DNA from: an uncultured Gammaproteobacteria bacterium
GTDB lineage: Bacteria; Pseudomonadota; Gammaproteobacteria; UBA9214
Reading direction: 5' to 3'
Length of the DNA stretch: 49,448 nucleotides
NCBI GenBank assembly: GCA_963773065.1
Contig: CAVYZN010000020.1
Location: 1 to 49,448 of the forward strand
Positions within the stretch are counted from its first letter, which is position 1. Every line of letters starts with the position of its first letter. Made by a program: the position numbers and the translations under genes. Shown in pieces: positions 1 to 49,448 of this stretch. The notes under the pieces were generated by a model. It was not told the origin of the DNA, did not search any database, and saw only the letters and a program-made list of their open reading frames with translations.

Positions 1-172
1 CGGCGTAATCGAAGGAGCGGAGCATCCCGGCCACATCGCGCAGCGGCGAGTGCTTCGCCCGACGCTCGACCATGGGACGGGCCGGTTCTCCCTCGAAGTC
101 GATGAGGATCACGTCGTTCTCGGCGACCAGCACCTGACCGAGGTGGAAGTCGCCGTGATAGCGCGTCATGAC
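1..172 (-). pseudogene. Maltokinase (Pep2/Mak; TreS-Mak C-terminal domain) fragment, 5'-truncated at the IS1182 remnant and running off the window edge
   Basis: Minus-strand translation [57 protein letters not shown] has the HGDxHLGQ, DFEGEP and [11 protein letters not shown] maltokinase motifs; not in the ORF track. Confidence 0.85.
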
Positions 173-179
173 CGCCTCC

Positions 180-828
180 TTCAACAAGCCTACAACGCCC
201 AGGCGGCAGTCGATGCGCCCACGATGCTGGTTATCACCACCGGTGTGAGCAGGCCCCCGACGACAAGGAGCAGGTCAAGCCCATGCTGGAGGCGCTGGCG
301 GCACACGCGCAGACGCTGGGGAAGGTGGACTGCTTGCTTGCCGACACGGGCTTCTTCAGCGAGACGAACGTGCGTGCCTGTGAGGCGGCCAAGATTGACC
401 CGCTGATGGCGCTAACCCGGGACGAGCATCATCCCGGCTGGCGGGAGCGCCATAGCGAGCCAGCGCCGCTACCCGAGAACGCCACGCCGGTGCAGACCCT
501 GTCCCATCGGTTGAAGACGAAGGCGGGTCGAGCGCTCTACGCCTTGCGCAAGCAGACCGTGGAACCCGTATTCGGCATAATCAAGTCGGTGATGGGATTT
601 CGGCAATTCTCTCTGCGCGGTCTGGAGAAGGTCAGCGGAGAATGGAGTCTGGTTTGCCTGGCGTGGAATTTGAAGCGTATGGCCGTATTGCGTCTGCAGT
701 AAGGAAAACAAGAGGGGGTCGTGCGCGTTTTAGCGAAAATCAGTCGAAAACCATCCCACTGGCGAAATATTTTTGCCGAATCGCCAGCCATCCCTCGGAT
801 TGCCGGGCATAGTCCGACAGGCTGCTAG
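180..828 (+). mobile_element. IS1182-family remnant: 3' part of the transposase (frameshifted near 250) plus right end
   Basis: [17 protein letters not shown] and YALRKQTVEPVFGIIK...FRQFSLRGLEKV..EW.LVCLAWNLKR are IS1182 DDE C-terminal motifs; terminal sequence AGTCCGACAGGCTGCTAG at 811-828. Confidence 0.85.
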
Positions 829-1472
829 TGGATGAGGCGCATCATATGGCGCATCATATGTTGCCGGTCGAACGCTGCAATTTCGCCTCGGCGTTGCCCA
901 ACGAATTGCATTCAATGTTCTGGATCACGGTGCATCCGGATCATCTGTCGCGCGCCGTGCTCGAACAGGTCGACTGGGTGCTCGTGACCGGCCGCGATCC
1001 GAGCCATTCACTGAAACAGTTTGCTACTGCGCTGCAGCGCGCCGCACCGCCCGTCGACGTACAGGATCTGGACTCCGGTGAAACCCTGCTATGGGACTGC
1101 CGGAACGACACGCCGGTGCAGAAGATATACATCGACCCGCCGCGTGAACGGCAGCCGCGCCATAAACGCAAGTATGCTCAGGGCGACCTCGGTCCGGAGT
1201 CCAGTTTCTATTTCCATGGTCCAGAACAGACCCTTAAACTGCGCGCCAACAATCTAATCACCTTTCTGCAGATCGCCGATGGCGTAGACGACGCCACCTG
1301 GGAGTATCATCTGCGGCGCGGCGATTACTCGAACTGGTTCCGTACCAGTATCAAGGATCCGCAACTGGCTAAAGCCGCGCAGCAGGTCGAACGCGATACC
1401 TCCGACAGATCGCCGGAAAGCCGTTCACGAATTCGCGCAATCGTCAAAGAACGATACACCGGGTCCGTATAG
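828..1472 (+). pseudogene. C-terminal part of a HAD-IIB phosphatase/ATPase fusion protein, 5' end removed at the IS1182 end
   Basis: Begins at a Walker-B-like (V)DEAHH directly after the IS end; FYFHGP..LKLRANNL..F..IADGVDDATWEYHLRRGDYSNWFR..IKD tail, which recurs in 28880..29842. Confidence 0.7.
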
Positions 1473-1643
1473 CGAGAGAGACGTATCGCGTACGTATCAA
1501 GCGAGCAGTAGAGTGGCTTCGTTGATGATCAGATAGCCCGAGCTGGTATCGACCATGAAATCCGTTTCCTCCAGATTGGCGCAATCCGGGCGCGCCCTCG
1601 CCGGCAGGCTATCCGTCTGCTCGTGTGACCGGACAGCCGAACC

Positions 1644-2175
1644 TCAGAGCGTGCCGACCACCTTATCGCTCATGGCCTCAAGTGCCTCCTTGGCCTTGAA
1701 TTCTTGCCGATGGTCGTGGGCATGTACGAGCACAAACCAACGGCCGCCACGAGAGGCATCCTCGACCCAGGTGATGAGATTGTCATGGTCGGGCCGCAGC
1801 GACACCAGTCCGCCAAGCAGCAGGCCGGCAATGCCCCCGAAAAAGCCCGCAACGCCCAATGTATAGAAGGGATTGCTCGAGAAGGGTTGGATCGCAAAAA
1901 GAACAAGAAGTGAGGCGACGACCAGCCCCACAAGTAGGCCCGCCACACCCAGTATACTATGAGCCCGCACGAGTGTTTTGGCGATGCCGGCTGACTCGGG
2001 TTCCAGCTTGCGTTCCATGGCCGGATCGCGTGGCTCAATGACGCGTACCTGCCGGGCGCTGATCCCAGTGCGCTTGAGCAACTGTTCGGCGGCCCTGCGA
2101 GCCTCGTCACCGCATGCGAACTCGGCTGCTACTTTAAGAGGGAAACTCTTCGCCTAATATCGCTAAGGTTATCAT
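1644..2175 (-). pseudogene. Two-TM conserved membrane protein with a 1-bp frameshift near 2135
   Basis: AAGGAGG RBS then ATG at 2175 (MITLAILGEEFPS*); removing one T restores the frame into KVAAEF...LKRTG of ORF 1644..2081, which has two hydrophobic Gly-rich helices. Confidence 0.6.
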
Positions 2176-2233
2176 GATCAGCCTCCTTCAAGCTGCGCCG
2201 TCGCATCAGACGGCAATAGTTACCCTCAAACAA

Positions 2234-2248
2234 GCAAGCTCCGTACCA
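2234..2248 (-). promoter_or_regulatory. sigma54 -24/-12 promoter
   Basis: TGGTACGGAGCTTGC (GG-N10-GC) about 60 bp upstream of ATG 2175. Confidence 0.7.
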
Positions 2249-2351
2249 TATAGAAACCCCCAGGGCCATTATCACTGATCATTTGTGCGAAGAAGCCGGA
2301 TGCCGCAATCGCGGGTGGCTACCCGCCCCGCGGGTGATAATTTTCGATCGT

Positions 2352-2520
2352 CTAGGAGCGCCTGTCCGAGTAATGGAGCCGTCGCGAGAAAGCGGCATGG
2401 CGAGAACAGATGTACGCAAAGTCGAGGATGATAGTGAGCACTATTTGACGAGGATTTGCGTTCATATGGACCATCGTTGCGCTTACGCAGGAGGTTATTA
2501 TTACTCGGACAGGCTCCTAC
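2352..2520. mobile_element. MITE-like element (about 165 bp) with terminal inverted repeats
   Basis: CTAGGAGCGCCTGTCCGAGTAAT (2352-2374) versus ATTACTCGGACAGGCTCCTAC (2500-2520): 15-bp perfect inverted core plus TAGGAGC; no convincing coding content. Confidence 0.65.
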
Positions 2521-2616
2521 TGATAACACCCAACATGGTTGCTATAACCCAAGTCGAGTGTCGCGTTCCACCGGGGCAAGACTAAGGCCGCAACAGCCAT
2601 TCATCACAGCCGCGGC

Positions 2617-2835
2617 TCACATCAAATACTTGGGCGCTCGCTCCAAGTGGTCGCCGCGATCCTTCAGACGCTGGTAAGCCTTGTCCTCGCTCCCGTTTAC
2701 GATAGCGCCGACGTTCTCTGCTGCCTGGTCGATTTCCTTTCCAGCCTGCTCAGCAGGGCCTTCGCCGATATCGCAGGCTGTCAATACCAGGACCACGACA
2801 ACAGCCCACATTGACAACGAATAGTGCACAACCAC
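2617..2835 (-). CDS. Small stress-associated lipoprotein (GPAExAGxxID type)
   Basis: Hydrophobic signal, LTAC lipobox, EGPAEQAGKEIDQAAE; GGAGG near the start. Confidence 0.55.
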   Translation of the reverse strand: MVVHYSLSMWAVVVVLVLTACDIGEGPAEQAGKEIDQAAENVGAIVNGSEDKAYQRLKDRGDHLERAPKYLM

Positions 2836-3365
2836 CTCCGTTTTTACGTGTCAGGTAAGCAAAGGAGCACGCCAACCCCAAGCCCGTTGCCACTTTCCAA
2901 GCATATGACGTGCCATTCCACTTCATGAGTCAGGGGCGCAGGGCATGGTCCGATCTCGGCTGCTGGATGTCTCGTTCCGCCGCCGAACCGCCGAACATCG
3001 CCCGCAAGGTTAATCGGCTAGCTGGGGCAATAAACCCGCCACAGCGCGAAATACCCCGCTCCGCGAAGGACCACCGAGCACGCCAGAGCTGCGCTTTGCG
3101 GATTCGCGCAGGGCGGGAGACGCCGAAAGGTTTCATAGCCTCCGATTTGGAGTGTTCGCTGCTCGCCTTGGAGCAAAGGAACCAATGTCTGCGAGCCCGT
3201 TCGAATCCGAGTTCAGCGCCCTGGAGACCGGCAGTCACCCAAGTAATACCCCCAAGGATGAAACAATACTAGCCAACTGTGTGATGGTTATACCCGCGCT
3301 GCCTTGCCGTATAGGGCGCATAACGCGCCCCGTACGACGCCGGCGCCGCCCAGGGATTCCCGTGG

Positions 3366-4490
3366 TTAGTCGAATATTCGTGCCCACGACTTGGCCGCCT
3401 CAACGCGGTCGAGACCGACCTTGATGCACACCAGGATCGGAACCGAGAGCAGCGCACCGACGATGCCCCACATCCAGTACCAGAATACCAGGGATGCAAT
3501 GATCAGGAGGGGATTGATCGTTAAGCGGGTGCCGACCGCGAAGGGGGTGATCACAAAGCTCTCGAGCGCATGGATCGACAGGAACACCACCGGCACGAGG
3601 AGAGCCTCTTGGATGCTCGGGTACGTCAGCAAGGCGACGGCGAACAAAATGACGGCAGTGACCGCAGGCCCGAGAAAGGGCACGTAATTGAACAATGCTG
3701 CGATGACACCCCACAACGCCGGGTTGGGCATTCCCATCACGTACATCGCGCCCGAAACGACGATACCGATCCCGAAGTTAACCACTGTAATCGTCGCGAG
3801 ATAAATCGCCACCGCACTTTCAACCTCCTGTGCGATCCGGACCATTTGACGCTGTTCCCGAAAACCCGGCAGGGCATTAATGACATTGCGATAGAGTCGC
3901 TCGCCCCAGCCAAGAATAAAAAACAATAACAGCAGCATGGTGAAGATGCCTGCACCCACATCTCGCGTTTGAATCACCAGTGGATTGTCCAGCAGCTCGG
4001 ACTTCTTCACCACCACCTCCTTGGACTTTTCGCCGGAGTCCTGCCCCAGCTTGCTCACCTGCTCGGTGGCCTTCTGTATCTTGGTCAGGGGCTGTTTCAG
4101 GATCTGGATGCGCGCGTGCAACTGCTGGAGTGCGTGCGGCCCTATCTCGAGCCATTCCGCAGCAGGGTCCTTGAGGCTGTAAATCCCATAGCCAAGGGTC
4201 CCACCCAGGAGACCCACCAGCACCAGCGCACTGACCGGCAAAGGGACGAACGCGCGCTCGAGCGCGTTGGATATGGGGCGCAGCACCAAGCTCAACAATA
4301 AAGCGACAGTCAATGGCAACAGAATTGAACGCCCCACATACACGACGCCCAGCACCGCGATCAGCAATAGAGCACCGGCCGCCGTCGTAAGACGGGCCAG
4401 TTGCGGGTCAGGCGACCGCAACGGTTCCGCGTCTGTCGCCTGGCCCTCAGCCGACTCCCGGATATCGGATTGTTCGCTGCTCATCGCCAT
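3366..4490 (-). CDS. AI-2E (PerM/TqsA) family transporter
   Basis: Multi-TM; P.LWG..AALFNYVPFLG and LTINP...FW.WMWG.VGALLSVP motifs; start placed at MAMSSEQ. Confidence 0.9.
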   Translation of the reverse strand: MAMSSEQSDIRESAEGQATDAEPLRSPDPQLARLTTAAGALLLIAVLGVVYVGRSILLPLTVALLLSLVLRPISNALERAFVPLPVSALVLVGLLGGTLGYGIYSLKDPAAEWLEIGPHALQQLHARIQILKQPLTKIQKATEQVSKLGQDSGEKSKEVVVKKSELLDNPLVIQTRDVGAGIFTMLLLLFFILGWGERLYRNVINALPGFREQRQMVRIAQEVESAVAIYLATITVVNFGIGIVVSGAMYVMGMPNPALWGVIAALFNYVPFLGPAVTAVILFAVALLTYPSIQEALLVPVVFLSIHALESFVITPFAVGTRLTINPLLIIASLVFWYWMWGIVGALLSVPILVCIKVGLDRVEAAKSWARIFD

Positions 4491-4529
4491 ATGATTTCTG
4501 TTATAGCCCTGTCGAACAACCATCTGAAG

Positions 4530-4544
4530 GCACAAAGCGTGCCG
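4530..4544 (-). promoter_or_regulatory. sigma54 -24/-12 promoter
   Basis: CGGCACGCTTTGTGC (GG-N10-GC) about 40 bp upstream of the AI-2E start. Confidence 0.6.
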
Positions 4545-5128
4545 CAACGGCCCCTGGCTTCGTGGCAGCTTTCAGCCTCTTCCTGACTTACGCCAGCCGT
4601 TCTCCTGACGGAGGCAGAGGTCCGGTGACATCGTGCTGAGATCAGCATAGACGTCTTATATCCCGCGGCGCTGTTGAGATGAGAAATACCGCAGACATAC
4701 GGGAAGACATCACACTTCCAGGCGAAGCATCCCCGCTGACGCCCGGGAATGGTCAGCGGGACGACCAGTGGGCGCCGCCGAGCCTCGACGGCGCCTCGGT
4801 CCTAACTGATTGAATCGATCTCGCGCTGTACTTCTTCCTTCCATCGCGAGGAAAACTGGCATATCACAGTAATGATCACCCGCTCCGCTTTCCCATCGAT
4901 GTCTTCCGATGCCGTACCTATATGCGCGAGGGGAATTCCCCGTACTCGCCGAAAATGAGGTGCAACACCGGCGTACAACTCCAGCCGCATCGCTACGAAT
5001 CAAGAGGTCGAGAGTTGACGTGAGACATAGTTGACCTCCCCTTGGACAGAGGCCATCTCCATCTTCGTCCTGCGCAACTCTGTCAACAGTAGAGCAGCAC
5101 ACGTGATGCACCCGTAAAGGTACACAAT

Positions 5129-5293
5129 TTAAATCGGCGGTCGCCGTCCTGCGACAAAGAAGACGATTGCCAAGATTAGCCCGACCACAAACAGAATCCA
5201 GGCAATATTGACAGCCGTACCGGCGATGCCCGAAAACCCTAATACCGCTGCAATGATCGCAATGATCAAAAAAGTGATTGCCCAGCTTATCAT
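5129..5293 (-). CDS. DUF1328 (YtjA/UPF0391) small membrane protein
   Basis: [54 protein letters not shown]; AAGGAGG RBS; below the ORF-track cutoff. Confidence 0.9.
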
Positions 5294-5386
5294 GTTAGCC
5301 TCCTTACGCGACGTGCGTTATTGGTGCAGGCCGGGGCGTAATCACCGGCCTGCACAGATCGGGTTCCGATGTTTTTTTGCCTTGCG

Positions 5387-5584
5387 CTACAATCCCCGCT
5401 CGAACTCTGATACTTCTTTTTCGGCCTCGTCCCGCGCTTTGCCGTAGAGTTCCTGGATTTTGCCAACCAAGCGCTCGCGGTTCCCTTCGACAGCATCCCA
5501 TTCATTATCCGTGAGCTTGCCCCATTTCGCTTGGGCGTTGCCTTTAAATTGCTTCCAGTTACCTTCAATCATGTCCCAGTTCAT
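5387..5584 (-). CDS. CsbD/YjbJ family general stress protein
   Basis: MNWDMIEGNWKQFKG..QAKWGKLTD....VEGNRERLVGKIQELYG; AAGGAG RBS. Confidence 0.95.
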   Translation of the reverse strand: MNWDMIEGNWKQFKGNAQAKWGKLTDNEWDAVEGNRERLVGKIQELYGKARDEAEKEVSEFERGL

Positions 5585-5734
5585 TGTCGATCTCCTTCGT
5601 CGTGTTGGCTTGACTTCAGTCAATTGCGCCGACGCTTAAGCTGCATGGCGCAGTTTTGGCGTCAGATAGGTGGCATGATCGTGTGGAACGGGTTACTTTG
5701 GGTCCAGCGTCATACTCACCATATACCTGATGGA

Positions 5735-5749
5735 GCAACTGCCATGCCA
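5735..5749 (-). promoter_or_regulatory. sigma54 -24/-12 promoter of the csbD-like/DUF1328 pair
   Basis: TGGCATGGCAGTTGC, near-consensus TGGCAC-N5-TTGC. Confidence 0.8.
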
Positions 5750-5813
5750 ATCAGGTATCTGCTTAATTGTTAACAGGTATCCTGTGATACATTTGAGCCG
5801 TCACTGACTGGCA

Positions 5814-5848
5814 GGGTGATGCGGCCCATTGCGTGGGTCAATACACCC
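5814..5848. promoter_or_regulatory. Putative tandem enhancer (UAS) for a sigma54 activator
   Basis: GGGTGATGCGGCCC (5814-5827) and GGGTCAATACACCC (5835-5848), starts 21 bp apart, 65-100 bp upstream of the -24 box. Confidence 0.5.
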
Positions 5849-6178
5849 TTCTATCACGCAGATCAGCGTTTGTTTGTACGGAACAAGCCGTTTTCGCCAA
5901 TGCCTCTTCAATTTCGGGACTGACAAGGCGCGTTCCATACCCAGTTTATGGGTGTAAATGCTGAATAGGGCGATGCGTAAACGTACATCAGCCGGATTTC
6001 GTCCTCGTCCAGGTGACGCGTTTTATACTGTCTTGCAAATACAAGCGTCTGTTGACCCGGCTGGGTGGCTTCCGGTGTTTGGGCTATTGCCCTTTCACGG
6101 GGGTAAAGTTCTCGATTAGATGTGCGGTTTTTTTATCCGTTTAGAAATAATAACGATGCAGCACCGGATTTACGAGGT

Positions 6179-6193
6179 TGGTCTTATTCTTGC
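6179..6193 (+). promoter_or_regulatory. sigma54 -24/-12 promoter
   Basis: TGGTCTTATTCTTGC (GG-N10-GC) about 30 bp before ATG 6223. Confidence 0.6.
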
Positions 6194-6222
6194 CTGTTAA
6201 TTTAGTAACACGAGGGGAATCC

Positions 6223-6378
6223 ATGTCAACTTTGCATTTACTGGATCCCGTCGTTCCTGGGACAGCAGGTGCGTTGGTGGGTTGCTACGGGAACGAGTGA
6301 CCCGTTGAAGAAGCGGGCGAAGAAATGGATCACGCTGTCGATGAGGCCAAGGATAAGGCAGATGATGTAGCCCACTAG
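6223..6378 (+). pseudogene. Small stress lipoprotein with an internal stop; paralog of 2617..2835
   Basis: MSTLHL...ALVGCYGNE*PVEEAGEEMDHAVDEAKDKADDVAH*; TGA at 6298 where G of GP is expected; GAGGGG RBS. Confidence 0.6.
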
Positions 6379-6451
6379 GCGCACAGAAATTGTGCTCCGA
6401 ATAACGAAGGATACAGAGAGTTTCGTAATGAATTCACTGTGAAGTGGCGTT

Positions 6452-6619
6452 ATGCTTTATTGGATTTTTACATTTTTTATCGTCGCGATTGTCGCAGGTG
6501 TCTTGGGATTTACCGGCATCGCAGGTGCCGCTGCGGATATTGCGGAGATTGTATTTTTTGTCTTCCTGGTGTTGTTCGTCGTATTTTTACTCTTTGGACG
6601 ACGACCTCCAGAGGTTTAG
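6452..6619 (+). CDS. Second DUF1328 (YtjA) small membrane protein
   Basis: [55 protein letters not shown]. Confidence 0.9.
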
Positions 6620-6790
6620 CGCTGCATACCCGTCGGGCACTACGACATTGATTCACGCGCGAACATCAAGAATTCGCGAGTCGTTCAAGAATCCTGTGCA
6701 TATTGCGCAGGCTAAGGGATATGTCTATTCGTTCAGTCAATGAACCGTTGCCTGATCGTCAGGTAACAAAATGAGCAAGGCAACGTTCAG

Positions 6791-8239
6791 ATGCGTGGAC
6801 TGCAATTTTTTCTTACCCGCTCCGTCTGGTTGCTATTGGGGGCGGCGTTGCTGCTGTTCGTCTTCAGTCTGGCGCTTTTGGTCTACAGTGCCTGGCGTTA
6901 TGCCGAGCGCATCGAGCCGGTTCAACGGCATCTGCACTATCTGAGCTCAATCGAAATGGCCGATTTCGAGGTGCGTACTCAATTGATCAACCTGCTGGAA
7001 TCCGATAGCGGGTATCTGGATGCAGGCGACGTGGAAGATATGCGAGAGCGACTCCGCGAACTGCGCAAGTCCGGCGCCAATCTCATGGTGACTACGCCAA
7101 ATGAAATCGATCATGCCTTGAAACAGTTTGACGAATTTGACGGCATAAGCCGGTATCAGTTCGACGAGGCCCTATATTCCTTGCGTATCGCCCTGAACCA
7201 GGAGCTTGTCGCGCACCAATCCATGGTCGGTACCTTTCAAACTGAAGCGCAGCGGGGACTGCGCATCGCCCTCGGGCTTGCCTTCGGCCTGCTGGTAATC
7301 TCTGCCCTGCTATGGGCGATAGCGCGTCAGCGCATCATCGCACCGCTGCATAAGCTCGCCGATCAGATGACACACCTGGGGCGCCGCAACTATAGCGAGC
7401 TGCCGGTGGAAAATGTCGATCCTATGCTGTACCCGATGATTGAGAAATATAACCGCATGACACAGCGACTGAGCAAGCTGGAAAAGATCCAGCAGCAACG
7501 CCAAAAAACCTTAACCGAAGAGGTACGCAGCGCTACTCACATGCTGTTGCAACAGCAGTACCGCCTGGCCCAGGCCGAACGGCTAGGCGCGGTCGGCGAA
7601 TTGGTTGCGGGTATCGCCCACGATTTGCGTAACCCATTGACCAGTATACAAATGGCTCTTCAGAATCTGCGCCGTGACGTGCGGGAGCCAGAAATAATCG
7701 AGCGTGTCGACATGATTACCGACGAGATCAAACATGTTACCCGACAACTCAATCAGCATCTGGACCTAGTCCGGCAGCGGCCTGAGACGCCGGTAATGGT
7801 GGACATCGGCGCGGAACTCGATAACCTGGTTTCGCTGGCGGCCTACCAGCTACACGAACACATTTCCGTTCATATCGAGGTCGAGAAACAGTTGACCTGC
7901 CTGTTGCCTCGCTCCCGCTTGCGGCAGGCTTTGCTCAACCTAATTCTGAACGCCGGGCAGATACTCGGTGATACGGCGGGTGATATTAGGGTACAGGCTC
8001 AGCGTAAGGATGATATCCTTGAACTAACGGTCGCAGACAGTGGACCCGGATTTACGCCTGCGATGCTGGAAGCAGGGCTTCAGCCCTTCCGCTCGTGGCG
8101 CGTCGGCGGAACTGGACTTGGCCTGGTAATGGTGCGCCGTTTCACCAGCGATCTCGGTGGTAAACTGCAGTTGCTCAACCGCGACGAAGGCGGCGCCTGC
8201 GTAACAATCAGGTTACCGTGCAATCAGACCGATGGCTAG
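6791..8239 (+). CDS. Membrane sensor histidine kinase (2 TM, HAMP, HisKA, HATPase)
   Basis: H-box AGIAHDLRNPL, N-box QALLNLILNA, DSGPG, GGTGLGL; overlaps the next gene. Confidence 0.95.
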   Translation: MRGLQFFLTRSVWLLLGAALLLFVFSLALLVYSAWRYAERIEPVQRHLHYLSSIEMADFEVRTQLINLLESDSGYLDAGDVEDMRERLRELRKSGANLMVTTPNEIDHALKQFDEFDGISRYQFDEALYSLRIALNQELVAHQSMVGTFQTEAQRGLRIALGLAFGLLVISALLWAIARQRIIAPLHKLADQMTHLGRRNYSELPVENVDPMLYPMIEKYNRMTQRLSKLEKIQQQRQKTLTEEVRSATHMLLQQQYRLAQAERLGAVGELVAGIAHDLRNPLTSIQMALQNLRRDVREPEIIERVDMITDEIKHVTRQLNQHLDLVRQRPETPVMVDIGAELDNLVSLAAYQLHEHISVHIEVEKQLTCLLPRSRLRQALLNLILNAGQILGDTAGDIRVQAQRKDDILELTVADSGPGFTPAMLEAGLQPFRSWRVGGTGLGLVMVRRFTSDLGGKLQLLNRDEGGACVTIRLPCNQTDG

Positions 8240-9666
8240 AACTCTGCTGATCATAGAAGACGAGGCTATGCTCGGGGCGGAACTCAGGCGCCACTTTGAA
8301 GGTGAAGGATGGCGCGTGATGCTGATGGACACGTTCGGGGCGGCCCGCAGTGAGTTGTTTGACAAGGGTCTGGTCCCGCTCGTGGTACTTTCTGATATGA
8401 GCCTGCCGGACGGCAACGCACTGGATCTGCTCGAAGAGGTCTGTGGTCAGCAGACCGGCGGCGAGTGGATCTTCCTCACCGGCTACGGCAGTGTCGCCGA
8501 TTCGGTGCGAGCGTTGCGTCTGGGCGCCTATGATTTTCTGGAAAAGCCGGTTGATTTCGAACGGCTGGATCTGGTTATCAAGGGTGCAGCACGCAGCGCG
8601 ACGGCGCAACGTCGTCTGCACGACCAGCTGGCGGCCGGAAGTAGCCGCTTCACACCCGAAGGCTTCGTCGGCGGGAGCGGCGTCGCCAGCCGGCTTCGCG
8701 AGATGCTCAGGCGGTTAGCCGAGGCACCATTTTCCGCGCTGATTATCACCGGTGAGACCGGCACCGGCAAGGGCGTGGCGGCACGCATATTACACCACAG
8801 CGGGGCGCGTAATGATGCGCCGCTGGTCGAAGATCAATTGCTCGGCCCTGCCCAAGGACCTGCTGGAGTCCGAGCTGTTCGGTCATGAAGCAGGCGCCTT
8901 TACCGGTGCCAAGGGACAGCGCCGCGGGCTGTTCGAACAGGCCGACGGCGGAACACTGTTTCTCGACGAGATCGGCGAAATGCCGATCGATCTGCAGGCA
9001 AAATTTCTGAAGGTACTCGAGGAGCAATGTTTCCGCCGGGTCGGCGGTGACCGCGAAATTCACGTCGACGTCCAGGTAATCGCGGCGACCAATTGTGATC
9101 TGGCCGCGCGCGTCGAAGACGGAAGTTTCCGTGCGGATCTCTATCACCGCCTCTGCGTATTCCAGTTACACCTGCCAACGCTGCGGGAACGTATTCAGGA
9201 TCTTGATGAATTGGTCCCTCTGTTCGTCACCGAGTTTAACACCAAAGCAAGGAAAAACGTCAGCGTGATTAGTGCGACGGCTTGGGAAAAACTGAAGGCG
9301 CATACTTGGCCAGGCAATGTGCGCGAGTTGCGTAACGTGATCGAACGTTGTGTGTTGTTTGCCGATGGCAGCGAGTTACCGCTGCAATGGCTGCAGTTGC
9401 AGCCTGAGCGCTTGGTGGCGCGCGGTGACGATGATTCGATGCGAAATAGCACCGACATTCCCGCGCCACAGGGAGACGGTCAGTACGTTCGCCTGCCGCT
9501 TGACGGCAGTATGGGGCTGGACCAAATGGATCGCTTCATTATTTGCGCGGCGCTTGAACAAAATCAATACAACGTCACCGCGACGGCCCAGATGCTGAAC
9601 ACGACCCGCGACACGCTACGCTACCGCATCCGCAAATACGCCATTAATCTGCCCGACAACGCTTGA
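8232..9666 (+). pseudogene. NtrC-family sigma54-dependent response regulator (REC-AAA+-Fis HTH) with a +1 frameshift near 8830
   Basis: ORF 8232..8888 has REC (IIEDE, DMSLPDG, LEKP) and Walker A GETGTGKG; ORF 8752..9666 continues [33 protein letters not shown] and HTH; junction GTCGAAGATCAATTGC has one extra base. Confidence 0.9.
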
Positions 9667-9777
9667 TCTCAAGCGCGGCTCCCTTGCCGGTCCTCGTGAT
9701 CGATGGCGCAATGAATCGACCTTGGACCGTCTCGTCACGGGCGACCGGGAGAAATGCTTGTTGGTCGCCGGAAATAT

Positions 9778-9894
9778 GGGTTTTGTCACTCCTGGTGACG
9801 GGTGATTTCGCCCCGCAGGTGATATCACTAAATGCACAACATCAAAGAAACCAGCTGTTAGCTAATGCTATTTCCAAGCTGGCATTCAATCTGC
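9778..9894 (+). promoter_or_regulatory. sigma54 promoter with upstream tandem GGG-N8-CCC-like sites; no intact downstream gene
   Basis: TGGCATTCAATCTGC at 9880-9894; GGGTTTTGTCACTC (9778) and GGGTGATTTCGCCC (9800). Confidence 0.55.
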
Positions 9895-10467
9895 AGTAAA
9901 CATCTCAAACCCATCGTAATTGGGTCACGAATATCGCCGAACGGGCTGATCAGATGGAACGGCGTGCGATACACTCGCGAGTGAGCGGAGACTGAGAAAC
10001 ACAAGCGGTTCTTGTATTCTGCATCTGGTTATGTGGTGTAATCGGTGCATTAATGGCGGTTTCCATGGGGACAAAACGTCCTTTCTCATTGAGGACGCCA
10101 TTGCCGCAGAGCCGGAGATACGTACCAAGGCTTGCGGATTGACAGTCGACACGGCACGACCACCTTAATCGAGTTTCGCACCGCAGCAGAACCTGACACC
10201 TCTCGTATGCTCGAGGATCTCGGCGAACGCCAGCCCGGCATGATGACCGTCATAGGTCTGGCCATTTGCCGCGTCTCGGATGATGCACACGCACATACAT
10301 GACAGGAGACGAATTCGTTGCGGCAAGACCGACTGGCCACCGTTTTCCTGCGCGCGGCGTTATTTTCGCGCTTCCTGCTGTAACCTTGGGGCATCGAGAC
10401 GGTAGATTTCCCGTAACGGATCAGACTTCTTTTGCAGGATATCACCGCGTTTGAATGTAGCAAGGAT

Positions 10468-11874
10468 GAGCCTTTTCCAATGACACATGAGCCTGAACGG
10501 GGGTCGTGATTCCAACGTGAAATGAGCCTGAAGGCGGTCGGGAGTTTGGGATCATCGGAGGATGATCGTGACTCTGCAGACCCAAGGACTCCAGACCCTG
10601 GAGCAACTCCGTGCCTTCCTCGAAGGCAGCCAACCCATAGACTTCGATGTCCCCCAGCGTGAAGCCGCCAACGACTTCATCGCACAGACCCTGCGCCGCT
10701 TTGGCTATGCCCGTCTGGGCAAGACCGACAAGGGTTTGGTCAGGCGCTACCTGTGCAAGGTCACCGGGCGCTCGCGGGCGCAGATGACCCGCCGCATCGC
10801 CCAGTTCCGAGCCACCGGCCGGATCGATGATCGCCGCCGTGGACCCGCCAAGGCGTTCCCGCGCCGCTATGCCCGTGAGGATGTCCTGCTGCTCGCCGAG
10901 GTCGACGCCCTGCACGGCACCCTCTCAGGCCCAGCCACCCGCAAGCTCTGCGAGCGCGCCTACACCGTCTTCGGCGATGAGCGCTACGCGCGCCTGGCGG
11001 GTATCTCCAACGGCCACCTCTACAACCTGCGCCACGGCACCGCCTATCAGCGCAGGCGCGGCCCCATGGACAAGACCCACCCGGTCAAGGTCAACATCGG
11101 CGAGCGGCGCAAACCCGCGCCCTGCGGCCAGCCCGGCTTCCTGCGGGTCGATTCCGTCCACCAGGGCGATCTCGACGGCATCAAGGGCCTCTACCACATC
11201 AATCTGGTCGATGAGGTCAGCCAGTTCCAGTTCGTCGGCTCCGTCGAGCGCATCAGCGAGCGCTTCCTGCTGCCGCTACTCGAAGCCCTCATCAGCGCCT
11301 TCCCCTTCCGCATCCTCGGCTTCCACGCCGACAACGGCTCGGAGTACATCAACCGCCAGGTCGCCGGCCTGCTCAACAAGCTCCAGGTGAGTGAGTTCAC
11401 CAAGTCCCGCGCCAGGCACACCAACGACAACGCCCTGGTGGAAAGTAAAAACGGCTCCGTCGTGCGCAAGCACCTCGGCTACGCCCACATCCCCGGCCGC
11501 TTCGCCGCACAGGTCAACCACTTCACCCAGAACGTGCTCTCCCCCTACCTCAACTTCCACCGGCCCTGCTTCTTCCCCACCGAGGCGGTCGATGCCAGGG
11601 GACGCCTGCGCAAACGCTACCGCTACGAGGATATGATGACCCCCTACGAGAAGCTCAAATCACTGCCCGACGCCAACCAATACCTCAAGCCCGGCCTCAC
11701 CTTCAAACAGCTGGATGCAGATGCCAGCGCCATGAGCGATAATGACGCCGCCCGTCACCTCAACCAGGCCCGGGCACGACTGTTCCGTTCCATCAACAAA
11801 ACCCAACAACCGGCCGCCTGAACAGACTCACACACCCCCCCCGTTCAGGCTCATCTCTGGATTGGAAAGGACTG
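10468..11874 (+). mobile_element. Apparently complete IS (ISNCY/IS481-like, rve integrase core) with terminal inverted repeats
   Basis: Left GAGCCTTTTCCAATGACACATGAGCCTGAACGGGGG versus right (reverse complement) CAGTCCTTTCCAATCCAGAGATGAGCCTGAACGGGGG, enclosing the transposase ORF. Confidence 0.85.
10562..11821 (+). CDS. DDE transposase, integrase core domain (ISNCY-type)
   Basis: RVDSVHQGD, GFHADNGSEYIN, NDNALVESKNG catalytic motifs; GGAGG RBS. Confidence 0.9.
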   Translation: MIVTLQTQGLQTLEQLRAFLEGSQPIDFDVPQREAANDFIAQTLRRFGYARLGKTDKGLVRRYLCKVTGRSRAQMTRRIAQFRATGRIDDRRRGPAKAFPRRYAREDVLLLAEVDALHGTLSGPATRKLCERAYTVFGDERYARLAGISNGHLYNLRHGTAYQRRRGPMDKTHPVKVNIGERRKPAPCGQPGFLRVDSVHQGDLDGIKGLYHINLVDEVSQFQFVGSVERISERFLLPLLEALISAFPFRILGFHADNGSEYINRQVAGLLNKLQVSEFTKSRARHTNDNALVESKNGSVVRKHLGYAHIPGRFAAQVNHFTQNVLSPYLNFHRPCFFPTEAVDARGRLRKRYRYEDMMTPYEKLKSLPDANQYLKPGLTFKQLDADASAMSDNDAARHLNQARARLFRSINKTQQPAA

Positions 11875-11937
11875 CGACATTGGCGTCAACATTTCTATTG
11901 TGTCGGTTTCATACGCCCGTACAGATCGGTCAGGCTG

Positions 11938-11967
11938 TTTAGTTTGCTTGGTTTTAGTTTGCTTGGT
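11938..11967. repeat. 15-bp tandem duplication
   Basis: TTTAGTTTGCTTGGT twice in direct succession. Confidence 0.8.
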
Positions 11968-12018
11968 CCTCATTAGTCTCTTATGACTTTACTGTTGACA
12001 GAAATGGCGAAGAGTTTG

Positions 12019-13545
12019 TTACTTTGCAGTGGCCAAAGCGGGAACGATACTGAATTCCGTGAGCGAGCAGGCGGCGGCGATGGCGGCGCGCCCCAAGCGC
12101 GTGAGGTAGTAACGATAAGTTCCGGTGACCCGTTTGATCACGCCGAGGGCAAGCAGCCGTTTCAGCTCTCGCGAGAGCGCAGCCGCCGAGGCGTGGGGCA
12201 GCAAAGCCATCAGATCGGCGCGCCGCAGACCGTGGATATTGAACTGCGGACGTTGCAGTGCCCGCAGCAGTTGCTGCTCGGTGCGCTTGAAGAAGTTCAG
12301 GCCCTTGATCGGCCGGTCGCTCTCGCACCGCTCGTCGGTCAGGCGCGAGAGCGCGCGCTGTCCGGCGCTGTGATTGTCCAGCGCGGACAGATACTCCAGG
12401 TAGCGGCGATTGCATCCCAGGAGGATCTGGCGCAGATCGATCAGGCTGTAGATGGATTTCTTCAGCGGCGCCAGTTGCCGCGTGCTGGGTCTATCTCGAT
12501 GTTCCACCTTGCGGTGGTGCTTGAAGAAGGAGACGTCGTTGACGGTGGTTTCGATGCGCAGCACACGGGCGTATTTGTCGTACATCTTCACCTGAACCTT
12601 GCCCAGGCGATGTTTGATGCAGGTCCCTTCGATGCGGGTGGCAAAGCGGTTGCCGATCTCCTGCGCCAGCGGCGGGGTGATCTTCTTGCCGAGAAAGGTG
12701 GCAATCTGTTCGGCCTTCACCCCCAGCACCGCCTGGCGGGAGAGCTGTTCATACAGGGGCGCCAGCATCTCTTGGGAGCGGAACACCAGATCGGTAGCGT
12801 ACTCCACCTGCAGCAGGCTCCAGTGATAGCCTTGCCCGAAGCTCTTGTGCACCGGGCAGCACTGGCGCGCGTAACGATCCAGGATGCGGTGCAGTTGCTC
12901 GGGCTTGAAGCCATCGGCCAACTGTTGCGCGCGCGCGAAGTCATCCAGGCGCACAAAGGCATTGTCCACCTGGGTAAAGCCGATGCGCCGGGTTTTAAGC
13001 TTCTGCGCCAGCCAACCATGGCCGTTGCAATAGAACTGCAATTTGAACGGGCACCAAGTCGGCACCCGCAGGTAACACAGGCCGACGAGCGGGTCGATGA
13101 AGTAAAAATAGTAGTGCAGGCATTTGCCCGTATCGGGCTTGAGGTAGGTCTTGCCGCTCGCCTTGTCATGCCAGGGCTTGTAGCTTTGACAGGCTTCCAT
13201 CGCCGAAATGATGTGCACCAGACCCGGATGATCGCCGCGCCGCTCAAGCACCTTGGCGACCACATCTTCCTTGCGGATGTGGGCTTTGGCGATATGCTCG
13301 ATCTCGATCCCCGCCGACTGCGCCAGCTCCTGCGCGCGCTCGCGGAGCGCCTCGCGCAAGGGCTCGGCAAACCGGGGATAGTCGAAAATCCGAATGCCCC
13401 TCGCGTACAAAAACGCCGTCATGCCCTGCGCATAGCAGGCCCCCGGCAACGTGCCCGTCATCACGATGCGGTCGTAACAGGAGAGCACCCCATGCAACCG
13501 ATCTGCGTACCGTTCCACCAACGCCTGTGTCATCGTCGCCACCAC
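12019..13545 (-). CDS. Putative mobile-element protein: Rep_trans-like catalytic core plus C-terminal winged HTH
   Basis: 508 aa intact; QVEYATD, KMYDK and LRIETT resemble the RxDxAxD / YxK / RxE signature of Rep_trans initiators; C-terminal SRELKRL..LGVIKRVTGTYRYYLT looks like a wHTH; hairpin just upstream. Confidence 0.55.
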   Translation of the reverse strand: MVATMTQALVERYADRLHGVLSCYDRIVMTGTLPGACYAQGMTAFLYARGIRIFDYPRFAEPLREALRERAQELAQSAGIEIEHIAKAHIRKEDVVAKVLERRGDHPGLVHIISAMEACQSYKPWHDKASGKTYLKPDTGKCLHYYFYFIDPLVGLCYLRVPTWCPFKLQFYCNGHGWLAQKLKTRRIGFTQVDNAFVRLDDFARAQQLADGFKPEQLHRILDRYARQCCPVHKSFGQGYHWSLLQVEYATDLVFRSQEMLAPLYEQLSRQAVLGVKAEQIATFLGKKITPPLAQEIGNRFATRIEGTCIKHRLGKVQVKMYDKYARVLRIETTVNDVSFFKHHRKVEHRDRPSTRQLAPLKKSIYSLIDLRQILLGCNRRYLEYLSALDNHSAGQRALSRLTDERCESDRPIKGLNFFKRTEQQLLRALQRPQFNIHGLRRADLMALLPHASAAALSRELKRLLALGVIKRVTGTYRYYLTRLGRAAIAAACSLTEFSIVPALATAK

Positions 13546-13577
13546 CGCTTAGCCCGTGCGTACAATACCTCTTCCTG

Positions 13578-13603
13578 TTTGGTTCCGGCTATGCCGGCTT
13601 AGG
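13578..13603 (-). repeat. Hairpin terminal motif of the putative element
   Basis: TTTGGTTCCGGCTATGCCGGCTTAGG; stem CCGGC-TAT-GCCGG at 13585-13597, about 35 bp upstream of the gene start. Confidence 0.55.
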
Positions 13604-13938
13604 TTAGAATCCCACGTGAACTACAAGTATTTCGACGGAGACTATTGTGGATTACGTCATTGATGACACGGCATTCTGTGATCGAGCCAGTGAAGTACAC
13701 AAAAAACACAGAAAGATTTTGTTGTAATTAGTCTGTGCGTTTCCATGGCAATAGTGACATGGCATGGTGCGGCGGGCTTCCACCGCGCGGTGGCTCAGCT
13801 TCAGTATGAAGCCCCGCAATTGACATACCGCAATGCAACTGTCGGTCAAATGCCGCAAATTGATAACATGTGTTTCAGTGATGCACTGGGCGGCCCCATG
13901 ATGCATGGTCGAAGCGCGACAAACTCGGAGAGACTGGT

Positions 13939-14319
13939 ATGATCGATGCACAGTTATTGCGTGACGATGGCATTCTTGTGGTGTCACCGGTGGACAAGGT
14001 GGAGACCATCGACTTCGAGCGACTCCGGCTGCTGATCGACCCTTACATCGAAGAACATGGCGGTCTGAATGGCCTGCTGATTGATGCGGAATCGTTCCCG
14101 GGCTGGGAGGCCTTTTCCAGCATGCTTTCGCATATCCGCTTCGTCCGTAATTACCACGAGAAAATCGAACGAGTTGCTGCCGTCACCGACAACGGCTTTC
14201 TCGCGATACTGCCGAAGGTCGCGGACCACTTCGTCGCTGCGGAGGTCCGGCATTTCGACTACCAGGACCGCGATGAAGCGCTGAGCTGGCTGCGTACCGG
14301 ATCCGGCAGCGAGCAATAA
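13939..14319 (+). CDS. STAS/SEC14 (SpoIIAA-like) domain protein
   Basis: DF..L...IDPYIE.HG.L.GLLID...FPGW......H..FVR..H.KI.RVA.VTD...AEVRHF......AL.WL pattern; GGAG RBS. Confidence 0.85.
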   Translation: MIDAQLLRDDGILVVSPVDKVETIDFERLRLLIDPYIEEHGGLNGLLIDAESFPGWEAFSSMLSHIRFVRNYHEKIERVAAVTDNGFLAILPKVADHFVAAEVRHFDYQDRDEALSWLRTGSGSEQ

Positions 14320-14349
14320 CACAGCCACCGAACCGCTCTACGCCTTCGC

Positions 14350-14537
14350 TACGACGCTGGGAATCGTCATTGGGCGCTGCTCGGCAAGGTGTTCGGTATC
14401 ATGCTCATGACCTGTCTCAGCCTGCGCCTGGGGCTCGGAAATCTGTCAGCGGGTGTCCAGATGCGGCATATCGTGGGTATCGGATTGCTTGGGGTATGGG
14501 TTTCACGATCTAGATTTTCATTGCCAGTCTGGGTTTT
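14350..14537 (+). pseudogene. nhaA: Na+/H+ antiporter NhaA C-terminal fragment
   Basis: GKVFGIMLM..LSLRLGLG.LSAGV..RHIVGIGLLG then shifted GMGFTI*IFIASLGF, matching the NhaA GKxxGI...GIGFTMSIFI motif. Confidence 0.7.
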
Positions 14538-14559
14538 TACGACGGAGCACAGCAGGGAA

Positions 14560-14964
14560 GGTCTGCTCGGGGTGCTGCCCCGGCTCAAACGTATCGCGCA
14601 GGGCGGGACTGCAGTGGGGACCGGCGTTAATACGCATCCGATGTTTGCGCAACGCTTGGCCGCGAACCTGGAGCGTCGGACTGGCATCGCCTTCCGGCCT
14701 GCGGGCAATTTCTTTGCCGCGCTGTCGAGCCAGGACACAGCCATTGAACTCAGCGGGCAGTTGCGGGTCATCGCTGTCGGCCTGCTGAAAATCGTCAATG
14801 ACCTGCGCTGGATGAACAGCGGCCCGCTGCACGGGCTTGCAGAAAACCGTCTGCCCGCGCTGCAACCCGGCAGGAGCCTCATGCCCGGCAAGATCAACCC
14901 GGTAATCCCTGAAGTGGTCGCCATGGCCTGCGTGCAGGTGATGGGCAATGACGCCGCCATCATG
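14560..14964 (+). pseudogene. fumC: Class II fumarate hydratase internal fragment
   Basis: AQGGTAVGTGVN, KIVNDLRWMNSGP..GL.E..LPALQPGRSLMPGKINPVIPE (signature GSSIMPGKVNP degraded). Confidence 0.85.
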
Positions 14965-14969
14965 GGCAG

Positions 14970-15580
14970 GACGAACTCATCGAAAAGGGTCCCAATATCC
15001 AGCCGCTGCCACAACTTGAAGCCTTGCCGAACCGGATCAAGGGCCCCGTACTACTGAAGCTGGGCGACGATATCTCAACCGACGAGATCATGCCGGCCGG
15101 CGCCCGTGTGCTGCCCTACCGCAGCAATATCGCGGCGATTGCCCGGTTCGTCTTCGAACCGATTGACGAGACGTTCGACGAGCGGGCCATGGATTGCCGT
15201 GATGCGTGCTCATTTTTAGTCGCCGGACACAACTATGGACAAGGATCGAGTCGTGAGCACGCCGCCCTTGCACCGCGCTCGTTGGGGCTGCGCGTGATCC
15301 TGGCCAAAAGCTTGCCCGCATACACTGGCAGAACCTGGTCAATTTCGGCATTGTCCCGCTGACCTTTGCGCATGCAGAAGACTATGATGCAGTGGGAAGG
15401 GACGATGTGCTCCTTATCAATGACGTGATTGCATCGCTCAGGTATGGCCGCTCGCTGAAAATTGTGAACGAGACAAGAGATCAGACCATCGAGGCCGAAC
15501 ACCAGCTCAGCGAGCGCCAGATCGAGCTGCTGGTCGCGGGAAGTCTGATCAGCTACCTGAAGGCGCGCGCGGACGCATAA
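14970..15580 (+). pseudogene. Aconitate hydratase C-terminal swivel-domain fragment, frameshift near 15315
   Basis: KGPNI..LP, LKLGDDISTDEIMPAG, NYGQGSSREHAALAP, AKS|ARIHWQNLVNFGIVPL. Confidence 0.85.
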
Positions 15581-15766
15581 TGTGGTGTCTCCTTTCACTG
15601 ATCCCCGTCTCAGGACACTCTTGTGGCTATACTGTGTCGTAAAGGGTTAGTTCCATTCATGGTCAGTGAATGATTCACTGAGCGAACGGTGCATGCGGCG
15701 GGGCACCCAGCAACAGGCAACGCAGCCGACAGAGTTTATTGAAAACAGCGGACTGGAGAGAAACTT

Positions 15767-16135
15767 ATGTCAAGTGAAGAATATCATGAACCCCTGAGCA
15801 GTCTTGATGAAGAAACACTGGACATGCACCGGGCGTTGATGTCCCTGGTCGAGGAGCTCGAGGCCGTGGACTGGTATCAGCAACGCGTCACTGCGACTGC
15901 CGATGAGGAACTCAGGCACATCCTTGCTCACAATCGGGATGAGGAGAAGGAGCACGCAGTGATGGTGCTGGAATGGCTGCGACGCCGCGACGCACATCTG
16001 GACAAGCAACTGCGGACCTACCTGCTCACGGACGGCGAGATTACCGAAATCGGGGACGATGAGTCGCCCCCGGCCCAGTCCCCGGATGGATCGCTCGGCA
16101 TTGGCAGTCTGCGTCAGAAAGGAGAAGATAAATGA
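15767..16135 (+). CDS. Encapsulated ferritin-like protein (EncFtn/Flp) with C-terminal encapsulin targeting peptide
   Basis: HRALMSLVEELEAVDWYQQR...HNRDEEKEHA..LEWLRR ferroxidase motifs; DGSLGIGSLR cargo-loading peptide; 4-bp overlap with the encapsulin gene. Confidence 0.95.
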   Translation: MSSEEYHEPLSSLDEETLDMHRALMSLVEELEAVDWYQQRVTATADEELRHILAHNRDEEKEHAVMVLEWLRRRDAHLDKQLRTYLLTDGEITEIGDDESPPAQSPDGSLGIGSLRQKGEDK

Positions 16136-16935
16136 ACAGTTTGTATCGTGAACTTGCGCCCGTCTCCGCGGCGGCCTGGAAGCAAATCGAGGCGGAAGCC
16201 AGCCAGGCGCTCAAGCGTACGCTGGCGGCGCGCAAGCTGGTAGACTTCGACGGCCCGCGCGGCTGGGATGCCTCATCGGTTGATCTGGGGCGCGTCGATA
16301 GACTTGAGGGCGCGCCGCACTCGGGTGTCGAGGCAAGCCTGAGAAAGGTTCAGCCGCTGGTCGAAATTCGGGTTCCCTTCGAGCTTGCACGCGACGAGTT
16401 GGAGGCGATCGATCGGGGCGCGACGGATGCCGACCTGCGGCCCGTGATCGACGCGGCACGGACGGCCGCCCTGACAGAGGACACCTGCATCCTTTACGGC
16501 TACGGCGACGGCCACATCACGGGGATCTGCGAGGCCGCGGCGGCGGCGACCCTTCCCCTCACGGAAGACTACACCCGCTATCCGGATGTCGTTGCCGAAG
16601 CGGTGAATCGATTGAGAATGGCGAGCATCGACGGCCCCTATGCCATCGCTCTGGGACCCCGCTGTTACACCGGGCTCACGCAAACACGCGATGCCGGCTA
16701 TCCCGTCATCGAGCATGTGCGTCGCCTGCTCGAGGGGCCGATTGTCTGGGCGCCCGCCGCCGACGGTGCGTTGATACTGAGCCTGCGGGGCGGCGATTTT
16801 CAACTCACCGTCGGCCAGGATTTCTCCATCGGCTACCTCGACCACAGCTCAACCCGCGTCCGACTCTATATCCAGGAAAGTTTCACGTTCCGGGTCAACG
16901 TCCGCGAGGCGGCGATACCTCTCAAGTATGAATAG
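16132..16935 (+). CDS. Family 1 encapsulin shell protein (Linocin M18)
   Basis: MNSLYRELAPVS.AAW..IE.EA...L...L.ARKLVDF.GP.GW; RGGDF.L.VGQD.SIGY..H....V.LY..ESFTFRV; 267 aa. Confidence 0.95.
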   Translation: MNSLYRELAPVSAAAWKQIEAEASQALKRTLAARKLVDFDGPRGWDASSVDLGRVDRLEGAPHSGVEASLRKVQPLVEIRVPFELARDELEAIDRGATDADLRPVIDAARTAALTEDTCILYGYGDGHITGICEAAAAATLPLTEDYTRYPDVVAEAVNRLRMASIDGPYAIALGPRCYTGLTQTRDAGYPVIEHVRRLLEGPIVWAPAADGALILSLRGGDFQLTVGQDFSIGYLDHSSTRVRLYIQESFTFRVNVREAAIPLKYE

Positions 16936-16992
16936 CACATGGAGCTCGTCGATATCGCCCGGCGGTTGCGATCGGCGATTCCGTCTCCGGCC

Positions 16993-18853
16993 TCAGGACG
17001 CTGCGTGGGCGCCGCCGCGAGGATCAATCAGTCCCCGCACGTACTGTTCAATGGCTTGGTGATCGATCCCAAGGCGCAGGAGCAGCTCGGTCTGTGATCC
17101 CGAGCGGGGGTGTGCCCTCACCGCGAGCCGGTGTACGGGCGCGAGCGCGCCAACGGCGCCCGCCACCGCCTCGCCCAAGCCGCCTTCGGCGACGTGATCT
17201 TCGACAACCAGCAGCAACCCGGTCTCGTGCGCGGCCTGCGTCAGCGAGGCTACGTCCAGCGGCTTGACCGAGTAGGCGTCGATCACCCCGGCTGGCGATG
17301 CCGTTCTTGCGCAATGCGTCATGGGCGGCCAGGGCTTCGCGAACGGTGATGCCCGCCGCCACGAGGGTGACGGCATCCTTTGTCGAGCGGCGCAGGGTCT
17401 TGCTGCCGCCGACTGAAAATACCTCATCGTTCGCGTAGATGACCGACGTCTTGGGGCGGGTTGTCCGGGGGTACACAATACCGGGCGTGGCGGCGGCCAG
17501 TTCCGTGAGCCGCTCGACGCTCACGGCATCGCAGGGATAGAGCACCGTGCTGCCGAACACGGCGCGAAACAGTGCCAGATCCTCGAGGCCCATCTGCGAG
17601 GGGCCATCCTCGCCGATCGAGACACCCGCATGGCTGCCACAGATCACCAGGTGCGGGGGGCGCGTGTGGCCGGCCATGCGCACGAAGTCGGCGGCGCGGC
17701 TAAGAAAACAGACAAAGCTGGCGGCAAAAGGAATCTTGCCGTTGACTGCCAGCCCGAGTGCGGTTCCCACCATGTTCTGCTCGGCGATATAACATTGGAA
17801 AAAACGCTCCGGGATTCGCTCTGCGAAGAGCTTCGTGTATGTCGAGTCCTTGACGTCTCCGTCGAGCACGACGATGTGGGGGTTCTTCTCGCCGAGTTTG
17901 CGAAGGGCGTTGCCGAAGCCCTCGCGTGTGACCACCGCGTCGCCGGGGGTATATTCGTCCACGGTGATTGAAGATAGGGCGGCCACGGCGGAGACCGCCT
18001 CTCACCCAAGCGACGTGGGCCAACTTTGAGTGCGATCTCGGCCTCGCCAAGCTCCTTCAGGGCGCGTTCAAGTTCGTCTTCGTCAAGCGCCTTACCATGC
18101 CAGCTGTGTTCCCCTTCGAGAAACGACACGCCTCTGCCCTTCTCGGTGCGCGCGATGATCGCTATGGGTCCTTCCATTTCGGCGGCGTCGAATGCCGCGA
18201 GGATCGCTCCCAGGTCGTGCCCGTCTATCTCCTGAACCCGCCCATCCGAAACTTTCGAAACGCCGCGCGTACACCTGGGTGTCGTGTCGGTAGGGCGTAT
18301 AACCGGACTGCCCGAGCGCATTGACGTCGACGATGGCGACCATATTGCCGAGCGATTGCAGGGAGGCGAACTGCGCCGCCTCCCACACGGAACCCTCCGA
18401 ACATTCGCCGTCGCCGAGCAGGCAATAGATGCGCGCGTCCAGACCGTCGAGTCGGTCGGCCAGCGCCATGCCGTTGGCCGCCGCCAGACCCTGCCCGAGC
18501 GAGCCGGTTGCGACCCTGACCCAGGGATTGTTGGGCGTGGGATGGCCCTCCAGGGTACTGTCGATCCGCCGCAGCGACAGGGGGTCTTCGTCGATTGCGC
18601 CCGCCTCGGCCAGGGCGGCCCAGAGGATGGGCGCGGCGTGACCCTTGGACAACACAAAGCGATCGACATCGCGCGCGCCGGGATCGCTCGGGTCCCAGCG
18701 CATTACGTGGAAGAACAGCGCCGCGACGATATCCGCACAGGACAGACAGGATGTCGGGTGGCCGGATCCCGCGGCGGTGGTCATGCGCAGCACCAGGCGG
18801 CGCAGCCGCTTCGCCATCTGCGCCAGCGCTGGAATTGTCCGCGCGGTGTGCAT
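16993..18853 (-). pseudogene. tkt: Single-chain transketolase with at least three frameshifts (near 18235, 17990, 17290)
   Basis: SGHPTSCLS, DRFVLSKGHAAP, TGSLGQG, GDGECSEG (TPP motif), IAEQNMV, GEDGPSQM, VEDH spread over several frames. Confidence 0.9.
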
Positions 18854-18855
18854 TC

Positions 18856-19365
18856 TCAGGAGAGCCCTTCCAGAATCGCCTTGCAGAAGGCTGGCAGATC
18901 ATCGGGTTTTCTGGAGGTGATGAGGTTGCCATCGATGACGAGCTCCCTGTCCACCCAATCGGCGCCGGCATTGATGAGGTCCGTGCGCACCGAGGGCCAG
19001 GAAGTGACAGTCTTTCCCTTGACCAGTCCGGCCTCGATGAGCAGTTGTGGCCCGTGGCAGATGGCGGCCACGGGTTTGCCGGTGGCAAAGAAGCGCCGGG
19101 TGAAGTCCACCACATCGGCATCGAGCCGCAACTTGTCTGGAGAATGACCGCCGGGGATCACCAGAGCGTCGAACTCATCGAGGGCGAGCGAGGCGGCCCC
19201 GGTCTCCACGCGCTGGCTCGCCTTGCCCTGCTTGCCCATCACCGTTTCTCCCGCCTGCGTTCCGAACACTGTCACCTCGTGACCGGCCTCGAGCAACCGT
19301 TCATAAGGCACGGTGAATTCCGAGTCTTCAAATCCGTTTGCGAGCGGTATTGCAATCTTTGCCAT
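18856..19365 (-). CDS. pfpI: PfpI/DJ-1 family (YhbO-like) protease/deglycase
   Basis: FEDSE...[25 protein letters not shown]. Confidence 0.92.
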
Positions 19366-19467
19366 GGCTGTTTCACCTCCTCTTCAGGATGGCGGACACC
19401 CTCGACGCGTGACGTCGGCAGCGGCTACGCCGCCGTTTTAAATTGAATGCATATGGGTCGGTCGGGA

Positions 19468-20049
19468 CTAGCCCAGATTTCTGGCCGCGAAATCCCAGTT
19501 GATCAGTTCCTTGACGAATGCCTGAATATATTTGCCCCGTTCATTCTGGTAATCGAGGTAGTACGCATGCTCCCATACGTCGATGGTGAGCAGAGGCCTC
19601 AGACCACGCTGCAGCGGATTTTCCGCATCCGAGCTGTTTATCACATCCAAATGGCCATCGGGACGCTTGATCAGCCAGGCCCAGCCGGAGCCGAATTCCC
19701 CGATCGCCGCCGCGGAAAACCGCTCGATAAAGTTATCGAGTGAACGAAAATCGCTCTCGATCTGTATCGCAAGTGATCCACTCGGCATACCCCCGCCATC
19801 CGGGCTCATGCTGTTCCAGTAAAACGTGTGGTTCCATACCTGTGCGGCATTGTTGAAGATCGAACCGCCGCAGGTTTGAATCAGCTGTTCCAGAGTTTTC
19901 TGTTCATCCGGCGTGCCTTCAATACCGGACTTGAGCTTTATCATATAGTCCTGGTGGTGTTTTCCATAATGGAATTCGAGGGTCCGTTCGCTGATGTGCG
20001 GTTCCAGCGCATTGGTAGCGTATGGCAAGGGGGGCAATTCAAATTTCAT
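19468..20049 (-). CDS. sodB: Fe superoxide dismutase
   Basis: FELPPLPY..ALEPHIS..T.EFHYGKHH, FNNAAQVWNHTFYW, FGSGWAWL, DVWEHAYY. Confidence 0.95.
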   Translation of the reverse strand: MKFELPPLPYATNALEPHISERTLEFHYGKHHQDYMIKLKSGIEGTPDEQKTLEQLIQTCGGSIFNNAAQVWNHTFYWNSMSPDGGGMPSGSLAIQIESDFRSLDNFIERFSAAAIGEFGSGWAWLIKRPDGHLDVINSSDAENPLQRGLRPLLTIDVWEHAYYLDYQNERGKYIQAFVKELINWDFAARNLG

Positions 20050-20314
20050 GCTGGCTCTCCTTCTATCTATTCCGACGGAAATTCGGTCAATGGTGCTCTC
20101 GCATTACGTCATGCAAGTCTCTCGCCAGCACGGCTTGCCACCGGTTTACCTCTTCGGCGTCGAGCCGGTGCTTGACGACATACTCGCCCTGCTCGAGTTC
20201 GATATGCAGGGCTTCGATCTCCATTTCCGGGACACTGGAGCGACGCATCGCGACGATCAGTTGACTGACCGCGGGGAGTCATCTGCCGCCACCGTGACGG
20301 TCAGGTTTCGAGCC

Positions 20315-20986
20315 TTAGCGGCTGGACCTATACCGCTTCGGACTCAGAGCCTGTGAAAATATCGACGGCAGTCGCGAGGGCGTCGATTTGCGTGCGAGGC
20401 AAGGCGAGCTGCGCGAAAACAAGGGAGTTTGGCGAGTCAAATGACCGAAGTTTTCGCGTGGCGCAACGCCGCCGCAGCCGCAAAGCGGCGTCCGCAGCAG
20501 GCTGGCGATATTTTCACAGGCTCTCAGCAGACGTTCGCGCAATGCGGAATTGGCGCCCAGCAGGGCGCCTGCGATCAGGGCCCCAATTATGACATCCACT
20601 GTGCGGATGTCCTGCCTGCTTATGCTCGCGCCGATGGTCTCGCCCAAGCGGGCGATGCTGGCTATCCGGGCTGCTTCCGGTGCTGGCTGACTCTTGCCGG
20701 ACGGTTGCGTGGCCTGGCGTCGATGCACAAGAAACCGGGCGGACAGTGCGCCGATGAACGACAAGACCAGCACTCCGCCCCCCACAATCAGCCCCGCTTT
20801 CCATGGGACCATACTCTCGCTCAAGGAGAGATAGCCTCCAACGGCAATAAACGCCAGACCACCGAACGCGGCTAGCGCGCAAAACGCTACCACCCCCATC
20901 GCGACAATGCGCTGTCGCCATTGATCACGCACGTCATTGATCTTTGCCGCCGCGACCCCGCCAAATAGCGCATGGATCAGTTCCAT
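20315..20986 (-). CDS. YqjE/phage-holin-like membrane protein; 3' end probably degenerate
   Basis: Two TM helices immediately downstream of the DUF883 gene, the usual yqjD-yqjE arrangement; tail looks non-coding. Confidence 0.5.
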   Translation of the reverse strand: MELIHALFGGVAAAKINDVRDQWRQRIVAMGVVAFCALAAFGGLAFIAVGGYLSLSESMVPWKAGLIVGGGVLVLSFIGALSARFLVHRRQATQPSGKSQPAPEAARIASIARLGETIGASISRQDIRTVDVIIGALIAGALLGANSALRERLLRACENIASLLRTPLCGCGGVAPRENFGHLTRQTPLFSRSSPCLARKSTPSRLPSIFSQALSPKRYRSSR

Positions 20987-21003
20987 AAGCCGGCACTCCG
21001 ATA

Positions 21004-21300
21004 CTAGCGACGGCGATCCAGCAGCATACCCACGACAAAGCCGGTCCCAAATGCCACCAGCACACTCGTCAAAGGGTGCTCCTCCACCTCCCGGCCGATG
21101 GCACTGTATGCCTCATTGGCCTGCTCGCGCACCGTCTCGCCCGCGTGACGCGCACGCTCATAGGCCCGGTTGTAGACTTCCCGGCCCTGGTCGATGCCGG
21201 CGTCCTTTAATGCTTTCATCAGCGATGCCGTATCGACTCGCAAATCATCGATATCCGATTTGAGCTGATTCAACTCCTTGGTAATCTCCTCGTTCTCCAT
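21004..21300 (-). CDS. ElaB/YqjD (DUF883) family membrane-anchored protein
   Basis: Coiled N-terminus and VEEHPLTSVLVAFGTGFVVGMLLDRRR tail; GAGGAGG RBS. Confidence 0.88.
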   Translation of the reverse strand: MENEEITKELNQLKSDIDDLRVDTASLMKALKDAGIDQGREVYNRAYERARHAGETVREQANEAYSAIGREVEEHPLTSVLVAFGTGFVVGMLLDRRR

Positions 21301-21519
21301 GTTTGCCTCCTCTTTGCACTACTGGTTATGTAAGACCCACCCGGAGACCTTATCTGGAAATTCATTCTGCGCTTCCGCCAATCATGTTGGCGTGCCTCTC
21401 GAATGGGCGAGCAATTTGCCGGACATCAACATGTCGCCTGGGGGCGGATCAGTCTCCCTCGGGAATTGCTCGCTATAGTGAAATATAGTGGACTTTTGTA
21501 ATTTATTGTCGATCATAAG

Positions 21520-22098
21520 GTTAAAACCACCGGCTTTAGCCGGTTAGCTTTAGCTGCGAGAATGAGCCGCATGACAGGAGGTGCGGCATGGAGTACAGGT
21601 ACGGCAGCCATACGGTGTTTCAGATTGAGTATCACTTTGTATGGGTAACGAAGTACCGCTACAAAGTTCTGACGGGAGAGGTAGCGGAGCGAGTTCGAGA
21701 GCTGGTGCGAGAGACCTGTGAGGCGTTCGAGATCAGGATAGTGAAGGGGGTAGTGAGTAAAGACCACGTGCATATTCTGACGAGTTGTCCGCCGAATATG
21801 GCGCCGAGCGAGATCATGAGGCGGATCAAGGGGCGGACGTCGGCAAGCTGTTCGAGGAGTTTCCGCATCTGTGAAGAAGGATATTGGGGTCGGCATTTCT
21901 GGGCGAGGGGGTATTTTTGTGCCCCGGTAGGTCAAATGACGGAAGAGATGATCAAGCAGTATTTGGAGCATCACTTTGAGCCGAAGCCGAACGACGATTT
22001 CAAGATGGAACCAGAATAGACGCGTCGTTCAGGCGACGCGTATCCGGACTTTCAGTCCGTAATTCCAACCCACCGGCTTTAGCCGGTGGTTGTTTAGT
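21520..22098 (+). mobile_element. IS200-type element (tnpA only) with subterminal hairpins
   Basis: ACCGGCTTTAGCCGGT at 21529-21544 and CCACCGGCTTTAGCCGGTGG at 22070-22089 flank tnpA. Confidence 0.9.
21588..22019 (+). CDS. tnpA: IS200/IS605 Y1 HUH transposase; short scrambled segment from compensating indels
   Basis: YHFVWVTKYRYKVL, DHVHIL (HUH), KGRTS, HFWARGYF, IKQYL. Confidence 0.9.
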   Translation: MEYRYGSHTVFQIEYHFVWVTKYRYKVLTGEVAERVRELVRETCEAFEIRIVKGVVSKDHVHILTSCPPNMAPSEIMRRIKGRTSASCSRSFRICEEGYWGRHFWARGYFCAPVGQMTEEMIKQYLEHHFEPKPNDDFKMEPE

Positions 22099-22611
22099 TC
22101 ATTTTCATAGAAAATATCAATAACCGCCTTTTTCCTCAGGCACTGCCTAGGTTCAGGCCATCAGCTCACTAGGTTAATAACTGCCCGAGAATGCTAACAG
22201 ATTGAATCTCCGATCTATTGAATCAAAATGTGTCATCTGCCGTGTTCAGCCTTTATTAGGCGACAAAAGGGTCAATGAATATCCGGAATCATCCGGTCAG
22301 GCGATGAGGCGAAACGTCGTGATATTGACGGCTGAACGATGGCGCTGCGCATGGTGATTCCATTTCGCCTCACAACGACTACACTCAAGTAGTAAAAATT
22401 CCACGACCTTGAGCAAAAACACTCGGCGCCGAAGGCGTGACGAAGAGCGGGAATAGGGGAAGGGGTAATCTGCCACTGGCATCGGTCCACGAAGTGTGCA
22501 ATCCAGGCGGCGGTGCTCGTGAGTCAATGAAATTGCTCAAGGAGGTGATGATGGATAACGAACGGAAGCGTATCGCCTGGAAACCACATCGCGCTGCCAC
22601 CGTCCTCTACG

Positions 22612-22691
22612 TCAGACTGAAGCTCAACAATCCAGGCCTGCGCGGCGCCCTGAAGGAAATCAAATTGTCCATGGAGTCTTTCAGTGGCTGA
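22612..22691 (+). pseudogene. Probable extreme C-terminal remnant of a histidine kinase
   Basis: RLKLNNPGLRGALKEIKLSM..SG* parallels KLQLLNRDEGGACVTIRLP...DG* of 6791..8239 and overlaps the next RR start in the same way (GTGGCTGA versus ATGGCTAG). Confidence 0.45.
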
Positions 22692-23337
22692 TCCGCTACT
22701 CATTATCGAAGACGAAGAGGCGGTTGCCAAAGAACTGGTACGCTTTTTCTCTAAGGAGGACTGGGATGTCCAGGTCGCGGGCACGCTTGCCGAGGCGCGC
22801 GCAGCGCTGAACGCGAATGCCAATGAGGCCATGGTCGTTCTGGCGGACATGACCCTTCCCGACGGCAACTCGCTCGATCTGCTGGAGGAGGTGCGTGCCC
22901 AGCACAAACCTGTCGAATGGGTGCTGCTAACCGGCTACGGAACGGTACCGGACTCTGTGCGGGCGCTGCAGCTTGGGGCGCTGGACTTTCTCGAAAAACC
23001 CTGCGACCCCGAACGACTGAGCATGGTCCTCAACGGTGCACGGCGAAGGGTGAATGCCCAGGGCCGGCTGCTCCGGCAGACTGTCGAAGATTCCAGACGG
23101 TACCACCCGGAATCTTTCCTCGGCCACAGTCCGCAGGCCGCCGATATCCGCGATCTGCTGCAGCGCCTGATCGAGTTTCCCATCAGCGATCTGATCATCA
23201 ATGGCGAGACTGTGACAGGCAAGGGTCTGATCGCGCGTATCCTGCATCACTCGGGACCGGTGGCCGACGGACCCCTGATTGAGGTGAACTGCGCCGCCCT
23301 GCCGCGTGATCTGGCGGAGTCCGAGCTGTTCGGTCAC
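22684..23337 (+). pseudogene. Second NtrC-family regulator, truncated after ESELFGH
   Basis: REC domain similar to 8232 (LIIEDE, DMTLPDGN.LDLLEEV, LTGYG.V.DSVRAL.LGA.DFLEKP); degraded Walker A GETVTGKG; no GAFTGA or HTH. Confidence 0.85.
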
Positions 23338-23500
23338 CCGCTCCTTGGCTCCTGATATCATCAGTGGAAATTTTGAAACGAGTTGGATCTACGTGTGCGC
23401 TACACTTATCGGTGCTTTGATCGCTGTTGGCTTTGAATGGATATTCAAAGGCAAACCGAGTAAACACGCTACCGTGGAAGCACAGGGGCTATCACTATCG
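23336..23500 (+). pseudogene. MIP/aquaporin C-terminal fragment
   Basis: TRSLAPDIISG....WIYV.ATLIGALIAVGFEW matches the segment after the second NPA motif. Confidence 0.65.
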
Positions 23501-23509
23501 CCGGATAAA

Positions 23510-23717
23510 GAAGTCGTTGGCCAAAAAGATGTATGAAGCGGTCGTTGGAGGCGTGCTTGGCCTGCTGGAAAGCAGACCCCGGAACGACGTCGCGACGGAG
23601 ACGGATCTATCAGATCCCGTCGAGAACCCGCACGCCAACCCATGGGAGATTATCGAGAGGCTCGTGCAAAATGCGTTTTTCAAGGCCATTCTCCCGAGCT
23701 TCGGGAAAGCCAGCTGA
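23510..23717 (+). pseudogene. DUF748-family protein C-terminal fragment
   Basis: YEAVVGGV..LLE.RPRNDVATETDLS.PVENP.AN.WEII..LVQNAFFKAILP. Confidence 0.55.
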
Positions 23718-23718
23718 G

Positions 23719-24639
23719 ATGAGTCGCAAATCGGCCACCAGACAGTCACCCAATCCCTGGAAATTGGGAGGGCTGACAATCTCAGAGTTAGCACGTCGGC
23801 TGTGGCAGGAGAGCCAAGAAGACGAGCTATTCGGTCGCGCCGCACAACTGTCGTACTACGCGCTGCTCGCCTTGTTTCCCGCCCTCATTTTTCTGACGGC
23901 CTTGATGGGCCTATTCTCGGTTCAGAACTACATGCCTGAACTCATGAACTACCTGCGCAATGTACTGCCGGCCGATGCCCTGTCGATGGTCAAGCGCTTT
24001 TTGGACCAAATTGCGGAAGGTAGCGGTGCGCACGTGCTTTCATTGGGAGCGCTCGGCACATTATGGGCTTCCTCAAGCGGGATGTCCGCCATCATGAACG
24101 CGCTGAATGTGGTGTACGACATCAAAGAGGATTCACGGCCGTTTTGGCGAACTCGGCTCACGGCCATCTTACTCACGCTCGCCTTAGCAGGCTTCGTCAT
24201 CCTGGCGTTGACGCTCGTGCTCTATGGCTCGCGCATCGGGTCGTGGATTGCAGACTTTGTCGGACTAGGGGAGGCATTTGCCTGGGCGTGGAACATTTTT
24301 CAATGGCCGGTCATCTTCGGTCTCATGCTCCTGGTCGTTGACGTAGTCTACTACGTGTGTCCCGATATCAAGCAGGAATGTCGCTGGGTCACGCCTGGCG
24401 CCGTATTCGCGGTGTTCACGTGGGTAATCGTGTCGCTGTGCTTCAAAGCCTATGTGGATAATTTCGGTGATTACAACAAAGTGTACGGATCGATCGCCGG
24501 TGTCATCGTGTTGATGCTCTGGCTGTATTGGAGCGGCATGATGTTGCTGCTCGGCGGCGAAATCAACGCTGTGATCGAACGGGTGACAAGAGGACGTCAG
24601 AGACGGCTCGAAATGACACAAGCAAAACAAGCGGCATAA
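23719..24639 (+). CDS. YihY/virulence factor BrkB family membrane protein
   Basis: AAQLSYY.LLALFP, LW.SS.G......LN..Y, PGA, Y...YGSIAGVIVLMLWLYWS...LLLGGEIN. Confidence 0.92.
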   Translation: MSRKSATRQSPNPWKLGGLTISELARRLWQESQEDELFGRAAQLSYYALLALFPALIFLTALMGLFSVQNYMPELMNYLRNVLPADALSMVKRFLDQIAEGSGAHVLSLGALGTLWASSSGMSAIMNALNVVYDIKEDSRPFWRTRLTAILLTLALAGFVILALTLVLYGSRIGSWIADFVGLGEAFAWAWNIFQWPVIFGLMLLVVDVVYYVCPDIKQECRWVTPGAVFAVFTWVIVSLCFKAYVDNFGDYNKVYGSIAGVIVLMLWLYWSGMMLLLGGEINAVIERVTRGRQRRLEMTQAKQAA

Positions 24640-25084
24640 AAACTGCGCTAGGAAGGATAAACACCTTTTCGTTGCATGGTCAACTGATAATTCACGAGTG
24701 ATGAAGCGCCACGCGCCTGCCACCAGCACGAAATCCCGCCAAATTCAGTGATTCGATGCAGTTCGCTCATACTGCGACTCCCCCCGTGTAAAGAAGCTTA
24801 TCCGGCGGCGCTCGGGAGTCGATACTCGTGGTTGCATTTTCAACCCATTGATCGTTCACCTGGTTCGAGGACACCGAGAATCGGTGGCTTCTGCCAAGGT
24901 TATCCGTCCTTGGCGGCTTCCTCCGAATCCATAGTAACCACCGCTTGATCGAGTCTTCGTAAGACATCTAGGCGCACGCCGCTACCCCAACGGCACTTCC
25001 GCAGGGGGTCTGAACGACCGCCATTTCCGATTCGTTGAGGCGCGGCATCTTGCCTGGGCGAACCCATACAAGAATTGGAGGGCA

Positions 25085-25410
25085 CTAGGTCTGTTGACAT
25101 TCAGGCCACATAGGAAAGCAGCTACGAGGGCGATGAACGATGAGAAGCGGCTGGCGAGTTTTTCGTAACGGGTGGCAATTCGACGGAAGTGTTTGAGGCG
25201 ACAGGAGAACCGTTCGATCAGATTCCGATGTTTGTATTGATGCGTATCGAAAACACGCGGTTGCCGCCGATTCTCGCGCGGAGGGATCACTGCAGAGGCA
25301 CCTTTTTGAGTAATGATCTCGATCAGCGACTCGGCATCGTAGGCTTTGTCGGCAACGATGGCCTGCGTGGCAATGCCATCGAGTATCGCCTCGGCCTGCG
25401 TCACATCGTG
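25085..25410 (-). mobile_element. IS5-family (IS427-like) remnant: 3' transposase and right end
   Basis: HD, ADKAYD, AVIPP, YKHRNLIERF..RLKHFRRIATRYEK; end CTAGGTCTGTTGACATTC at 25085. Confidence 0.85.
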
Positions 25411-25430
25411 AATTTCGATCACAGCACTAC

Positions 25431-25515
25431 GAGGAGAGCCAGCATGAAGTTTGAATTGCCCCCTTTACCCTACACTACCAACGCACTGGAGCCGCACATC
25501 AGCGCGCGGACCTTT
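25431..25515 (+). pseudogene. sodB: 5' fragment (RBS plus about 24 codons) of a second Fe-SOD gene
   Basis: GGAGAGCCAGC-ATG and MKFELPPLPYTTNALEPHISART, nearly identical to the start of 19468..20049. Confidence 0.85.
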
Positions 25516-25860
25516 GGTATTCAGGAACACCCGCGTTCCATCCTGCAGCGTCAGGATGCGCTGCTCGCCGATATCCGTGCTGACGCCGGCGCTGCGCTGA
25601 TAGATGAAGAGACCGCAAATCGCTATCAGCGCCACGGCGGCAAGCGCCGCGCCCGCCTGCAAGAAGCCGCGCCGGAATACCGCGCGCTGCCAGCGGCTCA
25701 ACTTTGGAAACGGCCCGCGTGGCAACGCGCCGGCGGATTCCCACGCGGTGGAAATCGTCTCGAAGGCCGCGGCATGACTAGGATGAACGGCCAGCCAGCG
25801 CCTGAAACCGCGCTCGAGCCTTTGCGTCCGTTCAGGACCGCGCAGCAACGATACGCGTGG
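25516..25860 (-). pseudogene. FecR-family anti-sigma factor N-terminal fragment
   Basis: FRRWLA..P.HAAAF......W, a TM helix, then TDIGEQR.LTL.DGT.V.LNT. Confidence 0.8.
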
Positions 25861-25953
25861 TGGCGCGCCATGAAAGGAGGGCGGTTGAGCTCAGGCTCTA
25901 TTTCAGGCGGTTTATATACATTCCATCCGCCCTGAACCTTTTATGGTCAAACA

Positions 25954-26538
25954 TCAAGCCGGCAGATGCTTCGCCAGCATGCCGCGCCGTTGCGGGCGCT
26001 CCCCGCCCTTAGCCTTCGGCGCGCCATTCATCAGCTCGCGCTTGCGCGCGGCCAGCTGCCCGCCGAGCTCCGCGAGGTCCATGTCGGACTTGCGCGCCTC
26101 GGCAAACATGCCACCCGGCTGTTCCTCTTCCTTGACGTGGTGTTTGATCATCTCCGAGAGCACCTTCACCTTGGCGTCGTAGTAATCATCGTCGGGCCCC
26201 GATTTCTCGATCTCCGCGATCAGCTTCTTGGCACCGTTGTGCTCCACTTCGGCTTCATGGTGCATGTCCTTGTCCTCGGTGGCTGCGAGGAAGGCGGGAT
26301 AGAAGATCTCCTCTTCTATAGTGGTGTGCACTTTGAGCGCACCGCAGATCTTGCCGGCGAGCTCCTGCTTACGCGTGTCGCTGCCGGTCTTCTCGAACTG
26401 GCTGAACCAGCCCTCGACCTGGCGATGGTCAGCCTTGAGGAGCGCGATGGCGTCCTTCTGGCGGCTCTGAGCAGCGCGGCGTGCGGGTTGGACCTTGGTC
26501 TTGGCGGACCTTCCCTTCTGTAATCGCTTCTGTGCCAT
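25954..26538 (-). CDS. Hemerythrin-like HHE cation-binding domain protein
   Basis: DAIALLKADH, HTTIEEEIFYPA, EAEVEH, HHVKEEE; GAGGAGG RBS before ATG 26538. Confidence 0.9.
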   Translation of the reverse strand: MAQKRLQKGRSAKTKVQPARRAAQSRQKDAIALLKADHRQVEGWFSQFEKTGSDTRKQELAGKICGALKVHTTIEEEIFYPAFLAATEDKDMHHEAEVEHNGAKKLIAEIEKSGPDDDYYDAKVKVLSEMIKHHVKEEEQPGGMFAEARKSDMDLAELGGQLAARKRELMNGAPKAKGGERPQRRGMLAKHLPA

Positions 26539-26570
26539 GATTAATCCTCCTCGATAATGGAGTGACTGCT

Positions 26571-26585
26571 GCAAAATCCGTTCCG
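26571..26585 (-). promoter_or_regulatory. sigma54 -24/-12 promoter of the hemerythrin-like gene
   Basis: CGGAACGGATTTTGC (GG-N10-GC). Confidence 0.7.
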
Positions 26586-26613
26586 ATGATGAGAGACTGC
26601 AAATGCACGGCAA

Positions 26614-26837
26614 AACATGAAACGCACGTGCCTGTCCTGCAGGGTGGTCAGGTCGAAGCTGCGGTTGTCGCGCGCGTACTCGGCATTGCCGATGCGCACG
26701 CGCCTGGCATCCAGCAGGCCCGCCACCACCGCCAGCACCTTTTCGCGTGGTAATCCTTGCAAAGCAAGGTCGTGCTTTACACGACGCCGCAGCCGCGGCA
26801 GCGCCTCGCCGAACTCTGTCATGCGATCGAACTTGGC
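26614..26837 (-). pseudogene. Bacterial DNA topoisomerase IB internal fragment
   Basis: KFDRM..FG.ALP.LRRRV..DL...GLPREKVLA...LLD...RIGNAEYARDNRSF.LTTL..RHV. Confidence 0.85.
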
Positions 26838-26935
26838 GCAATCGCGGTTAATCGAATTGTCACGGTTGCGTCGACCAGGTCGGTCCCAGTCAACTCTAGC
26901 TTGGGACTGCCTCTGACAACTGTGAATTATTCAAA

Positions 26936-26950
26936 GCAACAGCCGTGCCA
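26936..26950 (-). promoter_or_regulatory. sigma54 -24/-12 promoter; original target gene apparently lost
   Basis: TGGCACGGCTGTTGC, exact consensus; tandem CGGTGCATTTCCCC (27157) and GGGTCTATTGCCCC (27178) upstream. Confidence 0.75.
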
Positions 26951-27349
26951 TGGCATCCTGCATGGCCAGGAAACAACGCGCCCCAGGTGCCCTGGAATTG
27001 CACAATACTGTCAGAGCCTCAGCGCGATATCGCCGTTCCACGACGAGCAGCGAATACTCCAAACCGTTGGCATGAAAAAGCTCGAGAATCATTTCAGCAT
27101 TTCTGCCCGGCGCCGCACGCAAAGCGCAATCGGGGCATGCTCCGCGCTTCACGGAGCGGTGCATTTCCCCCATTGACGGGTCTATTGCCCCAACCGGCTG
27201 ATTAACCTTGAGGGTGATGTTTCGCGTTTCCATCGAACAGGGTGATCCCGCTTGGCAGGAGCGCCAGGACAGCCGGCCGAGCGATGCTCCATTTCCTCGC
27301 CTGGCCTGACACGGAGCGGACCTTCTCCGGGAGTGGCTGCGCGCGGGAG

Positions 27350-27848
27350 CTATTTCCGGCGAGCCGCTTGCGCTTTCTTGATGTTCCTGCTGCGGGCACG
27401 TTTTTGGGCAGGCGTCGGTTTTTCCTTCTCCGGAACATTGGGACGCGGCTTGGCTGCGAATATGTCTCCCTTGACGTGGACCGGGGAGATCCCAGTGCCG
27501 ACAGCACATTTTTCGCCTCACCGCTATCCGGAACGAGGTTCCCGTCCTCGATATGCGCATCCTCTTTGCTGATCAGCCATTTCACGGTGTCCCATGAACC
27601 GCTGCCGCGCTTGCCGGCGACACGCTGGATATGCCCAGGTTCGCCCACGTCCTGGGTGCGGAACGTCGTGAAGTCCGCACTGCGCCGTGGTAATAGTTTC
27701 CCTCTCCTCCGGTCCCCGGCTTCTTGCGCATGCGACCTTCGGGCTGGGCACGGGCGTGTTGCCGGGACGACATGGATTTCCATGCATCCTGCGCCTTGCG
27801 GATATTCGCCTTCGCTGCTGTACGTTGTCTTGTCGTTGCCATGTTCAT
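27350..27848 (-). pseudogene. Basic hypothetical protein with two frameshifts
   Basis: MATTRQRTAAKANIRKAQ..W...GEGNYYH | FTTFRTQDVGEPGHIQRVAGKRGSGSWDTVKWLISKEDAH | HVKGDIFAAKPRPNVPEKEKPTPAQKRARSRNIKKAQAARRK*; AGGAG RBS. Confidence 0.6.
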
Positions 27849-27957
27849 ATCTCCTGATGACGTCGACGATGCAAGTGGATTCAGGCAATGACTGTGTCAA
27901 ACGTCGCTTCCGATCTTCCCAGGAGCGTGTCGTTGGTCAGGCTATACTGATGCACGA

Positions 27958-27972
27958 GCAAACGTTATGCCA
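27958..27972 (-). promoter_or_regulatory. sigma54 -24/-12 promoter
   Basis: TGGCATAACGTTTGC, about 110 bp upstream of ATG 27848. Confidence 0.7.
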
Positions 27973-27984
27973 GTCCATCTCGTC

Positions 27985-28484
27985 TCAGCGCAGGACGCAT
28001 TGGAACGTCAGGGTCTTGGTCCCGTCGAGGTTGGTAACAACCCTCGATGAAGCGGCCTGACCGGAACGCGCGCATTCCGCATCAGCCGAACTAATCGCCT
28101 GCATAAGCTCTGTGTCCGTGTGGTAGCTGTAGGTCGTGAGGGGCGGCGAAGACTGCGGATATGTCGAAGACGATGAATACGAAGTGACGACAGCCGTCTT
28201 GATGCAATCGAAGGTCACAGTCCTGGTGCCGTCCGGGTTCTCGGTGATCAATTCTCGCGGGCTGGGCGTGGAGGCGTATTGGCTGCAATAGGTCCGGGCC
28301 TTGCTGTTGGCCTCGATCAATCCGGCATCGGAACTGTAGTCGTAACTAACCTTGGGCGGCTTGGCTTCCACTTCCCGCGACTCTGATCACAGGGGGGTGC
28401 AAGGGCCGCCGCCGCAACGGCAAGAACTCCAATCCCGCCGGCGCGGACCCAGCGGAAAACGCGGAACATTGAGCGAGAAATCAT
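27985..28484 (-). pseudogene. Secreted or lipo-protein with two Cys-containing repeats; signal region frameshifted
   Basis: ORF 27985..28371 has two similar units (Y.Y..D..L..A.S.A...C ... N.DGT.T.TF.C); signal-like sequence from ATG 28484 is not in the same frame. Confidence 0.5.
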
Positions 28485-28879
28485 GAGAGCCTTCTGCCCA
28501 TGCGGCCCATAACAGTACTGTCCGCCTCCTTCGCCTGGGAGGGAGGTGGTGTAGACGATGTGACGACCCAGTGTTGATTCTATTTCCGTGGTCCTTTCTC
28601 ACAGAACTGATCGAAAGGATTGAGAGTAACTTTCTTCATGTCTTCCTCCTTCCCCACGCAACCTCTGTGAGCGGTTCTTGAACATAGGCATGCCTTAAAA
28701 AGCATGCCTGCCTGAATCTGATGCATACAACAACTGTGCCAATCGGAAGGCGATAATTCTCATACATCATCCTGTCTAGAGCAACATCTTTCCGGAGAGG
28801 GTGTTCGAGGTCAATAGCGCCGATACCGAGCAAGTCGCAGCCGACCATGTTCAGATGGGGAACTCCATAGCACAAGCGG

Positions 28880-29842
28880 CTATGGGTTGGTAGCCGGCGC
28901 CGTATAGTCCTGCTCGATGACTGCTTTTACGCGATACCGACTCTGTGCGGCGTCGATGCCTGGATCGTTTTCTATCTCCTCAAGCCTGTTTGCGAGTACA
29001 AAGTCCTTGATTGATCCCTGAATCCATCTGGAATAGTCACCCCGGCGCAGGTGAAACAGCCAGGTATCGTCATCGACGCCGTCCGCAATTGTCTCCGGTA
29101 GGTGACATGACCACCTCCTCACCGTTGTGCCTGTGGCCAAGAAGGAGCGTCTACGCCTGAGCGACCGGCGTCCAATCAGATCGCTTTCCACCAGTGCTTT
29201 CATGAGCTCGACGGCACCGGCGCCATTGGCGCCCTGGAGGACCCAATCCGCTTCCTTTTTCAACCCGGGCACCGCATCGCCCACAGCGACTGCGTATTCG
29301 ACGCTCGTCAGGAGGGCGTGATCGTTCTCCCCGTCGCCCAAGGCGACAACGTTATGGGCGGAGAGTTCAAGTTCTTCCAGCGCAGCGCGCAGGCCCGAGG
29401 CCTTGTTGACACCTGCAGGCAGCACCATTACTGCACCTTTGTTGAAGATCACTTGCAATTCAAGGCCAAGCTCGCGAATGACATCGATGATGGTAACCTC
29501 GTACGGATGTGTCGTGGCCACGATCGATGTACCTACAGTCAGTGGCATGACTCCCCGTTGTCGCACCCGTTCGACGAATTCGACAGGGGGTGGAACCGCG
29601 AGCGAGCGGCTTTCCTGACTCCCGGGGTTGAAAAGTGCGGCGCCGTTCTCGACCACGGCGAGATCGAATAACCCGATATCGGGAAAGACGCGCTGTAGAT
29701 CCAAAAGCGTCCGTCCGGTTACCAGGATCAGGTAACGACCGGTGGCTGCAACCCTTTGGAGCATCGTCAATGTCTCTGACGCTACTATCCCGTCATGTGC
29801 CAGCGTACCGTCGAAATCAACTGCGAGAGCGAGATAATGCAT
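28880..29842 (-). pseudogene. HAD-IIB (Cof-like) phosphatase with a large internal deletion joined to its C-terminal tail
   Basis: DFDGTL, LVTGR, ENGA, VNKASG, GDGEND motifs, then an abrupt jump to IADGVDDDTWLFHLRRGDYSRW..SIKD. Confidence 0.75.
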
Positions 29843-29871
29843 ATTACGATCCGTAAAACTTCATTGTTGGC

Positions 29872-31149
29872 TTACTCCGCGTAGCCGATGCCGTAGCCCC
29901 GGGAGTCGCGGGCGAAGTAGGGTATGCGTCCTCTTGGCACCACGACCACCCCGGACGGGCTCACCGTATAGCTCCTGCGATCCTGTTCCGGGTCGAAGCC
30001 GATGCGGGCGCCCTTCTCGATCAGGTTATGACGGTCGACGATGGTCCGGCGCAGGCGCGCGCCGCTGCTGATGCGCACATAGTCCATGATGATGCAGTCC
30101 TCGACCTCGGCGCCGTCTTCAACGACCGCCTCGCGGCGCACGATGGAGTTGCGCAGGCGCGCGTTCTGGATCTCCGTGGCCGCGCCCAGCAAACAGTTCT
30201 CGATCTCCCCGCGGATGACCCGGGCGACCGGCCCCTGGTAGTTGCTGGAATAGACCGGCCACTGGGGGTTGAAGAGATCGAAGCGGGGCGTGGCGCCAAG
30301 CATGTCGCGGTGGGCATCAAAGTAGGCGTCGACGGTGCCCACGTCCCGCCAGTAGGCATGCTCCTCGTAGGCCTTGAGCCCCGGGATATCGTTACTCGCG
30401 AAGTCGTAGGCGAAGACGCGGTGCGTCGTGAGCAGCCGCGGCAGCACGTGTGTACCGAAGTCGGCCTCGCCGTGCCTGTGCGCCTCGCGCACCGCCCAAA
30501 CCAGGGGGCCGGAACTGAACAGGTAGTTCCCCATGGAGGCGTAGGCCCGGTTGGGGTCACCGGGCATGGGTGTCGCGTGTTGGGGTTTCTCGTGGAAATC
30601 GCGGATGCGCCCGTCCGGGTCTGCGGTGATGATGCCAAAATTCGAGGACTGCTCCAGCGGCACGGGCAGGGTGGCCACGGTGAGGTCCGCCTCCCGCTCC
30701 AGGTGAAAGCCGATCATCTGGTTCACGTCCATGCGGTAGACGTGGTCGGCACCGAACACCAGGACCAGCTCAGGGTGCTGATTCTCGATCAGGTTGAGGT
30801 TCTGGCAGACCGCGTCCGCGGTGCCCTCGAACCAGCCTTGGCCGCTCAGCATCTGGGGAGGGACCACGGTGACGAACTGGTCCGGAAACAGGGGCGAGAT
30901 GGTCCAGGCCTTGCGAATGTGCTCGATCAGCGACTGGGACTTGTACTGCACCAACAGATAAATGGTGAAGATCCCGGAGTTGACCAGGTTGCTGAGCACG
31001 AAGTCCACGATCCGATAGCGGGACCCGAAGGGCACCGCGGGCTTGGAGCGTATGTCGGTGAGCGGCTGCAGCCGCGAGCCCTGGCCGCCAGCCATCACCA
31101 TGGCCATCACGTTGTTGGTGTATCGGATTTGACGCTTCGGTTTTGGCAT
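29872..31149 (-). CDS. glgC: Glucose-1-phosphate adenylyltransferase
   Basis: AGGQGSRL.PLT..RSKPAVPFG, QYKSQSL, GTADAV, EKP, SMGNYLF, YWRDVGT; GAGGAG RBS before MPKPKR. Confidence 0.95.
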   Translation of the reverse strand: MPKPKRQIRYTNNVMAMVMAGGQGSRLQPLTDIRSKPAVPFGSRYRIVDFVLSNLVNSGIFTIYLLVQYKSQSLIEHIRKAWTISPLFPDQFVTVVPPQMLSGQGWFEGTADAVCQNLNLIENQHPELVLVFGADHVYRMDVNQMIGFHLEREADLTVATLPVPLEQSSNFGIITADPDGRIRDFHEKPQHATPMPGDPNRAYASMGNYLFSSGPLVWAVREAHRHGEADFGTHVLPRLLTTHRVFAYDFASNDIPGLKAYEEHAYWRDVGTVDAYFDAHRDMLGATPRFDLFNPQWPVYSSNYQGPVARVIRGEIENCLLGAATEIQNARLRNSIVRREAVVEDGAEVEDCIIMDYVRISSGARLRRTIVDRHNLIEKGARIGFDPEQDRRSYTVSPSGVVVVPRGRIPYFARDSRGYGIGYAE

Positions 31150-31228
31150 AAATGTCTCCTCACATGAAACACTGCGGATCCCTAGCCGCAGCCGGTCAAT
31201 CCTTCCCCGCCCTGGCCATCCTGCTATT

Positions 31229-31243
31229 GCAGTCCGCGATCCA
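31229..31243 (-). promoter_or_regulatory. Possible sigma54 promoter of glgC-HAD
   Basis: TGGATCGCGGACTGC (GG-N10-GC) about 80 bp upstream of glgC; weaker match. Confidence 0.4.
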
Positions 31244-31870
31244 TGCCGCACCCCCCGGTGGGCAGGGCGGTCATAAGCTCGATCCCTCGTCCACCGTAGT
31301 CATAGTATTCAGGATAGACCGCGAACCGGCTTTGCGCGCAGGTCTTCACCGCCTGCGCGGCATCAGGGATTTGACGTTGGCGCTCCGTCCCCTCATCTCC
31401 CTGTCCACCGTCAATTCGAGCAGCACGCTGATTCATCCACTCTGATTCCACTAAGATCAATATCGTAGTAGGATTACGCCGCTATTCGGCAGGTGGAGTC
31501 TATCTTTAGAACAGACCGGCCTATTCTGTCTGCTGATCAGGTTGGTCAGGGCCGGCCTTTGCCCGCCACTCTGGTTCCGAGACCCAGCGATAACCCACCG
31601 ATTTTGGGTAGCGGCTAGTTGCCGTCATGCGGTTACTAAATCCAAACCTGCGTGAGGGGATTACAAGCTGCATTAAACAATGGTATAGCGCATTATATAG
31701 CCACGCCAGGAAAGGAATCCGGCGTTCAGAACCCCTGTTGTTGAGAGATATCTGGACATTCCCGTTTCACCCTGATCGAAACGCCGGGACTCATTTGGTA
31801 CCGTTTTGCCACGTCTATAATTACATTGTGTCTTTTCATTAAATTTAGCGAAAGTGAAGAAAGGTGAGAC

Positions 31871-32334
31871 ATGCCGAACATTGTTACAGTATTGAAGGAG
31901 GAAATTTCCAGACTTGCTCGCAAGGAACTTCGTAATCAGACAGAATGGATGAAGAAGGCGTCGGCGCAATACCGGCGAGATATTGCTGCCTTGAAACGGC
32001 AGGTGGCGATGCTTCAGCGGCAGGTTTCCCATGGCGGTAAGCATGTTCCCGGGATGACCGCGGCTCAACCCGGCGACGAGACCGCAACGCGGGTGCGAAT
32101 CACGGCGAAGGGGCTACGTTCGCAGCGGATACGCCTGGGGCTCTCGGCGGGCGATTTCGCCAGACTCGTGGGAGTGAGTCCCAAGTCAGTTTATAAGTGG
32201 GAGCTGGGAACGGCGCGCCCTCGCAAGGGTCACCTCTCGGTACTCGCTTCCTTCGTGGGATCGGCAAGAAGGAAGCTCGAACCCGTCTGGCGCAACTCGA
32301 CGAGCAGCAAACCAAGCGGACGCGCAAGTCCTGA
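31871..32334 (+). pseudogene. XRE-family HTH regulator with a coiled N-terminus; frameshift near 32255
   Basis: MPNI..VLKEEI.RLARKE; R.RLGLSA.DFA.LVGVS..SVY.WE.G..RPR; likely true tail GIGKKEARTRL...KS* in a shifted frame. Confidence 0.75.
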
Positions 32335-32343
32335 GCCGTGCAA

Positions 32344-32427
32344 TGTTGCCGCCTCGACGATGGTCTCGGCATGCTGGGTGTCATTCTTGACGGATTTGAC
32401 GCTCGGTTTGACGAACTGTGCCAGAGG
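32344..32427 (-). mobile_element. Very short IS110-family transposase remnant
   Basis: PLAQFVKPSVKSVKNDTQHAETIVEAA resembles IS110 PxQFVKPYVKxNKNDxxDAEAIxEA. Confidence 0.6.
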
Positions 32428-32559
32428 AAGTGCAACAAGCCCTCACTACCAGAACCCATACGGATTAAAACGCCCGTGCAAAGGACGAAGGGACGTGGCC
32501 GAACCTTTTCGACGCCCGCACCGGGATGCCGAGTGGAACAGCCCGGAAGATCCGATGAC

Positions 32560-33579
32560 TCAAAGTTTTTCCAGGAACTCCTCGGGCATGTCGACCGCCA
32601 GTTGCAAGGCGCCATCCGCGCCGGCATACAGGGGGTCCTGAATGCAGGTGAATTTGCAGGGCTCGAATTGCTTCATGGCGTCAGTTAGGTAGGTATCCAG
32701 GTTGGTGAGCTGACTGCCGCCTCCGGCGAGGATAATATTGTTGCGCACGCTTTCCTGGAATTCCGGGTCGAAGCTGGCGATGAGATCAATGACGGTCTCG
32801 ATGATCGCGGGCATGGGGCTCTCGCAGGCTTTGCGCATTTCCTCGGTGATATCGAACTGGGTGAACTTGCCGTCCACCGGCGCTTCGACTTTTACCCGCC
32901 GCTTCGACTCGCCCACGAAGCCGTGTTTCTCCTTGAACTTGCGCACCATGTTCAGGGTGAAGTCGGCCTCGGGGTGCTTCTCGGTGAGCAGCCTCAGAAG
33001 TTGCTCGTCAACATAGTCACCCGCCGTGAGGAGGCTGCGCTGGTCCCCTTCCAGAGGCACCGTGCCGTGCATGATGCAGAAATCCACGGTGCCCGCGCCG
33101 ATGTCGATGATCATCGTGTTGTCCAGGGTTCCCAGACCATAGGCCACCGAGAAGGGTTCGGAGACCACCATCAGCTTCTTCGCATGGTCGGATACGGCGT
33201 TCCTGATGGCCAGCTTGTTTACCTTGAGCGCTTCGGCCGGTACGCCAACCGCGACGCAGATTTCGTCCCCCGGACCGGCTTCGGCCATCGCGATCAGGTG
33301 GCCGATCAACTCGCGCACCGCGGCCTCGTCCCGCTCGGTGCCCTCTTTGATGACACCGTTCTGCAGCGGCCGGGATAGCGTCAGGGACAGTCGGTGCTCC
33401 AGGGCCTCGCCGCCGAACAGCGCACGTTTGCCAAGCATCTTCTTGGCGACGAAATCCTTGGGCCACCCGACGTAGCTCTCTACCCATTTCCGGTTGCCGT
33501 TGCTGGCGGAGACCACCGACCTGGAGGTGCCGAGATCGATCCCCACGTAAAGCATGTTATCTTTCTTGCTTGACGACAT
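32560..33579 (-). CDS. mamK: MamK-like bacterial actin
   Basis: Actin-fold motifs GIDLGTS, DIGAGT, AGGGS; MamK-type segments S.VG.PKD....K.LG, PLQ.GV, EIC...GVPA.A...NK, VVSEPF.V.YGL..L.NT.I.DIGAGT.D.C...GTVP...DQ..L..AG.Y.DE.L, DP...G..GAL.LA...P; lacks MreB hallmarks such as GTANT and EPMAAAIGAG. Confidence 0.85.
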   Translation of the reverse strand: MSSSKKDNMLYVGIDLGTSRSVVSASNGNRKWVESYVGWPKDFVAKKMLGKRALFGGEALEHRLSLTLSRPLQNGVIKEGTERDEAAVRELIGHLIAMAEAGPGDEICVAVGVPAEALKVNKLAIRNAVSDHAKKLMVVSEPFSVAYGLGTLDNTMIIDIGAGTVDFCIMHGTVPLEGDQRSLLTAGDYVDEQLLRLLTEKHPEADFTLNMVRKFKEKHGFVGESKRRVKVEAPVDGKFTQFDITEEMRKACESPMPAIIETVIDLIASFDPEFQESVRNNIILAGGGSQLTNLDTYLTDAMKQFEPCKFTCIQDPLYAGADGALQLAVDMPEEFLEKL

Positions 33580-34717
33580 GTTGTATTTTTCCTCTTGCTA
33601 TCGTTCTCTGGGATGCGCGTCGTTCAAGGTATTCGACGATCCCTGTTTCCAGAAAGCCTGCGACACTGTCCCGGTAACCGGGTGTACCCAACCGGTTTTC
33701 CTCCTCCTTGTTGCTGATGCAGGAAACCTCGACCAGCACGCTCGGCACTTCCGCGTCCAACAATACCATAAACGGCCCGGTCTTGGCCCCGGCATCCACG
33801 AGGTCGGCGTTGAGTCGCTTCAGATTAGCATAGAGGTGCTTGTGTATGGAGATGGCCAGCGCCTTCGATTCCTCGGTCTTCAGGGTGTCGCCGATCCTTG
33901 TGATGATCTTGTGGAAGTCTCCCATGACGTAATCGGAGTCGCGGTTTTCCTTCGCCGCCAGATCTAGGGATTGTTGATCCGTGTAGGGCCCGAAGTAATA
34001 GGTCTCGAGGTAATTCACGGCCTTGACCGGCAGTGAGTTCACGTGGATGGAGACGAACAGGTCCGCATGGTTTTCCTTGGCGAACGCCACCCGCTCCTTC
34101 AGGTAGACCTTCCTGTCCTCCTCGCGTGTGAGCAGGACACGGTAATTCCCGGACTTGGTGAGATTGTCGCGCAGGCGCCTGGCGATATCCAGGGCGACAT
34201 CCTTCTCTTTGAGCCCCTGATGTCCGGTGGCACCCGGGTCGATACCGCCATGTCCCGGGTCGATGACGATGGTCTGCACCTTGAGGTCGAAAAGGTCGGC
34301 CATGGGCAAACCGAGCTGGTTAAGCATAGCCTCGTACTGCTCGGCGGTGTCAGCGGTGGTCCCGAAGCTCGCCGGCGCTTCCACGTTCCGTATGAGATTG
34401 ACCCCGGGGTTCGATCCTGCGAGTGTGTCGGCAACGATGGACCGCGCGGTTTGTTCTCCCGTGACCTGCATGGCGACCGGGCCGGAACTGTCCACCGAGA
34501 CGAGCCGGAAATTGATGCCGAGCAGAGCGGCGAGGCCGAGCAGCGTGACGATGACACTCTTGCCCCGATGTCCGAATCTTTTCAGGGAAAGTGGTGTAAG
34601 CGGCGGTGCGGGCACGGGCCGCGACCGTCCCGTGCCCGCGGAGGTACGAGGGATGCCCAGGTTGTCCTCGAAGACACCTCGAAGCACGGCCAGCTTGATA
34701 TCCGGATGACCGTTCAT
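33557..34717 (-). CDS. N-acetylmuramoyl-L-alanine amidase (Amidase_3) with an N-terminal TM anchor
   Basis: IDPGHGG.DPGA, KEKD..L, LTR..D, L.ER, ADLFVSIH.NS, SVLVEV..ISN..E; TM VIVTLLGLAALLGI; overlaps the mamK-like start by 23 bp. Confidence 0.92.
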   Translation of the reverse strand: MNGHPDIKLAVLRGVFEDNLGIPRTSAGTGRSRPVPAPPLTPLSLKRFGHRGKSVIVTLLGLAALLGINFRLVSVDSSGPVAMQVTGEQTARSIVADTLAGSNPGVNLIRNVEAPASFGTTADTAEQYEAMLNQLGLPMADLFDLKVQTIVIDPGHGGIDPGATGHQGLKEKDVALDIARRLRDNLTKSGNYRVLLTREEDRKVYLKERVAFAKENHADLFVSIHVNSLPVKAVNYLETYYFGPYTDQQSLDLAAKENRDSDYVMGDFHKIITRIGDTLKTEESKALAISIHKHLYANLKRLNADLVDAGAKTGPFMVLLDAEVPSVLVEVSCISNKEEENRLGTPGYRDSVAGFLETGIVEYLERRASQRTIARGKIQHVVKQER

Positions 34718-34874
34718 GGACCTTAGGCAGAGGCGCGCGGGGTGCGCGTCAACGGCTCGGTGGGGGGTGCTGCGTTTATCGAGGTGTTGTCTTGCCTGAT
34801 CAAAACGGCGTACATCGGGTTCAGTTCCATAGCTGCAACTATCTTAGTCGAATTGCGCGCACCGGTACACGATC

Positions 34875-35029
34875 GCAGTGGCCTACCGCTACCCGGGGAA
34901 GCCAAGGGCAGGAGGGTGCGGGCGGGACTCGCCGTAAATCCGTCCCTGGAGTCTCGCCGGCCGCATCCCTGCGGCCGATGGTCCCGCCCGTCCCCTCCTG
35001 CCCTTGGCCCATTAGTAGTAGGGCATTGC
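34875..35029. repeat. Long palindromic REP/MITE-like element
   Basis: Arms GCCAAGGGCAGGAGGG..CGGGCGGGAC (34901-34928) and GTCCCGCCCG..CCCTCCTGCCCTTGGC (34981-35008); inner GGCCGCA-TCCC-TGCGGCC hairpin; outer imperfect 12-bp inverted repeat. Confidence 0.7.
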
Positions 35030-35178
35030 TACTGATGGCCTTAGTGATCGGCAATCCGGAATCCGGGACTGCACGAACGGCTGGCACATACCGCATCCGG
35101 CATCTATACTGGAAGTTCGTTCCAAAGTCCTGCTATAACAAAAACATGGCAGGAAATGTTGCAAGATCATAATAAAAG

Positions 35179-36036
35179 GTGGATCGATTGAGCACCCTCA
35201 TACAGCACTGGCAAAAAGTCATTGCTACCATAAGACTATCATTGAAACCGCGAGCGCTTCTTTCGCCGAATCTGGAGGAACTCCAACGCGACATCCTGTC
35301 TCTCACCAGGGAGTATCACACCTTGGCAGGGGAGCTGGAACGGTTCCGCGCTGATTGCGAGCGTGTCAAGTCTGAAGAAAATCGAAAGATCGAGGCCCTG
35401 ACACAGCTTTGCCAGGAGGCGGATACCGCCAGGGGAGCGGATGCGGAAAGGCTGGCGGAGCTGCAACGGCGGTTCACGGAGACCGAATCCGCTCGCGAAC
35501 AGGCGCGTGATCAGCTCAGGGCGATCGAGACCTCCCTGGCTGAATCATCTGATCGGCTGGAAAAACGGAACAATCAGCTCAGGTTTTTGCAGAACTCGAC
35601 GAGCGAACAGATCAAGGCGCTCGAGACTTCCTTGGCCGAGGCATCAAGCCGACTGGAAACAAGAGACAACCAACTCAGCGACTTGCAGGACGCGACGAGC
35701 GAATGGATCAGGGCGATCGAGACCTCCTTGGCTGAAATGTCAATGCGGCTGCAAACAAGCGAGAACCAGTTCAAGGGCCTGCAGGTCAGGATAGCGGAAC
35801 AGGCAAAGCAGCTTGATACCCACTTCTCATACACCGCCTCTCAGGTGGAAGCATCGGATAACCAGCTCAAGGCATTGGAAAAGAAGCTCGAGGTTGAACA
35901 CAAGCTGACGTTGAACATGTTCCAGGAAACACAGAGTAAATTGCACAAACTTCGTCGGCGGTTGATCTGGATAATGGTGGCCGCTGCATTTGCGTTCGTG
36001 TTAGTGGCAGGTGCGCTGCTCATCCGGGATGTATAG
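35179..36036 (+). CDS. Coiled-coil protein with 32-aa tandem repeats and a C-terminal TM anchor
   Basis: 96-bp periodic DNA (35517, 35613, 35709) encoding xxAIETSLAExSxRLxxxxNQLxxLQ; tail RRRLIWIMVAAAFAFVLVAGALLI. Confidence 0.8.
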   Translation: MDRLSTLIQHWQKVIATIRLSLKPRALLSPNLEELQRDILSLTREYHTLAGELERFRADCERVKSEENRKIEALTQLCQEADTARGADAERLAELQRRFTETESAREQARDQLRAIETSLAESSDRLEKRNNQLRFLQNSTSEQIKALETSLAEASSRLETRDNQLSDLQDATSEWIRAIETSLAEMSMRLQTSENQFKGLQVRIAEQAKQLDTHFSYTASQVEASDNQLKALEKKLEVEHKLTLNMFQETQSKLHKLRRRLIWIMVAAAFAFVLVAGALLIRDV

Positions 36037-36717
36037 AGGAGTACCAGCAGCTTGCGTTGTTCGTGCGTGAGCGCCGCCGATTAATGCAGGATCAATGGTT
36101 CAGTGTCGATTGGTCCTATGGGTGTTTGGTAATGATCGGTTTAGGCAACAGGTTGAAGCTATGATTGGCCATCAGGTACACCACGACGTCGGCCTGGACT
36201 GTGGCGTCACCTTGGTTTCCCGGGGCGCGTGCGCGAGACATGCTGACGTCTCGCACGGCAGGCTTACACCTGTTGCCTCTTAAGAATTTCCCTGATGTAC
36301 ACGGAGAACTCCGCTACATCAAACGAGATATCATCCTCGCGCCGATCCGGCATATGCCGACGCTCGGACGTTACCACGCCCCCCGTTATGTCGTTTAAAG
36401 GAAAGAATGACACTGGGCGGTAGCGCCGGCGTTGCCCCTTTCTTCTTGTCTGTAGAATCTCTTCTTGCATAGGGTAGTAATGTAGCCGATGACTATGGAA
36501 AATCCAGCATTATGTGTAGTGTCATGCAGTTTCAACAGCCTGCGGCCTGTTGATGCATCTAGCCCGAGATTTAATTGTCAACTTAATGATTATCATACTG
36601 TGGCCTCATGAGGCAAGCCCGTGCTGATAGACCAGCAACCTGACGGGTCTTAGTAACCAGACAACATGATGCCCATCGCACCGGTCCGCCGGCGCTTCGC
36701 CCGGCCGTGACGGACCT

Positions 36718-36900
36718 TCAATCGCCATACCGCTTCATGGCGAGATCCAAGGCAAGTGCGACACCGGTGTAGATGGCGAGAAAAAGCAGGAATCGCGAGG
36801 GAAAGAAATCGAGCCACGACAAGAAAGGCAGCGCGAGATACGCGACTATCGCCGCTATCAACCCCGGGAGTAACCGTATCGCTTTAATAAACGTATTCAA
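36718..36900 (-). CDS. Small two-TM hypothetical protein
   Basis: 60 aa, two hydrophobic stretches ending D.AMKRYG; TTG start. Confidence 0.5.
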   Translation of the reverse strand: MNTFIKAIRLLPGLIAAIVAYLALPFLSWLDFFPSRFLLFLAIYTGVALALDLAMKRYGD

Positions 36901-37035
36901 TATGGCCTGTGAAGTGGATGATTAACACCCATTGATGTCCTAATTTTAGGGAAAAATGTGCTCTGACACGATCTATTTTGACTATAGTTTCAGTATCCAA
37001 TCGTTTTTTCCGGCACGGGGTGCGGGAGGTGCATC

Positions 37036-37518
37036 ATGGCTATTGCAAATACGGTGCGGAAGTGTCTCGAAGATGTGGATATCGAATATGACGTAATGGC
37101 GCATCCCTACACCAAATCCAGTTGCGACACGGCGAGAACGGCCAGGGTGCCCGGTGACCAGATCGCCAAGTCGGTGATCCTGGAAGACGAACAGGGTTAC
37201 CTCATGGCCGTGGTGCCCGCGACCCATCATATCCAGTTGGGGCAACTCAGCCAGCAACTCGGTCGCCATCTGGGTCTGGCCACGGAACAGGAACTGCAGA
37301 TGCTGTTTACCGATTGCGAGTTGGGAGCCATTCCACCGCTGGGAGATGCCTACCACATGGAAGTCATCATGGATGACAGCCTGGCAACGTGCCCCGACAT
37401 CTATTTCGAAGGCGGTGACCACACCGACCTGATCCATGTGCGGCACGATGACTTTAGAAAACTTATGCAGCATGCGCGGCATGGCATGTTCAGCCGGCAG
37501 GTGCCATCATTCGGGTGA
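37036..37518 (+). CDS. YbaK/EbsC (aminoacyl-tRNA deacylase-like) protein
   Basis: IAKSVIL.D, LATE.EL..LF.DCELGAIPP.G, YFEGGDH; GGAGG RBS. Confidence 0.9.
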   Translation: MAIANTVRKCLEDVDIEYDVMAHPYTKSSCDTARTARVPGDQIAKSVILEDEQGYLMAVVPATHHIQLGQLSQQLGRHLGLATEQELQMLFTDCELGAIPPLGDAYHMEVIMDDSLATCPDIYFEGGDHTDLIHVRHDDFRKLMQHARHGMFSRQVPSFG

Positions 37519-37715
37519 TGTTCAAGGCGGCGTAGGAGTGAACTGGCGGGGGAAAGTCTGATTCATTCATGGCTAACTGCGAAGGACGCCAAGAGACTCG
37601 AATGTAAAAGATCTTGGCGTTCACTGCGTTCTGGGCGATAGACTGATTTTTAGGGCTGGGCGTGAAACGCCGGTTTAAAGGTGCAGGAATAAAGTCAACA
37701 CTTTGCGGGGACGCG

Positions 37716-37946
37716 ATGACCGAAACCATGGACCCGATCATCCTCAATGTGCTGTACGCCGCCTCGGGGGGAGGGCTGACGCTTCTGTTCATGTGGCTTG
37801 GGTGCAAGATGTTCAACCGCGCGGTGTCCTTCAACATCAGCGACGAGCTGGGCAAGGGCAATATCGCCGTCGGCCTGATGGTGATGGGTCTGCTGATCGG
37901 TATCGGCATTGCCGTCGGCCTCACGGTCGGACTGGGTTTGAACTGA
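37716..37946 (+). CDS. DUF350 family small membrane protein
   Basis: F.ISDEL.KGNIAVG motif between two TM helices. Confidence 0.8.
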   Translation: MTETMDPIILNVLYAASGGGLTLLFMWLGCKMFNRAVSFNISDELGKGNIAVGLMVMGLLIGIGIAVGLTVGLGLN

Positions 37947-38557
37947 TGCGCAAGGCGGGGTGGCTCGCGCTGACCGCACTCACCGCCGTCATGGTATGGC
38001 GATTGCTGCTCGCCGCCGGGATGCATGCCGTCGATTCACCCGACTGGACGGATAACTACGACGCTTATTTCCGCAAGTACGCGAAGCATTATTTCGGGCC
38101 GAACCTCGACTGGCGCTGGTTCAAGGCCCAGGCCATCGTCGAATCCGGTCTGCGCAGCAAGGCAAGGAGCAAATCCGGGGCCGTGGGCGTCATGCAGATC
38201 GTACCCTCGACCTTCAGGGAGATACAAAAAGACAATCCCCACTTCACCGATATCGCGAGCCCGCGCTGGAACATCGCCGCCGGCATCTACTACGATCGCC
38301 AATTGTACCGGCGCTGGCAGGACATCGCCTACGATGCCGACCTGCTCTATTTTGCCTTCGCGAGCTACAACACCGGCCATGAGCGTATTTCCAGCGCCGC
38401 GGACAAGGTTGGCAAAACGCCGGCGCGCTGGAAGCACGTAGGGCCATATACACCGAAACAGACACGCGACTACGTGAATCGAATCCGCGTGCTCATGGAG
38501 AAACCAGCGGTGCAGCTTCCGTCGGCGGAACTTGTGGAACAGGACTCCGATGTCTGA
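37946..38557 (+). CDS. Lytic transglycosylase (SLT domain, MltF-like)
   Basis: AQAIVESG...A.S..GA.GVMQI.P.T, NI.AG..Y, ASYNTG, QTRDYV.RI; TGATG coupling to DUF350. Confidence 0.9.
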   Translation: MRKAGWLALTALTAVMVWRLLLAAGMHAVDSPDWTDNYDAYFRKYAKHYFGPNLDWRWFKAQAIVESGLRSKARSKSGAVGVMQIVPSTFREIQKDNPHFTDIASPRWNIAAGIYYDRQLYRRWQDIAYDADLLYFAFASYNTGHERISSAADKVGKTPARWKHVGPYTPKQTRDYVNRIRVLMEKPAVQLPSAELVEQDSDV

Positions 38558-38668
38558 ATCCCGCGGGGGTCCGCCCTAGCGATTCGAGTGTCCCAGGTCC
38601 TTCTCCGGCGCGACGCGATCGCGCACCAGTTGCCGGCGTTTTTGAAACCTTTCGTTCGGGAGGTCACT

Positions 38669-39769
38669 ATGACGCGTCGCTGGTATATCGGATGGGTGCT
38701 GCCGGTGGGTCTGTTCGTCCTGTCCCTGGCCGGCTGCGCGCATGCGCCGGAATTGCATACCGTAGGCCGGCTCGATCAGGCGCCCGGAAATATCACCGTC
38801 ACGCCGCAGCGGCGGATCATCCTGAGCATGCACCCGTTTTTCAACCCCGACTGGCGCGTCGCCGAATGGACCGGCGCAGGACTGCGGCCGTTTCCCGACC
38901 GGGAGATCGCGACCGGCAACGATCCCGGCGTGCCGCTGTACTCGGTGCTCGGTATCCGCAGCGACAGCCGGGGAATCGTCTGGATGCTGGATAACGGCCG
39001 GCGCGGCGCGGCGCCGCCGCAACTGGTCGCCTGGGACACGCGCCGGAACGCCTTGCACAAAATCATCACCCTGCCGGAACCGGTCACTCCCGCCAACACC
39101 TTCGTCAACGACCTGGCCGTCGATGAAACGCACGGCAGTATCTATATCGCCGACCCGGCCGGGGGCGACAATGCGGCCCTGATCGTCGTCGACATGCACA
39201 GCGGGCGCGCCCGGCGCGTGTTGCAGGGGCATCGAAGCGTGGTGCCGGAAGACCTGGATCTGGTCATCGACGGTCACCCGGTGGAAATCCGCCAGGCGGA
39301 CGGTGCGCTCCTGCGGCCCAGGGTCGGCGTTAACCCCATCGCCCTCGATGCCGGCAACGCGTGGTTGTACTACGGTCCCATGTCGGGGACATCGCTGTAC
39401 CGGATTCGCGTGAAGGATCTGCTGAACGAGGCGCTCGCCCCCGAGGCGCTGGCCGGCAAGGTGGAGCGCTATGGCCGGAAACCGGCCTGCGACGGGATCT
39501 CCATCGACAACGCCGGGAACATCTACGTCACGGATGTCGGCAACAACGCCATCGGCGTGATTGGGCGGGACGGCGAGTATCGCATCTATCTTCAGGACCC
39601 GCGCCTCTCCTGGCCGGATGCCTTCAGCTTCGGCCCCGACAACCGCCTCAACGTGGTAGCCAATCAACTGCACAGGTCCGCGCTACTGCATGCCGGCGTG
39701 CCGACCGCCAGCCCGCCATTTTATATCTTTTCCTTCGAACCCCTGGCCGGAGGCGTGACCGGACGCTGA
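38669..39769 (+). CDS. Major royal jelly/yellow-like (SMP-30-like) beta-propeller lipoprotein
   Basis: LAGC lipobox; PGNITV, W.LDNG, FVNDLAVD...IYIAD, DGISID..GN.Y.TD, WPDAFSF; GGAGG RBS. Confidence 0.85.
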   Translation: MTRRWYIGWVLPVGLFVLSLAGCAHAPELHTVGRLDQAPGNITVTPQRRIILSMHPFFNPDWRVAEWTGAGLRPFPDREIATGNDPGVPLYSVLGIRSDSRGIVWMLDNGRRGAAPPQLVAWDTRRNALHKIITLPEPVTPANTFVNDLAVDETHGSIYIADPAGGDNAALIVVDMHSGRARRVLQGHRSVVPEDLDLVIDGHPVEIRQADGALLRPRVGVNPIALDAGNAWLYYGPMSGTSLYRIRVKDLLNEALAPEALAGKVERYGRKPACDGISIDNAGNIYVTDVGNNAIGVIGRDGEYRIYLQDPRLSWPDAFSFGPDNRLNVVANQLHRSALLHAGVPTASPPFYIFSFEPLAGGVTGR

Positions 39770-39947
39770 TAATAGGCACCAGCGTGTCAGCCTTCCAGGC
39801 TGCGGCGAATAATCGACGCCTGAATGGAGTCTGATCCCGTTGGCTTGCTAAGATTTATGCAACTATCCCCTGCGGTAGAGTTGCGGCCTGCCGCCCTTCC
39901 TGGCGATCGACCCGTCATTACAACGCAACCTAGTGTGAATTTAGCGC

Positions 39948-40570
39948 ATGGACCAGAAACCTGTTGAGGATCTGCTGCGGCGGCTGCGGCGCGCCGCGGA
40001 CGCAGAACTGATGGCCCGCTTCAACCGCGTCGGCGCTCGATGCGGCATTGTTCGCCGAGTGGCAGCCACTGGCAGAGATGCGGATGAGCGGGAGCTGGCC
40101 GGCATACTTGGGCGTATGGAACCTGGGGGAAGAGATGGACCTCGATCAGCGCCAGGCGCAAATCGATAAGCCGGGGGCGGGGTTCTGGGTGCTTGATCCG
40201 CTGGATGGAACCAGCAACTGCGTGACCGGCGTGCCGTATTTGCGGTATCTGTGGGGGTGTTAGTAGAGCGCGGGGTGGAACTTGCCATGGTCTATGATCG
40301 CGCGCCAGGAGCTGTTTCATGCGCTGGCGGGGAAGAGAGCCTGGCTAACGGAAAATACTGGGTAAGCGCGCAGCCCTTGCCTCCCTGCGCACGGCAATCG
40401 CGCTGTGAAACAAGCGACAGCCGGCGGAATTCGCACGCCTGGTGGCTGCGGCGCCACGGTTCGAGCGCAGCTTCGGTTCGGTGGGCGGATTGTGGCTGGC
40501 GCCAAACTGCCCTTGTTTTCGCGCAGGCGCGCCTTGCCTCGCACGCCAATCGACGCCCTAAACGCGACGA
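39948..40570 (+). pseudogene. Inositol monophosphatase family gene, heavily degraded
   Basis: LGEEM and FWVLDPLDGTSN...GVPY motifs in broken frames. Confidence 0.7.
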
Positions 40571-40720
40571 GGCCGTGGATATTTTCACGGAGGCTCACAG
40601 GCTGATGCATGCCGTGAACCTGCGGTTCGTTACTTATTCTGACGACGGGGGAAATGTCGGAGCTTGCGTGACGAGCGCCGCCGGATAGCCCGGGTCCGCG
40701 CGGCCTCATCCCGGTTGCCG

Positions 40721-41125
40721 TTATTCGTCTTCGACATCCACCCAGGCATCGTCGGCGCTCTCTTCTTTGACTATGTCTTCGATGTCGTCCTCGCTGCGTG
40801 GCTCTGCCGCCCGGCGCGCGGCGGCGCCATGCTCGGGGATATTCAGGGTGCGGACGCGGCGGTCCTTGAAGTTGCGGCGTGCTTCCGCATAGGCCGCGTC
40901 GAGCTCCTTGATCGTTTTTGCCTCGCCGGATTTTAGCTCGCGCAGTTTCGGCTCGACGATCTCCCGTGAATATTCGAGTATCTCGCGCCGGGCGAGGTTG
41001 AACAGGAACACCGTTCTCACGCTGCCCGTATCCAGACGTTCGTCGCGGATTACCGGTGAGCTGCGGTCGCCCGCCTCCAGGTAACCGTACCAAAGGGAAC
41101 TTTTGATTTTCGAGGATCCCGACAT
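40721..41125 (-). CDS. Hypothetical protein with an acidic tail
   Basis: Clean 134-aa ORF; AGGTGAG RBS-like site; WYGYLEAG...REIVEPKLREL. Confidence 0.7.
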   Translation of the reverse strand: MSGSSKIKSSLWYGYLEAGDRSSPVIRDERLDTGSVRTVFLFNLARREILEYSREIVEPKLRELKSGEAKTIKELDAAYAEARRNFKDRRVRTLNIPEHGAAARRAAEPRSEDDIEDIVKEESADDAWVDVEDE

Positions 41126-41381
41126 TGTCGTCTCACCTGATCGTTTTGGTTCGATGGTTTCATGACCCGCGCCGGATGCCGGCGCTGTGCGGAATATTAG
41201 CCACGTTTATCGATTTGTCCAGATGCAAGTTAAGGGGGCATCTGTCCCGGCGCGGGGCACGGGTCCGAACGGGGTGGGAGGGTGTCTACCCCGGCCGCCC
41301 TGAGGTTTCTTTCCATGCCGCCGGGAATCCCCGTCGGGGCGGGTCTTCGATTACCATTCCATCTTCACGGCCTGATTCACT

Positions 41382-43886
41382 ATGCTGACGCTGCCTATAG
41401 ACCCCCTGTTGCCGGCCTTGCGGCAAACCCTCGCGTCTACCCGCAACGCCGTCCTGCAGGCGCCGCCCGGCGCGGGCAAGACCACGCGCGTGCCGCTGGC
41501 GCTGCTCGATGCCGAGTGGCTCGGCAATAAGAAGATCGTAGTACTGGAGCCGCGGCGCCTGGCGGCGCGCGCGGCGGCGCGCTACATGGCGCATACCCTG
41601 GGGGAGCGCGTCGGCGGGACGGTGGGTTATCGCGTGCGCCTGGATGCGAGCATCGGCCCGCGCACGCGCATCGAGGTGGTCACCGAAGGCATCCTCACCC
41701 GGCGCCTGCAGATGGACCCGGCGCTCGAGGATGTCGGCCTGGTGGTGTTCGATGAGTTCCACGAGCGCAGCCTCCAGGCGGACCTCGGCCTGGCCCTGTG
41801 CCTCGATGCCCAGGGCGTCCTGCGCCCGGACCTGCGCCTGCTGGTGATGTCCGCCACCCTCGATGGCGCGGCGGTGGCGCGGCTGCTCGGGGAGGCGCCG
41901 CTGCTCACCAGCGCGGGCCGCGGCCATCCGGTGGACATCCGCTATCGGCCGGTGCAGTCGCCGTACGTGCGCGAACGGCGGCGGTTCTGCGATGAGGTGG
42001 CGCGTATCGTGTTGGGTGCGCTGCGCGAGGAGAGCGGCAGCATCCTGGTGTTCCTGCCCGGCGCGGGCGAGATCCGCCTGGTGGAGGCCGCGCTGCGGGC
42101 GGCCGATACCGGCGAGGCCGTCATGCTCGCCCCCTTGCATGGCCAGCTCGCCGCGCCGGCCCAGGACACCGCGATCCAGCCCGCCCCCGCGGGGCGGCGC
42201 AAGGTGGTGCTCGCCACCGCGATCGCCGAAACCAGCCTGACCATCGAGGGCATCCGCGTGGTGATCGATGCCGGCCTGATGCGGCGGCCGCGCTTCGATC
42301 CGAACACGGGCCTGACCCGGCTGGTCACTCTGCCGGTGTCGCAGGCGGCGGCCACGCAGCGTACCGGGCGCGCCGGCCGTCTGGAACCCGGCGTGTGCTA
42401 CCGTCTGTGGCCGCAACACCTGCACCTTTTGCCGCAGGGCGCGCCGGAAATCCTCGAGGCCGATCTCGCTCCGTTAGCGCTGGAACTGGCCCAGTGGGGC
42501 GTGCGCGACGTCGGGGAACTGCGCTGGCTGGATCAGCCACCGGCGGCGCACCTCGCGCAGGCGACGGAGCTGCTGCGGCAACTGGGTGCGCTCGATGCCG
42601 GGGCGCGCATCACGGCGCACGGTGGCGCCATGCGGCAACTCGGCGCCCATCCGCGTCTCGCGCACATGATGCTGCGCGGCCGTGAGCTGGGCTGCGGGAA
42701 GCTCGCGTGTGAACTGGCGGCGCTGCTGGAGGAGCGCGATCCGCTGCGCGCGGCGCGCTCGGGCGATGCCGACATGGTCCCGCGGCTCGAACGGCTGCGC
42801 GGCCTGGGCGATTCCGGTGAGGCGGACCGCGGCGCGCTGCGGCCGCTCCGCGATCTGGCCGCGCAATGGCAACGCGAGCTGCGCTGCGCGGGCGCACCGG
42901 CCGATCACGCGGACCTGGCGCTGACCGGCGCCGTGCTGGCCTGCGCCTATCCCGACCGCATCGCGCAACGGCGCACGGGAGCGGACAACCGCTATCTGCT
43001 GAGCAACGGGCGCGGCGCCGTGTTCCTCGAGGCCGAACCCCTGGCCGCGGCGGACTGGATCGTCGCCGCGCATCTCGACGGGGCGCGCGAGGCGCGCATC
43101 TTCCTCGCCGCCGCCATCCAGCGCGAGCAGTTGTTGCATTATCACGGCGCGCTCATCGGCGAGTGGACGTTCGTCGCCTGGGACGAACGCGAACAGGGCG
43201 TACGGGCGCGCCGGCAGCAACGGCTGGGCGAGCTGGTGCTGTCGGACGAACCCTGGGCGGAGGCCGACGGGCAGGCGGTGCAGGCCGCGCTGCTTGCGGG
43301 CATCCGCCGTTGCGGCGCGGGCTGCCTGCCCTGGAGCGATGCCGCGCGCGATCTGCAGGCGCGGATCGGCTTCCTGCACCGGCTAGCGCCGCGGGACTGG
43401 CCCGATGTCCGGGATGAGGCGCTCCTCCCCACCCTGGAGGACTGGCTGTCGCCGCATCTGCAGGGCATGACGCGTCTGGCGCAGCTCAAACGGTTGGACC
43501 TGCGTGCGCTGCTCTTGGAACGCCTTTCATGGGCGGAGCAGCGCCGGCTCGATGAACTGGCGCCCGCCACGCTCACGGTGCCGAGCGGTTCGCGGGTGCG
43601 CCTCGATTACCGCCAGGAGACGCCGGTGTTGGCCGTGCGGCTGCAGGAGATGTTCGGCCTCACCGCGACCCCGCGCGTCGCCGGCGGCCAAGTGCCCGTG
43701 CTGCTGCATCTGCTGTCACCGGCGCGCTGGCCGATGCAGATCACCCAGGATCTCGCCGCCTTCTGGCGGGGCGCCTATCATGAGGTGAAGAAGGAACTCA
43801 AGGGCCGCTACCCCAAACATCACTGGCCCGATGACCCGCTTAAGGCGCGGCCGACCGCAGGCGCGAAGCGCAGACGCAAGGATTAA
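41382..43886 (+). CDS. hrpB: ATP-dependent RNA helicase HrpB
   Basis: APPGAGKTT, EPRRLAAR, DEFHERS, MSAT, ATAIAETSLTI, QRTGRAGR, C-terminal GRYPKH.WP.DP. Confidence 0.97.
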   Translation: MLTLPIDPLLPALRQTLASTRNAVLQAPPGAGKTTRVPLALLDAEWLGNKKIVVLEPRRLAARAAARYMAHTLGERVGGTVGYRVRLDASIGPRTRIEVVTEGILTRRLQMDPALEDVGLVVFDEFHERSLQADLGLALCLDAQGVLRPDLRLLVMSATLDGAAVARLLGEAPLLTSAGRGHPVDIRYRPVQSPYVRERRRFCDEVARIVLGALREESGSILVFLPGAGEIRLVEAALRAADTGEAVMLAPLHGQLAAPAQDTAIQPAPAGRRKVVLATAIAETSLTIEGIRVVIDAGLMRRPRFDPNTGLTRLVTLPVSQAAATQRTGRAGRLEPGVCYRLWPQHLHLLPQGAPEILEADLAPLALELAQWGVRDVGELRWLDQPPAAHLAQATELLRQLGALDAGARITAHGGAMRQLGAHPRLAHMMLRGRELGCGKLACELAALLEERDPLRAARSGDADMVPRLERLRGLGDSGEADRGALRPLRDLAAQWQRELRCAGAPADHADLALTGAVLACAYPDRIAQRRTGADNRYLLSNGRGAVFLEAEPLAAADWIVAAHLDGAREARIFLAAAIQREQLLHYHGALIGEWTFVAWDEREQGVRARRQQRLGELVLSDEPWAEADGQAVQAALLAGIRRCGAGCLPWSDAARDLQARIGFLHRLAPRDWPDVRDEALLPTLEDWLSPHLQGMTRLAQLKRLDLRALLLERLSWAEQRRLDELAPATLTVPSGSRVRLDYRQETPVLAVRLQEMFGLTATPRVAGGQVPVLLHLLSPARWPMQITQDLAAFWRGAYHEVKKELKGRYPKHHWPDDPLKARPTAGAKRRRKD

Positions 43887-43948
43887 TCAATCCATGGATT
43901 TGGTGGAAGCGGGCGTTTATTCTTTGGAGTGCGCTTCAGCCGGGTGCA

Positions 43949-44851
43949 ATGTTTCAGCGACTGCTGCGGCAACTACCCTGGAAAGCCGGAGCAAGAATAG
44001 GACATGCGACGATGAGAAGAATGGCTACAAGAGCGGTATGCGTATTGCTCAGCATCGCCCTGGTGGTGACACAGACTGCGGGCTGCGCGCAAGCGCCGAA
44101 GGTCAATGCGGGCGCCGGGACCAGAATTCCTGTAGTTCCAGCCTCCGATCTTGCCACCAGGCAACCGGATCCCAAGCTCGACATCCGGCTCGCCGGGAAC
44201 GAGGTTTTGCTATTTGGCCGTTTGGAGGTGGTCAGCACAGGGGCCGGAACCACTGCCGATCTGAGGTACGACTCGGCGCTGTTCCTCACCGCGGACGACG
44301 CGCCGACCCAGCCTATCCCGCGCTGGCCCACCACATCGCTCAAGCGCGCGAGCGTTCCGTTTAACCCTTCACAAGATGGTCGCTTCCAGATCGTCGCGCC
44401 CGCCGGGACGTACCGGCTGCAGGTCGTCTATCGGATCCCCGATGTGGGATGGCTAGCCATCGTGCCAGCCGTTCGGATAGAGGCCACAAAAGCTGGCGAG
44501 GCGCTCTACGTGGGCGTCCTCCAGGTCGATCTCGACCCGCAGGCGGTTGTCGAGGCCAAGCGGTCGCAAACCGCCAAGGCTCCGCTCCGTATCCAGATCG
44601 TAGACGACTACACCGCCGACTACGGGGCTCTGACGTCGAGCCAGACCGGGGCTGCCAACTTGCCTGTCGGCAGCGCAATGATGCGCCCCGACGCAGGTGT
44701 CGATGCCACGGCGTTGCTCAGCACAAACACCGCGGCCGAATCCCACGCAAAGAGCCACAGTGTCGTCAAGGGGATTCTGATGGGTATCGTGCTCGTCCCG
44801 CTGTTTGTGGCTGCCATCGCCCTTTCTGTCGTCGCAGGAATATCGAGGTAG
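43949..44851 (+). CDS. Hypothetical lipoprotein with a C-terminal TM segment; start may be about 60-70 bp downstream
   Basis: Hydrophobic signal with TAGC; C-terminal hydrophobic helix. Confidence 0.6.
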   Translation: MFQRLLRQLPWKAGARIGHATMRRMATRAVCVLLSIALVVTQTAGCAQAPKVNAGAGTRIPVVPASDLATRQPDPKLDIRLAGNEVLLFGRLEVVSTGAGTTADLRYDSALFLTADDAPTQPIPRWPTTSLKRASVPFNPSQDGRFQIVAPAGTYRLQVVYRIPDVGWLAIVPAVRIEATKAGEALYVGVLQVDLDPQAVVEAKRSQTAKAPLRIQIVDDYTADYGALTSSQTGAANLPVGSAMMRPDAGVDATALLSTNTAAESHAKSHSVVKGILMGIVLVPLFVAAIALSVVAGISR

Positions 44852-44988
44852 AGCAAGACCCGATATAACTATCCCCGTGATCCCGTTATCTTCGTATTTT
44901 AATGGTCTCCCGTTGATCCTAACCGGATCTGACTCGGTTTCCGCTTTCGGGTTACACTTCGCCTGTTTTCAATCACAGAGTCCGCATC

Positions 44989-45867
44989 ATGAAGTTCACC
45001 GTCGGGGAATTCCGCGCCTGGAAGCACAAGAGCATCACCCTGCTCGGCATGTCGGGGGTCGGCAAGACCTATTTGTCCATGCTGCTGCGCCGCCATCACT
45101 GGTTCCACTACTCGGGCGACTACCGCATCGGCAAGCGTTACCTGGACGAACCGATTCTCGACATTATCAAGCAGCAGGCGATGCAGATCCCGTTTCTGCG
45201 CGAGCTGCTGCGCCGCGACTGGATCTCCATCCGCAACAACATCAAGGTGAACGACCTCGGGCCGGTGCTGAGCTTCGTCGGCAAGCTCGGCGACCCCGAG
45301 CGCGGCGGGGTGCCGCTGGATGAGTTTACCCGGCGCCAGGCGAGGTACCGCCAGGCGGAGATCGACGCCATGCGCGACGTGCCCGAGTTCATCCGCAAGG
45401 CGCAGGAGATCTACGGCTACCGGAACTTCGTGAACGACGTGGGCGGCAGCCTGTGCGAGCTGGAGGAGCCGGCGGTCATCGATCTGCTGGTCGCGCATTC
45501 GCTGATCCTCTACATCCGCGTGACGGAACAGGACGAGGAGGAGTCCTTGATCCGCCGCGCCCAGAGCGATCCCAAGCCGCTCTATTACCGGCCGGCCTTC
45601 CTCGATGAGCAGTTGAAAATCTATCTCGAGCTGCGCGGTCTGGAGTATGCCGCGCAGATGGACCCCGACGACTTCACCAGTTGGGTGTTCCCGCGTCTGT
45701 TCCATGCCCGCCTGCCGCGCTACGAGGCCATCGCCCGCCCCCACGGCTACACGGTTACCTCCCGCGAGGTCGGCGGTGTGCGCGATGAAAAGGATTTCCT
45801 GACCCTGCTGGAATCGGCTATTGCGCGAGGCGATCAAGGGGTCAGAGTCGCGACTCTGACCCCTTGA
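44989..45867 (+). CDS. P-loop ATPase/kinase-like protein upstream of metA
   Basis: GMSGVGKT Walker A; HYSGDYRIG, NDVGGSLCE, PKPLYY. Confidence 0.8.
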   Translation: MKFTVGEFRAWKHKSITLLGMSGVGKTYLSMLLRRHHWFHYSGDYRIGKRYLDEPILDIIKQQAMQIPFLRELLRRDWISIRNNIKVNDLGPVLSFVGKLGDPERGGVPLDEFTRRQARYRQAEIDAMRDVPEFIRKAQEIYGYRNFVNDVGGSLCELEEPAVIDLLVAHSLILYIRVTEQDEEESLIRRAQSDPKPLYYRPAFLDEQLKIYLELRGLEYAAQMDPDDFTSWVFPRLFHARLPRYEAIARPHGYTVTSREVGGVRDEKDFLTLLESAIARGDQGVRVATLTP

Positions 45868-45871
45868 TCGC
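45830..45871. repeat. Perfect 42-bp palindrome (GGGGTCAGAGTC REP-like)
   Basis: GCGATCAAGGGGTCAGAGTCGCGACTCTGACCCCTTGATCGC equals its own reverse complement. Confidence 0.9.
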
Positions 45872-45899
45872 GGGCGCAAGGAATACTGAGGAAACCGCC

Positions 45900-46985
45900 A
45901 TGCCCATCGTCGCCCACAACGATCTGCCGACCTTCGAGCGATTGCGCCAGGAGGGGCAGACCATCCTGGACCCGGACCGCGCCATGCACCAGTACATCCG
46001 GGAGCTGCATATCGGCCTGCTGAACATGATGCCGGACGCGGCCATCGCCGCCACCGAGCGGCAGTTCTTCCGCCTCGTCGGGGAGAGCAATCCCATCGCC
46101 CAGTTCTACGTGCACCCGTTCACGCTGAAGGAACTGCCGCGAGGGTCCCAGGCCCGGGCCCACATCGACCGCTACTACGAACCCTTCGGGAAGCTGCGCG
46201 AGGAAGGGCTGGATGCGCTGATCATCACCGGCGCCAACGTGGCCCACCCCGACCTGGCGGAGGAGCCGTTCTGGACGCCGTTGATCGAGGTGATCGACTG
46301 GGCGCTGGAGAACGTGACCTCGGTGCTGTGTTCCTGCCTCGCCACGCATGCCGTCCTGCAGTTTCATCACGGCCAGAAGCGCAAACCCCTGCCGGCCAAG
46401 CGCTGGGGGGTGTATCCCCACCGCGTGATGAAACCGAAGCATCCTCTGGTGAACGATGTCAACACGCTGTTTGACGTGCCCCATTCCCGCTTCAACGACA
46501 TCAGCCGCGCCCAGTTCGAGGCGGCCGGCCTGCACGTGCTGGTCGAGAGCGAGACGGCCGGCGTGCACCTCGCCGTGAGCGGGGACGGCTTGCGCGTGGT
46601 CTATTTCCAGGGCCACCCCGAGTATGACACCGTGTCGCTGCTCAAGGAGTACAAGCGCGAGGTGCTGCGTTACGCCGCGGGTGAGCGCGGGGATTATCCC
46701 CCGTTTCCGGACCACTACATCAAGCTGAGCGAACAGGCCATCCTCAACGAGTACCGGCGGCGCCTGGAACTCGCCATGGAGGCGGGCCGGGAACCCCCGG
46801 AATTTCCCGAGGCGCTGGTCACTCGGCGCATCGACAACACCTGGCACGACACCGCCGAGGGCATCGTTGGCAACTGGATCGGGCTGGTCTACCAGGTGAC
46901 CCACCGGGACCGGAAACTGCCGTTCATGGAGGGAGTGGATCCGCGCAACCCGTTAGGCATTGATTTCCAGGGAAGCCCTGCATAG
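45900..46985 (+). CDS. metA: Homoserine O-acyltransferase, MetA family (probably succinyl-specific)
   Basis: IRELHIGLLNMMP, ATERQF.RL, IITGA, catalytic Cys in CSCLA, PHSR, GHPEYD; no Glu at the acetyl-specificity position (GANVA). Confidence 0.93.
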   Translation: MPIVAHNDLPTFERLRQEGQTILDPDRAMHQYIRELHIGLLNMMPDAAIAATERQFFRLVGESNPIAQFYVHPFTLKELPRGSQARAHIDRYYEPFGKLREEGLDALIITGANVAHPDLAEEPFWTPLIEVIDWALENVTSVLCSCLATHAVLQFHHGQKRKPLPAKRWGVYPHRVMKPKHPLVNDVNTLFDVPHSRFNDISRAQFEAAGLHVLVESETAGVHLAVSGDGLRVVYFQGHPEYDTVSLLKEYKREVLRYAAGERGDYPPFPDHYIKLSEQAILNEYRRRLELAMEAGREPPEFPEALVTRRIDNTWHDTAEGIVGNWIGLVYQVTHRDRKLPFMEGVDPRNPLGIDFQGSPA

Positions 46986-47078
46986 TATCGCCGGCTGCCT
47001 CGACAATCGTGTTTATCTGCCGCATTGTTAGGCATATAAGCGCCGCCACCCTCGATTCGAATCAACGGAGCAATCCCT

Positions 47079-47837
47079 ATGGGTCTTGAATGGATAGCCG
47101 ATCCCCAGGCATGGATCGCCCTGCTGACCCTCACCGCGCTGGAGATCGTGCTCGGCATCGACAACATCATTTTCATCTCGATCCTGGTGGGCCGCCTGCC
47201 CCCCGAGCAGCGCCAGAGCGCCCGCCTCCTCGGCCTGTCGCTGGCGATGATCACGCGCATTGCCCTGTTGCTGTCGTTGACCTGGATCATGAGCCTTACC
47301 CAGCCCCTGTTCAGCATCGCCGGATGGGAAGCTTCCGGGCGCGACCTGGTGCTGTTTTGCGGCGGCCTATTCCTGCTGGTCAAGGCCACCATGGAAATCC
47401 ATACGGCGATGGAAGGGGCGGAGGAAAGTCCACAACACCGTGCCCTGTCGAAGCTGTCCGCGGTCCTGGTCCAGATCGCCATCCTGGACATCGTGTTCTC
47501 CCTGGATTCCGTCATCACGGCGGTGGGTCTGGTGCAACTGGTGCCGGTCATGATCATCGCCATCGTGCTGTCCGTCCTGGTGATGATGCTGGCCGCGCGA
47601 CCCATCAACGACTTCATCGATGCCCACCCGACCATCAAGATGCTGGCGCTGAGCTTCCTGGTGCTGGTCGGCGTGGCGCTGATCGGGGAGGGTTTCGGGA
47701 TGCACATCCCGAAGGGCTACATCTATTTCGCCATGGCCTTCTCCTTCGCGGTGGAAATGCTCAACATCCGCCTGCGCAAGAAGACCGCGAAGGTGGTGGA
47801 ATTGCACAAACCGATCCGCGAGGACGGGGGGCGTTAA
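47079..47837 (+). CDS. TerC family membrane protein
   Basis: LEIVLGIDNIIFI, DIVFSLDSVITAVG, HPTIKMLAL, KGYIYFAMAFS. Confidence 0.95.
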   Translation: MGLEWIADPQAWIALLTLTALEIVLGIDNIIFISILVGRLPPEQRQSARLLGLSLAMITRIALLLSLTWIMSLTQPLFSIAGWEASGRDLVLFCGGLFLLVKATMEIHTAMEGAEESPQHRALSKLSAVLVQIAILDIVFSLDSVITAVGLVQLVPVMIIAIVLSVLVMMLAARPINDFIDAHPTIKMLALSFLVLVGVALIGEGFGMHIPKGYIYFAMAFSFAVEMLNIRLRKKTAKVVELHKPIREDGGR

Positions 47838-47859
47838 CGAATCTCTGAAAATTCTATTA

Positions 47860-47933
47860 GCCGCCAAGGAGCGTCAAAATATTATTCTTTAAATTCGATT
47901 TTTTCTTAGTGTTCTTGGCGTCTTGGCGGTTCA
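47860..47933. repeat. Degenerate CGCCAAG/CTTGGCG inverted repeat (REP-like)
   Basis: GCCGCCAAGG...CTTGGCGTCTTGGCGGTT around an AT-rich spacer. Confidence 0.5.
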
Positions 47934-47984
47934 ATATATATAAAGATTAGACACCCCCCTTATATTTTACGGCGGCACACCACG

Positions 47985-48641
47985 ATGGTATCCGGGAACA
48001 ATGTCACCGAGCGCCCGCAGGGGCCGGACATCTACGCACGGATCGCCCTGAGCCTGGCGGACCAGGGCTGGTGCGTTACGTCGGATTTTCTCGCCCCGCG
48101 GCTGATCGAGGAGCTGATCGGGGAGGCCGAGCGGATCTGGAACGCCGGCGGCTTCCGCCACGCCGGGGTCGGCCGCAACCCGGATATCTATATCAACCCC
48201 GAAGTTCGCACGGACCACGTGAAGTGGCTGGATCCTCAAACCAGCAGCGACGCCCAGCGTCTGTACCTGCATGCCCTGGAAGAGTTGCGCCAGGCGATCA
48301 ATCGGGAACTGTACCTCGGCCTGTTCGAGTTTGACGGCCACCTGGCGATCTATCCGCCCGGCAGCTATTACCGCAAGCACCTCGACCAGTTCCGCGGCGT
48401 CGGTCTGCGCACCGTGACCTGCATACTGTACCTCAACCGGGACTGGGTCGCTGAGGACGGCGGCCAGTTACGCATCTACACCGACCCGGAGGAGCCGTCA
48501 CACTTCGAAGAGATCCTGCCGCTTGGCGGGCAACTGGTCACCTTTCTCAGCGCCAGCTTTCTGCACGAGGTGCTGCCGGCGCGGCGCCAGCGCATCAGCA
48601 TTACCGGTTGGTTCAGGCAGCACGGCGGGCTGACTCCCTGA
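47985..48641 (+). CDS. 2OG-Fe(II) oxygenase (prolyl-hydroxylase-like)
   Basis: Y.KHLD (HxD), ILYLN..W...GGQLR, HEVLP, R.SITGWF. Confidence 0.92.
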   Translation: MVSGNNVTERPQGPDIYARIALSLADQGWCVTSDFLAPRLIEELIGEAERIWNAGGFRHAGVGRNPDIYINPEVRTDHVKWLDPQTSSDAQRLYLHALEELRQAINRELYLGLFEFDGHLAIYPPGSYYRKHLDQFRGVGLRTVTCILYLNRDWVAEDGGQLRIYTDPEEPSHFEEILPLGGQLVTFLSASFLHEVLPARRQRISITGWFRQHGGLTP

Positions 48642-48896
48642 ACGGCGACAGGTCACTGCGGGTGATGTGAGCCATGCGAAACGATTCCCCCGAAACCTCG
48701 GCCGACATGCGCCGGACGCTGGGCCTCATCGAACTGCGGTTCGCGGGCCGCGCCCGCGGGCGGGCCAGGAAGTCCTGATCTCCGCCGGCGTATCGCACAC
48801 CGTGATCAATAGCGGGACGAACCGGGGTGCGCCATGAATAAGGTTGGGCTCACTGGTCAGAGTTGACCTGGTAGTGATACGCCATTAAAGAACTGA

Positions 48897-49085
48897 ACGA
48901 GTCCTACGATATCTAGGGGGAGTGGATACGGCTTCTTTTTCTTCTCCCGGCAGCAGTCTCGACTGGATGGGCAAGCATGTGGTCCTGACGGAGAGGGGAA
49001 TTCTGGCAGGATCCCGCGCTTGAATTGGCGAATACTATCAACTTTCAAAGATACAATTGAAAGCAATCGCAAGCAGTAATTGAGA
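48897..49085 (+). pseudogene. DUF4160 family gene remnant
   Basis: (ACG)SPTISRGSGYGFFFFSRQQSR...DGEG|FW.DP.LELA resembles DUF4160 PT.....YRFFFFS.E..HVHV...EAKFW; start codon and HVH lost. Confidence 0.55.
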
Positions 49086-49094
49086 GGGATTACG

Positions 49095-49355
49095 ATGATC
49101 ACAAAGCCGCTTGAAAAAACATTTCCGAAAGTCGAGGTGACGGTCATCGCCAGCCATGGTATGTGGTTGAAGGTCAGGGACCGTGAAGTATTCATGTCTT
49201 ACGATGATTTCCCATGGTTTAAGGACGCTCCGATTGGAAAAGTGCTGAATGTGAAAGAATCAAACCCCGGGCATCTGTATTGGCCCGATCTCGATGTAGT
49301 GGTAGGGATAAAAACCATCTAGCATCCCGCACGATTTCTCCTCGAAGCCAAGTGA
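49095..49355 (+). pseudogene. DUF2442 family protein with a premature TAG at 49320
   Basis: EVT....HG.W......E.F.SY..FPWFKDA.I..V.NV.E..PGHLYWPDLDV.....I*HP.RF.L. Confidence 0.75.
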
Positions 49356-49448
49356 CGTAGTGCAACGCCCTCCACAGGACTACCCTGAAATTCGCGCGCG
49401 GCACAGGGGATGCTCATTAGCTGGCCTCATGTCAAGAGCGAACGTGAG

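Follow-up and report, generated by a model that had tools for sequence, protein, structure and literature searches.

A MamK-family actin gene and the gene of a membrane-anchored peptidoglycan amidase lie side by side on a contig of an uncultured gammaproteobacterium, of which a stretch of 49,448 nucleotides was analysed as a whole (hereafter the window). With somewhat better than even confidence, we consider the two genes to form a conserved cell-envelope module in which the actin docks and positions the wall amidase, and not a magnetosome remnant. It is best read as the counterpart, built on an actin, of the bactofilin-M23 peptidase module, with a cytoplasmic filament that probably holds or steers a wall-cutting enzyme. 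Gene order, protein families, residue conservation, the structure of the clade, its distribution and the absence of the mam genes tested are shown by the data; the contact of tail and actin is predicted, and topology, filament formation, enzyme activity and the cellular role of the pair are inferred. In the proposed mechanism, the amidase would have a short cytoplasmic N-terminal helix, cross the membrane with a single helix and carry a zinc amidase domain with a blocking (regulatory) helix in the periplasm. The conserved cytoplasmic helix would dock on the actin, and actin polymers, or polymer ends, would hold the enzyme in place within the membrane or move it. The placement of the amidase would then set the site where wall peptide stems are cut from the glycan. 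An earlier note on this DNA had proposed a distinct cytoskeletal module of a MamK-clade filament and a wall hydrolase, and this proposal is supported by the phylogeny, the mam search and the linkage.

The three ORFs are arranged as the note had described them, with the coiled-coil gene divergent from the overlapping pair (Table 1). A purine-rich, Shine-Dalgarno-like stretch is located directly 5' of the actin ATG, and the actin gene is probably translationally coupled to the preceding amidase gene. The identical overlap was found in L023, L024, L025, L026, L027, L028 and L032, which represent six relatives' genomes because L024 and L032 cover the same contig. Contigs from RNA libraries (metatranscriptome runs X15 and X16) bridge the amidase/actin junction and give a hint of transcription of the pair, although a single transcript cannot be demonstrated from them and they may derive from DNA. 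Sigma-70-like matches on the + strand (35081-35110 and 35146-35173) are weak, as shuffled sequences average 1.1, and two terminator-like hairpins were found compared to 3.7 expected from shuffles.

Table 1. Coordinates of the features of the actin-amidase locus in the window
Feature	Position	Strand	Basis and remarks
MamK-family actin-like ATPase gene, amidase-linked clade	32560..33579	-	ORF list; 339 aa
Bitopic AmiA/B/C-type N-acetylmuramoyl-L-alanine amidase gene	33557..34717	-	ORF list; 386 aa
Coiled-coil gene, tail-anchored product	35179..36036	+	ORF list; 285 aa; divergent
Overlap of amidase 3' end and actin start, 23 bp	33557..33579	-	ORF list
Divergent intergenic region between amidase and coiled-coil genes, 461 bp	34718..35178	.	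ORF list
Terminator-like hairpin, ~70 nt 3' of actin stop	32471..32487	-	Consensus match only
Amidase codons 53-71, single transmembrane helix	34505..34561	-	Hydropathy maximum at residue 55; AlphaFold helix 53-71
Amidase codons 5-20, conserved cytoplasmic N-terminal helix, predicted actin-binding element	34658..34705	-	AlphaFold helix 5-19; orthologue tails
Amidase codons 149-345, periplasmic Amidase_3 catalytic domain with regulatory insertion	33683..34273	-	Pfam, alignment
Regulatory helix 248-257 of amidase	33947-33976	-	Within catalytic domain

The right-hand 20 kb of the window, all three genes included, is duplicated on another contig (C1) with 94-97% identity. The actin copies differ at 9 codons, all of them synonymous, which is a sign of selection. 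Between the amidase copies, 13 nonsynonymous and 6 synonymous codons differ, and at least parts of the amidase are therefore loosely constrained. The coiled-coil match of the C1 copy is broken into two frames near codon 28. The claim that the adjacent island is broken is only partly true: the Pfam scan revealed a sigma-54 activator spread over two ORFs and fragments of transketolase, Lyase_1 and SOD, and multi-copy IS and MITE-like repeats are found near the locus.

The description of the actin as MamK-like and not MreB-like was borne out by its score of 412.2 bits with the NCBIfam MamK model NF040964 (cut-off 400), compared to 83.1 bits with the MreB model PRK13927 (cut-off 293); the BeeR model gave 197.7 bits (cut-off 530). 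The nearest solved structure is that of AMB-1 MamK (5ljw, 294 bits, E 1e-86), and MreB chains do not exceed 50 bits. Residues D15, G17, T18, E141, D159, G161, G163, T164, G286 and G287 are invariant in 33/33 clade members. These positions correspond to the phosphate-binding and catalytic sites. Judged from its sequence, the protein is an ATP-binding actin whose clade is distinct from the rest of the MamK family.

In the FastTree phylogeny, one clade of 89 leaves (support 0.994) takes in all 80 amidase-linked actins, and its sister clade holds all 6 unlinked loci. The linked-clade actin is always paired with an amidase, in contrast to these six sister-clade loci, and it is with the sister clade that the contrast is drawn. 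The Planctomycetota loci, which have no amidase, fall in the sister clade. The linked clade was recovered by IQ-TREE with moderate support (aLRT 80.5) for 41 of 41 linked sequences, the long-branch representative P0206 being shifted into it. It is distinct from classical magnetosome MamK, BeeR and MreB; P0137 (463 bits) and P0181 (416 bits), the representatives nearest AMB-1 MamK, both lie outside it, and the BeeR-like representatives branch close to the base of the MamK-family portion of the tree. The phylogenetic check suggested earlier therefore places the actin outside MreB and the plasmid actins, in its own, well-supported clade of the MamK family. Two positions of the predicted amidase interface are clade-specific. 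Of the 80 linked actins, 78 have R or K at position 126, where all 10 sister sequences have I, L or V, as do 11 of 13 residues listed for the classical MamK group (18 sequences). Position 136 is L in 70/80 linked actins and mostly V or A elsewhere.

The amidase linkage is kept well beyond this genome, and the pair is found again in many phyla of non-magnetic bacteria. The amidase gene is located immediately 5' of the actin gene and on the same strand in 8/8 actin-carrying relatives, and among 80 loci found with the family alignment, 72 loci from many phyla contain the amidase followed by the actin. Two of the remaining eight are cut at a contig edge and six are truly without amidase. The gap between the two genes is mostly between -40 and +10 nt. 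Amidase and actin distances are strongly correlated (Mantel r 0.909, 0/2000 permutations as high). Such a correlation, like clade congruence, is expected for any co-inherited genes and is no proof of contact.

The amidase matches Pfam Amidase_3 with 155.5 bits over residues 150-360, and the only strong hydrophobic stretch on the N-terminal side of the catalytic domain starts at residue 55, in agreement with the membrane-anchored Amidase_3 enzyme that had been proposed. Orthologues carry a basic stretch ahead of the transmembrane helix, which points to an N-in topology. The N-terminal tail motif is seen in amidases of many phyla; in the amidase alignment, N19 is invariant (33/33) and at least 90% of the sequences share L12. 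Bartonella AmiB (3ne8) and E. coli AmiA (8c2o) and AmiC (4bin) were the PDB matches, and the same enzymes were the top Foldseek matches. The amidase scores well under the AmiA, AmiB and AmiC equivalog cut-offs. It aligns through the AmiB, AmiA and AmiC chains over the stretch that we take to be their regulatory segment. Catalytic residues H156, E171, H225 and E330 and the regulatory-helix pair E257-N258 are invariant in 33/33 amidases, and the protein is presumably an active amidase.

A contact between the actin and the cytoplasmic N-terminus of the amidase, as had been suggested, is supported but not proved by complex prediction, which was run as one job with alignments built for this analysis. 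The amidase tail and the actin scored 0.79 (runs of 0.78, 0.80 and 0.79), whereas the best of three controls scored 0.00; in the calibration of the tool, the mark was reached by 58 of 80 solved complexes and by 2 of 110 mismatched pairs. At least 39% of the contacts agree between runs, with a partner pLDDT of ~50, and the predicted interface comprises tail residues 4, 7-8 and 10-20. The tail helix is thus predicted to dock on the actin. From the residue positions, the docking site would be a groove lined by the C-terminal helix and by the linker that joins subdomains IA and IIA. If filaments use this groove for their longitudinal contact as well, only monomers or filament ends could be bound by the tail.

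The coiled-coil protein, which gave generic coiled-coil matches only in family searches, has a C-terminal hydrophobic segment at approximately residues 262-282 (~35962-36024), and its gene contains a 96-nt repeat in 2.9 copies (35512-35785). The gene is 5' of the amidase and divergent in 7 of 8 relatives (alignment of 8 copies). However, loci outside this gammaproteobacterial family were all found to lack it, and it is thus accessory and does not belong to the conserved core of the module. In this family the tail-anchored protein has been added, probably as a spacer or adaptor that serves the filament at the membrane. Its presence beside the pair is one argument for an alternative that we regard as unlikely, in which the amidase is chiefly a wall anchor riveting the filament to peptidoglycan, and the filament positions cytoplasmic cargo, for instance the nucleoid or storage granules, possibly via the coiled-coil protein. 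Classical MamK positions organelles, MamK-type actins act with coiled-coil proteins in deep-branching magnetotactic bacteria, as described in PMC12748827, and the predicted tail-actin contact suits anchoring as well as steering. However, the full conservation of the four catalytic residues and of the regulatory Glu-Asn pair would not be expected for wall binding alone, and no third conserved gene, hence no cargo adaptor, is found beside the pair outside this one family.

According to a second alternative, judged quite unlikely, the two proteins are co-expressed without touching, both serving one process such as developmental or stress-induced wall remodelling, with the conserved tail helix bound to some other partner or to the membrane. 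Genes of one operon need not encode interacting proteins, the fold confidence of the tail helix in the complex is low and, as noted above, a few mismatched pairs reach the mark of the tool. On the other hand, none of the three controls approached the score of the pair, R/K at interface position 126 is confined to the linked clade, the reading frames overlap, and the pairing is strict (80/80 linked in one clade, 6/6 unlinked outside).

MamK-family genes are common in some lineages. Of 81 genomes sampled from the order of L054 (Rhodothermales), 37 gave a MamK-family match (E<=1e-60), as did 47 of 81 from the class of L065 (Thermoanaerobaculia). In the window's own family, the module is patchy, being present in 9/25 genomes (G000 counted), and is therefore dispensable. 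It is very improbable that the pair is a mobile-element or phage cassette composed of a signal-anchor endolysin and a ParM-like segregation actin. The amidase domain matches PHROG endolysin families (85 and 68 bits), a PHROG partition protein is a weak match of the actin (33.9 bits), and the flanking genes vary between genera, with IS and MITE-like repeats close by. However, the endolysin matches span only ~90-100 residues of the shared Amidase_3 fold, the tree groups of the pair track host taxonomy, and nearly every genome with a match carries a single copy of the pair. Furthermore, seven related loci, of which six are Rhodothermales records and one is an 'uncultured bacterium' (L052), have the pair between a thyA-like and a folA-like gene, both recognized by eye. 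Neither phage nor plasmid genes adjoin it in the window (Pfam scan), and PADLOC gave no matches of note.

The search for mam genes in the 91%-complete genome was based on three models and detected no island. MamI gave no match, its model being silent in every control genome too; the best MamP score was 30 bits (cut-off 300) and the best MamQ score 68 bits (cut-off 250). The MamP model reached 173 bits in an Omnitrophota genome used as positive control and at most 43 bits in five further pair-carrying genomes. No mam-like, MreC/D, PBP2 or RodA family was detected among the 39 window ORFs by the Pfam scan, as the earlier note had stated; a normal mreB-mreC locus and a second amidase, of the AMIN type, are present elsewhere in the genome. 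The location outside any magnetosome cluster therefore stands with respect to matched mam genes, but it is no oddity of this genome, since it is the rule in the clade. The actin might be taken for a stray paralogue or for what remains of a lost magnetosome gene cluster, but this reading is largely refuted and hardly credible: the actin does score above the curated MamK cut-off, and silent magnetosome clusters are described in non-magnetotactic bacteria (PMC9938234), but the three mam models gave no match above cut-off in this genome, nor did MamP in the five others, the linked clade lies apart from the representatives nearest AMB-1 MamK, and approximately half of the sampled Rhodothermales and Thermoanaerobaculia genomes have a MamK-family gene.

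Compared to known systems, the actin belongs to the same NCBIfam family as MamK of Magnetospirillum magneticum AMB-1 (5ljv, 5ljw, 5jyg), with a gapless alignment over 332 residues and common nucleotide-binding motifs and catalytic Glu. It differs from classical MamK by its separate clade, the lack of matched magnetosome genes and the clade-specific R/K126 and L136. In Bacillus subtilis, MreBH directs the wall hydrolase LytE, which likewise links an actin to the guidance of a hydrolase; however, LytE is secreted and its gene is neither fused nor coupled to that of the actin. At the ends of ParM filaments, the groove between subdomains IA and IIA accepts the C-terminal helix of ParR, and ParM-ParR may therefore be a model for the predicted docking site, although the actin-amidase locus has no partition context, centromere or plasmid. 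The FtsN-binding site on FtsA, another actin homologue, is subdomain IC. FtsA is described as binding a short N-terminal cytoplasmic peptide of FtsN (10.1101/2021.11.08.467742). Like the contact predicted here, this one combines an actin homologue with the cytoplasmic tail of a bitopic periplasmic wall protein, but FtsN is no enzyme and FtsA is from a different actin family.

MamK relatives are described in non-magnetotactic bacteria, namely saltatorellin, which forms filaments in E. coli (10.1101/817700), and BeeR, which forms filaments in vitro (PMC11929497), and mamK-like genes are described outside magnetotaxis in Beggiatoaceae and Thiomargarita (10.1101/2022.04.11.487978). The word 'amidase' has no occurrence in the available text of 10.1101/817700 and 10.1101/2022.04.11.487978, and PMC11929497 is absent from the full-text matches for this word. 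The amidase shares its catalytic domain and the blocking-helix insertion with E. coli AmiA, AmiB and AmiC (8c2o, 8c0j, 4bin) but has neither export signal nor AMIN domain, a cytoplasmic helix and a membrane anchor being in their place. Governance of a periplasmic amidase by a cytoplasmic ATPase is described for E. coli FtsEX, with EnvC and NlpD (PMC10268282, PMC10214136). The best functional analogue of the pair is BacA-LmdC of Hyphomonas neptunium and Rhodospirillum rubrum, in which a bactofilin is described as recruiting an M23 peptidase via the cytoplasmic tail of the latter (PMC10945521). Neither protein is homologous to its counterpart, as the actin is not a bactofilin and Amidase_3 is not an M23 endopeptidase, and the contact that LmdC makes through its N-terminal tail has only a predicted equivalent in the actin-amidase pair. 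In both systems, however, a polymer gene adjoins the gene of a bitopic hydrolase, and this adjacency is kept across phyla (PMC10945521 for BacA-LmdC).

The three open reading frames (ORFs) described in the earlier note were all found, within the coordinates it gave (Table), as was the overlap of 23 bp, in which the 3' end of the amidase gene is shared with the first actin codons. A Shine-Dalgarno-like purine-rich stretch lies within the amidase 3' end, immediately 5' of the actin ATG, and by its sequence this combination of overlap and internal ribosome-binding-like stretch has a layout typical of translational coupling. The amidase and coiled-coil genes are separated by a spacer of 461 bp, and promoter and terminator scans around the genes gave signals at or below chance level. 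An HTH_3 regulator ORF (31871-32641, plus strand) is convergent with the actin gene and overlaps its 3' end by 82 bp. As only about its first 144 residues are conserved in the genome of a relative (G001) and its copy on C1, another contig of the same assembly, is split over two frames, the HTH_3 gene is probably shorter than its ORF.

Table. Position and coding capacity of the genes under study in the window
Gene	Coordinates	Strand	Type and length
MamK-family actin	32560-33579	minus	ORF, 339 aa
Amidase	33557-34717	minus	ORF, 386 aa
Coiled-coil gene	35179-36036	plus, divergent	ORF, 285 aa

No public sequencing run contains half of the words of the stretch. Pieces of all three genes were present at 90-100% identity in four metatranscriptome runs (kept as contigs), and the amidase-actin junction was spanned in two runs from two studies (X15 record 4, 33496-33649; X16 record 13, 33419-33818). 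Contigs of the run X17 reach the junction with fewer than 31 letters on one side or the other and were not counted as bridging. Some parts of the stretch are covered by no contig of the four runs, to which no meaning is attached. The spanning contigs give a hint of transcription, short of proof of a single transcript, as RNA libraries may hold DNA.

The assembly (G000), of which the window is contig C20, comprises 3.84 Mb in 33 contigs, with a completeness of 91% and a contamination of 6.3%. The right-hand 20 kb of the window (29874-49373) are repeated on C1 (43427-66753) at 94-97% identity, the left-hand 30 kb are not, and both contigs stop close to one homologous position. The second copy represents either a second strain in the bin, given the contamination, or a segmental duplication. 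Between the two copies, the actin shows 9 codon differences, each of them synonymous, and the amidase 6 synonymous and 13 nonsynonymous ones; on C1, the match to the coiled-coil gene falls into two frames, with the break near codon 28. A canonical mreB is present elsewhere in the genome (C33:76073-77023) and is adjoined by MreC (C33:75094-75531), and a second amidase, whose N-terminal region bears AMIN-like repeats by eye, is encoded on C11. The pair is thus an addition to the elongation and septal-amidase genes and not a replacement for them.

Several other features were seen in the window. A 1.63-kb element (11974-13604) contains a 539-aa ORF for which Pfam gave no match. Further copies, 99.8-100% identical, are found on C14 (twice), C27, C19 and C6, and the element probably represents an active insertion sequence; next to it is a weak rve integrase ORF (10562-11821). 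A repeat of about 185 bp (20343-20527) is found at least 16 more times, on 11 other contigs (93-99% identity), has a more diverged partial copy at 40489-40602, and looks like a MITE. An intact encapsulin shell gene (Linocin_M18, 291 bits; 16132-16935, plus strand) lies among broken genes. The gene fragments, at 8232-9666, 14389-15057, 17048-18669 and 25189-25935, include a sigma-54 activator split between two ORFs that overlap, the C-terminal part of a Lyase_1 and transketolase pieces. One ORF holds just the first 25 residues of a SOD domain, and an intact SOD lies nearby (19468-20049).

The actin scored 412.2 bits against the NCBIfam MamK model NF040964 (412.9 in the genome scan), above the curated cut-off of 400, and was rejected as an MreB (83.1 bits on PRK13927, cut-off 293; 65.9 on TIGR00904, cut-off 365.75). 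Among solved structures, MamK of Magnetospirillum magneticum AMB-1 comes nearest (294 bits, E 1e-86, ungapped over 332 residues), whereas the MreB chains of the PDB give at most 50 bits, which bears out the proposal that the protein is MamK-like rather than MreB. In Pfam, only MreB_Mbl matched (85 bits). The protein falls outside BeeR, with 197.7 bits on the BeeR model against a cut-off of 530, and gives 133.5 bits with PDB 8r2n, which we take to be BeeR. Residues D15, G17, T18, E141, D159, G161, G163, T164, G286 and G287 are invariant in all 33 aligned actins encoded beside an amidase. E141 is aligned to residue 143 of AMB-1 MamK, its catalytic Glu, and the nucleotide-binding motifs of the actin fold and the catalytic Glu are thus kept. 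Members of the clade of these amidase-linked actins score 369-434 bits on the MamK model and straddle its curated cut-off. This explains the database name 'rod shape-determining protein' carried by most of them; most sources name proteins of this type 'rod shape-determining protein MreB'.

A tree was built from 168 sequences, comprising 88 actins from individual loci, 61 full-length representatives drawn from a library of 1.84 billion proteins, 14 C-terminal domains of long fusion proteins and 5 MreB sequences as outgroup. The locus actins included 80 linked to an amidase, 6 unlinked and 2 cut by a contig edge. All 80 amidase-linked actins fell inside one clade of 89 leaves (SH-like support 0.994), its nine further leaves being both of the contig-edge loci plus seven representatives that lack a known gene context, and 6/6 unlinked loci were placed in the sister clade. 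A faster IQ-TREE run on 112 sequences recovered the clade for 41/41 linked actins (aLRT 80.5) and pulled the long-branch representative P0206 into it. The trees place the window's actin outside MreB, in a clade of its own within the MamK family, which agrees with the family assignment of the earlier note. The highest MamK-model scores among the representatives were those of P0137 (508 bits) and P0181 (472 bits). These two are also the nearest to AMB-1 MamK, at 463 and 416 bits versus the 294 bits of the window's actin, and fall in a group other than the linked clade. Branching apart from them, the window's actin would not be a magnetosome MamK in the strict sense. Representatives with 337-507 bits on the BeeR model belong to the earliest group to separate from all other MamK-family sequences. 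The deeper nodes have weak support, and for this reason we claim no group as ancestral.

The clusters of two sets of 10 proteins showed no magnetotactic organism. Among the representatives, P0128 was tried as AMB-1-MamK-like and set aside, with 262 bits against AMB-1 MamK in the PDB comparison. Long proteins of 700-1230 aa are numerous in the library (P0132-P0150, P0154 and P0165) and have a full MamK-family domain in their C-terminal 330 residues; those of P0132 and P0139 score 421 and 409 bits on the MamK model. The P0141 cluster holds MamK-family proteins of ANME-2 and Methanosarcinales archaeal MAGs, with 41% identity to the window's actin and 371 bits on the MamK model.

The amidase matched Pfam Amidase_3 at 155.5 bits (cut-off 27) over residues 150-360. 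Over its whole length, the catalytic domain can be aligned with Bartonella AmiB (3ne8, 120 bits) and with E. coli AmiA (8c2o) and AmiC (4bin), and the same enzymes occupy the top ranks in Foldseek. H156, E171, H225 and E330 are invariant in 33/33 linked amidases from many phyla; the alignment to the three structures, together with the residue roles established for the family, gives the first three as zinc ligands and E330 as the catalytic Glu. The domain measures 211 residues against the 174 positions of the Pfam model, and the alignment runs through the insertion of AmiB/AmiA/AmiC, which we take to be their regulatory segment. A helix is modelled by AlphaFold at 248-257, and the E257-N258 pair is likewise invariant in 33/33. 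Judged on the domain, zinc ligands, catalytic Glu and blocking-helix insertion, the protein belongs to the AmiA/B/C-type Amidase_3 enzymes, and because the catalytic residues and E257-N258 are invariant it looks both active and autoinhibited in the AmiA/B/C manner. Scores on the equivalog models were 127 for AmiA (cut-off 400), 113 for AmiC (700) and 85 for AmiB (532). AmiA/B/C depend on a signal peptide for export, and AmiB and AmiC also have an AMIN targeting domain; in place of these, the window's amidase carries an N-terminal helix, a basic linker and a membrane helix.

Conservation of the gene order was studied at two scales. In 41 genomes (G000 and 40 relatives), a MamK-family gene (at least 396 bits) was present in nine, all from the gammaproteobacterial family of G000 (9/25 genomes), and absent from 16/16 genomes of other families in the class. 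The amidase gene is directly upstream of the actin gene in 8/8 relatives that have the actin. In the wide scan, a family alignment was compared with one genome per species, yielding at least 600 matched stretches; 450 of them were confirmed, and 80 loci were retained. The actins of the 80 loci listed are 47-89% identical and, by record titles, come from Gammaproteobacteria, Desulfobulbaceae and other Desulfobacterota, Nitrospirota, Rokubacteria, Rhodothermales, Acidobacteriota (mostly Thermoanaerobaculia), Gemmatimonadota, Aminicenantes, Schekmanbacteria, Acidimicrobiia, Planctomycetota, Omnitrophota and Aegiribacteria. In 72 of these 80, the next gene upstream, in the same orientation, encodes an amidase, so that the amidase linkage proposed earlier extends to other genomes at both scales. 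The gaps between the two genes are mostly -40 to +10 nt, with start codons uncertain. Of the eight loci in which no amidase was seen, two (L085, L087) have the actin at a contig edge and in six (L093, L094, L110 (Planctomycetota), L104, L105 and L109) the upstream sequence, 2.7 kb or more, is free of an amidase. The frequency of the actin, counted by MamK-family matches alone at E<=1e-60, was 37/81 sampled genomes in the order of L054 (Rhodothermales by record) and 47/81 in the class of L065 (Thermoanaerobaculia by record), nearly always with one match per genome.

Clustering of all ORFs in the neighbourhoods revealed no third gene kept beyond single lineages, and a group of 33 minus-strand ORFs at 29 high-GC loci was discarded as antisense ORFs over actin genes. 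The three-gene neighbourhood of the earlier note therefore holds in part: the amidase-actin pair is kept across phyla, and the coiled-coil gene is confined to the window's family, where it is divergent and upstream of the amidase in 7/8 of the relatives with the actin. When coiled-coil and tail-anchored ORFs within 2 kb of the pair were sought at all loci by a crude composition filter, blind to analogues of other composition, only the 8 loci of the window's family passed. The coiled-coil gene contains a 96-nt repeat in 2.9 copies and encodes a hydrophobic C-terminal segment; its product had generic coiled-coil matches only in Pfam and NCBIfam. This protein is a lineage-specific extra. That it acts as an adaptor is a guess, for which the coiled-coil partners that PMC12748827 ascribes to MamK of Desulfovibrio magneticus give loose encouragement.

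Three further observations concern individual loci. In seven related loci, six from Rhodothermales records (L054, L057, L059, L060, L061, L095) and L052 from an 'uncultured bacterium', the pair is flanked by conserved genes of 297 aa and 176 aa, which by eye resemble thyA (thymidylate synthase) and folA (dihydrofolate reductase). The unlinked actins of L104 (Aegiribacteria record; region 9911-16063) and L109 (Omnitrophota record; region 3133-6785) group together, and each has by eye an FeoB-like GTPase ORF nearby. Small ORFs just upstream of these two actins have similar N-termini by eye.

The model of the amidase N-terminus shows a helix (5-19), a basic disordered linker, a single membrane helix (53-71) and a disordered periplasmic linker. 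The cytoplasmic helix follows approximately the motif K-x-x-[IL]-L-R-x-[VA]-[YV]-[ED]-[ED]-N-[LV], recognisable from Gammaproteobacteria to Gemmatimonadota, with N19 invariant in 33/33 and L12 kept in at least 90%; the motif was not found in the neighbours of the six unlinked actins. A word-based search with residues 1-60 for other kinds of protein bearing the tail, too insensitive to a 16-residue motif to count either way, returned only 8 close amidase relatives among 44 candidates. The conservation of a cytoplasmic segment in a periplasmic enzyme points to a partner inside the cytoplasm. A single prediction job with the actin (alignment A3) and amidase residues 1-56 (alignment A2) gave a partner score of 0.79 (runs 0.78, 0.80 and 0.79), against 0.00 for the best of three controls. 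In calibration the tool's mark was reached by 58/80 solved complexes and 2/110 mismatched pairs, figures that hold only roughly since custom alignments were used. At least 39% of the contacts agree between runs, with a partner pLDDT of only about 50. By the tool's own verdict, the predicted complex supports a binding of the tail to the actin, short of demonstrating it. On the tail, the predicted interface comprises residues 4, 7-8 and 10-20, that is, the conserved helix, and on the actin residues 126, 136-139, 147, 150, 152-153, 172-174, 327, 330-332, 335 and 338-339. From these positions we infer docking in the groove that separates subdomains IA and IIA and has the C-terminal helix as its lining. 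Two interface positions set the linked clade apart. Position 126 is R/K in 78/80 linked actins and I/L/V in 10/10 sister sequences and in 11 of the 13 residues listed for the classical MamK group (18 sequences); position 136 is L in 70/80 linked actins and mostly V or A elsewhere. A basic residue at 126, opposite the conserved acidic pair of the tail, may plausibly reflect co-adaptation.

The best-supported reading of these data is that the pair may form a cytoskeleton-hydrolase module, in which the MamK-clade actin would bind the cytoplasmic helix of the autoinhibited amidase and would thereby determine the place or the time of stem-peptide cleavage in the wall. The amidase might otherwise be a wall anchor for a cargo-positioning filament, which we regard as unlikely: the predicted tail contact would suit anchoring too, but the invariant catalytic residues speak against it. 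It is quite improbable that the two proteins are co-expressed without contact. The distances of the amidase catalytic domain and the actin are strongly correlated (Mantel r 0.909; 0/2000 permutations as high), and this correlation shows joint inheritance and is by itself no proof of contact. ParM-ParR is a solved complex of an actin-like protein with a partner helix, and because such complexes exist, part of the 0.79 score may reflect likeness to them.

Very little probability is given to a mobile lysis cassette. The genes flanking the pair in the window (glgC, tRNA-editing, SLT, MRJP) are not kept beside it in relatives, which would suit such a cassette; PHROGs and PADLOC returned only generic fold or coiled-coil matches. 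The earlier note had placed the actin outside any magnetosome cluster, and the whole genome (91% complete) gave the same picture with the three models searched: MamI had no match, MamP reached 30 bits at best (cut-off 300) and MamQ 68 bits (cut-off 250), a generic LemA-type match. The models NF040962 and NF040967, tried as mam models, turned out to be unrelated families. In the Omnitrophota genome of L109, used as a positive control, the MamP model scored 173 bits on a contig other than that of the actin, amid several weaker MamP-model matches within 26 kb, and is thus able to find a distant MamP; in the Aegiribacteria genome of L104 it gave only 30 bits. The silence of MamI weighs less, as its model matched in no control genome. 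With no magnetosome cluster detected in the genome by these models, nor any magnetosome gene among the 39 window ORFs, it is scarcely credible, despite the score above the MamK cut-off, that the actin is a magnetosome remnant.

To our knowledge, a job has been established for only a few bacterial actins (MreB, FtsA, the ParM-like actins and MamK), and the correct placement of wall hydrolases is a long-standing problem. The cytoskeleton-hydrolase reading can tentatively be widened, though we hold this to be doubtful, to a third actin-based wall machine present in many bacteria beside the MreB elongasome and the FtsA divisome. A dynamic MamK-type filament would grip the tail of the autoinhibited amidase in its barbed-end groove, as in ParM-ParR, and either transport the enzyme or gate it, the dynamics of the polymer thereby deciding the cut site. 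Magnetosome MamK would then be a single specialised offshoot of an older actin family associated with the wall, and the machine a core feature in about half of Rhodothermales and Thermoanaerobaculia species. The actin clade is defined by sequence, phylogenetically coherent and very widespread, and its partner is written into the operon. The conserved 16-residue cytoplasmic helix of the amidase and its specific predicted docking site make the question directly testable by peptides, point mutants and imaging. Being widespread, sharply defined and immediately testable, the pair is of high interest. It also bears on the use of mamK as a marker gene for magnetotactic bacteria, a use recorded in 10.1101/682252, and on the reading of 'MamK' matches in general. 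Scores above or close to the MamK cut-off occur commonly among proteins of non-magnetotactic Acidobacteriota, Bacteroidota, Nitrospirota, Desulfobacterota, Gemmatimonadota and Gammaproteobacteria.

No report of a link between a MamK-like actin and an amidase was found in the openly searchable literature; subscription journals and supplements were beyond reach, and an earlier description is possible. MamK relatives outside magnetotaxis comprise saltatorellin (10.1101/817700), BeeR (PMC11929497) and the mamK-like genes of large sulfur bacteria (10.1101/2022.04.11.487978), and no amidase link was met for them in the literature searched. Parallels to the proposed mechanism are offered by the binding of the FtsN tail by FtsA (10.1101/2021.11.08.467742), which resembles the predicted actin-tail contact, and by the control of AmiA/B through FtsEX-EnvC (PMC10268282, PMC10214136). 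The closest functional precedent is BacA-LmdC, in which, according to PMC10945521, a bactofilin recruits a bitopic M23 peptidase via its cytoplasmic tail and the two genes are also adjacent in many phyla. As in BacA-LmdC, the adjacency of a polymer gene and a bitopic hydrolase gene is kept across phyla, a parallel in working and not a homology, and we rate the pair as a probable actin-amidase version of this known cytoskeleton-hydrolase pairing.
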